DNA from: Eledone cirrhosa
Taxonomy: Eukaryota
Direction of reading: 5' to 3'
Length of the DNA stretch: 64,000 nt
Assembly (NCBI GenBank): GCA_964016885.1
Contig: OZ024740.1
Coordinates: 296,484,001-296,548,000, forward strand
The first letter of the stretch is position 1. Each line of letters opens with the position of its first letter. A model generated the notes under the pieces. That model had not been told where the DNA came from. It was given only the letters and a program-made list of their open reading frames with translations, and made no database searches. Shown here one piece after another: positions 1-64,000 of this stretch. A program made the position numbers and the translations under genes.

Positions 1-3000
1 TTATTTGGTGATCCATTTTTTATTTGGGTGATCCATTCTTTATTTGGGTGATCCATTTTTTATTTTGGGGATCTATTTTTTATTTGGGTGATCCATTTTT
101 TATTTGGGGATCCATTTTTTATTTGGGTGATCCATTTTTTATTTGGGGGATCCATTTTTTATTTGGGGGATCCATTTTTTATTTGGGTGATCCATTTTTT
201 ATTTGGGGGATCCATTTTTTATTTGGGTGATCCATTTTTTATTTGGGGGATCCATTTTTTATTTGGGGGGCCATTTTTTATTTGGGGATCCATCAAATAA
301 AAAATGGATCAACCAAATAAAAAATGGATCACCCAAATAAAAAATGGATCCCTCAAATAAAAAATGGATCCATTTTTTATTTGGGGGATCCATTTTTTAT
401 TTGGGGGTTCCATTTTTTTATTTGGGGGATCCATTTTACATTTGGGTGATCCCTTTTTTATTTGGGTGATCCATATTTTATTTGGGGGATCCATTTTTTA
501 TTTGGGGGATCCATTTTTTATTTGGGTGATCCATTTTTTATTTGGGGGATCCATTTTTTATTTAGGTGATCCATTCTTTAGTTGGGTGATCCATTTATAT
601 TTGGGGGATCCATTTTTTATTTGTGTGATCCATTTTTTATTTGGCAGATCCATTTTTTATTTGGGGGATCCATTTTTTATTTGGGTGATCCATTTTTTAT
701 TTGGGGGATCCATTTTTTATTTGGGTTATACATTTTTTATTTGGGGGATCCATTTTTTATTTGGGTGATCCATTTTTTATTTGGGTGATCCATATTTTAT
801 TTGGGTGATCCATTTTTTATTTGGGGGATCCATTTTTATTTGGGTGATCTATTTTTGATTTGGGTGATCCATTTTTTATTTGGGGGATCCATTTTTTATT
901 TGGGTGATCCATTTTTTATTTGGGGGATCCATTTTTTATTTGGGAGATCCATTTTTGATTTGGGTGATCCATTTTCTATTTGGGTGATCCATTTTTTATT
1001 TGTTGGATCCATTTTTTATTTGGGGGATCCATTTTTATTTGGGGGACCCTATTTTTATTTGGGGGATCCATTTTACATTTGGGGTATCCATTTTTTATTT
1101 GGGTGATCCATTTTTTATTTGGGGGATCCATTTTTTATTTGGGTGATCCATTTTTTATTTGGGTGATCCATTTTTTATTTGGGTGATCCATTTTTTATTT
1201 GTTGGATCCATTTTTTATTTGGTGGATCGACTTTTTATTTGGGGGTTCCATTTTTTATTTGGGGGATCCATTTTACATTTGGGTGATCCATTTTTTATTT
1301 GGGTGATCCATTTTTTATTTAGGGGATCCATTTTTTATTTGGGTGATCCATTTTTTATTTGGGGGATCCATTTTTTATTTGGGTGATCCATTTTCTATTT
1401 GGGGGATCGATTTTTTATTTGGGGGTTCCATTTTTTATTTGGGGGATCCATCAAATAAAAAATGGATCACCCAAATAAAAAATGGATCACCCAAATAAAA
1501 AATGGATCCCCCAAATAGAAAATGGATCCATTTTTTATTTGGGTGATCCATATTTTATTTAGGGGATCCATTTTTTATTTGGGTGATCCATTTTTTATTT
1601 GGGTGATCCATTTTTTATTTGGGTGATCCATTTTTTATTTGGGTGATCCATTTTTTATTTTGGGGATCTATTTATTATTTGGGTGATCCATTTTTTATTT
1701 GGGGGATCCATTTTTTTTTGGGTGATCCATTTTTTATTTGGGGATCCATTTTTTATTTGGGGGATCCATTTTTTATTTGGGTGATCCATTTTTTATTTGG
1801 GGGATCCATTTTTTATTTGGGTGATCCATTTTTAATTTGGGGATCCATTTTTTATTTGGGTGATCCATTTTTTATTTGGGGGATCCATTTTTTGTTTGGG
1901 TTATCCATTTTTTATTTGGGGGATCCATTTTGTATTTGGGTGATCCATTTTTTATTTTGGGGATCCATTTTTTATTTGGGGGATCCATTTTTTATTTGGG
2001 TGATCCATTTTTTATTTGGGTGATCCATTTTTTTATTTGTGGATCCATTTTTTATTTGTGGGATCCATTTTTTATTTGGGGGTTCCCTTTTTTATTTGGG
2101 GGATCCATTTTACATTTGGGTGATCCATTTAGTAATTGGGTGATCCATTTTTTATTTGGGGGATCCATTTTTTATTTGGGTGATCCATTTTTTATTTGGG
2201 TGATCCCTTTTTTATTTGGGTGATCCATTTTTTATTTGGGGAATCCATTTTTATTTGGGGGTTCCATTTTTTATTTGGGGGATCCATTTTTTATTTGGGT
2301 GATCCATATTTTATTTAGGGGATCCATTTTTTATTTGGGTGATCCATTTTTTATTTGGGTGATCCATTTTTTATTTGGGTGATCCATTTTTTATTTTGGG
2401 GATCCATTTTTTATTTGGGTGATCCATTTTTTATTTGGGTGATGAATTTTTTATTTGGGTGATCCATTTTTTATTTGGGGGATCCATTTTTTATTTGGGT
2501 GATCCATTTTTTATTTTGGGGATCCATTTTTTATTTGGGTGATCCATTTTTTTATTTGGGGGATCCATTTTTTATTTGGGTGATCCATTTTTTATTTGGG
2601 GGATCCATTTTTTATTTGGGTGATCCATTTTTTATTTGGGGGATCCATTTTTTATTCGGGGGATCCATTTTTTATTTGGGTGATCCATTTTTTATTTGGG
2701 TGATCCATTTTTTATTTGGGGGATCCATTTTTTATTTCGGTGATCCATTTTTTATTTGGGTGATCCATTCTTTATGTGGGTGATCCATTTTTGATTTGAG
2801 GGATCCATTTTTTATTTGGGTGGTCCATTTTTTATTTGGGTGATCCATTTTTTATTTGGGTGATCCATTTTTTATTTGGGTGATCCATTTTTTATTTGGG
2901 TGATCCATTTTTTATTTGGGGGATCCATTTTTTATTTGTGTGATCCATTTTATATTTGGGGGATCCATTTTTTATTTGGGTATTCATTTTTTATTTGGGG

Positions 3001-6000
3001 GATCCATTTTTTGTTTGGGGGTCCCATTTTTTATTTGGGGGATCCATCAAACAAAAAATGGATCACCCAAATAAAAAATGGATCACCCAAATAAAAAATG
3101 GACCCCCAAACAAAAAATGGATCCATTTTTTATTTGGGGGATCCATTTTTTATTTGGGGGATCCATTTTTTATTTGGGTGATCCATTTTTTATTTGGGTG
3201 ATCCATTTTTTATTTGGGTGATCCATTTTTTATTTGGGGGATCCATTTTTTATTTGGATGATCCATTTTTTATTTGGGGGATCCATTTTTTATTTGGGCG
3301 ATCCAATTTTTATTTGGGTGATCCATTTTTTATTTGGGTGATCCATTTTTTATTTGGGTGATCCATTTTTTATTTGGGGGATCCATTTTTTATTTGTGTG
3401 ATCCATTTTATATTTGGGGGATCCATTTTTTATTTGGGTATCCATTTCTTATTTGGGTGATCCATTTTTTATTTTGGGGATCCATTTTTTATTTGGGGGA
3501 TCCATTTTTTATTTGGGTGATCCATTTTTTATTTGGGTGATCCATTTTTTATTTGTGGATCCATTTTTTATTTGTGGGATCCATTTTTTATTTGGGGGTT
3601 CCATTTTTTATTTGGGGGATCCATTTTACATTTGGGTGATCCATTTAGTAATTGGGTGATCCATTTTTTATTTGGGGGATCCATTTTTTATTTGGGTGAT
3701 CCATTTTTTATTTGGGTGATCCCTTTTTTATTTGGGTGATCCATTTTTTATTTGGGGGATCCATTTTTATTTGGGGGTTCCATTTTTTATTTGGGGATCC
3801 ATCAAATAAAGAATGGATCACCCAAATAAAAAAGGGATCACCCAAATAAAAAATGGATCCCCCAAATAAAAAATGGATCCATTTTTTATTTGGGTGATCC
3901 ATTTTTTATTTGGGGAATCCATTTTTTATTTGGGTGATGCAGTTTTTGTTTGGGTGATCCATTTTTTATTTGGGGGATCCATTTTTTATTTGGGTGATCC
4001 ATATTTTATTTAGGGGATCCATTTTTTATTTGGGTGATCCATTTTTTATTTGGGTGATCCATTTTTTATTTGGGGGATCCATTTTACATTTGGGTGATCC
4101 ATTTTTTATTTGGGTGATCCATTTTTTATTTGGGGGTTCCATTTTTTATTTGGGGGATCCATCAAATAAAAAATGGATCCCCCAAATAAAAAATGGATCC
4201 ATTTTTTATTTGGGTGATCCATTTTTTATTTGGGGGATCCATTTTTTATTTGGGTGATCCAGTTTTTGTTTGGGTGATCCATTTTTTATTTGGGGGATCC
4301 ATTTTTTATTTGGGTGATCCATATTTTATTTAGGGGATCGATTTTTTATTTGGTGATCCATTTTTTATTTGGGTGATCCATTCTTTATTTGGGTGATCCA
4401 TTTTTTATTTTGGGGATCTATTTTTTATTTGGGTGATCCATTTTTTATTTGGGGATCCATTTTTTATTTGGGTGATCCATTTTTTATTTGGGGGATCCAT
4501 TTTTTATTTGGGGGATCCATTTTTTATTTGGGTGATCCATTTTTTATTTGGGGGATCCATTTTTTATTTGGGTGATCCATTTTTTATTTGGGGGATCCAT
4601 TTTTTATTTGGGGGGCCATTTTTTATTTGGGGATCCATCAAATAAAAAATGGATCACCCAAATAAAAAATGGATCACCCAAATAAAAAATGGATCCCTCA
4701 AATAAAAAATGGATCCATTTTTTATTTGGGGGATCCATTTTTTATTTGGGGGTTCCATTTTTTTATTTGGGGGATCCATTTTACATTTGGGTGATCCATT
4801 TTTTATTTGGGTGATCCATATTTTATTTGGGGGATCCATTTTTTATTTGAGGGATCCATTTTTTATTTGGGTGATCCATTTTTTATTTGGGGGATCCATT
4901 TTTTATTTAGGTGATCCATTCTTTAGTTGGGTGATCCATTTATATTTGGGGGATCCATTTTTTATTTGTGTGATCCATTTTTTATTTGGCAGATCCATTT
5001 TTTATTTGGGGGATCCATTTTTTATTTGGGTGATCCATTTTTTATTTGGGGGATCCATTTTTTATTTGGGTTATACATTTTTTATTTGGGGGATCCATTT
5101 TTTATTTGGGTGATCCATTTTTTATTTGGGTGATCCATATTTTATTTGGGTGATCCATTTTTTATTTGGGGGATCCATTTTTATTTGGGTGATCTATTTT
5201 TGATTTGGGTGATCCATTTTTTATTTGGGGGATCCATTTTTTATTTGGGTGATCCATTTTTTATTTGGGGGATCCATTTTTTATTTGGGAGATCCATTTT
5301 TGATTTGGGTGATCCATTTTTTATTTGGGTGATCCATTTTTTATTTGTTGGATCCATTTTTTATTTGGGGGATCCATTTTTATTTGGGGGACCCTATTTT
5401 TATTTGGGGGATCCATTTTACATTTGGGGTATCCATTTTTTATTTGGGTGATCCATTTTTTATTTGGGGGATCCATTTTTTATTTGGGTGATCCATTTTT
5501 TATTTGGGTGATCCATTTTTTATTTGGGTGATCCATTTTTTATTTGTTGGATCCATTTTTTATTTGGTGGATCGACTTTTTATTTGGGGGTTCCATTTTT
5601 TATTTGGGGGATCCATTTTACATTTGGGTGATCCATTTTTTATTTGGGTGATCCATTTTTTATTTAGGGGATCCATTTTTTATTTGGGTGATCCATTTTT
5701 TATTTGGGGGATCCATTTTTTATTTGGGGGATCCATTTTCTATTTGGGGGATCGATTTTTTATTTGGGGGTTCCATTTTTTATTTGGGGGATCCATCAAA
5801 TAAAAAATGGATCACCCAAATAAAAAATGGATCACCCAAATAAAAAATGGATCCCCCAAATAGAAAATGGATCCATTTTTTATTTGGGTGATCCATATTT
5901 TATTTAGGGGATCCATTTTTTATTTGGGTGATCCATTTTTTATTTGGGTGATCCATTTTTTATTTGGGTGATCCATTTTTTATTTGGGTGATCCATTTTT

Positions 6001-7690
6001 TATTTTGGGGATCTATTTATTATTTGGGTGATCCATTTTTTATTTGGGGGATCCATTTTTTTTTGGGTGATCCATTTTTTATTTGGGGATCCATTTTTTA
6101 TTTGGGGGATCCATTTTTTATTTGGGTGATCCATTTTTTATTTGGGGGATCCATTTTTTATTTGGGTGATCCATTTTTAATTTGGGGATCCATTTTTTAT
6201 TTGGGTGATCCATTTTTTATTTGGGGGATCGATTTTTTGTTTGGGTTATCCATTTTTTATTTGGGGGATCCATTTTGTATTTGGGTGATCCATTTTTTAT
6301 TTTGGGGATCCATTTTTTATTTGGGGGATCCATTTTTTATTTGGGTGATCCATTTTTTATTTGGGTGATCCATTTTTTTATTTGTGGATCCATTTTTTAT
6401 TTGTGGGATCCATTTTTTATTTGGGGGTTCCATTTTTTATTTGGGGGATCCATTTTACATTTGGGTGATCCATTTAGTAATTGGGTGATCCATTTTTTAT
6501 TTGGGGGATCCATTTTTTATTTGGGTGATCCATTTTTTATTTGGGTGATCCCTTTTTTATTTGGGTGATCCATTTTTTATTTGGGGAATCCATTTTTATT
6601 TGGGGGTTCCATTTTTTATTTGGGGGATCCATTTTTTATTTGGGTGATCCATATTTTATTTAGGGGATCCATTTTTTATTTGGGTGATCCATTTTTTATT
6701 TGGGTGATCCATTTTTTATTTGGGTGATCCATTTTTGATTTTGGGGATCCATTTTTTATTTGGGTGATCCATTTTTTATTTGGGTGATGAATTTTTTATT
6801 TGGGTGATCCATTTTTTATTTGGGGGATCCATTTTTTATTTGGGTGATCCATTTTTTATTTTGGGGATCCATTTTTTATTTGGGTGATCCATTTTTTTAT
6901 TTGGGGGATCCATTTTTTATTTGGGTGATCCATTTTTTATTTGGGGGATCCATTTTTTATTTGGGTGATCCATTTTTTATTTGGAGGATCCATTTTTTAT
7001 TCGGGGGATCCATTTTTTATTTGGGTGATCCATTTTTTATTTGGGTGATCCATTTTTTATTTGGGGGATCCATTTTTTATTTCGGTGATCCATTTTTTAT
7101 TTGGGTGATCCATTCTTTATGTGGGTGATCCATTTTTGATTTGAGGGATCCATTTTTTATTTGGGTGGTCCATTTTTTATTTGGGTGATCCATTTTTTAT
7201 TTGGGTGATCCATTTTTTATTTGGGTGATCCATTTTTTATTTGGGTGATCCATTTTTTATTTGGGGGATCCATTTTTTATTTGTGTGATCCATTTTATAT
7301 TTGGGGGATCCATTTTTTATTTGGGTATTCATTTTTTATTTGGGGGATCCATTTTTTATTTGGGGGTCCCATTTTTTATTTGGGGGATCCATCAAACAAA
7401 AAATGGATCACCCAAATAAAAAATGGATCACCCAAATAAAAAATGGACCCCCAAACAAAAAATGGATCCATTTTTTATTTGGGGGATCCATTTTTTATTT
7501 GGGGGATCCATTTTTTATTTGGGTGATCCATTTTTTATTTGGGTGATCCATTTTTTATTTGGGTGATCCATTTTTTATTTGGGGGATCCATTTTTTATTT
7601 GGATGATCCATTTTTTATTTTGGGGATCCATTTTTTATTTGGGCGATCCAATTTTTATTTGGGTGATCCATTTTTTATTTGGGTGATCCA
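1..7690 (+). repeat. 4,345-bp higher-order direct duplication (1-~3,345 matches 4,346-~7,690; second copy cut by the large inversion)
   Basis: Near-identical variant patterns at constant offset 4,345: ORF anchors 24/4369, 364/4709, 801/5146, 1619/5964, 2475/6820, 2876/7221. Micro-inversions at 291/4636, 1449/5794 and 3045/7390. Confidence 0.93.
291..371 (-). repeat. Micro-inversion of 4 monomers (type example). Others near 1449, 3045, 3800, 4160, 4636, 5794, 7390, 11218, 12157, 12913, 13373, 13712, 16266, 17102, 17982, 18738, 19617, 39470 and 39946
   Basis: Forward monomers switch at GGATCCAT|CAAATAAAAAATGGATC to 2-4 reverse-complement monomers, then return through the palindrome AAATAAAAAATGGATCCATTTTTTATTT. 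Confidence 0.95.
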
Positions 7691-10538
7691 TCAAATAAAG
7701 AATGGATCACCCAAATAAAAAATGGATCCCCCAAATGTAAAATGGATCCCCCAAATAAAAAATGGATCCCCCAAATAAAAGTGGATCCATTTTTTATTTG
7801 GGGGATCCATTTTTTATTTGAGTGATCCATTTTTTATTTGGGTGATCCATTTCTTATTTGATGGAACCCCCAAATAAAAAATGGAACACCCAAATAAAAA
7901 ATGGATCCCCCAAATAAAAAATGGATCACCCAAATAAAAAATGGATCCCCCAAATAAAAAATGGATCACCCAAATAAAAAATGGATCCCCCAAATAAAAA
8001 ATGGATCAGCCAAATAAAAAATAGATCCCCAAAATAAAAAATAGATCACCCAAATAAAAAATGGATCACCCAAATAAAAAATGGATCACCCAAATAAAAA
8101 ATGGATCCCCTAAATAAAATATGGATCACCCAAATAAAAAATGGATCCCCCAAATAAAAAATGGATCACCCAAACAAAAACTGCATCACCCAAATAAAAA
8201 ATGGATTCCCCAAATAAAAAATGGATCACCCAAATAAAAAATGGATCCATTTTTTATTTGGGGGATCCATTTTTTATTTGGGTGATCCCTTTTTTATTTG
8301 GGTGATCCATTTTTTATTTGACGGATCCCCCAAATAAAAAATGGAACCCCCAAATAAAAATGGATCCCCCAAATAAAAAATGGATCACCCAAATAAAAAA
8401 GGGATCACCCAAATAAAAAATGGATCACCCAAATAAAAAATGGATCCCCCAAATAAAAAATGGATCACCCAATTACTAAATGGATCACCCAAATGTAAAA
8501 TGGATCCCCCAAATAAAAAATGGAACCCCCAAATAAAAAATGGATCCCACAAATAAAAAATGGATCCACAAATAAAAAATGGATCACCCAAATAAAAAAT
8601 GGATCACCCAAATAAAAAATGGATCCCCCAAATAAAAAATGGATCCCCAAAATAAAAAATGGATCACCCAAATAAGAAATGGATACCCAAATAAAAAATG
8701 GATCCCCCAAATATAAAATGGATCACACAAATAAAAAATGGATCCCCCAAATAAAAAATGGATCACCCAAATAAAAAATGGATCACCCAAATAAAAAATG
8801 GATCACCCAAATAAAAATTGGATCGCCCAAATAAAAAATGGATCCCCCAAATAAAAAATGGATCATCCAAATAAAAAATGGATCCCCCAAATAAAAAATG
8901 GATCACCCAAATAAAAAATGGATCACCCAAATAAAAAATGGATCACCCAAATAAAAAATGGATCCCCCAAATATAAAATGGATCCCCCAAATAAAAAATG
9001 GATCCATTTTTTGTTTGGGGGGTCCATTTTTTATTTGGGTGATCCATTTTTTATTTGGGTGATCCATTTTTTATTTGATGGATCCCCCAAATAAAAAATG
9101 GATCCCCCAAATAAAAAATGGATCACCCAAATAAAAAATGGATCACCCAAATAAAAAATGGATCACCCAAATAAAAAATGGATCACCCAAATAAAAAATG
9201 GATCCCTCAAATCAAAAATGGATCACCCACATAAAAAATGGATCACCCAAATAAAAAATGGATCACCCAAATAAAAAATGGATCCCCCAAATAAAAAATG
9301 GATCACCCAAATAAAAAATGGATCACCCAAATAAAAAATGGATCCCCCGAATAAAAAATGGATCCCCCAAATAAAAAATGGATCACCCAAATAAAAAATG
9401 GATCCCCCAAATAAAAAATGGATCACCCAAATAAAAAATGGATCCCCCAAATAAAAAATGGATCACCCAAATAAAAAATGGATCCCCAAAATAAAAAATG
9501 GATCACCCAAATAAAAAATGGATCCCCCAAATAAAAAATGGATCACCCAAATAAAAAATGCATCACCCAAATAAAAAATGGATCACCCAAATAAAAAATG
9601 GATCCCCAAAATAAAAAATGGATCACCCAAATAAAAAATGGATCACCCAAATAAAAAATGGATCACCCAAATAAAAAATGGATCCCCTAAATAAAATATG
9701 GATCACCCAAATAAAAAATGGATCCCCCAAATAAAAAATGGATCACCCAAACAAAAACTGCATCACCCAAATAAAAAATGGATTCCCCAAATAAAAAATG
9801 GATCACCCAAATAAAAAATGGATCCATTTTTTATTTGGGGGATCCATTTTTTATTTGGGTGATCCCTTTTTTATTTGGGTGATCCATTCTTTATTTGATG
9901 GATCCCCCAAATAAAAAATGGAACCCCCAAATAAAAATGGATCCCCCAAATAAAAAATGGATCACCCAAATAAAAAAGGGATCACCCAAATAAAAAATGG
10001 ATCACCCAAATAAAAAATGGATCCCCCAAATAAAAAATGGATCACCCAATTACTAAATGGATCACCCAAATGTAAAATGGATCCCCCAAATAAAAAATGG
10101 AACCCCCAAATAAAAAATGGATCCCACAAATAAAAAATGGATCCACAAATAAAAAATGGATCACCCAAATAAAAAATGGATCACCCAAATAAAAAATGGA
10201 TCCCCCAAATAAAAAATGGATCCCCAAAATAAAAAATGGATCACCCAAATAAGAAATGGATACCCAAATAAAAAATGGATCCCCCAAATATAAAATGGAT
10301 CACACAAATAAAAAATGGATCCCCCAAATAAAAAATGGATCACCCAAATAAAAAATGGATCACCCAAATAAAAAATGGATCACCCAAATAAAAATTGGAT
10401 CGCCCAAATAAAAAATGGATCCCCAAAATAAAAAATGGATCATCCAAATAAAAAATGGATCCCCCAAATAAAAAATGGATCACCCAAATAAAAAATGGAT
10501 CACCCAAATAAAAAATGGACCCCCAAACAAAAAATGGA
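7691..10538 (-). repeat. ~2.85-kb inverted segment of the array (left arm of the large palindrome)
   Basis: Monomers read CCCAAATAAAAAATGGATC on the + strand from ~7,691 to 10,538. They are interrupted only by four forward islands (~7,787-7,862, 8,247-8,322, 9,003-9,078, 9,823-9,898), which are the micro-inversions seen in mirror image. Confidence 0.97.
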
Positions 10539-13525
10539 TCCATTTTTTATTTGGGGGATCCATTTTTTATTTGGGGGATCCATTTTTTATTTGGGTGATC
10601 CATTTTTTATTTGGGTGATCCATTTTTTATTTGGGTGATCCATTTTTTATTTGGGGGATCCATTTTTTATTTGGATGATCCATTTTTTATTTTGGGGATC
10701 CATTTTTTATTTGGGCGATCCAATTTTTATTTGGGTGATCCATTTTTTATTTGGGTGATCCATTTTTTATTTGGGTGATCCATTTTTTATTTGGGGGATC
10801 CATTTTTTATTTGTGTGATCCATTTTATATTTGGGGGATCCATTTTTTATTTGGGTATCCATTTCTTATTTGGGTGATCCATTTTTTATTTTGGGGATCC
10901 ATTTTTTATTTGGGGGATCCATTTTTTATTTGGGTGATCCATTTTTTATTTGGGTGATCCATTTTTTATTTGTGGATCCATTTTTTATTTGTGGGATCCA
11001 TTTTTTATTTGGGGGTTCCATTTTTTATTTGGGGGATCCATTTTACATTTGGGTGATCCATTTAGTAATTGGGTGATCCATTTTTTATTTGGGGGATCCA
11101 TTTTTTATTTGGGTGATCCATTTTTTATTTGGGTGATCCCTTTTTTATTTGGGTGATCCATTTTTTATTTGGGGGATCCATTTTTATTTGGGGGTTCCAT
11201 TTTTTATTTGGGGGATCCATCAAATAAAGAATGGATCACCCAAATAAAAAAGGGATCACCCAAATAAAAAATGGATCCCCCAAATAAAAAATGGATCCAT
11301 TTTTTATTTGGGTGATCCATTTTTTATTTGGGGAATCCATTTTTTATTTGGGTGATGCAGTTTTTGTTTGGGTGATCCATTTTTTATTTGGGGGATCCAT
11401 TTTTTATTTGGGTGATCCATATTTTATTTAGGGGATCCATTTTTTATTTGGGTGATCCATTTTTTATTTGGGTGATCCATTTTTTATTTGGGTGATCCAT
11501 TTTTTATTTTGGGGATCCATTTTTTATTTGGGTGATCCATTTTTTATTTGGGTGATGCATTTTTTATTTGGGTGATCCATTTTTTATTTGGGGGATCCAT
11601 TTTTTATTTGGGTGATCCATTTTTTATTTTGGGGATCCATTTTTTATTTGGGTGATCCATTTTTTATTTGGGGGATCCATTTTTTATTTGGGTGATCCAT
11701 TTTTTATTTGGGGGATCCATTTTTTATTTGGGTGATCCATTTTTTATTTGGGGGATCCATTTTTTATTCGGGGGATCCATTTTTTATTTGGGTGATCCAT
11801 TTTTTATTTGGGTGATCCATTTTTTATTTGGGGGATCCATTTTTTATTTGGGTGATCCATTTTTTATTTGGGTGATCCATTTTTTATGTGGGTGATCCAT
11901 TTTTGATTTGAGGGATCCATTTTTTATTTGGGTGGTCCATTTTTTATTTGGGTGATCCATTTTTTATTTGGGTGATCCATTTTTTATTTGGGTGATCCAT
12001 TTTTTATTTGGGTGATCCATTTTTTATTTGGGGGATCCATTTTTTATTTGTGTGATCCATTTTATATTTGGGGGATCCATTTTTTATTTGGGTATTCATT
12101 TTTTATTTGGGGGATCCATTTTTTATTTGGGGGTCCCATTTTTTATTTGGGGGATCCATCAAATAAAAAATGGATCACCCAAATAAAAAATGGATCACCC
12201 AAATAAAAAATGGACCCCCCAAACAAAAAATGGATCCATTTTTTATTTGGGGGATCCATTTTATATTTGGGGGATCCATTTTTTATTTGGGTGATCCATT
12301 TTTTATTTGGGTGATCCATTTTTTATTTGGGTGATCCATTTTTTATTTGGGGGATCCATTTTTTATTTGGATGATCCATTTTTTATTTGGGGGATCCATT
12401 TTTTATTTGGGCGATCCAATTTTTATTTGGGTGATCCATTTTTTATTTGGGTGATCCATTTTTTATTTGGGTGATCCATTTTTTATTTGGGGGATCCATT
12501 TTTTATTTGTGTGATCCATTTTATATTTGGGGGATCCATTTTTTATTTGGGTATCCATTTCTTATTTGGGTGATCCATTTTTTATTTTGGGGATCCATTT
12601 TTTATTTGGGGGATCCATTTTTTATTTGGGTGATCCATTTTTTATTTGGGTGATCCATTTTTTATTTGTGGATCCATTTTTTATTTGTGGGATCCATTTT
12701 TTATTTGGGGGTTCCATTTTTTATTTGGGGGATCCATTTTACATTTGGGTGATCCATTTAGTAATTGGGTGATCCATTTTTTATTTGGGGGATCCATTTT
12801 TTATTTGGGTGATCCATTTTTTATTTGGGTGATCCCTTTTTTATTTGGGTGATCCATTTTTTATTTGGGGGATCCATTTTTATTTGGGGGTTCCATTTTT
12901 TATTTGGGGGATCCGTCAAATAAAAAATGGATCACCCAAATAAAAAAGGGATCACCCAAATAAAAAATGGATCCCCCAAATAAAAAATGGATCCATTTTT
13001 TATTTGGGTGATCCATTTTTTATTTGGGGAATCCATTTTTTATTTGGGTGATGCAGTTTTTGTTTGGGTGATCCATTTTTTATTTGGGGGATCCATTTTT
13101 TATTTGGGTGATCCATATTTTATTTAGGGGATCCATTTTTTATTTGGGTGATCCATTTTTTATTTGGGTGATCCATTTTTTATTTGGGTGATCTATTTTT
13201 TATTTTGGGGATCTATTTTTTATTTGGCTGATCCATTTTTTATTTGGGGGATCCATTTTTTATTTGGGTGATCCATTTTTTATTTGGGGGATCCATTTTT
13301 TATTTGGGTGATCCATTTTTTATTTGGGGGATCCATTTTTTATTTGGGTGTTCCATTTTTTATTTGGGGGTTCCATCAAATAAGAAATGGATCACCCAAA
13401 TAAAAAATGGATCACTCAAATAAAAAATGGATCCCCCAAATAAAAAATGGATCCACTTTTATTTGGGGGATCCATTTTTTATTTGGGGGATCCATTTTAC
13501 ATTTGGGGGATCCATTTTTTATTTT
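10539..13525 (+). repeat. Right arm of the large palindrome; contains a 1,696-bp internal direct repeat
   Basis: Mirror ORF anchors have constant coordinate sums: 21,118 (9962-10168/10950-11156; 9223-9450/11668-11895) and 21,237 (8385-8591/12646-12852). Internal repeat anchors 10751/12447 and 10950/12646 are offset by 1,696. Confidence 0.93.
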
Positions 13526-15539
13526 GGAGATCCATTTTTTATTTGGGGGATCCATTTTTTATTTGGGTGATCCATTTTTTATTTGGGTGATCCATTTTTT
13601 ATTTGTTGGATCCATTTTTTATTTGGGGGATCCATTTTTTATTTGAGTGATCCATTTTTTATTTGGGGGATCCATTTTTTATTTGGGGGTTCCATTTTTT
13701 ATTTGGGGGATCCATCAAATAAAAAATGGATCACCCAAATAAAAAATGTATCCCCCAAATAAAAAATGGATCCATTTTTTATTTGGGTGATCCATTTTTT
13801 ATTTGGGTGATCCATTTTTTATTTGGGGGATCCATTTTTTATTTGTGTGATCCATTTTATATTTGGGGGATCCATTTTTTATTTGGGTATCCATTTCTTA
13901 TTTGGGTGATCCATTTTTTATTTTGGGGATCCATTTTTTATTTGGGGGATCCATTTTTTATTTGGGTGATCCATTTTTTATTTGGGTGATCCATTTTTTA
14001 TTTGTGGATCCATTTTTTATTTGTGGGATCCATTTTTTATTTGGGGGTTCCATTTTTTATTTGGGGGATCCATTTTACATTTGGGTGATCCATTTAGTAA
14101 TTGGGTGATCCATTTTTTATTTGGGGGTTCCATTTTTTATTTGGGGGATCCATTTTACATTTGGGTGATCCATTTTTTATTTGGGGGATCCATTTTTTAT
14201 TTGGGTGATCCATTTTTTATTTGGGTGATCCAGTTTTTGTTTGGGTGATCCATTTTTTATTTGGGGGATCCATTTTTTATTTGGGTGATCCATTTTTTAT
14301 TTGTTGGATCCATTTTTTATTTGGGGGATCCATTTTTTATTTGGGGGTTCCATTTTTTATTTGGGGGATCCATTTTACATTTGGGTGATCCATTTTTTAT
14401 TTGGGTGACCCATTTTTTATTCGGGGGATCCATTTTTTATTTGGGGGATCCATTTTTTATTTGGGGGTTCCATTTTTTATTTGGGTGATCCATTTTTTAT
14501 TTGGGGGATCCATTTTTTATTTAGGTGATCCATTTTTTAGTTGGGTGATCCATTTTTTATTTGTGTGATCCATTTTTTATTTGGGGGATCCATTTTTTAT
14601 TTGGGGGTTCCATTTTTTATTTGGGTGATCCATTTTTTATTTGGGGGATCCATTTTTTATTTAGGTGATCCATTTTTTAGTTGGGTGATCCATTTTTTAT
14701 TTGTGTGATCCACTTTTTATTTGGCGGATCCATTTTTTATTTGGGGGATCCATTTTTTATTTGGGTGATCCATTTTTTATTTGGGGTATCCATTTTTTAT
14801 TAGGGTGATACATTTTTTATTTGGGGGATCCATTTTTTATTTGGGTGATCCATTTTTTATTTGGGTGATCCATATTTTATTTGCGTGATCCATTTTTTAT
14901 TTGGGTGATCCATTTTTTATTTGGGTGATCCTTTTTTTATTTGGGGGATCCATTTTTTATTTGGGTGATCCATTTTTTATTTGGGTGATCCATTTTTTAT
15001 TTGGGGGATCCATTTTTTATTTGGGTGATCCATTTTTTATTTGGGGGATCCAGTTTTTGTTTGGGTGATCCATTTTTTATTTGGGGGATCCATTTTTTAT
15101 TTGGGTGATCCATATTTTATTTAGGGGATCCATTTTTTATTTGGGTGATCCATTTTTTATTTGGGTGAACCATTTTTTATTTGGGTGATCCATTTTTTAT
15201 TTTGGGGATCTATTTTTTATTTGGGTGATCCATTTTTTATTTGGGGGATCCATTTTTTTTTTTGGTGATCCATTTTTTATTTGGGGATCCATTTTTTATT
15301 TGGGGGATCCATTTTTTATTTGGGTGATCCATTTTTTATTTGGGGGATCCATTTTTTATTTGGGTGATCCATTTTTAATTTGGGGATCCATTTTTTATTT
15401 GGGTGATCCATTTTTTATTTGGGGGATCCATTTTTTATATGGGTGATCCATTTTTTATTTGGGGGATCCATTTTGTATTTGGGTGATCCATTTTTTATTT
15501 GGGGGATCCATTTTTTATTTGGGGGATCCATTTTTTATT

Positions 15540-18500
15540 TGGGTTATACATTTTTTATTTGGGGGATCCATTTTTTATTTGGGTGATCCATTTTTTATTT
15601 GGGTGATCCATATTTTATTTGGGTGATCCATTTTTTATTTGGGGGATCCATTTTTATTTGGGTGATCTATTTTTGATTTGGGTGATCCATTTTTTATTTG
15701 GGGGATCCATTTTTTATTTGGGTGATCCATTTTTTATTTGGGGGATCCATTTTTTATTTGGGAGATCCATTTTTGATTTGGGTAATCCATTTTTTATTTG
15801 GGTGATCCATTTTTTATTTGTTGGATCCATTTTTTATTTGGGGGATCCATTTTTATTTGGGGGACCCTATTTTTATTTGGGGGATCCATTTTACATTTGG
15901 GGTATCCATTTTTTATTTGGGTGATCCATTTTTTATTTGGGGGATCCATTTTTTATTTGGGTGATCCATTTTTTATTTGGGTGATCCATTTTTTATTTGG
16001 GTGATCCATTTTTTATTTGTTGGATCCATTTTTTATTTGGTGGATCGACTTTTTATTTGGGGGTTCCATTTTTTATTTGGGGGATCCATTTTACATTTGG
16101 GTGATCCATTTTTTATTTGGGTGATCCATTTTTTATTTGGGGGATCCATTTTTTATTTGGGTGATCCATTTTTTATTTGGGGGATCCATTTTTTATTTGG
16201 GTGATCCATTTTCTATTTGGGGGATCGATTTTTTATTTGGGGGTTCCATTTTTTATTTGGGGGATCCATCAAATAAAAAATGGATCACCCAAATAAAAAA
16301 TGGATCACCCAAATAAAAAATGGATCCCCCAAATAGAAAATGGATCCATTTTTTATTTGGGTGATCCATATTTTATTTAGGGGATCCATTTTTTATTTGG
16401 GTGATCCATTTTTTATTTGGGTGATCCATTTTTTATTTGGGTGATCCATTTTTTATTTGGGTGATCCATTTTTTATTTTGGGGATCTATTTATTATTTGG
16501 GTGATCCATTTTTTATTTGGGGGATCCATTTTTTTTTGGGTGATCCATTTTTTATTTGGGGATCCATTTTTTATTTGGGGGATCCATTTTTTATTTGGGT
16601 GATCCATTTTTTATTTGGGGGATCCATTTTTTATTTGGGTGATCCATTTTTAATTTGGGGATCCATTTTTTATTTGGGTGATCCATTTTTTATTTGGGGG
16701 ATCCATTTTTTGTTTGGGTTATCCATCTTTTATTTGGGGGATCCATTTTGTATTTGGGTGATCCATTTTTTATTTTGGGGATCCATTTTTTATTTGGGGG
16801 ATCCATTTTTTATTTGGGTGATCCATTTTTTATTTGGGTGATCCATTTTTTTATTTGTGGATCCATTTTTTATTTGTGGGATCCATTTTTTATTTGGGGG
16901 TTCCATTTTTTATTTGGGGGATCCATTTTACATTTGGGTGATCCATTTAGTAATTGGGTGATCCATTTTTTATTTGGGGGATCCATTTTTTATTTGGGTG
17001 ATCCATTTTTTATTTGGGTGATCCCTTTTTTATTTGGGTGATCCATTTTTTATTTGGGGGATCCATTTTTATTTGGGGGTTCCATTTTTTATTTGGGGGA
17101 TCCATCAAATAAAAAATGGATCACCCAAATAAAAAATGGATCCATTTTTTATTTGGGTGATCCATTTTTTATTTGGGGAATCCATTTTTTATTTGGGTGA
17201 TGCAGTTTTTGTTTGGGTGATCCATTTTTTATTTGGGGGATCCATTTTTTATTTGGGTGATCCATATTTTATTTAGGGGATCCATTTTTTATTTGGGTGA
17301 TCCATTTTTTATTTGGGTGATCCATTTTTTATTTGGGTGATCCATTTTTTATTTTGGGGATCCATTTTTTATTTGGGTGATCCATTTTTTATTTGGGTGA
17401 TGCATTTTTTATTTGGGTGATCCATTTTTTATTTGGGGGATCCATTTTTTATTTGGGTGATCCATTTTTTATTTTGGGGATCCATTTTTTATTTGGGTGA
17501 TCCATTTTTTTATTTGGGGGATCCATTTTTTATTTGGGTGATCCATTTTTTATTTGGGGGATCCATTTTTTATTTGGGTGATCCATTTTTTATTTGGGGG
17601 ATCCATTTTTTATTCGGGGGATCCATTTTTTATTTGGGTGATCCATTTTTTATTTGGGTGATCCATTTTTTATTTGGGGGATCCATTTTTTATTTCGGTG
17701 ATCCATTTTTTATTTGGGTGATCCATTCTTTATGTGGGTGATCCATTTTTGATTTGAGGGATCCATTTTTTATTTGGGTGGTCCATTTTTTATTTGGGTG
17801 ATCCATTTTTTATTTGGGTGATCCATTTTTTATTTGGGTGATCCATTTTTTATTTGGGTGATCCATTTTTTATTTGGGGGATCCATTTTTTATTTGTGTG
17901 ATCCATTTTATATTTGGGGGATCCATTTTTTATTTGGGTATTCATTTTTTATTTGGGGGATCCATTTTTTATTTGGGGGATCCATCAAACAAAAAATGGA
18001 TCACCCAAATAAAAAATGGATCACCCAAATAAAAAATGGACCCCCAAACAAAAAATGGATCCATTTTTTATTTGGGGGATCCATTTTTTATTTGGGGGAT
18101 CCATTTTTTATTTGGGTGATCCATTTTTTATTTGGGTGATCCATTTTTTATTTGGGTGATCCATTTTTTATTTGGGGGATCCATTTTTTATTTGGATGAT
18201 CCATTTTTTATTTGGGGGATCCATTTTTTATTTGGGCGATCCAATTTTTATTTGGGTGATCCATTTTTTATTTGGGTGATCCATTTTTTATTTGGGTGAT
18301 CCATTTTTTATTTGGGGGATCCATTTTTTATTTGTGTGATCCATTTTATATTTGGGGGATCCATTTTTTATTTGGGTATCCATTTCTTATTTGGGTGATC
18401 CATTTTTTATTTTGGGGATCCATTTTTTATTTGGGGGATCCATTTTTTATTTGGGTGATCCATTTTTTATTTGGGTGATCCATTTTTTATTTGTGGATCC

Positions 18501-18960
18501 ATTTTTTATTTGTGGGATCCATTTTTTATTTGGGGGTTCCATTTTTTATTTGGGGGATCCATTTTACATTTGGGTGATCCATTTAGTAATTGGGTGATCC
18601 ATTTTTTATTTGGGGGATCCATTTTTTATTTGGGTGATCCATTTTTTATTTGGGTGATCCCTTTTTTATTTGGGTGATCCATTTTTTATTTGGGGGATCC
18701 ATTTTTATTTGGGGGTTCCATTTTTTATTTGGGGGATCCATCAAATAAAAAATGGATCACCCAAATAAAAAAGGGATCACCAAAATAAAAAATGGATCCC
18801 CCAAATAAAAAATGGATCCATTTTTTATTTGGGTGATCCATTTTTTATTTGGGGAATCCATTTTTTATTTGGGTGATGCAGTTTTTGTTTGGGTGATCCA
18901 TTTTTTATTTGGGGGATCCATTTTTTATTTGGGTGATCCATATTTTATTTAGGGGATCCA
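15540..18960 (+). repeat. Dispersed copy of the left-domain block (~720-4,020)
   Basis: Anchors 801/15619 and 1619/16437 (offset 14,818), 2475/17433 (14,958), 3334/18272 (14,938). Shared markers GGTTATACA, GGTGGATCGAC and TTTAGTAATT. Confidence 0.87.
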
Positions 18961-19699
18961 TTTTTTATTTGGGTGATCCATTTTTTATTTGGGTGATCCA
19001 TTTTTTATTTGGGTGATCCATTTTTTATTTTGGGGATCCATTTTTTATTTGGGTGATCCATTTTTTATTTGGGTGATGCATTTTTTATTTGGGTGATCCA
19101 TTTTTTATTTGGGGGATCCATTTTTTATTTGGGTGATCCATTTTTTATTTTGGGGATCCATTTTTTATTTGGGTGATCCATTTTTTATTTGGGGGATCCA
19201 TTTTTTATTTGGGTGATCCATTTTTTATTTGGGGGATCCATTTTTTATTTGGGTGATCCATTTTTTATTTGGGGGATCCATTTTTTATTCGGGGGATCCA
19301 TTTTTTATTTGGGTGATCCATTTTTTATTTGGGTGATCCATTTTTTATTTGGGGGATCCATTTTTTATTTCGGTGATCCATTTTTTATTTGGGTGATCCA
19401 TTTTTTATGTGGGTGATCCATTTTTGATTTGAGGGATCCATTTTTTATTTGGGTGGTCCATTTTTTATTTGGGTGATCCATTTTTTATTTGGGTGATCCA
19501 TTTTTTATTTGGGTGATCCATTTTTTATTTGGGTGATCCCTTTTTTATTTGGGTGATCCATTTTTTATTTGGGGGATCCATTTTTATTTGGGGGTTCCAT
19601 TTTTTATTTGGGGGATCCGTCAAATAAAAAATGGATCACCCAAATAAAAAAGGGATCACCCAAATAAAAAATGGATCCCCCAAATAAAAAATGGATCCA

Positions 19700-22600
19700 T
19701 TTTTTATTTGGGTGATCCATTTTTTATTTGGGTGATCCATTTTTTATTTGTTGGATCCATTTTTTATTTGGGGGATCCATTTTTTATTTGGGCGTTCCAT
19801 TTTTTATTTGGGGGATCCATTTTACATTTGGGTGATCCATTTTTTATTTGGGTGATCCATTTTTTATTTGGGGGATCCATTTTTTATTTGGGTGATCCAT
19901 TTTTTATTTGGGTGATCCAGTTTTTAGTTGGGTGATCCATTTTTTATTTGGGGGATCCATTTTTTATTTGGGTGATCCATTTTTTATTTGTTGGATCCAT
20001 TTTTTATTTGGGGGATCTATTTTTTATTTGGGGGTTCCATTTTTTATTTGGGGGATCCATTTTACATTTGGGTGATCCATTTTTTATTTGGGTGATCCAT
20101 TTTTTATTTGGGGTATCCATTTTTTATTTGGGGGATCCATTTTTTATTTGTGTGATCCATTTTTTATTTGGCGGATCCATTTTTTATTTGGGGGATCCAT
20201 TTTTTATTTGGGGATCCATTTTTTATTTAGGTGATCCATTTTTTAGTTGGGTGATCCATTTTTATTTGGGGGATCCATTTTTCATTTGTGTGATCCATTT
20301 TTTATTTGGCGGATCCATTTTTATTTGGGGGATCCATTTTTTATTTGTGTGATCCATTTTTTATTTGGCAGATACATTTTTTATTTGGGGGAACCATTTT
20401 TTATTTGGGTGATCCATTTTTTATTTGGGGGATCCATTTTTTATTTGGGTGATACATTTTTTATTTGGGGGATCCATTTTTTATTTGGGTGATCCATTTT
20501 TTATTTGGGTGATCCATTTTTTATTTGGGAGATCCATTTTTTATTTTGGTGACCCATTTTTTATTTTGGTGATCCATTTTTTATTTGTTGGATCCATTTT
20601 TTATTTGGGGGATCTATTTTTATTTGGGGGACCCTATTTTTATTTGGGGGATCCATTTTACATTTGGGTGATCCATTTTACATTTGGGTGATCCATTTTT
20701 TATTTGGGTGATCCATTTTTTATTTGGTGGATCCATTTTTTATTTGGGGTATCCATTTTTTATTTGGGTGATCCATTTTTTATTTCGGGGATCCATTTTT
20801 TATTTGGGTGATCCATTTTTTATTTGGGTGATCCATTTTTTATTTGGGTGATCCATTTTTTATTTGTTGGATCCATTTTTTATTTGGGGGATCTATTTTT
20901 TATTTGGGGGTTCCATTTTTAATTTGGGGGATCCATTTTACATTTGGGTGATCCATTTTTTATTTGGGTGATCCATTTTTTATTTGGGGGATCCATTTTT
21001 TATTTGGGTGATCCATTTTTTATTTGGGTGATCCAGTTTTTGTTTGGGTGATCCATTTTTTATTTGGGGGATCCATTTTTTATTTGGGTGATCCATTTTT
21101 TATTTGTTGGATCCATTTTTTATTTGGGGGATCCATTTTTTATTTGGGGGATCCATTTTTTATTTGGGGGATCCATTTTTTATTTGGGGGATCCATTTTT
21201 TATTTGGGGGATCCATTTTTTATTTGGGTGATCCATTTTTTATTTGGGGGATCCATTTTTTATTTAGCTGATCCATTTTTTAGTTGGGTGATCCATTTTT
21301 ATTTGGGGGATCCATTTTTTATTTGTGTGATCCATTTTTTATTTGGCGGATCCATTTTTATTTGGGGGATCCATTTTTTATTTGTGTGATCCATTTTTTA
21401 TTTGGCAGATCCATTTTTTATTTGGGGGATCCATTTTTTATTTGGGTGATCCATTTTTTATTTGGGGGATCCATTTTTTATTTGGGTGATCCATTTTTTA
21501 TTTGGGGGATCCATTTTTTATTTGGGTGATCCATTTTTTATTTGGGTGATCCATATTTTATTTGGGTGATCCATTTTTTATTTCGGGGATCCATTTTTTA
21601 TTTGGGTGATCCATTTTTTATTTGGGTGATCCATTTTTTATTTGGGTGATCCATTTTTTATTTGTTGGATCCATTTTTTATTTGGGGGATCTATTTTTTA
21701 TTTGGGGGTTCCATTTTTTATTTGGGGGATCCATTTTACATTTGGGTGATCCATTTTTTATTTGGGTGATCCATTTTTTATTTGGGGGATCCATTTTTTA
21801 TTTGGGTGATCCATTTTTTATTTGGGTGATCCAGTTTTTGTTTGGGTGATCCATTTTTTATTTGGGGGATCCATTTTTTATTTGGGTGATCCATTTTTTA
21901 TTTGTTGGATCCATTTTTTATTTGGGGGATCCATTTTTTATTTGGGGGATCCATTTTTTATTTGGGGGATCCATTTTTTATTTGGGGGATCCATTTTTTA
22001 TTTGGGGGATCCATTTTTTATTTGGGTGATCCATTTTTTATTTGGGGGATCCATTTTTTATTTAGCTGATCCATTTTTTAGTTGGGTGATCCATTTTTAT
22101 TTGGGGGATCCATTTTTTATTTGTGTGATCCATTTTTTATTTGGCGGATCCATTTTTATTTGGGGGATCCATTTTTTATTTGTGTGATCCATTTTTTATT
22201 TGGCAGATCCATTTTTTATTTGGGGGATCCATTTTTTATTTGGGTGATCCATTTTTTATTTGGGGGATCCATTTTTTATTTGGGTGATCCATTTTTTATT
22301 TGGGGGATCCATTTTTTATTTGGGTGATCCATTTTTTATTTGGGTGATCCATATTTTATTTGGGTGATCCATTTTTTATTTGGGGGATCCATTTTTTATT
22401 TGGGTGATCCAATTTTTTATTTGGGTGATCCATTTTTTATTTGGGTGATCCATTTTTTATTTGGGTGATCCATTTTTTATTTGGGGGACCCTATTTTTAT
22501 TTGGGGGATCCATTTTACATTTGGGTAATCCATTTTTTATTTGGGTGATCCATTTTTTATTTCGTGGATCCATTTTTTATTTGGGGTATCCATTTTTTAT

Positions 22601-25600
22601 TTGGGTGATCCATTCTTTATTTGGGGGATCCATTTTTTATTTGGGTGATCCATTTTTTATTTGGGTGATCCATTTTTTATTTGGGTAAACCATTTTTTAT
22701 TTGTTGGATCCATTTTTTATTTGGGGGATCCATTTTTTATTTGGGGGTTCCATTTTTTATTTGGGGGATCCATTTTACATTTGGGTGATCCATTTTTTAT
22801 TTGGGTGATCCATTTTTTATTTGGTGGATCCATTTTTTATTTGGGTGATCCATTTTTTATTTGGGTGATCCAGTTTTTGTTTGGGTGATCCATTTTTTAT
22901 TTGGGGGATCCATTTTTTATTTGGGTGATCCATTTTTTATTTGTTGGATCCATTTTTTATTTGGGGGATCCATTTTTTATTTGGGGGTTCCATTTTTTAT
23001 TTGGGGGATCCATTTTACATTTGGGTGATCCATTTTTTATTTGGGTGATCCATTTTTTATTTGGGGCATCCATTTTTTATTTGGGGGATCCATTTTTTAT
23101 TTGTGTGATCCATTTTTTATTTGGCGGATCCATTTTTTATTTGGGGGATCCATTTTTTATTTGGGGATCCATTTTTTATTTAGGTGATCCATTTTTTAGT
23201 TGGGTGATCCATTTTTATTTGGGGGATCCATTTTTTATTTGTGTGATCCATTTTTTATTTGGCGGATCCATTTTTATTTGGGGGATCCATTTTTTATTTG
23301 TGTGATCCATTTTTTATTTGGCAGATACATTTTTTATTTGGGGGAACCATTTTTTATTTGGGTGATCCATTTTTTATTTGGGGGATCCATTTTTTATTTG
23401 GGTGATACATTTTTTATTTGGGGGATCCATTTTTTATTTGGGTGATCCATTTTTTATTTGGGTGATCCATTTTTTATTTGGGAGATCCATTTTTTATTTT
23501 GGTGACCCATTTTTTATTTTGGTGATCCATTTTTTATTTGTTGGATCCATTTTTTATTTGGGGGATCTATTTTTATTTGGGGGACCCTATTTTTATTTGG
23601 GGGATCCATTTTACATTTGGGTGATCCATTTTACATTTGGGTGATCCATTTTTTATTTGGGTGATCCATTTTTTATTTGGTGGATCCATTTTTTATTTGG
23701 GGTATCCATTTTTTATTTGGGTGATCCATTTTTTATTTGGGGGATCCATTTTTTATTTGGGTGATCCATTTTACATTTGGGTGATCCATTTTTTATTTGG
23801 GTGATCCATTTTTTATTTGGGGGATCCATTTTTTATTTGGGTGATCCATTTTTTATTTGGGTGATCCAGTTTTTGTTTGGGTGATCCATTTTTTATTTGG
23901 GGGATCCATTTTTTATTTGGGTGATCCATTTTTTATTTGTTGGATCCATTTTTTATTTGGGGGATCCATTTTTTATTTGGGGGATCAATTTTTTATTTGG
24001 GGGATCCATTTTTTATTTGGGGGATCCATTTTTTATTTGGGGGATCCATTTTTTATTTGGGTGATCCATTTTTTATTTGGGGGATCCATTTTTTATTTAG
24101 CTGATCCATTTTTTAGTTGGGTGATCCATTTTTATTTGGGGGATCCATTTTTTATTTGTGTGATCCATTTTTTATTTGGCGGATCCATTTTTATTTGGGG
24201 GATCCATTTTTTATTTGTGTGATCCATTTTTTATTTGGCAGATCCATTTTTTATTTGGGGGATCCATTTTTTATTTGGGTGATCCATTTTTTATTTGGGG
24301 GATCCATTTTTTATTTGGGTGATCCATTTTTTATTTGGGGGATCCATTTTTTATTTGGGTGATCCATTTTTTATTTGGGTGATCCATATTTTATTTGGGT
24401 GATCCATTTTTTATTTGGGGGATCCATTTTTTATTTGGGTGATCCAATTTTTTATTTGGGTGATCCATTTTTTATTTGGGTGATCCATTTTTTATTTGGG
24501 TGATCCATTTTTTATTTGTGTGATCCATTTTTTATTTGGCAGATCCATTTTTTATTTGGGGGATCCATTTTTTATTTGGGTGATCCATTTTTTATTTGGG
24601 GGATCCATTTTTTATTTGGGTGATCCATTTTTTATTTGGGGGATCCATTTTTTATTTGGGTGATCCATTTTTTATTTGGGTGATCCATATTTTATTTGGG
24701 TGATCCATTTTTTATTTGGGGGATCCATTTTTTATTTGGGTGATCCAATTTTTTATTTGGGTGATCCATTTTTTATTTGGGTGATCCATTTTTTATTTGG
24801 GTGATCCATTTTTTATTTGGGGGATCCATTTTTTATTTGGGTGATCCATTTTTGATTTGGGTGATCCATTTTTTATTTGGGGGATCCATTTTTTGTTTGG
24901 GTGATCCATTTTTTATTTGGGGGATCCATTTTTTATTTGGGAGATCCATTTTTGATTTGGGTGATCCATTTTTTATTTGGGTGATTCATTCTTTATTTGT
25001 TGGATCCATTTTTTATTTGCGGGATCCATTTTTATTTGGGGGACCCTATTTTTATTTGGGGGATCCATTTTACATTTGGGTAATCCATTTTTTATTTGGG
25101 TGATCCATTTTTTATTTGGTGGATCCATTTTTTATTTGGGGTATCCATTTTTTATTTGGGTGATCCATTCTTTATTTGGGGGATCCATTTTTTATTTGGG
25201 TGATCCATTTTTTATTTGGGTGATCCATTTTTTATTTGGGTGATCCATTTTTTATTTGTTGGATCCATTTTTTATTTGGGGGATCCATTTTTTATTTGGG
25301 GGTTCCATTTTTTATTTGGGGGATCCATTTTACATTTGGGTGATCCATTTTTTATTTGGGTGATCCATTTTTTATTTGGGGGATCCATTTTTTATTTGGG
25401 TGATCCATTTTTTATTTGGGTGATCCAGTTTTTGTTTGGGTGATCCATTTTTTATTTGGGGTATCCATTTTTTATTTGGGTGATCCATTTTTTATTTGTT
25501 GGATCCATTTTTTATTTGGGGGATCCATTTTTTATTTGGGGGTTCCATTTTTTATTTGGGGGATCCATTTTACATTTGGGTGATCCATTTTTTATTTGGG

Positions 25601-28600
25601 TGATCCATTTTTTATTTGGGGGATCCATTTTTTATTTGGGGGATCCATTTTTTATTTGGGGGTTCCATTTTTTATTTGGGTGATCCATTTTTTATTTGGG
25701 GGATCCATTTTTTATTTAGGTGATCCATTTTTTAATTGGGTGATCCATTTTTATTTGGGGGATCCATTTTTTATTTGTGTGATCCATTTTTTATTTGGCG
25801 GATCCATTTTTTATTTGGAGGATCCATTGTTTATTTGGGGATCCATTTTTTATTTAGGTGATCCATTTTTTAGTTGGGTGATCCATTTTTATTTGGGGGA
25901 TCCATTTTTTATTTGTGTGATCCATTTTTTATTTGGCGGATCCATTTTTATTTGGGGGATCCATTTTTTATTTGTGTGATCCATTTTTTATTTGGCAGAT
26001 CCATTTTTTATTTGGGGGAACCATTTTTTATTTGGGTGATCCATTTTTTATTTGGCGGATCCATTTTTTATTTGGGTGATACATTTATTATTTGGGGGAT
26101 CCATTTTTTATTTGGGTGATCCATTTTTTATTTGGGTGATCCATTTTTGATTTGGGTGATCCATTTTTTATTTGGGGGATCCATTTTTTATTTGGGTGAT
26201 CCATTTTTTATTTGGGTGATCCATTTTTTATTTGGGAGATCCATTTTTTATTTTGGTGACCCATTTTTTATTTTGGTGATCCATTTTTTATTTGTTGGAT
26301 CCATTTTTTATTTGGGGGATCTATTTTTATTTGGGGGACCCTATTTTTATTTGGGGGATCCATTTTACATTTGGGTGATCCATTTTTTATTTGCGTGATC
26401 CATTTTTTATTTGGTGGATCCATTTTTTATTTGGGGTATCCATTTTTTATTTGGGTGATCCATTTTTTATTTGGGGGATCCATTTTTTATTTGGGTGATC
26501 CATTTTTTATTTGGGTGATCCATTTTTTATTTGGGTGATCCATTTTTTATTTGTTGGATCCATTTTTTATTTGGGGGTTCCATTTTTTATTTGGGGGATC
26601 CATTTTACATTTGGGTGATCCATTTTTTTTTTGGGTGATCCATTTTTTATTTGGGGGATCCATTTTTTATTTGGGTGATCCATTTTTGATTTGGGTGATC
26701 CAGTTTTTGTTTGGGTGATCCATTTTTTATTTGGGGGATCCATTTTTTATTTGGGTGATCCATTTTTTATTTGTTGGATCCATTTTTTATTTGGGGGATC
26801 CATTTTTTATTTGGGGGATCCATTTTTTATTTGGGTGATCCATTTTTTATTTGGGGGATCCATTTTTTATTTAGGTGATCCATTTTTTAGTTGGGTGATC
26901 CATTTTTTGGGGGGGGATCCATTTTTTATTTGTGTGATCCATTTTTTATTTGGCGGATCCATTTTTATTTGGGGGATCCATTTTTTATTTGGTGGATCCA
27001 TTTTTTATTTGGGGTATCCATTTTTTATTTGGGTGATCCATTTTTTATTTGGGGGATCCATTTTTTATTTGGGTGATCCATTTTACATTTGGGTGATCCA
27101 TTTTTTATTTGGGTGATCCATTTTTTATTTGGGGGATCCATTTTTTATTTGGGTGATCCATTTTTTATTTGGGTGATCCAGTTTTTGTTTGGGTGATCCA
27201 TTTTTTATTTGGGGGATCCATTTTTTATTTGGGTGATCCATTTTTTATTTGTTGGATCCATTTTTTATTTGGGGGATCCATTTTTTATTTGGGGGATCAA
27301 TTTTTTATTTGGGGGATCCATTTTTTATTTGGGGGATCCATTTTTTATTTGGGGGATCCATTTTTTATTTGGGTGATCCATTTTTTATTTGGGGGATCCA
27401 TTTTTTATTTAGCTGATCCATTTTTTAGTTGGGTGATCCATTTTTATTTGGGGGATCCATTTTTTATTTGTGTGATCCATTTTTTATTTGGCGGATCCAT
27501 TTTTATTTGGGGGATCCATTTTTTATTTGTGTGATCCATTTTTTATTTGGCAGATCCATTTTTTATTTGGGGGATCCATTTTTTATAGGGGTGATCCATT
27601 TTTTATTTGGGGGATCCATTTTTTATTTGGGTGATCCATTTTTTATTTGGGGGATCCATTTTTTATTTGGGTGATCCATTTTTTATTTGGGTGATCCATA
27701 TTTTATTTGGGTGATCCATTTTTTATTTGGGGGATTCATTTTTTATTTGGGTGATCCAATTTTTTATTTGGGTGATCCATTTTTTATTTGGGTGATCCAT
27801 TTTTTATTTGGGTGATCCATTTTTTATTTGGGGGATCCATTTTTTATTTGGGTGATCCATTTTTGATTTGGGTGATCCATTTTTTATTTGGGGGATCCAT
27901 TTTTTGTTTGGGTGATCCATTTTTTATTTGGGGGATCCATTTTTTATTTGGGAGATCCATTTTTGATTTGGGTGATCCATTTTTTATTTGGGTGATTCAT
28001 TCTTTATTTGTTGGATCCATTTTTTATTTGCGGGATCCATTTTTATTTGGGGGACCCTATTTTTATTTGGGGGATCCATTTTACATTTGGGTAATCCATT
28101 TTTTATTTGGGTGATCCATTTTTTATTTGGTGGATCCATTTTTTATTTGGGGTATCCATTTTTTATTTGGGTGATCCATTCTTTATTTGGGGGATCCATT
28201 TTTTATTTGGGTGATCCATTTTTTATTTGGGTGATCCATTTTTTATTTGGGTGATCCATTTTTTATTTGTTGGATCCATTTTTTATTTGGGGGATCCATT
28301 TTTTATTTGGGGGTTCCATTTTTTATTTGGGGGATCCATTTTACATTTGGGTGATCCATTTTTTATTTGGGTGATCCATTTTTTATTTGGGGGATCCATT
28401 TTTTATTTGGGTGATCCATTTTTTATTTGGGTGATCCAGTTTTTGTTTGGGTGATCCATTTTTTATTTGGGGTATCCATTTTTTATTTGGGTGATCCATT
28501 TTTTATTTGTTGGATCCATTTTTTATTTGGGGGATCCATTTTTTATTTGGGGGTTCCATTTTTTATTTGGGGGATCCATTTTACATTTGGGTGATCCATT

Positions 28601-31600
28601 TTTTATTTGGGTGATCCATTTTTTATTTGGGGGATCCATTTTTTATTTGGGGGATCCATTTTTTATTTGGGGGTTCCATTTTTTATTTGGGTGATCCATT
28701 TTTTATTTGGGGGATCCATTTTTTATTTAGGTGATCCATTTTTTAGTTGGGTGATCCATTTTTATTTGGGGGATCCATTTTTTATTTGTGTGATCCATTT
28801 TTTATTTGGCGGATCCATTTTTTATTTGGAGGATCCATTGTTTATTTGGGGATCCATTTTTTATTTAGGTGATCCATTTTTTAGTTGGGTGATCCATTTT
28901 TATTTGGGGGATCCATTTTTTATTTGTGTGATCCATTTTTTATTTGGCGGATCCATTTTTATTTGGGGGATCCATTTTTTATTTGTGTGATCCATTTTTT
29001 ATTTGGCAGATCCATTTTTTATTTGGGGGAACCATTTTTTATTTGGGTGATCCATTTTTTATTTGGCGGATCCATTTTTTATTTGGGTGATACATTTATT
29101 ATTTGGGGGATCCATTTTTTATTTGGGTGATCCATTTTTTATTTGGGTGATCCATTTTTGATTTGGGTGATCCATTTTTTATTTGGGGGATCCATTTTTT
29201 ATTTGGGTGATCCATTTTTTATTTGGGTGATCCATTTTTTATTTGGGAGATCCATTTTTTATTTTGGTGACCCATTTTTTATTTTGGTGATCCATTTTTT
29301 ATTTGTTGGATCCATTTTTTATTTGGGGGATCTATTTTTATTTGGGGGACCCTATTTTTATTTGGGGGATCCATTTTACATTTGGGTGATCCATTTTTTA
29401 TTTGCGTGATCCATTTTTTATTTGGTGGATCCATTTTTTATTTGGGGTATCCATTTTTTATTTGGGTGATCCATTTTTTATTTGGGGGATCCATTTTTTA
29501 TTTGGGTGATCCATTTTTTATTTGGGTGATCCATTTTTTATTTGGGTGATCCATTTTTTATTTGTTGGATCCATTTTTTATTTGGGGGATCCATTTTTTA
29601 TTTGGGGGTTCCATTTTTTATTTGGGGGATCCATTTTACATTTGGGTGATCCATTTTTTTTTGGGGTGATCCATTTTTTATTTGGGGGATCCATTTTTTA
29701 TTTGGGTGATCCATTTTTTATTTGGGTGATCCAGTTTTTGTTTGGGTGATCCATTTTTTATTTGGGGGATCCATTTTTTATTTGGGTGATCCATTTTTTA
29801 TTTGTTGGATCCATTTTTTATTTGGGGGATCCATTTTTTATTTGGGGGATCCATTTTTTATTTGGGTGATCCATTTTTTATTTGGGGGATCCATTTTTTA
29901 TTTAGGTGATCCATTTTTTAGTTGGGTGATCCATTTTTTTGGGGGGGGGATCCATTTTTTATTTGTGTGATCCATTTTTTATTTGGCGGATCCATTTTTA
30001 TTTGGGGGATCCATTTTTTATTTGTGTGATCCATTTTTTATTTGGCAGATCCATTTTTTATTTGGGGGATCCATTTTTTATTTGGGTGATCCATTTTTTA
30101 TTTGGGGGATCCATTTTTTATTTGGGTGATCCATTTTTTATTTGGGTGATCCAGTTTTTGTTTGGATGATCCATTTTTTATTTGGGGGATCCATTTTTTA
30201 TTTGGGTGATCCATTTTATATTTGTTGGATCCATTTTTTATTTGGGGGATCCATTTTTTATTTGGGGGTTCCATTTTTTATTTGGGGGATCCATTTTACA
30301 TTTGGGTGATCCATTTTTTATTTGGGTGATCCATTTTTTATTTGGGGGATCCATTTTTTATTTAGGGGATCCATTTTCTATTTGGGGGTTTCATTTTTTA
30401 TTTGGGTGATCCATTTTTTATTTGGGGGATCCATTTTTTATTTAGGTGATCCATTTTTTAGTTGGGTGATCCATTTTTATTTGGGGGATCCATTTTTTAT
30501 TTGTGTGATCCATTTTTTATTTGGGTGATCCAGTTTTTTTTTGGGTGATCCATTTTTTATTTGGGGGATCCATTTTTTATTTGTTGGATCCATTTTTTAT
30601 TTGGGGGATCCATTTTTTATTTGGGGGATCCATTTTTTATTTGGGGGATCCATTTTTTATTTGGGGGATCCATTTTTTATTTGGGTGATCCATTTTTTAT
30701 TTGGGGGATCCATTTTTTATTTAGCTGATCCATTTTTTAGTTGGGTGATCCATTTTTATTTGGGGGATCCATTTTTTATTTGTGTGATCCATTTTTTATT
30801 TGGCGGATCCATTTTTATTTGGGGGATCCATTTTTTATTTGTGTGATCCATTTTTTATTTGGCAGATCCATTTTTTATTTGGGGGATCCATTTTTTATTT
30901 GGGTGATCCATTTTTTATTTGGGGGATCCATTTTTTATTTGGGTGATCCATTTTTTATTTGGGGGATCCATTTTTTATTTGGGTGATCCATTTTTTATTT
31001 GGGTGATCCATATTTTATTTGGGTGATCCATTTTTTATTTGGGGGATCCATTTTTTATTTGGGTGATCCAATTTTTTATTTGGGTGATCCATTTTTTATT
31101 TGGGTGATCCATTTTTTATTTGGGTGATCCATTTTTTATTTGGGGGATCCATTTTTTATTTGGGTGATCCATTTCTGATTTGGGTGATCCATTTTTTATT
31201 TGGGGGATCCATTTTTTATTTGGGTGATCCATTTTTTATTTGGGGGATCCATTTTTTATTTGGGAGATCCATTTTTGATTTGGGTGATCCATTTTTTATT
31301 TGGGTGATTCATTTTTTATTTGTTGGATCCATTTTTTATTTGCGGGATCCATTTTTATTTGGGGGACCCTATTTTTATTTGGGGGATCCATTTTACATTT
31401 GGGTAATCCATTTTTTATTTGGGTGATCCATTTTTTATTTGGTGGATCCATTTTTTATTTGGGGTATCCATTTTTTATTTGGGTGATCCATTCTTTATTT
31501 GGGGGATCCATTTTTTATTTGGGTGATCCATTTTTTATTTGGGTGATCCATTTTTTATTTGGGTGATCCATTTTTTATTTGTTGGATCCATTTTTTATTT

Positions 31601-34600
31601 GGGGGATCCATTTTTTATTTGGGGGTTCCATTTTTTATTTGGGGGATCCATTTTACATTTGGGTGATCCATTTTTTATTTGGGTGATCCATTTTTTATTT
31701 GGGGGATCCATTTTTTATTTGGGTGATCCATTTTTTATTTGGGTGATCCAGTTTTTGTTTGGGTGATCCATTTTTTATTTGGGGTATCCATTTTTTATTT
31801 GGGTGATCCATTTTTTATTTGTTGGATCCATTTTTTATTTGGGGGATCCATTTTTTATTTGGGGGTTCCATTTTTTATTTGGGGGATCCATTTTACACTT
31901 GGGTGATCCATTTTTTATTTGGGTGATCCATTTTTTATTTGGGGGATCCATTTTTTATTTGGGGGATCCATTTTTTATTTGGGGGTTCCATTTTTTATTT
32001 GGGTGATCCATTTTTTATTTGGGGGATCCATTTTTTATTTAGGTGATCCATTTTTTAGTTGGGTCATCCATTTTTATTTGGGGGATCCATTTTTTATTTG
32101 TGTGATCCATTTTTTATTTGGCGGATCCATTTTTTATTTGGAGGATCCATTTTTTATTTGGGGATCCATTTTTTATTTAGGTGATCCATTTTTTAGTTGG
32201 GTGATCCATTTTTATTTGGTGGATCCATTTTTTATTTGTGTGATCCATTTTTTATTTGGCGGATCCATTTTTATTTGGGGGATCCATTTTTTATTTGTGT
32301 GATCCATTTTTTATTTGGCAGATCCATTTTTTTATTTGGGGGAACCATTTTTTATTTGGGTGATCCATTTTTTATTTGGCGGATCCATTTTTTATTTGGG
32401 TGATCCATTTTTTATTTGGGGGATCCATTTTTTATTTGGGTGATCCATTTTTTATTTGGGTGATCCATTTTTGATTTGGGTGATCCATTTTTTATTTGGG
32501 GGATCCATTTTTTATTTGGGTGATCCATTTTTTATTTGGGTGATCCATTTTTTATTTGGGAGATCCATTTTTTATTTTGGTGACCCATTTTTTATTTTGG
32601 TGATCCATTTTTTATTTGTTGGATCCATTTTTTATTTGGGGGATCTATTTTTATTTGGGGGACCCTATTTTTATTTGGGGGATCCATTTTACATTTGGGT
32701 GATCCATTTTTTATTTGGGTGATCCATTTTTTATTTGGTGGATCCATTTTTTATTTGGGGTATCCATTTTTTATTTGGGTGATCCATTTTTTATTTGGGG
32801 GATCCATTTTTTATTTGGGTGATCCATTTTTTATTTGGGTGATCCATTTTTTATTTGGGTGATCCATTTTTTATTTGTTGGATCCATTTTTTATTTGGGG
32901 GATCCATTTTTTATTTGGGGGTTCCATTTTTTATTTGGGGGATCCATTTTACATTTGGGTGATCCATTTTTTATTTGGGTGATCCATTTTTTATTTGGGG
33001 GATCCATTTTTTATTTGGGTGATCCATTTTTTATTTGGGTGATCCAGTTTTTGTTTGGGTGATCCATTTTTTATTTGGGGGATCCATTTTTTATTTTGGT
33101 CATCCATTTTTTATTTGTTGGATCCATTTTTTATTTGGGGGATCCATTTTTTATTTGGGGGATCCATTTTTTATTTGGGTGATCCATTTTTTATTTGGGG
33201 GATCCATTTTTTATTTAGGTGATCCATTTTTTAGTTGGGTGATCCATTTTTTGGGGGGGGGATCCATTTTTTATTTGTGTGATCCATTTTTTATTTGGCG
33301 GATCCATTTTTATTTGGGGGATCCATTTTTTATTTGTGTGATCCATTTTTTATTTGGCAGATCCATTTTTTATATGGGGGATCCATTTTTTATTTGGGTG
33401 ATCCATTTTTTATTTGGGGGATCCATTTTTTATTTGGGTGATCCATTTTTTATTTGGGTGATCCAGTTTTTGTTTGGATGATCCATTTTTTATTTGGGGG
33501 ATCCATTTTTTATTTATTGGAGCCATTTTTTATTTGGGGGAACCATTTTTTATTTGGGGGTTCCATTTTTTATTTGGGGGATCCATTTTACATTTGGGTG
33601 ATCCATTTTTTATTTGGGTGATCCATTTTTTATTTGGGGGATCCATTTTTTATTTAGGGGATCCATTTTTTATTTGGGGGTTCCATTTTTTATTTGGGTG
33701 ATCCATTTTTTATTTGGGGGATCCATTTTTTATTTAGGTGATCCATTTTTTAGTTGGGTGATCCATTTTTATTTGGGGGATCCATTTTTTATTTGTGTGA
33801 TCCATTTTTTATTTGGCGGATCCATTTTTTATTTGGGGGATCCATTTTTTATTTGGGGATCCATTTTTTATTTAGGTGATCCATTTTTTAGTTGGGTGAT
33901 CCATTTTTATTTGGGGGATCCATTTTTTATTTGTGTGATCCATTTTTTATTTGGCGTATCCATTTTTATTTGGGGGATCCATTTCTTATTTGTGTGATCC
34001 ATTTTTTATTTGGCAGATCCATTTTTTATTTGGGGGATCCATTTTTTATTTGGGTGATCCATTTTTTATTTGGGGGATCCATTTTTTATTTGGGTGATAC
34101 ATTTTTTATTTGGGGGATCCATTTTTTATTTGGGTGATCCATTTTTTATTTGGGTGATCCATATTTTATTTGGGTGATCCATTTTTTATTTGGGGGATCC
34201 ATTTTTTATTAGGGTGATCCAATTTTTTATTTGGGTGATCCATTTTTTATTTGGGTGATCCATTTTTTATTTGGGTGATCCATTTTTTATTTGGGGGATC
34301 CATTTTTTATTTGGGTGATCCATTTTTGATTTGGGTGATCCATTTTTTATTTGGGGGATCCATTTTTTATTTGGGTGATCCATTTTTTATTTGGGGGATC
34401 CATTTTTTATTTGGGAGATCCATTTTTGATTTGGGTGATCCATTTTTTATTTGGGTGATTCATTTTTTATTTGTTGGATCCATTTTTTATTTGGGGGATC
34501 CATTTTTATTTGGGGGACCCTATTTTTATTTGGGGGATCCATTTTACATTTGGGTGATCCATTTTTTATTTGGGTGATCCATTTTTTATTTGGTGGATCC

Positions 34601-37600
34601 ATTTTTTATTTGGGGTATCCATTTTTTATTTGGGTGATCCATTTTTTATTTGGGGGATCCATTTTTTATTTGGGTTATCCATTTTTTATTTGGGTGATCC
34701 ATTTTTTATTTGGGTGATCCATTTTTTATTTGTTGGATCCATTTTTTATATGGGGGATCCATTTTTTATTTGGGGGTTCCATTTTTTATTTGGGGGATCC
34801 ATTTTACATTTGGGTGATCCATTTTTTATTTGGGTGATCCATTTTTTATTTGGGGGATCCATTTTTTATTTGGGTGATCCATTTTTTATTTGGGTGATCC
34901 AGTTTTTGTTTGGGTGATCCATTTTTTATTTGGGGGATCCATTTTTCATTTGGGTGATCCATTTTTTATTTGTTGGATCCATTTTTTATTTGGGGGTTCC
35001 ATTTTTTATTTGGGGGATCCATTTTACATTTGGGTGATCCATTTTTTATTTGGGTGACCCATTTTTTATTCGGGGGATCCATTTTTTATTTGGGGGATCC
35101 ATTTTTTATTTGGGGGTTCCATTTTTTATTTGGGTGATCCATTTTTTATTTGGGGGATCCATTTTTTATTTAGGTGATCCATTTTTTAGTTGGGTGATCC
35201 ATTATTATTTGGGGGATCCATTTTTTATTTGTGTGATCCATTTTTTATTTGGCGGATCCATTTTTTATTTGGGGGATCCATTTTTTATTTGGGTGATCCA
35301 TTTTTTATTTGGGGTATCCATTTTTTATTAGGGTGATACATTTTTTATTTGGGGGATCCATTTTTTATTTGGGTGATCCATTTTTTATTTGGGTGATCCA
35401 TATTTTATTTGCGTGATCCATTTTTTATTTGGGTGATCCATTTTTTATTTGGGTGATCCATTTTTTATTTGGGGGATCCATTTTTTATTTGGGTGATCCA
35501 TTTTTTATTTGGGTGATCCATTTTTTATTTGGGGGATCCATTTTTTATTTGGGTGATCCATTTTTTATTTGGGGGATCCAGTTTTTGTTTGGGTGATCCA
35601 TTTTTTATTTGGGGGATCCATTTTTTATTTGGGTGATCCATATTTTATTTAGGGGATCCATTTTTTATTTGGGTGATCCATTTTTTATTTGGGTGATCCA
35701 TTTTTTATTTGGGTGATCCATTTTTTATTTTGGGGATCTATTTTTTATTTGGGTGATCCATTTTTTATTTGGGGGATCCATTTTTTTTTTGGTGATCCAT
35801 TTTTTATTTGGGGATCCATTTTTTATTTGGGGGATCCATTTTTTATTTGGGTGATCCATTTTTTATTTGGGGGATCCATTTTTTATTTGGGTGATCCATT
35901 TTTAATTTGGGGATCCATTTTTTATTTGGGTGATCCATTTTTTATTTGGGGGATCCATTTTTTATATGGGTGATCCATTTTTTATTTGGGGGATCCATTT
36001 TGTATTTGGGTGATCCATTTTTTATTTGGGGGATCCATTTTTTATTTGGGGGATCCATTTTTTATTTGGGTGATCCACATTTTATTTGGGTGATCCAATT
36101 TTTATTTGAGGGATCCATTTTTTATTTGGGTGATCCATTTTTTATTTGGGTGATCCATTTTTTATTTGGGTGATCCATTTTCTATTTGGGTGATCCATTT
36201 TTTATTTGGGGTTTCCATTTTTTATTTGGATGATCCATTTTTTATTTGGGGGATCCATTTTTTATTTGGGCGATCCAATTTTTATTTGGGTGATCCATTT
36301 TTTTATTGGGCGATCCATTTTTTATTTGGGTGATCCATTTTTTATTTGGGGGATCCATTATTTATTTGTGTGATCCATTTTATATTTGGGGGATCCATTT
36401 TTTATTTGGGTGATCCATTTTTTATTTTGGAGATCCATTTTTTATTTGGGGGATCCATTTTTTATTTGGGTGATCCATTTTTTATTTAGGTGATCCATTT
36501 TTTATTTGTTGGATCCATTTTTTATTTGGGGGATCCATTTTTTATTTGGGGGCTCCATTTTTTATTTGGGGGATCCATTTTACATTTGGGTGATCCATTT
36601 TTTATTTGGGTGATCCATTTTTTATTTGGCGGATCCATTTTTATTTGGGGGATCCATTTTTTATTTGTGTGATCCATTTTTTATTTGGCAGATCCATTTT
36701 TTATTTGGGGGATCCATTTTTTATTTGGGTGATCCATTTTTTATTTGGGGGATCCATTTTTTATTTGGGTGATCCATTTTTTATTTGGGTGATCCAGTTT
36801 TTGTTTGGATGATCCATTTTTTATTTGGGGGATCCATTTTTTATTTGGGTGATCCATTTTTTATTTGTTGGATCCATTTTTTATTTGGGGGATCCATTTT
36901 TTATTTGGGGGTTCCATTTTTTATTTGGGGGATCCATTTTACATTTGGGTGATCCATTTTTTATTTGGGTGATCCATTTTTTATTTGGGGGATCCATTTT
37001 TTATTTGGGTGATACATTTTTTATTTGGGGGATCCATTTTTTATTTGGGTGATCCATTTTTTATTTGGGTGATCCATATTTTATTTGGGTGATCCATTTT
37101 TTATTTGGGGGATCCATTTTTTATTAGGGTGATCCAATTTTTTATTTGGGTGATCCATTTTTTATTTGGGTGATCCATTTTTTATTTGGGTGATCCATTT
37201 TTTATTTGGGGGATCCATTTTTTATTTGGGTGATCCATTTTTGATTTGGGTGATCCATTTTTTATTTGGGGGATCCATTTTTTATTTGGGTGATCCATTT
37301 TTTATTTGGGGGATCCATTTTTTATTTGGGAGATCCATTTTTGATTTGGGTGATCCATTTTTTATTTGGGTGATTCATTTTTTATTTGTTGGATCCATTT
37401 TTTATTTGGGGGATCCATTTTTATTTGGGGGACCCTATTTTTATTTGGGGGATCCATTTTACATTTGGGTGATCCATTTTTTATTTGGGTGATCCATTTT
37501 TTATTTGGTGGATCCATTTTTTATTTGGGGTATCCATTTTTTATTTGGGTGATCCATTTTTTATTTGGGGGATCCATTTTTTATTTGGGTTATCCATTTT

Positions 37601-39460
37601 TTATTTGGGTGATCCATTTTTTATTTGGGTGATCCATTTTTTATTTGTTGGATCCATTTTTTATTTGGGGGATCCATTTTTTATTTGGGGGTTCCATTTT
37701 TTATTTGGGGGATCCATTTTACATTTGGGTGATCCATTTTTTATTTGGGTGATCCATTTTTTATTTGGGGGATCCATTTTTTATTTGGGTGATCCATTTT
37801 TTATTTGGGTGATCCAGTTTTTGTTTGGGTGATCCATTTTTTATTTGGGGGATCCATTTTTCACTTGGGTGACCCATTTTTTATTCGGGGGATCCATTTT
37901 TTATTTGGGGGATCCATTTTTTATTTGGGGGTTCCATTTTTTATTTGGGTGATCCATTTTTTATTTGGGGGATCCATTTTTTATTTAGGTGATCCATTTT
38001 TTAGTTGGGTGATCCATTTTTATTTGTGGGATCCATTTTTTATTTGTGTGATCCATTTTTTATTTGGCGGATCCATTTTTTATTTGGGGGATCCATTTTT
38101 TATTTGGGTGATCCATTTTTTATTTGGGGTATCCATTTTTTATTAGGGTGATACATTTTTTATTTGGGGGATCCATTTTTTATTTGGGTGATCCATTTTT
38201 TATTTGGGTGATCCATATTTTATTTGCGTGATCCATTTTTTATTTGGGTGATCCATTTTTTATTTGGGTGATCCATTTTTTATTTGGGGGATCCATTTTT
38301 TATTTGGGTGATCCATTTTTTATTTGGGTGATCCATTTTTTATTTGGGGGATCCATTTTTTTTTTGGGTGATCCATTTTTTATTTGGGGGATCCAGTTTT
38401 TGTTTGGGTGATCCATTTTTTATTTGGGGGATCCATTTTTTATTTGGGTGATCCATATTTTATTTAGGGGATCCATTTTTTATTTGGGTGATCCATTTTT
38501 TATTTGGGTGATCCATTTTTTATTTGGGTGATCCATTTTTTATTTTGGGGATCTATTTTTTATTTGGGTGATCCATTTTTTATTTGGGGGATCCATTTTT
38601 TTTTGGTGATCCATTTTTTATTTGGGGATCCATTTTTTATTTGGGGGATCCATTTTTTATTTGGGTGATCCATTTTTTATTTGGGGGATCCATTTTTTAT
38701 TTGGGTGATCCATTTTTAATTTGGGGATCCATTTTTTATTTGGGTGATCCATTTTTTATTTGGGGGATCCATTTTTTATATGGGTGATCCATTTTTTATT
38801 TGGGGGATCCATTTTGTATTTGGGTGATCCATTTTTTATTTGGGGGATCCATTTTTTATTTGGGGGATCCATTTTTTATTTGGGTGATCCACATTTTATT
38901 TGGGTGATCCAATTTTTATTTGAGGGATCCATTTTTTATTTGGGTGATCCATTTTTTATTTGGGTGATCCATTTTTTATTTGGGTGATCCATTTTCTATT
39001 TGGGTGATCCATTTTTTATTTGGGGTTTCCATTTTTTATTTGGATGATCCATTTTTTATTTGGGGGATCCATTTTTTATTTGGGCGATCCAATTTTTATT
39101 TGGGTGATCCATTTTTTTATTGGGCGATCCATTTTTTATTTGGGTGATCCATTTTTTATTTGGGGGATCCATTATTTATTTGTGTGATCCATTTTATATT
39201 TGGGGGATCCATTTTTTATTTGGGTGATCCATTTTTTATTTTGGAGATCCATTTTTTATTTGGGGGATCCATTTTTTATTTGGGTGATCCATTTTTTATT
39301 TGGGTGATCCATTTTTTATTTGTTGGATCCATTTTTTATTTGGGGGATCCATTTTTTATTTGGGGGCTCCATTTTTTATTTGGGGGATCCATTTTACATT
39401 TGGGTGATCCATTTTTTATTTGGGTGATCCATTTTTTATTTGGGGGTTCCATTTTTTATT
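19700..39460 (+). repeat. Inversion-free middle domain with irregular ~2.8-3.3-kb higher-order repeats
   Basis: No reverse-oriented monomers seen. Anchor offsets: 19948/22901 (2,953), 24777/27788 (3,011), 27788/31100 (3,312), 31100/34251 (3,151), 34251/37166 (2,915), 35946/38760 (2,814). Private variant CCATTGTT at 25,829 and 28,840 (offset 3,011). Confidence 0.88.
20780..22380 (+). repeat. 798-bp (40-monomer) tandem duplication
   Basis: Anchors 21024/21822 and 21284/22082. Variant TTTCGGGG at 20,786 and 21,584; TTAGCTGA occurs in both copies. Confidence 0.9.
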
Positions 39461-41215
39461 TGGGGGATCCATCAAATAAAAAATGGATCCCCCAAATAAA
39501 AAATGGATCCATTTTTTATTTGGGTGATCCATTTTTTATTTGGGGGATCCATTTTTTATTTGGGTGATCCAGTTTTTGTTTGGGTGATCCATTTTTTATT
39601 TGGGGGATCCATTTTTTATTTGGGTGATCCATATTTTATTTAGGGGATCGATTTTTTATTTGGTGATCCATTTTTTATTTGGGTGATCCATTCTTTATTT
39701 GGGTGATCCATTTTTTATTTTGGGGATCTATTTTTTATTTGGGTGATCCATTTTTTATTTGGGGATCCATTTTTTATTTGGGTGATCCATTTTTTATTTG
39801 GGGGATCCATTTTTTATTTGGGGGATCCATTTTTTATTTGGGTGATCCATTTTTTATTTGGGGGATCCATTTTTTATTTGGGTGATCCATTTTTTATTTG
39901 GGGGATCCATTTTTTATTTGGGGGGCCATTTTTTATTTGGGGATCCATCAAATAAAAAATGGATCACCCAAATAAAAAATGGATCACCCAAATAAAAAAT
40001 GGATCCCTCAAATAAAAAATGGATCCATTTTTTATTTGGGGGATCCATTTTTTATTTGGGGGTTCCATTTTTTATTTGGGGGATCCATTTTACATTTGGG
40101 TGATCCATTTTTTATTTGGGTGATCCATATTTTATTTGGGGGATCCATTTTTTATTTGGGGGATCCATTTTTTATTTGGGTGATCCATTTTTTATTTGGG
40201 GGATCCATTTTTTATTTAGGTGATCCATTCTTTAGTTGTTTGATCCATTTATATTTGGGGGATCCATTTTTTATTTGTGTGATCCATTTTTTATTTGGCA
40301 GATCCATTTTTTATTTGGGGGATCCATTTTTTATTTGGGTGATCCATTTTTTATTTGGGGGATCCATTTTTTATTTGGGTTATACATTTTTTATTTGGGG
40401 GATCCATTTTTTATTTGGGTGATCCATTTTTTATTTGGGTGATCCATATTTTATTTGGGTGATCCATTTTTTATTTGGGGGATCCATTTTTATTTGGGTG
40501 ATCTATTTTTGATTTGGGTGATCCATTTTTTATTTGGGGGATCCATTTTTTATTTGGGTGATCCATTTTTTATTTGGGGGATCCATTTTTTATTTGGGAG
40601 ATCCATTTTTTATTTGGGTGATCCATTTTTTATTTGGGTGATCCATTTTTTATTTGTTGGATCCATTTTTTATTTGGGGGATCCATTTTTATTTGGGGGA
40701 CCCTATTTTTATTTGGGGGATCCATTTTACATTTGGGGTATCCATTTTTTATTTGGGTGATCCATTTTTTATTTGGGGGATCCATTTTTTATTTGGGTGA
40801 TCCATTTTTTATTTGGGTGATCCATTTTTTATTTGGGTGATCCATTTTTTATTTGTTGGATCCATTTTTTATTTGGTGGATCGACTTTTTATTTGGGGGT
40901 TCCATTTTTTATTTGGGGGATCCATTTTACATTTGGGTGATCCATTTTTTATTTGGGTGATCCATTTTTTATTTGGGGGATGCATTTTTTATTTGGGTGA
41001 TCCATTTTTTATTTGGGGGATCCATTTTTCATTTGGGTGATCCATTTTCTATTTGGGGGATCGATTTTTTATTTGGGGGTTCCATTTTTTATTTGGGGGA
41101 TCCATCAAATAAAAAATGGATCACCCAAATAAAAAATGGATCACCCAAATAAAAAATGGATCCCCCAAATAGAAAATGGATCCATTTTTTATTTGGGTGA
41201 TCCATATTTTATTTG
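39400..41215 (+). repeat. Long-range copy of left-domain segment ~4,090-5,905
   Basis: Offset ~35,310: anchors 4369/39679, 4927/40236, 5146/40455. Micro-inversions at 4160/39470, 4636/39946 and 5794/41102. Confidence 0.9.
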
Positions 41216-42079
41216 GGTGATCCATTTTTATTTGGGGGATCCATTTTTTATTTGTGTGATCCATTTTTTATTTGGCGGATCCATTTTTTATTTGGAGGAT
41301 CCATTTTTTATTTGGGGATCCATTTTTTATTTAGGTGATCCATTTTTTAGTTGGGTGATCCATTTTTATTTGGGGGATCCATTTTTTATTTGTGTGATCC
41401 ATTTTTTATTTGGCGGATCCATTTTTATTTGGGGGATCCATTTTTTATTTGTGTGATCCATTTTTTATTTGGCAGATCCATTTTTTATTTGGGGGAACCA
41501 TTTTTTATTTGGGTGATCCATTTTTTATTTGGCGGATCCATTTTTTATTTGGGTGATCCATTTTTTATTTGGGGGATCCATTTTTTATTTGGGTGATCCA
41601 TTTTTTATTTGGGTGATCCATTTTTGATTTGGGTGATCCATTTTTTATTTGGGGGATCCATTTTTTATTTGGGTGATCCATTTTTTATTTGGGGGATCCA
41701 TTTTTTATTTGGGAGATCCATTTTTTATTTGGGTGATCCATTTTTTATTTGGGTGATCCATTTTTTATTTGTTGGATCCATTTTTTATTTGGGGGATCCA
41801 TTTTTATTTGGGGGACCCTATTTTTATTTGGGGGATCCATTTTACATTTGGGGTATCCATTTTTTATTTGGGTGATCCATTTTTTATTTGGGGGATCCAT
41901 TTTTTATTTGGGTGATCCATTTTTTATTTGGGTGATCCATTTTTTATTTGGGGGATCCATTTTTTATTTGGGTGATCCATTTTTTATTTGGGGGATCCAT
42001 TTTTTATTTGGGTGATCCATTTTCTATTTGGGGGATCGATTTTTTATTTGGGGGTTCCATTTTTTATTTGGGGGATCCA

Positions 42080-45000
42080 TCAAATAAAAAATGGATCACC
42101 CAAATAAAAAATGGATCACCCAAATAAAAAATGGATCCCCCAAATAGAAAATGGATCCATTTTTTATTTGGGTGATCCATATTTTATTTGGGTGATCCAT
42201 TTTTATTTGGGGGATCCATTTTTTATTTGTGTGATCCATTTTTTATTTGGCGGATCCATTTTTTATTTGGAGGATCCATTTTTTATTTGGGGATCCATTT
42301 TTTATTTAGGTGATCCATTTTTTAGTTGGGTGATCCATTTTTATTTGGGGGATCCATTTTTTATTTGTGTGATCCATTTTTTATTTGGCGGATCCATTTT
42401 TATTTGGGGGATCCATTTTTTATTTGTGTGATCCATTTTTTATTTGGCAGATCCATTTTTTATTTGGGGGAACCATTTTTTATTTGGGTGATCCATTTTT
42501 TATTTGGCGGATCCATTTTTTATTTGGGTGATCCATTTTTTATTTGGGGGATCCATTTTTTATTTGGGTGATCCATTTTTTATTTGGGTGATCCATTTTT
42601 GATTTGGGTGATCCATTTTTTATTTGGGGGATCCATTTTTTATTTGGGTGATCCATTTTTTATTTGGGTGATCCATTTTTTATTTGGGAGATCCATTTTT
42701 TATTTTGGTGACCCATTTTTTATTTTGGTGATCCATTTTTTATTTGTTGGATCCATTTTTTATTTGGGGGATCTATTTTTATTTGGGGGTCCCTATTTTT
42801 ATTTGGGGGATCCATTTTACATTTGGGTGATCCATTTTTTATTTGGGTGATCCATTTTTTATTTGGTGGATCCATTTTTTATTTGGGGTATCCATTTTTT
42901 ATTTGGGTGATCCATTTTTTATTTGGGGGATCCATTTTTTATTTGGGTGATCCATTTTTTATTTGGGTGATCCATTTTTTATTTGGGTGATCCATTTTTT
43001 ATTTGTTGGATCCATTTTTTATTTGGGGGATCCATTTTTTATTTGGGGGTTCCATTTTTTATTTGGGGGATCCATTTTACATTTGGGTGATCCATTTTTT
43101 ATTTGGGTGATCCATTTTTTATTTGGGGGATCCATTTTTTATTTGGGTGATCCATTTTTTATTTGGGTGATTCAGTTTTTGTTTGGGTGATCCATTTTTT
43201 ATTTGGGGGATCCATTTTTTATTTGGGTGATCCATTTTTTATTTGTTGGATCCATTTTTTATTTGGGGGATCCATTTTTTATTTGGGGGATCCATTTTTT
43301 ATTTGGGTGATCCATTTTTTATTTGGGGGATCCATTTTTTATTTAGGTGATCCATTTTTTAGTTGGGTGATCCATTTTTTGGGGGGGGATCCATTTTTTA
43401 TTTGTGTGATCCATTTTTTATTTGGCGGATCCATTTTTATTTGGGGGATCCATTTTTTATTTGTGTGATCCATTTTTTATTTGGCAGATCCATTTTTTAT
43501 TTGGGGGATCCATTTTTTATTTGGGTGATCCATTTTTTATTTGGGGGATCCATTTTTTATTTGGGTGATCCATTTTTTATTTGGGTGATCCAGTTTTTGT
43601 TTGGATGATCCATTTTTTATTTGGGGGATCCATTTTTTATTTGGGTGATCCATTTTTTATTTGTTGGATCCATTTTTTATTTGGGGGATCCATTTTTTAT
43701 TTGGGGGTTCCATTTTTTATTTGGGGGATCCATTTTACATTTGGGTGATCCATTTTTTATTTGGGTGATCCATTTTTTATTTGGGGGATCCATTTTTTAT
43801 TTAGGGGATCCATTTTTTATTTGGGGTTCCATTTTTTATTTGGGTGATCCATTTTTTATTTGGGGGATCCATTTTTTATTTAGGTGATCCATTTTTTAGT
43901 TGGGTGATCCATTTTTATTTGGGGGATCCATTTTTTATTTGTGTGATCCATTTTTTATTTGGCGGATCCATTTTTTATTTGGGGGATCCATTTTTTATTT
44001 GGGGATCCATTTTTTATTTAGGTGATCCATTTTTTAGTTGGGTGATCCATTTTTATTTGGGGGATCCATTTTTTATTTGTGTGATCCATTTTTTATTTGG
44101 CGTATCCATTTTTATTTGGGGGATCCATTTTTTATTTGTGTGATCCATTTTTTATTTGGCAGATCCATTTTTTATTTGGGGGATCCATTTTTTATTTGGG
44201 TGATCCATTTTTTATTTGGGGGATCCATTTTTTATTTGGGTGATACATTTTTTATTTGGGGGATCCATTTTTTATTTGGGTGATCCATTTTTTATTTGGG
44301 TGATCCATATTTTATTTGGGTGATCCATTTTTTATTTGGGGGATCCATTTTTTATTAGGGTGATCCAATTTTTTATTTGGGTGATCCATTTTTTATTTGG
44401 GTGATCCATTTTTTATTTGGGTGATCCATTTTTTATTTGGGGGATCCATTTTTTATTTGGGTGATCCATTTTTGATTTGGGTGATCCATTTTTTATTTGG
44501 GGGATCCATTTTTTATTTGGGTGATCCATTTTTTATTTGGGGGATCCATTTTTTATTTGGGAGATCCATTTTTGATTTGGGTGATCCATTTTTTATTTGG
44601 GTGATTCATTTTTTATTTGTTGGATCCATTTTTTATTTGGGGGATCCATTTTTATTTGGGGGACCCTATTTTTATTTGGGGGATCCATTTTACATTTGGG
44701 TGATCCATTTTTTATTTGGGTGATCCATTTTTTATTTGGTGGATCCATTTTTTATTTGGGGTATCCATTTTTTATTTGGGTGATCCATTTTTTATTTGGG
44801 GGATCCATTTTTTATTTGGGTTATCCATTTTTTATTTGGGTGATCCATTTTTTATTTGGGTGATCCATTTTTTATTTGTTGGATCCATTTTTTATTTGGG
44901 GGATCCATTTTTTATTTGGGGGTTCCATTTTTTATTTGGGGGATCCATTTTACATTTGGGTGATCCATTTTTTATTTGGGTGATCCATTTTTTATTTGGG

Positions 45001-48000
45001 GGATCCATTTTTTATTTGGGTGATCCATTTTTTATTTGGGTGATCCAGTTTTTGTTTGGGTGATCCATTTTTTATTTGGGGGATCCATCAAATAAAAAAT
45101 GGATCACCCAAATAAAAAATGGATCACCCAAATAAAAAATGGATCCCCCAAATAGAAAATGGATCCATTTTTTATTTGGGTGATCCATATTTTATTTGGG
45201 TGATCCATTTTTATTTGGGGGATCCATTTTTTATTTGTGTGATCCATTTTTTATTTGGCGGATCCATTTTTTATTTGGAGGATCCATTTTTTATTTGGGG
45301 ATCCATTTTTTATTTAGGTGATCCATTTTTTAGTTGGGTGATCCATTTTTATTTGGGGGATCCATTTTTTATTTGTGTGATCCATTTTTTATTTGGCGGA
45401 TCCATTTTTATTTGGGGGATCCATTTTTTATTTGTGTGATCCATTTTTTATTTGGCAGATCCATTTTTTATTTGGGGGAACCATTTTTTATTTGGGTGAT
45501 CCATTTTTTATTTGGCGGATCCATTTTTTATTTGGGTGATCCATTTTTTATTTGGGGGATCCATTTTTTATTTGGGTGATCCATTTTTGATTTGGGTGAT
45601 CCATTTTTTATTTGGGGGATCCATTTTTTATTTGGGTGATCCATTTTTTATTTGGGTGATCCATTTTTTATTTGGGGGATCCATTTTTTATTTGGGAGAT
45701 CCATTTTTTATTTGGGTGATCCATTTTTTATTTGGGTGATCCATTTTTTATTTGTTGGATCCATTTTTTATTTGGGGGATCCATTTTTACTTGGGGGACC
45801 CTATTTTTATTTGGGGGATCCATTTTACATTTGGGGTATCCATTTTTTATTTGGGTGATCCATTTTTTATTTGGGGGATCCATTTTTTATTTGGGTGATC
45901 CATTTTTTATTTGGGTGAGCCATTTTTTATTTGGGTGATCCATTTTTTATTTGTTGGATCCATTTTTTATTTGGTGGATCGACTTTTTATTTGGGGGTTC
46001 CATTTTTTATTTGGGGGATCCATTTTACATTTGGGTGATCCATTTTTTATTTGGGTGATCCATTTTTTATTTGGGGGATCCATTTTTTATTTGGGTGATC
46101 CATTTTTTATTTGGGGGATCCATTTTTTATTTGGGTGATCCATTTTCTATTTGGGGGATCGATTTTTTATTTGGGGGTTCCATTTTTTATTTGGGGGATC
46201 CATCAAATAAAAAATGGATCACCCAAATAAAAAATGGATCACCCAAATAAAAAATGGATCCCCCAAATAGAAAATGGATCCATTTTTTATTTGGGTGATC
46301 CATATTTTATTTGGGTGATCCATTTTTATTTGGGGGATCCATTTTTTATTTGTGTGATCCATTTTTTATTTGGCGGATCCATTTTTTATTTGGAGGATCC
46401 ATTTTTTATTTGGGGATCCATTTTTTATTTAGGTGATCCATTTTTTAGTTGGGTGATCCATTTTTATTTGGGGGATCCATTTTTTATTTGTGTGATCCAT
46501 TTTTTATTTGGCGGATCCATTTTTATTTGGGGGATCCATTTTTTATTTGTGTGATCCATTTTTTATTTGGCAGATCCATTTTTTATTTGGGGGAACCATT
46601 TTTTATTTGGGTGATCCATTTTTTATTTGGCGGATCCATTTTTTATTTGGGTGATCCATTTTTTATTTGGGGGATCCATTTTTTATTTGGGTGATCCATT
46701 TTTTATTTGGGTGATCCATTTTTGATTTGGGTGATCCATTTTTTATTTGGGGGATCCATTTTTTATTTGGGTGATCCATTTTTTATTTGGGTGATCCATT
46801 TTTTATTTGGGAGATCCATTTTTTATTTTGGTGACCCATTTTTTATTTTGGTGATCCATTTTTTATTTGTTGGATCCATTTTTTATTTGGGGGATCTATT
46901 TTTATTTGGGGGTCCCTATTTTTATTTGGGGGATCCATTTTACATTTGGGTGATCCATTTTTTATTTGGGTGATCCATTTTTTATTTGGTGGATCCATTT
47001 TTTATTTGGGGTATCCATTTTTTATTTGGGTGATCCATTTTTTATTTGGGGGATCCATTTTTTATTTGGGTGATCCATTTTTTATTTGGGTGATCCATTT
47101 TTTATTTGGGTGATCCATTTTTTATTTGTTGGATCCATTTTTTATTTGGGGGATCCATTTTTTATTTGGGGGTTCCATTTTTTATTTGGGGGATCCATTT
47201 TACATTTGGGTGATCCATTTTTTATTTGGGTGATCCATTTTTTATTTGGGGGATCCATTTTTTATTTGGGTGATCCATTTTTTATTTGGGTGATTCAGTT
47301 TTTGTTTGGGTGATCCATTTTTTATTTGGGGGATCCATTTTTTATTTGGGTGATCCATTTTTTATTTGTTGGATCCATTTTTTATTTGGGGGATCCATTT
47401 TTTATTTGGGGGATCCATTTTTTATTTGGGTGATCCATTTTTTATTTGGGGGATCCATTTTTTATTTAGGTGATCCATTTTTTAGTTGGGTGATCCATTT
47501 TTTGGGGGGGGATCCATTTTTTATTTGTGTGATCCATTTTTTATTTGGCGGATCCATTTTTATTTGGGGGATCCATTTTTTATTTGTGTGATCCATTTTT
47601 TATTTGGCAGATCCATTTTTTATTTGGGGGATCCATTTTTTATTTGGGTGATCCATTTTTTATTTGGGGGATCCATTTTTTATTTGGGTGATCCATTTTT
47701 TATTTGGGTGATCCAGTTTTTGTTTGGATGATCCATTTTTTATTTGGGGGATCCATTTTTTATTTGGGTGATCCATTTTTTATTTGTTGGATCCATTTTT
47801 TATTTGGGGGATCCATTTTTTATTTGGGGGTTCCATTTTTTATTTGGGGGATCCATTTTACATTTGGGTGATCCATTTTTTATTTGGGTGATCCATTTTT
47901 TATTTGGGGGATCCATTTTTTATTTAGGGGATCCATTTTTTATTTGGGGTTCCATTTTTTATTTGGGTGATCCATTTTTTATTTGGGGGATCCATTTTTT

Positions 48001-50400
48001 ATTTAGGTGATCCATTTTTTAGTTGGGTGATCCATTTTTATTTGGGGGATCCATTTTTTATTTGTGTGATCCATTTTTTATTTGGCGGATCCATTTTTTA
48101 TTTGGGGGATCCATTTTTTATTTGGGGATCCATTTTTTATTTAGGTGATCCATTTTTTAGTTGGGTGATCCATTTTTATTTGGGGGATCCATTTTTTATT
48201 TGTGTGATCCATTTTTTATTTGGCGTATCCATTTTTATTTGGGGGATCCATTTTTTATTTGTGTGATCCATTTTTTATTTGGCAGATCCATTTTTTATTT
48301 GGGGGATCCATTTTTTATTTGGGTGATCCATTTTTTATTTGGGGGATCCATTTTTTATTTGGGTGATACATTTTTTATTTGGGGGATCCATTTTTTATTT
48401 GGGTGATCCATTTTTTATTTGGGTGATCCATATTTTATTTGGGTGATCCATTTTTTATTTGGGGGATCCATTTTTTATTAGGGTGATCCAATTTTTTATT
48501 TGGGTGATCCATTTTTTATTTGGGTGATCCATTTTTTATTTGGGTGATCCATTTTTTATTTGGGGGATCCATTTTTTATTTGGGTGATCCATTTTTGATT
48601 TGGGTGATCCATTTTTTATTTGGGGGATCCATTTTTTATTTGGGTGATCCATTTTTTATTTGGGGGATCCATTTTTTATTTGGGAGATCCATTTTTGATT
48701 TGGGTGATCCATTTTTTATTTGGGTGATTCATTTTTTATTTGTTGGATCCATTTTTTATTTGGGGGATCCATTTTTATTTGGGGGACCCTATTTTTATTT
48801 GGGGGATCCATTTTACATTTGGGTGATCCATTTTTTATTTGGGTGATCCATTTTTTATTTGGTGGATCCATTTTTTATTTGGGGTATCCATTTTTTATTT
48901 GGGTGATCCATTTTTTATTTGGGGGATCCATTTTTTATTTGGGTTATCCATTTTTTATTTGGGTGATCCATTTTTTATTTGGGTGATCCATTTTTTATTT
49001 GTTGGATCCATTTTTTATTTGGGGGATCCATTTTTTATTTGGGGGTTCCATTTTTTATTTGGGGGATCCATTTTACATTTGGGTGATCCATTTTTTATTT
49101 GGGTGATCCATTTTTTATTTGGGGGATCCATTTTTTATTTGGGTGATCCATTTTTTATTTGGGTGATCCAGTTTTTGTTTGGGTGATCCATTTTTTATTT
49201 GGGGGATCCATCAAATAAAAAATGGATCACCCAAATAAAAAATGGATCACCCAAATAAAAAATGGATCCCCCAAATAGAAAATGGATCCATTTTTTATTT
49301 GGGTGATCCATATTTTATTTGGGTGATCCATTTTTATTTGGGGGATCCATTTTTTATTTGTGTGATCCATTTTTTATTTGGCGGATCCATTTTTTATTTG
49401 GAGGATCCATTTTTTATTTGGGGATCCATTTTTTATTTAGGTGATCCATTTTTTAGTTGGGTGATCCATTTTTATTTGGGGGATCCATTTTTTATTTGTG
49501 TGATCCATTTTTTATTTGGCGGATCCATTTTTATTTGGGGGATCCATTTTTTATTTGTGTGATCCATTTTTTATTTGGCAGATCCATTTTTTATTTGGGG
49601 GAACCATTTTTTATTTGGGTGATCCATTTTTTATTTGGCGGATCCATTTTTTATTTGGGTGATCCATTTTTTATTTGGGGGATCCATTTTTTATTTGGGT
49701 GATCCATTTTTTATTTGGGTGATCCATTTTTGATTTGGGTGATCCATTTTTTATTTGGGGGATCCATTTTTTATTTGGGTGATCCATTTTTTATTTGGGG
49801 GATCCATTTTTTATTTGGGAGATCCATTTTTTATTTGGGTGATCCATTTTTTATTTGGGTGATCCATTTTTTATTTGTTGGATCCATTTTTTATTTGGGG
49901 GATCCATTTTTATTTGGGGGACCCTATTTTTATTTGGGGGATCCATTTTACATTTGGGGTATCCATTTTTTATTTGGGTGATCCATTTTTTATTTGGGGG
50001 ATCCATTTTTTATTTGGGTGATCCATTTTTTATTTGGGTGAGCCATTTTTTATTTGGGTGATCCATTTTTTATTTGTTGGATCCATTTTTTATTTGGTGG
50101 ATCGACTTTTTATTTGGGGGTTCCATTTTTTATTTGGGGGATCCATTTTACATTTGGGTGATCCATTTTTTATTTGGGTGATCCATTTTTTATTTGGGGG
50201 ATCCATTTTTTATTTGGGTGATCCATTTTTTATTTGGGGGATCCATTTTTTATTTGGGTGATCCATTTTCTATTTGGGGGATCGATTTTTTATTTGGGGG
50301 TTCCATTTTTTATTTGGGGGATCCATCAAATAAAAAATGGATCACCCAAATAAAAAATGGATCACCCAAATAAAAAATGGATCCCCCAAATAGAAAATGG
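42080..50400 (+). repeat. 4,123-bp tandem higher-order repeat (3,008 + 1,115), two copies
   Basis: Anchors 42111/46234/50357, 43163/47286 and 44397/48520. Private variant GATTCAG in both copies; G8 run at 43,381 and 47,504. Confidence 0.92.
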
Positions 50401-53400
50401 ATCCATTTTTTATTTGGGTGATCCATATTTTATTTGGGTGATCCATTTTTATTTGGGGGATCCATTTTTTATTTGTGTGATCCATTTTTTATTTTGCGGA
50501 TCCATTTTTTATTTGGAGGATCCATTTTTTATTTGGGGATCCATTTTTTATTTAGGTGATCCATTTTTTAGTTGGGTGATCCATTTTTATTTGGGGGATC
50601 CATTTTTTATTTGTGTGATCCATTTTTTATTTGGCGGATCCATTTTTATTTGGGGGATCCATTTTTTATTTGTGTGATCCATTTTTTATTTGGGTGATCC
50701 ATTTTTTATTTGGGTGATCCATTTTTTATTTGTTGGATCCATTTTTTATTTGGGGGATCCATTTTTTATTTGGGGGTTCCATTTTTTATTTGGGGGATCC
50801 ATTTTACATTTGGGTGATCCATTTTTTATTTGGGTGATCCATTTTTTATTTGGGGGATCCATTTTTTATTTGGGTGATCCATTTTTTATTTGGGTGATCC
50901 AGTTTTTGTTTGGGTGATCCATTTTTTATTTGGGGGATCCATCAAATAAAAAATGGATCACCCAAATAAAAAATGGATCACCCAAATAAAAAATGGATCC
51001 CCCAAATAGAAAATGGATCCATTTTTTATTTGGGTGATCCATATTTTATTTGGGTGATCCATTTTTATTTGGGGGATCCATTTTTTATTTGTGTGATCCA
51101 TTTTTTATTTGGCGGATCCATTTTTTATTTGGAGGATCCATTTTTTATTTGGGGATCCATTTTTTATTTAGGTGATCCATTTTTTAGTTGGGTGATCCAT
51201 TTTTATTTGGGGGATCCATTTTTTATTTGTGTGATCCATTTTTTATTTGGCGGATCCATTTTTATTTGGGGGATCCATTTTTTATTTGTGTGATCCATTT
51301 TTTATTTGGCAGATCCATTTTTTATTTGGGGGAACCATTTTTTATTTGGGTGATCCATTTTTTATTTGGCGGATCCATTTTTTATTTGGGTGATCCATTT
51401 TTTATTTGGGGGATCCATTTTTTATTTGGGTGATCCATTTTTTATTTGGGTGATCCATTTTTGATTTGGGTGATCCATTTTTTATTTGGGGGATCCATTT
51501 TTTATTTGGGTGATCCATTTTTTATTTGGGGGATCCATTTTTTATTTGGGAGATCCATTTTTTATTTGGGTGATCCATTTTTTATTTGGGTGATCCATTT
51601 TTTATTTGTTGGATCCATTTTTTATTTGGGGGATCCATTTTTATTTGGGGGACCCTATTTTTATTTGGGGGATCCATTTTACATTTGGGGTATCCATTTT
51701 TTATTTGGGTGATCCATTTTTTATTTGGGGGATCCATTTTTTATTTGGGTGATCCATTTTTTATTTGGGTGAGCCATTTTTTATTTGGGTGATCCATTTT
51801 TTATTTGTTGGATCCATTTTTTATTTGGTGGATCGACTTTTTATTTGGGGGTTCCATTTTTTATTTGGGGGATCCATTTTACATTTGGGTGATCCATTTT
51901 TTATTTGGGTGATCCATTTTTTATTTGGGGGATCCATTTTTTATTTGGGTGATCCATTTTTTATTTGGGGGATCCATTTTTTATTTGGGTGATCCATTTT
52001 CTATTTGGAGGATCGATTTTTTATTTGGGGGTTCCATTTTTTATTTGGGGGATCCATCAAATAAAAAATGGATCACCCAAATAAAAAATGGATCACCCAA
52101 ATAAAAAATGGATCCCCCAAATAGAAAATGGATCCATTTTTTATTTGGGTGATCCATATTTTATTTGGGTGATCCATTTTTATTTGGGGGATCCATTTTT
52201 TATTTGTGTGATCCATTTTTTATTTTGCGGATCCATTTTTTATTTGGAGGATCCATTTTTTATTTGGGGATCCATTTTTTATTTAGGTGATCCATTTTTT
52301 AGTTGGGTGATCCATTTTTATTTGGGGGATCCATTTTTTATTTGTGTGATCCATTTTTTATTTGGCGGATCCATTTTTATTTGGGGGATCCATTTTTTAT
52401 TTGTGTGATCCATTTTTTATTTGGCAGATCCATTTTTTATTTGGGGGAACCATTTTTTATTTGGGTGATCCATTTTTTATTTGGCGGATCCATTTTTTAT
52501 TTGGGTGATCCATTTTTTATTTGGGGGATCCATTTTTTATTTGGGTGATCCATTTTTTATTTGGGTGATCCATTTTTGATTTGGGTGATCCATTTTTTAT
52601 TTGGCAGATCCATTTTTTATTTGGGGGAACCATTTTTTATTTGGGTGATCCATTTTTTATTTGGCGGATCCATTTTTTATTTGGGTGATCCATTTTTTAT
52701 TTGGGGGATCCATTTTTTATTTGGGTGATCCATTTTTTATTTGGGTGATCCATTTTTGATTTGGGTGATCCATTTTTTATTTGGGGGATCCATTTTTTAT
52801 TTGGGTGATCCATTTTTTATTTGGGGGATCCATTTTTTATTTGGGAGATCCATTTTTTATTTGGGTGATCCATTTTTTATTTGGGTGATCCATTTTTTAT
52901 TTGTTGGATCCATTTTTTATTTGGGGGATCCATTTTTATTTGGGGGACCCTATTTTTATTTGGGGGATCCATTTTACATTTGGGGTATCCATTTTTTATT
53001 TGGGTGATCCATTTTTTATTTGGGGGATCCATTTTTTATTTGGGTGATCCATTTTTTATTTGGGTGAGCCATTTTTTATTTGGGTGATCCATTTTTTATT
53101 TGTTGGATCCATTTTTTATTTGGTGGATCGACTTTTTATTTGGGGGTTCCATTTTTTATTTGGGGGATCCATTTTACATTTGGGTGATCCATTTTTTATT
53201 TGGGTGATCCATTTTTTATTTGGGGGATCCATTTTTTATTTGGGTGATCCATTTTTTATTTGGGGGATCCATTTTTTATTTGGGTGATCCATTTTCTATT
53301 TGGGGGATCGATTTTTTATTTGGGGGTTCCATTTTTTATTTGGGGGATCCATCAAATAAAAAATGGATCACCCAAATAAAAAATGGATCACCCAAATAAA

Positions 53401-55620
53401 AAATGGATCCCCCAAATAGAAAATGGATCCATTTTTTATTTGGGTGATCCATATTTTATTTGGGTGATCCATTTTTATTTGGGGGATCCATTTTTTATTT
53501 GTGTGATCCATTTTTTATTTTGCGGATCCATTTTTTATTTGGAGGATCCATTTTTTATTTGGGGATCCATTTTTTATTTAGGTGATCCATTTTTTAGTTG
53601 GGTGATCCATTTTTATTTGGGGGATCCATTTTTTATTTGTGTGATCCATTTTTTATTTGGCGGATCCATTTTTATTTGGGGGATCCATTTTTTATTTGTG
53701 TGATCCATTTTTTATTTGGGTGATCCATTTTTTATTTGGGTGATCCATTTTTTATTTGTTGGATCCATTTTTTATTTGGGGGATCCATTTTTTATTTGGG
53801 GGTTCCATTTTTTATTTGGGGGATCCATTTTACATTTGGGTGATCCATTTTTTATTTGGGTGATCCATTTTTTATTTGGGGGATCCATTTTTTATTTGGG
53901 TGATCCATTTTTTATTTGGGTGATCCAGTTTTTGTTTGGGTGATCCATTTTTTATTTGGGGGATCCATCAAATAAAAAATGGATCACCCAAATAAAAAAT
54001 GGATCACCCAAATAAAAAATGGATCCCCCAAATAGAAAATGGATCCATTTTTTATTTGGGTGATCCATATTTTATTTGGGTGATCCATTTTTATTTGGGG
54101 GATCCATTTTTTATTTGTGTGATCCATTTTTTATTTGGCGGATCCATTTTTTATTTGGAGGATCCATTTTTTATTTGGGGATCCATTTTTTATTTAGGTG
54201 ATCCATTTTTTAGTTGGGTGATCCATTTTTATTTGGGGGATCCATTTTTTATTTGTGTGATCCATTTTTTATTTGGCGGATCCATTTTTATTTGGGGGAT
54301 CCATTTTTTATTTGTGTGATCCATTTTTTATTTGGCAGATCCATTTTTTATTTGGGGGAACCATTTTTTATTTGGGTGATCCATTTTTTATTTGGCGGAT
54401 CCATTTTTTATTTGGGTGATCCATTTTTTATTTGGGGGATCCATTTTTTATTTGGGTGATCCATTTTTTATTTGGGTGATCCATTTTTGATTTGGGTGAT
54501 CCATTTTTTATTTGGGGGATCCATTTTTTATTTGGGTGATCCATTTTTTATTTGGGGGATCCATTTTTTATTTGGGAGATCCATTTTTTATTTGGGTGAT
54601 CCATTTTTTATTTGGGTGATCCATTTTTTATTTGTTGGATCCATTTTTTATTTGGGGGATCCATTTTTATTTGGGGGACCCTATTTTTATTTGGGGGATC
54701 CATTTTACATTTGGGGTATCCATTTTTTATTTGGGTGATCCATTTTTTATTTGGGGGATCCATTTTTTATTTGGGTGATCCATTTTTTATTTGGGTGAGC
54801 CATTTTTTATTTGGGTGATCCATTTTTTATTTGTTGGATCCATTTTTTATTTGGTGGATCGACTTTTTATTTGGGGGTTCCATTTTTTATTTGGGGGATC
54901 CATTTTACATTTGGGTGATCCATTTTTTATTTGGGTGATCCATTTTTTATTTGGGGGATCCATTTTTTATTTGGGTGATCCATTTTTTATTTGGGGGATC
55001 CATTTTTTATTTGGGTGATCCATTTTCTATTTGGAGGATCGATTTTTTATTTGGGGGTTCCATTTTTTATTTGGGGGATCCATCAAATAAAAAATGGATC
55101 ACCCAAATAAAAAATGGATCACCCAAATAAAAAATGGATCCCCCAAATAGAAAATGGATCCATTTTTTATTTGGGTGATCCATATTTTATTTGGGTGATC
55201 CATTTTTATTTGGGGGATCCATTTTTTATTTGTGTGATCCATTTTTTATTTTGCGGATCCATTTTTTATTTGGAGGATCCATTTTTTATTTGGGGATCCA
55301 TTTTTTATTTAGGTGATCCATTTTTTAGTTGGGTGATCCATTTTTATTTGGGGGATCCATTTTTTATTTGTGTGATCCATTTTTTATTTGGCGGATCCAT
55401 TTTTATTTGGGGGATCCATTTTTTATTTGTGTGATCCATTTTTTATTTGGCAGATCCATTTTTTATTTGGGGGAACCATTTTTTATTTGGGTGATCCATT
55501 TTTTATTTGGCGGATCCATTTTTTATTTGGGTGATCCATTTTTTATTTGGGGGATCCATTTTTTATTTGGGTGATCCATTTTTTATTTGGGTGATCCATT
55601 TTTGATTTGGGTGATCCATT
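49570..55620 (+). repeat. 3,026-bp tandem duplication
   Basis: Anchors 50357/53383, 50973/53999 and 52088/55114. Variant TTGGAGGATCG seen only at ~52,007 and ~55,033. Junction near 52,600, where a 180-bp stretch is repeated. Confidence 0.88.
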
Positions 55621-58089
55621 TTTTATTTGGGGGATCCATTTTTTATTTGGGTGATCCATTTTTTATTTGGGTGATCCATTTTTTATTTGGGAGATCCATT
55701 TTTTATTTTGGTGACCCATTTTTTATTTTGGTGATCCATTTTTTATTTGTTGGATCCATTTTTTATTTGGGGGATCTATTTTTATTTGGGGGTCCCTATT
55801 TTTATTTGGGGGATCCATTTTACATTTGGGTGATCCATTTTTTATTTGGGTGATCCATTTTTTATTTGGTGGATCCATTTTTTATTTGGGGTATCCATTT
55901 TTTATTTGGGTGATCCATTTTTTATTTGGGGGATCCATTTTTTATTTGGGTGATCCATTTTTTATTTGGGTGATCCATTTTTTATTTGGGTGATCCATTT
56001 TTTATTTGTTGGATCCATTTTTTATTTGGGGGATCCATTTTTTATTTGGGGGTTCCATTTTTTATTTGGGGGATCCATTTTACATTTGGGTGATCCATTT
56101 TTTATTTGGGTGATCCATTTTTTATTTGGGGGATCCATTTTTTATTTGGGTGATCCATTTTTTATTTGGGTGATCCAGTTTTTGTTTGAGTGATCCATTT
56201 TTTATTTGGGGGATCCATTTTTAATTTGGGTGATCCATTTTTTATTTGTTGGATCCATTTTTTATTTGGGGGATCCATTTTTTATTTGGGGGATCCATTT
56301 TTTATTTGGGTGATCCATTTTTTATTTGGGGGATCCATTTTTTATTTAGGTGATCCATTTTTTAGTTGGGTGATCCATTTTTTTTGGGGGGGATCCATTT
56401 TTTATTTGTGTGATCCATTTTTTATTTGGCGGATCCATTTTTATTTGGGGGATCCATTTTTTATTTGTGTGATCCATTTTTTATTTGGCAGATCCATTTT
56501 TTATTTGGGGGATCCATTTTTTATTTGGGTGATCCATTTTTTATTTGGGGGATCCATTTTTTATTTGGGTGATCCATTTTCTATTTGGGTGATCCAGTTT
56601 TTGTTTGGATGATCCATTTTTTATTTGGGGGATCCATTTTTTATTTGGGTGATCCATTTTTTATTTGTTGGATCCATTTTTTATTTGGGGGATCCATTTT
56701 TTATTTGGGGGTTCCATTTTTTATTTGGGGGATCCATTTTACATTTGGGTGATCCATTTTTTATTTGGGTGATCCATTTTTTATTTGGGGGATCCATTTT
56801 TTATTTAGGGGATCCATTTTTTATTTGGGGGTTCCATTTTTTATTTGGGTGATCCATTTTTTATTTGGGGGATCCATTTTTTATTTAGGTGATCCATTTT
56901 TTAGTTGGGTGATCCATTTTTATTTGGGGGATCCATTTTTTATTTGTGTGATCCATTTTTTATTTGGCGGATCCATTTTTTATTTGGGGGATCCATTTTT
57001 TATTTGGGGATCCATTTTTTATTTAGGTGATCCATTTTTTAGTTGGGTGATCCATTTTTATTTGGGGGATCCATTTTTTATTTGTGTGATCCATTTTTTA
57101 TTTGGCGTATCCATTTTTATTTGGGGGATCCATTTTTTATTTGTGTGATCCATTTTTTATTTGGCAGATCCATTTTTTATTTGGGGGATCCATTTTTTAG
57201 TTGGGTGATCCATTTTTTATTTGGGGGATCCATTTTTTATTTGGGTGATACATTTTTTATTTGGGGGATCCATTTTTTATTTGGGTGATCCATTTTTTAT
57301 TTGGGTGATCCATATTTTATTTGGGTGATCCATTTTTTATTTGGGGGATCCATTTTTTATTAGGGTGATCCAATTTTTTATTTGGGTGATCCATTTTTTA
57401 TTTGGGTGATCCATTTTTTATTTGGGTGATCCATTTTTTATTTGGGGGATCCATTTTTTATTTGGGTGATCCATTTTTGATTTGGGTGATCCATTTTTTA
57501 TTTGGGGGATCCATTTTTTATTTGGGTGATCCATTTTTTATTTGGGGGATCCATTTTTTATTTGGGAGATCCATTTTTGATTTGGGTGATCCATTTTTTA
57601 TTTGGGTGATTCATTTTTTATTTGTTGGATCCATTTTTTATTTGGGGGATCCATTTTTATTTGGGGGACCCTATTTTTATTTGGGGGATCCATTTTACAT
57701 TTGGGTGATCCATTTTTTATTTGGGTGATCCATTTTTTATTTGGTGGATCCATTTTTTATTTGGGGTATCCATTTTTTATTTGGGTGATCCATTTTTTAT
57801 TTGGGGGATCCATTTTTTATTTGGGTTATCCATTTTTTATTTGGGTGATCCATTTTTTATTTGGGTGATCCATTTTTTATTTGTTGGATCCATTTTTTAT
57901 TTGGGGGATCCATTTTTTATTTGGGGGTTCCATTTTTTATTTGGGGGATCCATTTTACATTTGGGTGATCCATTTTTTATTTGGGTGATCCATTTTTTAT
58001 TTGGGGGATCCATTTTTTATTTGGGTGATCCATTTTTTATTTGGGTGATCCAGTTTTTGTTTGGGTGATCCATTTTTTATTTGGGGGAT

Positions 58090-61000
58090 CCATCAAATAA
58101 AAAATGGATCACCCAAATAAAAAATGGATCACCCAAATAAAAAATGGATCCCCCAAATAGAAAATGGATCCATTTTTTATTTGGGTGATCCATATTTTAT
58201 TTGGGTGATCCATTTTTATTTGGGGGATCCATTTTTTATTTGTGTGATCCATTTTTTATTTGGCGGATCCATTTTTTATTTGGAGGATCCATTTTTTATT
58301 TGGGGATCCATTTTTTATTTAGGTGATCCATTTTTTAGTTGGGTGATCCATTTTTATTTGGGGGATCCATTTTTTATTTGTGTGATCCATTTTTTATTTG
58401 GCGGATCCATTTTTATTTGGGGGATCCATTTTTTATTTGTGTGATCCATTTTTTATTTGGCAGATCCATTTTTTATTTGGGGGAACCATTTTTTATTTGG
58501 GTGATCCATTTTTTATTTGGCGGATCCATTTTTTATTTGGGTGATCCATTTTTTATTTGGGGGATCCATTTTTTATTTGGGTGATCCATTTTTTATTTGG
58601 GTGATCCATTTTTGATTTGGGTGATCCATTTTTTATTTGGGGGATCCATTTTTTATTTGGGTGATCCATTTTTTATTTGGGGGATCCATTTTTTATTTGG
58701 GAGATCCATTTTTTATTTGGGTGATCCATTTTTTATTTGGGTGATCCATTTTTTATTTGTTGGATCCATTTTTTATTTGGGGGATCCATTTTTATTTGGG
58801 GGACCCTATTTTTATTTGGGGGATCCATTTTACATTTGGGGTATCCATTTTTTATTTGGGTGATCCATTTTTTATTTGGGGGATCCATTTTTTATTTGGG
58901 TGATCCATTTTTTATTTGGGTGAGCCATTTTTTATTTGGGTGATCCATTTTTTATTTGTTGGATCCATTTTTTATTTGGTGGATCGACTTTTTATTTGGG
59001 GGTTCCATTTTTTATTTGGGGGATCCATTTTACATTTGGGTGATCCATTTTTTATTTGGGTGATCCATTTTTTATTTGGGGGATCCATTTTTTATTTGGG
59101 TGATCCATTTTTTATTTGGGGGATCCATTTTTTATTTGGGTGATCCATTTTCTATTTGGGGGATCGATTTTTTATTTGGGGGTTCCATTTTTTATTTGGG
59201 GGATCCATCAAATAAAAAATGGATCACCCAAATAAAAAATGGATCACCCAAATAAAAAATGGATCCCCCAAATAGAAAATGGATCCATTTTTTATTTGGG
59301 TGATCCATATTTTATTTGGGTGATCCATTTTTATTTGGGGGATCCATTTTTTATTTGTGTGATCCATTTTTTATTTTGCGGATCCATTTTTTATTTGGAG
59401 GATCCATTTTTTATTTGGGGATCCATTTTTTATTTAGGTGATCCATTTTTTAGTTGGGTGATCCATTTTTATTTGGGGGATCCATTTTTTATTTGTGTGA
59501 TCCATTTTTTATTTGGCGGATCCATTTTTATTTGGGGGATCCATTTTTTATTTGTGTGATCCATTTTTTATTTGGGTGATCCATTTTTTATTTGGGTGAT
59601 CCATTTTTTATTTGTTGGATCCATTTTTTATTTGGGGGATCCATTTTTTATTTGGGGGTTCCATTTTTTATTTGGGGGATCCATTTTACATTTGGGTGAT
59701 CCATTTTTTATTTGGGTGATCCATTTTTTATTTGGGGGATCCATTTTTTATTTGGGTGATCCATTTTTTATTTGGGTGATCCAGTTTTTGTTTGGGTGAT
59801 CCATTTTTTATTTGGGGGATCCATCAAATAAAAAATGGATCACCCAAATAAAAAATGGATCACCCAAATAAAAAATGGATCCCCCAAATAGAAAATGGAT
59901 CCATTTTTTATTTGGGTGATCCATATTTTATTTGGGTGATCCATTTTTATTTGGGGGATCCATTTTTTATTTGTGTGATCCATTTTTTATTTGGCGGATC
60001 CATTTTTTATTTGGAGGATCCATTTTTTATTTGGGGATCCATTTTTTATTTAGGTGATCCATTTTTTAGTTGGGTGATCCATTTTTATTTGGGGGATCCA
60101 TTTTTTATTTGTGTGATCCATTTTTTATTTGGCGGATCCATTTTTATTTGGGGGATCCATTTTTTATTTGTGTGATCCATTTTTTATTTGGCAGATCCAT
60201 TTTTTATTTGGGGGAACCATTTTTTATTTGGGTGATCCATTTTTTATTTGGCGGATCCATTTTTTATTTGGGTGATCCATTTTTTATTTGGGGGATCCAT
60301 TTTTTATTTGGGTGATCCATTTTTTATTTGGGTGATCCATTTTTGATTTGGGTGATCCATTTTTTATTTGGGGGATCCATTTTTTATTTGGGTGATCCAT
60401 TTTTTATTTGGGGGATCCATTTTTTATTTGGGAGATCCATTTTTTATTTGGGTGATCCATTTTTTATTTGGGTGATCCATTTTTTATTTGTTGGATCCAT
60501 TTTTTATTTGGGGGATCCATTTTTATTTGGGGGACCCTATTTTTATTTGGGGGATCCATTTTACATTTGGGGTATCCATTTTTTATTTGGGTGATCCATT
60601 TTTTATTTGGGGGATCCATTTTTTATTTGGGTGATCCATTTTTTATTTGGGTGAGCCATTTTTTATTTGGGTGATCCATTTTTTATTTGTTGGATCCATT
60701 TTTTATTTGGTGGATCGACTTTTTATTTGGGGGTTCCATTTTTTATTTGGGGGATCCATTTTACATTTGGGTGATCCATTTTTTATTTGGGTGATCCATT
60801 TTTTATTTGGGGGATCCATTTTTTATTTGGGTGATCCATTTTTTATTTGGGGGATCCATTTTTTATTTGGGTGATCCATTTTCTATTTGGGGGATCGATT
60901 TTTTATTTGGGGGTTCCATTTTTTATTTGGGGGATCCATCAAATAAAAAATGGATCACCCAAATAAAAAATGGATCACCCAAATAAAAAATGGATCCCCC

Positions 61001-63020
61001 AAATAGAAAATGGATCCATTTTTTATTTGGGTGATCCATATTTTATTTGGGTGATCCATTTTTATTTGGGGGATCCATTTTTTATTTGTGTGATCCATTT
61101 TTTATTTTGCGGATCCATTTTTTATTTGGAGGATCCATTTTTTATTTGGGGATCCATTTTTTATTTAGGTGATCCATTTTTTAGTTGGGTGATCCATTTT
61201 TATTTGGGGGATCCATTTTTTATTTGTGTGATCCATTTTTTATTTGGCGGATCCATTTTTATTTGGGGGATCCATTTTTTATTTGTGTGATCCATTTTTT
61301 ATTTGGGTGATCCATTTTTTATTTGGGTGATCCATTTTTTATTTGTTGGATCCATTTTTTATTTGGGGGATCCATTTTTTATTTGGGGGTTCCATTTTTT
61401 ATTTGGGGGATCCATTTTACATTTGGGTGATCCATTTTTTATTTGGGTGATCCATTTTTTATTTGGGGGATCCATTTTTTATTTGGGTGATCCATTTTTT
61501 ATTTGGGTGATCCAGTTTTTGTTTGGGTGATCCATTTTTTATTTGGGGGATCCATCAAATAAAAAATGGATCACCCAAATAAAAAATGGATCACCCAAAT
61601 AAAAAATGGATCCCCCAAATAGAAAATGGATCCATTTTTTATTTGGGTGATCCATATTTTATTTGGGTGATCCATTTTTATTTGGGGGATCCATTTTTTA
61701 TTTGTGTGATCCATTTTTTATTTGGCGGATCCATTTTTTATTTGGAGGATCCATTTTTTATTTGGGGATCCATTTTTTATTTAGGTGATCCATTTTTTAG
61801 TTGGGTGATCCATTTTTATTTGGGGGATCCATTTTTTATTTGTGTGATCCATTTTTTATTTGGCGGATCCATTTTTATTTGGGGGATCCATTTTTTATTT
61901 GTGTGATCCATTTTTTATTTGGCAGATCCATTTTTTATTTGGGGGAACCATTTTTTATTTGGGTGATCCATTTTTTATTTGGCGGATCCATTTTTTATTT
62001 GGGTGATCCATTTTTTATTTGGGGGATCCATTTTTTATTTGGGTGATCCATTTTTTATTTGGGTGATCCATTTTTGATTTGGGTGATCCATTTTTTATTT
62101 GGGGGATCCATTTTTTATTTGGGTGATCCATTTTTTATTTGGGGGATCCATTTTTTATTTGGGAGATCCATTTTTTATTTGGGTGATCCATTTTTTATTT
62201 GGGTGATCCATTTTTTATTTGTTGGATCCATTTTTTATTTGGGGGATCCATTTTTATTTGGGGGACCCTATTTTTATTTGGGGGATCCATTTTACATTTG
62301 GGGTATCCATTTTTTATTTGGGTGATCCATTTTTTATTTGGGGGATCCATTTTTTATTTGGGTGATCCATTTTTTATTTGGGTGAGCCATTTTTTATTTG
62401 GGTGATCCATTTTTTATTTGTTGGATCCATTTTTTATTTGGTGGATCGACTTTTTATTTGGGGGTTCCATTTTTTATTTGGGGGATCCATTTTACATTTG
62501 GGTGATCCATTTTTTATTTGGGTGATCCATTTTTTATTTGGGGGATCCATTTTTTATTTGGGTGATCCATTTTTTATTTGGGGGATCCATTTTTTATTTG
62601 GGTGATCCATTTTCTATTTGGGGGATCGATTTTTTATTTGGGGGTTCCATTTTTTATTTGGGGGATCCATCAAATAAAAAATGGATCACCCAAATAAAAA
62701 ATGGATCACCCAAATAAAAAATGGATCCCCCAAATAGAAAATGGATCCATTTTTTATTTGGGTGATCCATATTTTATTTGGGTGATCCATTTTTATTTGG
62801 GGTATCCATTTTTTATTTGTGTGATCCATTTTTTATTTTGCGGATCCATTTTTTATTTGGAGGATCCATTTTTTATTTGGGGATCCATTTTTTATTTAGG
62901 TGATCCATTTTTTAGTTGGGTGATCCATTTTTATTTGGGGGATCCATTTTTTATTTGTGTGATCCATTTTTTATTTGGCGGATCCATTTTTATTTGGGGG
63001 ATCCATTTTTTATTTGTGTG
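58090..63020 (+). repeat. 1,731-bp tandem higher-order repeat (1,115 + 616), nearly three copies
   Basis: Anchors 58124/59855/61586 and 59239/60970/62701 at constant offset 1,731. Confidence 0.92.
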
Positions 63021-64000
63021 ATCCATTTTTTATTTGGCAGATCCATTTTTTATTTGGGGGAACCATTTTTTATTTGGGTGATCCATTTTTTATTTGGCGG
63101 ATCCATTTTTTATTTGGGTGATCCATTTTTTATTTGGGGGATCCATTTTTTATTTGGGTGATCCATTTTTTATTTGGGTGATCCATTTTTGATTTGGGTG
63201 ATCCATTTTTTATTTGGGGGATCCATTTTTTATTTGGGTGATCCATTTTTTATTTGGGTGATCCATTTTTTATTTGGGCGATCCATTTTTTATTTTGGTG
63301 ACCCATTTTTTATTTTGGTGATCCATTTTTTATTTGTTGGATCCATTTTTTATTTGGGGGATCTATTTTTATTTGGGGGTCCCTATTTTTATTTGGGGGA
63401 TCCATTTTACATTTGGGTGATCCATTTTTTATTTGGGTGATCCATTTTTTATTTGGTGGATCCATTTTTTATTTGGGGTATCCATTTTTTATTTGGGTGA
63501 TCCATTTTTTATTTGGGGGATCCATTTTTTATTTGGGTGATCCATTTTTTATTTGGGTGATCCATTTTTTATTTGGGTGATCCATTTTTTATTTGTTGGA
63601 TCCATTTTTTATTTGGGGGATCCATTTTTTATTTGGGGGTTCCATTTTTTATTTGGGGGATCCATTTTACATTTGGGTGATCCATTTTTTATTTGGGTGA
63701 TCCATTTTTTATTTGGGGGATCCATTTTTTATTTGGGTGATCCATTTTTTATTTGGGTGATCCAGTTTTTGTTTGGGTGATCCATTTTTTATTTGGGGGA
63801 TCCATTTTTAATTTGGGTGATCCATTTTTTATTTGTTGGATCCATTTTTTATTTGGGGGATCCATTTTTTATTTGGGGGATCCATTTTTTATTTGGGTGA
63901 TCCATTTTTTATTTGGGGGATCCATTTTTTATTTAGGTGATCCATTTTTTAGTTGGGTGATCCATTTTTTTGGGGGGGGATCCATTTTTTATTTGTGTGA

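What the first reader, a model, noticed from the sequence alone, without database searches (positions are those of the whole stretch)
7691..13525. ~5.8-kb spacerless palindrome embedded in the satellite
Seen: 7,712-10,538 is the reverse complement of 10,539-13,525. The match includes private variants: GACGGATCC at 8,322 mirrors GGATCCGTC at 12,915, GATCAGC ~8,005 mirrors GCTGATC ~13,228, and GTGGATCC 7,781 mirrors GGATCCAC 13,456. The centre is the GGATCC at 10,536-10,541 with no spacer. The arms differ by 41 bp beside the centre and by a 119-bp difference near 9,100/11,930-12,150. This makes it an inverted duplication rather than a simple inversion. Established: long spacerless palindromes extrude hairpins/cruciforms and are fragile sites. 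Inference: recent fold-back or template-switch event; the arm differences argue somewhat against a single-read fold-back chimera.
Basis: partly seen in the sequence, partly recalled or inferred. Interest (0 to 1): 0.72.

Follow-up and report, generated by a model that had tools for sequence, protein, structure and literature searches.

The report
Fresh inverted duplication inside satellite DNA
A 2.8-kb back-to-front copy of neighbouring repeat DNA sits in a 20-base satellite array and forms a 5.8-kb near-palindrome with a 79-base gap rather than a gapless one; it likely arose when DNA copying made two U-turns at older tiny inversions, a known kind of rearrangement, and it has not been confirmed on raw reads.

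Summary
The palindrome is in the assembly, but it is not spacerless. The arms 7,713-10,519 and 10,599-13,524 match with 0 substitutions in 2,807 bp. A 79-nt gap separates them, and the left arm lacks two whole-monomer pieces (20 and 99 bp). Skipping 7,692-10,763 (3,072 bp) restores a gapless 6,429-bp match to a paralog 99-102 kb upstream, so the left arm is a recent insertion. It is flanked by a 294-bp direct repeat, and copy numbers run 1-2-3-2-1: a kilobase-scale DUP-TRP/INV-DUP. Both strand switches lie inside pre-existing 40-80-bp micro-inversion islands, which cover 3.4% of this domain, and reuse their junctions. The likely mechanism is replicative template switching: a fold-back on a ready-made 50-bp stem, then a return through a second island. 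A sister array holds older palindromes of 17.6 kb (21 substitutions) and 1.0 kb, the smaller copied inside the larger, so such events are heritable here. Read support was not examined; I put an artefact or single somatic molecule at about 18%. The scan earlier noted island-seeded inversions in other satellite arrays of this genome. Known rearrangement class, unusual setting, modest interest.

The parts
1..64000 (+). 20-bp satellite (consensus TTATTTGGGTGATCCATTTT) filling the whole window; part of an array of about 417 kb (window-relative about -329 kb to +88 kb)
7398..7691 (+). First copy of the 294-bp direct repeat; begins inside a micro-inversion island (about 7,387-7,468)
   Evidence: identical to 10,470-10,763; carries a variant word found only 3 times, all at this locus
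7692..10763 (.). The 3,072-bp insertion relative to the empty paralog
   Evidence: skipping it gives a gapless 6,429-bp alignment with 11 substitutions to window-relative -93,259..-86,831; piece lengths sum to 3,072
7685..7722 (+). Left strand-switch junction, copied from the start of an island; implies a 457-bp forward skip (10,764-11,220)
   Evidence: 38 bp identical to 11,214-11,251; the word occurs at only 4 places in 604 kb; the 32-mer 7,681-7,712 is single-copy in the genome
7713..10519 (-). New inverted arm: copy of 10,599-13,524 lacking 20 bp and 99 bp
   Evidence: 0 substitutions in 2,807 aligned bp
9102..9202 (-). Consensus-monomer patch between the two whole-monomer losses (matches 11,936-12,036); the flanking junction words are unique in 604 kb
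10470..10519 (+). 50-bp stem arm inside the central island, reverse complement of 10,599-10,648; likely fold-back or switch site
   Evidence: the same 50-bp perfect stem pre-exists at the unrearranged island copy 7,398-7,447
10520..10598 (.). 79-nt gap between the long arms; holds the ordinary GGATCC island junction (10-bp perfect arms) and the 41-nt offset
10470..10763 (+). Second copy of the 294-bp direct repeat; 10,599-10,763 is the triplicated segment
10599..13524 (+). Native (template) arm, collinear with the paralog near -91 kb
11214..11295 (-). Island that is the best donor of the left junction; 10-bp exact inverted homology to 13,515-13,524
13377..13455 (-). Island near the far end of the template arm; 16-bp inverted match (13,398-13,413 with 13,509-13,524, 95-nt gap); alternative second fold site

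Best explanation
This is a recent 3,072-bp out-and-back insertion (a 2.8-kb inverted copy plus a 294-bp direct repeat) in a 20-bp satellite, likely made by two template switches during DNA synthesis that used older micro-inversion islands as ready-made inverted homology. Shown: the anatomy, the empty paralog, the 1-2-3-2-1 copy profile, both switch points inside islands, and the pre-existing 50-bp stem with a 79-nt loop. Inferred, reading right to left: a nascent or broken 3' end reached the island at 10,470-10,519, folded onto 10,599-10,648, copied about 2.9 kb to 13,524, and rejoined the normal template through the island at 11,214-11,251, 781 bp behind the departure point. The mirror reading, a BIR-like jump ahead from the 11,214 island and a return through the 10,470 island, gives the same sequence. 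Three whole-monomer losses (457, 99 and 20 bp), all in the new material, are inferred to be slips during or soon after that synthesis. No function is implied; it is most likely a neutral product of satellite turnover.
For: Empty paralog, gapless over 6,429 bp. Left arm shares the right arm's private words at 11,229, 11,850, 13,384 and 13,456, so it was copied in cis. Centre junction carries island-specific variants, and its 71-bp tail has 15 copies. Left junction has a 38-bp island match. Islands cover 9,367 bp, 3.4% of the domain, so two random ends in islands would be about 1 in 900 (my estimate). The three symmetric de novo plus-to-minus junction words tested occur 0 times, against 213 island-type junction words in 604 kb. 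The sister array at C1:279.47-279.70 Mb has a 17.6-kb palindrome (21 substitutions in 8,437 bp, 726-bp spacer). It also has a 1.0-kb palindrome (48-nt gap, 106-bp direct repeat) present in both arms of the larger one, so that event was inherited. The layout matches haplotype structure 2 of DUP-TRP/INV-DUP (PMC11293582, passages) and '4 before 1' switches that leave a direct repeat (PMC7954356, passages).
Against: No read-level support was examined, and no listed run was shown to hold the junction. Zero substitutions and single-copy junctions are also what an artefact or a somatic event would give. The left switch has only 10 bp of exact homology and needs an extra 457-bp skip. A short-gap fold at the 13,377 island also fits. 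The substrate is not special: 44 of 145 islands have an equal or longer perfect stem within 250 nt. Direction and enzymes cannot be read from the sequence.
Confidence: 0.6

Rival explanations
1. ODIRA-type origin: a full inverted triplication of about 10,599-13,400 formed first through two short-gap folds (79 nt at the central island, 95 nt at the 13,377 island). Most of the first direct copy was then lost in at least two in-register deletions (457 bp and 2,156 bp, island to island), eroding the left palindrome.
For: The inverted arm ends about 70 bp past an island (12.5% of nearby positions do so by chance); a 16-bp inverted match with a 95-nt gap exists there, and 22 bp of direct homology link the two islands. 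The 79-nt gap lies in the 40-80 bp range favoured in yeast ODIRA junctions (PMC10766183, passages). Erosion of one palindrome arm is that model's prediction (PMC10766186, parts 1-2 of 6).
Against: It needs one more event than the two-switch model. The junction variant at 7,700 matches the 11,214 island, not the 13,377 island. Only 165 bp (plus 31 bp) is triplicated now. A replication origin in the segment could not be tested. PMC11293582 reports not having observed full triplications in its patients (passage).
Confidence: 0.17
2. Library, assembly or single-cell product: a chimeric amplified molecule or a rare somatic molecule was adopted by the assembler inside a hard-to-map satellite.
For: Arms identical, junction 32-mer single-copy in the genome, platform and depth unknown, no independent run shown to hold it. 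Foldback inversions dominate the filtered pool of PacBio libraries in one preprint (10.64898/2026.06.24.734375, passages). Transient inverted triplications are seen in reads from AT-rich fungal heterochromatin (10.1101/2025.01.14.632981, abstract and section 6). Phi29 amplification makes inverted chimeras (recalled).
Against: A fold-back read has one switch; this locus has two and resumes in register with the empty paralog on both sides. There is no adapter-like insert, and no substitution or 1-bp indel over about 140 monomers with T runs. Three monomer-precise losses lie in the new copy. Older palindromes with diverged arms exist in the sister array, one nested and duplicated. Virtually no foldback reads were found in the HiFi data examined by PMC12870357 (passages; only three PacBio samples).
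Confidence: 0.18
3. One reading: a de novo spacerless palindrome formed at GGATCC 10,538/10,539 that acts as a cruciform fragile site, or a plain in-place inversion that looks palindromic only because monomers are alike.
For: A perfect 20-bp palindrome does sit at the polarity switch, and higher-order repeat copies give inverted matches of up to 1,248 bp to distant paralogs.
Against: The centre is an inherited island junction (15 copies). The long arms pair only in the 79-nt-gap register. There is a net gain of 3,072 bp over the paralog, and private variants are shared with the adjacent arm, so it is not a plain inversion.
Confidence: 0.05

Closest known systems
DUP-TRP/INV-DUP, haplotype structure 2 (Grochowski et al. 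2024, PMC11293582; passages read)
   Same: 1-2-3-2-1 copy profile; triplication and distal duplication inverted; two strand switches, one at an inverted-repeat pair.
   Different: Here about 3 kb rather than tens to hundreds of kb (their second duplication is 16-575 kb); the inverted repeats are 40-80-bp satellite islands, not 0.9-140-kb low-copy repeats; both switches use islands; extra whole-monomer losses; no gene.
ODIRA inverted amplification (PMC10766183 passages; PMC10766186 parts 1-2 of 6)
   Same: Central junction at a pre-existing interrupted inverted repeat with a 79-nt gap.
   Different: No full triplication; the left junction is not a short-gap fold unless secondary deletions are assumed; stem 50 bp against 2-14 bp in yeast; origin unknown.
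Four-point short-range template switch, '4 before 1' class (Walker et al. 2021, PMC7954356; passages)
   Same: Out-and-back reverse copy with return behind the departure point, leaving direct plus inverted repeats.
   Different: That study concerns short-range events seen as mutation clusters; this one is kilobase-scale and homology-guided within a tandem array.
Macro-dyad symmetries with conserved inversion sites in Tribolium madens TmSat1/TmSat2 (PMC13081366; passages)
   Same: Satellite arrays with polarity switches, kilobase palindrome-like structure and a few highly repeated junction types.
   Different: Those are array-level orientation dyads proposed to be functional; this is a sequence-identical inverted duplication whose ancestral allele can be read, in an unrelated 20-bp satellite, and it shows old junctions being reused.
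Fold-back inverted duplications with a disomic spacer (Hermetz et al. 2014, PMC3907307; passages)
   Same: Single-copy-like loop between arms with inverted homology at its edge.
   Different: Spacers there are 766-70,466 bp and the events go with terminal deletion or translocation; here the chromosome resumes in register, with no net loss against the paralog.

Membership tests
DUP-TRP/INV-DUP | Copy-number profile 1-2-3-2-1 against the ancestral allele | tested here: met
   10,470-10,598 x2, 10,599-10,763 x3, 10,764-13,524 x2, with small exceptions (31 bp x3; 20 and 99 bp x1); the ancestral state is taken from a paralog
DUP-TRP/INV-DUP | Middle copy of the triplicated segment inverted | tested here: met
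   7,527-7,691 direct, 10,355-10,519 inverted, 10,599-10,763 direct
DUP-TRP/INV-DUP | A switch junction inside a pre-existing inverted-repeat pair | tested here: met
   50-bp stem pre-exists at the unrearranged island
DUP-TRP/INV-DUP | Only two junctions | tested here: inconclusive
   two strand switches plus three same-strand whole-monomer losses; whether these are secondary cannot be told
DUP-TRP/INV-DUP | Both junctions in cis on single molecules | not tested
   assembly only; no reads were examined
ODIRA product | Junctions at short interrupted inverted repeats within about 100 bp | tested here: inconclusive
   met at the centre (79 nt); the left junction is 2.26 kb apart by the shortest path, 95 nt only if two deletions are assumed
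ODIRA product | Full inverted triplication | tested here: not met
   165 bp of about 2.9 kb is triplicated
ODIRA product | Replication origin within the amplified segment | not testable with these tools
   no origin map
Perfect (spacerless) long palindrome | Long arms meet with a gap under about 10 nt (threshold recalled) | tested here: not met
   79-nt gap; perfect central arms 10 bp
Tribolium-type macro-dyad satellite | Kilobase inverted subarrays with few conserved inversion sites | tested here: met
   two junction cores dominate the polarity switches in the 422 kb mapped; 213 island-type plus-to-minus words
Tribolium-type macro-dyad satellite | (Peri)centromeric, multi-megabase location | not testable with these tools
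   this array is about 0.42 Mb at 296 Mb of a 443-Mb scaffold; no CENP-A or cytology data

The most novel reading that the evidence does not exclude
The amplified micro-inversion islands act as self-renewing U-turns. Each new inverted duplication borrows two old island junctions, adds islands in the opposite sense, and ratchets a one-way satellite array towards the strand mosaic seen in this array's left third and in the sister array. This window would be the youngest step caught beside its intact ancestral allele. Conserved inversion sites in satellite macro-dyads, proposed to be functional in Tribolium, would then arise without selection.
Probability: 0.4. Interest if true: 0.55.

Novelty: new variant of a known kind. 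Interest (0 to 1): 0.36.

Why it matters
If real, it is a rare base-by-base before-and-after record of an inverted duplication inside a satellite array, with the empty allele 100 kb away and older examples (1.0 kb and 17.6 kb) in a sister array. It offers a neutral, testable explanation for why satellite polarity switches share a few fixed junction sequences: new switches reuse old ones. It has no gene content and no shown function, the rearrangement class is well described, and the scan has noted the same pattern in other arrays of this genome, so the weight is modest.

Tried and rejected
A DNA search of the own genome with 7,700-8,400 was not scored (too many candidates); exact patterns worked.

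The run search with 7,655-7,745 (4 sampled words) listed three reduced-representation short-read runs by species label only. None was shown to hold the stretch, so it says nothing either way. No reads were laid on the locus.

Four monomer words found 0 papers in the held library. The satellite is therefore unnamed in those searches, not shown to be undescribed. Supplements were not consulted. The clade was not tested here.

Earlier-finding look-ups near the locus and by sequence gave nothing relevant.

Rejected:
- Plain inversion: net gain of 3,072 bp.
- A distant donor for the left arm: private words are shared only with the adjacent arm, and the deletion-junction words are unique in 604 kb. 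The 124-bp consensus patch does match other places, so one patch replacement cannot be told from two slips.
- A de novo centre at GGATCC: it is an inherited island tail.
- A specially strong fold substrate: 44 of 145 islands are as good.

Only about 0.42 Mb of this array, 0.23 Mb of the sister array and 60 kb of a third region were surveyed. Many of the 1,315 genome-wide junction hits were not listed or examined.
Full report
Setting. The whole window is one 20-bp satellite (TRF: 3,210 copies, 88% matches). It lies at C1:296,484,001-296,548,000 of a 3.0-Gb genome, on a 443-Mb scaffold. From 604 kb fetched around it, the array runs from about -329 kb to +88 kb in window coordinates. It begins beside a 200-N gap and is followed by about 67 kb of a related GC-richer satellite. 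Right of about -191 kb the array reads mostly forward with short reversed islands; left of that it is mostly reversed and heavily mixed. The forward domain has 146 islands, mostly 2-4 monomers long, covering 9,367 bp or 3.4%.

The observation. Exact-match analysis gives 7,713-9,101 as the reverse complement of 12,136-13,524 (1,389 bp) and 9,184-10,519 as that of 10,599-11,934 (1,336 bp). They rank first and second among 113 inverted matches of 200 bp or more in 422 kb. Without the left arm, the longest inverted match is 218 bp. Alignment shows 0 substitutions in 2,807 bp and two whole-monomer pieces (20 and 99 bp) missing from the left arm. The right arm's version of that region also occurs in other repeat copies, so the loss is in the left arm. 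The structure is not spacerless: the long arms pair 500 of 500 in a register with a 79-nt gap and 252 of 500 in the GGATCC-centred register. The perfect palindrome at 10,538/10,539 has 10-bp arms and is the ordinary island junction.

What it is. Positions 7,398-7,691 and 10,470-10,763 are identical (294 bp). Skipping the 3,072 bp from 7,692 to 10,763 gives a gapless 6,429-bp alignment with 11 substitutions to a paralog at -93,259..-86,831, so the empty state survives in the same array. The left arm carries words found only in itself and the adjacent right arm (11,229, 11,850, 13,384, 13,456), and one word occurs exactly three times, once in each copy of the triplicated piece. It was therefore copied locally, after the right arm diverged from that paralog. 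Zero changes in 2,807 bp has probability 0.008 at the paralog's 0.17% divergence. Copy numbers on ancestral coordinates are 1, 2 (10,470-10,598), 3 (10,599-10,763), 2 (10,764-13,524), 1, with small exceptions, and the pieces sum to exactly 3,072 bp.

The junctions. The central switch lies in an island whose 71-bp tail has 15 copies. At the unrearranged copy of that island, 7,398-7,447 already forms a perfect 50-bp stem with sequence 79 nt downstream. The left switch, 7,685-7,722, is identical over 38 bp to the start of the island at 11,214-11,251 and overlaps the inverted arm by 10 bp. That word occurs at 4 places in 604 kb, and the junction 32-mer is single-copy in the genome. Reaching it needs a 457-bp forward skip. 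No new junction type was made: three symmetric de novo plus-to-minus words occur 0 times, against 213 island-type words.

Mechanism. Shown: anatomy, ancestral allele, cis origin, both switches in islands. Inferred: two template switches during DNA synthesis. Read right to left, this is a fold-back at the central island, about 2.9 kb of reverse copying, and a return through the 11,214 island 781 bp behind the departure point. Read left to right, it is a BIR-like jump ahead and return. The overlap rules out simple repair of one break in one chromatid (inference). Three whole-monomer losses (457, 99, 20 bp) lie only in new material. I give this 0.60. An ODIRA-type full triplication followed by erosion also fits (0.17): an island 70 bp inside the arm's far end offers a 16-bp stem with a 95-nt gap, but this needs one more deletion and does not explain the variant at 7,700 without the 11,214 island. 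An artefact or single somatic molecule gets 0.18, and the strict spacerless or plain-inversion readings 0.05.

Real or artefact. No reads were examined, and the run search showed no holder. Against reality: identical arms, single-copy junctions, unknown platform, a preprint in which foldback inversions dominate the filtered pool of PacBio libraries (10.64898/2026.06.24.734375, passages), and transient inverted triplications in fungal long reads (10.1101/2025.01.14.632981, abstract and section 6). For reality: two switches with in-register resumption on both sides, no adapter-like insert, no small errors over about 140 monomers, and near-absence of foldbacks in the HiFi data of PMC12870357 (passages). 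The strongest indirect point is the sister array at C1:279.47-279.70 Mb, found from the spacing of hits. It holds a 17.6-kb palindrome with 21 substitutions in 8,437 bp and a 726-bp spacer. It also holds a 1.0-kb palindrome with a 48-nt gap, one mismatch and a 106-bp direct repeat, present in both arms of the larger one. Such events therefore occur and are inherited in this satellite family. In the two arrays surveyed (about 0.42 and 0.23 Mb) I found two multi-kilobase palindromes and that 1.0-kb one, and none of that size in 60 kb of a third region.

Comparison with what is known. The layout equals haplotype structure 2 of DUP-TRP/INV-DUP (PMC11293582, passages) at a far smaller scale, and a kilobase version of the '4 before 1' template switch (PMC7954356, passages). 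The 79-nt gap falls in the 40-80 bp range of yeast ODIRA junctions (PMC10766183, passages), but full triplication is not met. Human fold-back duplications have longer spacers and terminal loss (PMC3907307, passages). Tribolium satellites show macro-dyads with conserved inversion sites, which that paper says were documented only in that genus and may be functional (PMC13081366, passages). An inverted pair of satellite blocks with an 87-bp spacer is also mentioned in a Drosophila and human study (10.64898/2026.07.13.738322, passage). Four monomer words found no paper. Unreviewed scan notes report island-seeded inversions in a 16-bp satellite of this genome and a flip-dense stretch of the sister array. 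My reading was written before I saw them, and they are not independent support.

Verdict. Observation partly confirmed: the palindrome is real in the assembly but interrupted. Interpretation partly supported. It is a new variant of a known rearrangement class, interesting mainly as a dated snapshot of how satellite arrays gain polarity switches by reusing old junctions. Interest 0.36.

Noticed in passing
G000:C1:279,660,885-279,678,526 (L081-L082): 17.6-kb palindrome in a sister array of the same 20-bp satellite: arms about 8.45 kb, 21 substitutions in 8,437 bp, 726-bp spacer; the centre and the left outer end lie at GGATCC island-type junctions; it sits at a large polarity switch.
   Followed up: partly
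G000:C1:279,666,903-279,667,930 and 279,671,479-279,672,506 (L081, L082): 1.0-kb palindrome (48-nt gap, one mismatch, 106-bp direct repeat) present in both arms of the larger palindrome, so older than it; same out-and-back look as the window's event. Its empty allele was not fully reconstructed.
   Followed up: partly
islands throughout the window, e.g. 11,214-11,299; variant array at G000:C1:295,446,600-295,460,000 (L089-L090): Each island reads as an in-place inversion between the 8-bp inverted pair GGATCCAT and ATGGATCC. The monomer variant that supplies the second half has 0 un-inverted copies in this array but 213 at junctions, and is an ordinary tandem monomer in the 295.45-Mb array. One or a few old events spread by homogenisation is the likely reading.
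   Followed up: partly
window-relative about -191 kb (G000:C1 near 296,293,000; L021): Array-scale polarity switch: forward with small islands to the right, reversed and heavily mixed to the left; the switch is again at a GGATCC junction.
   Followed up: no
window-relative -329 kb to -278 kb (L048-L053): The 20-bp satellite is interleaved every 1-3 kb with blocks of other sequence, seen at the left edge as an AT-rich degenerate repeat, and begins beside a 200-N scaffold gap.
   Followed up: no
window-relative +87.8 kb to +155 kb (L040, L061-L066): Abrupt in-register change to a related, more divergent GC-richer satellite (45% GC) that lacks the GGATCC core and shows almost no reverse-strand words in 67 kb, which fits the idea that the palindromic core is needed for polarity switches.
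   Followed up: no
window 19,698-39,462: A 19.8-kb island-free forward stretch, whereas 39.5-64 kb has islands every 0.6-4 kb from recent higher-order duplications (exact direct matches up to 3,690 bp).
   Followed up: no
window-relative 72,517-72,787 (L003): A 271-bp (13-monomer) island with standard junctions, intermediate between the 80-bp islands and kilobase inversions.
   Followed up: no
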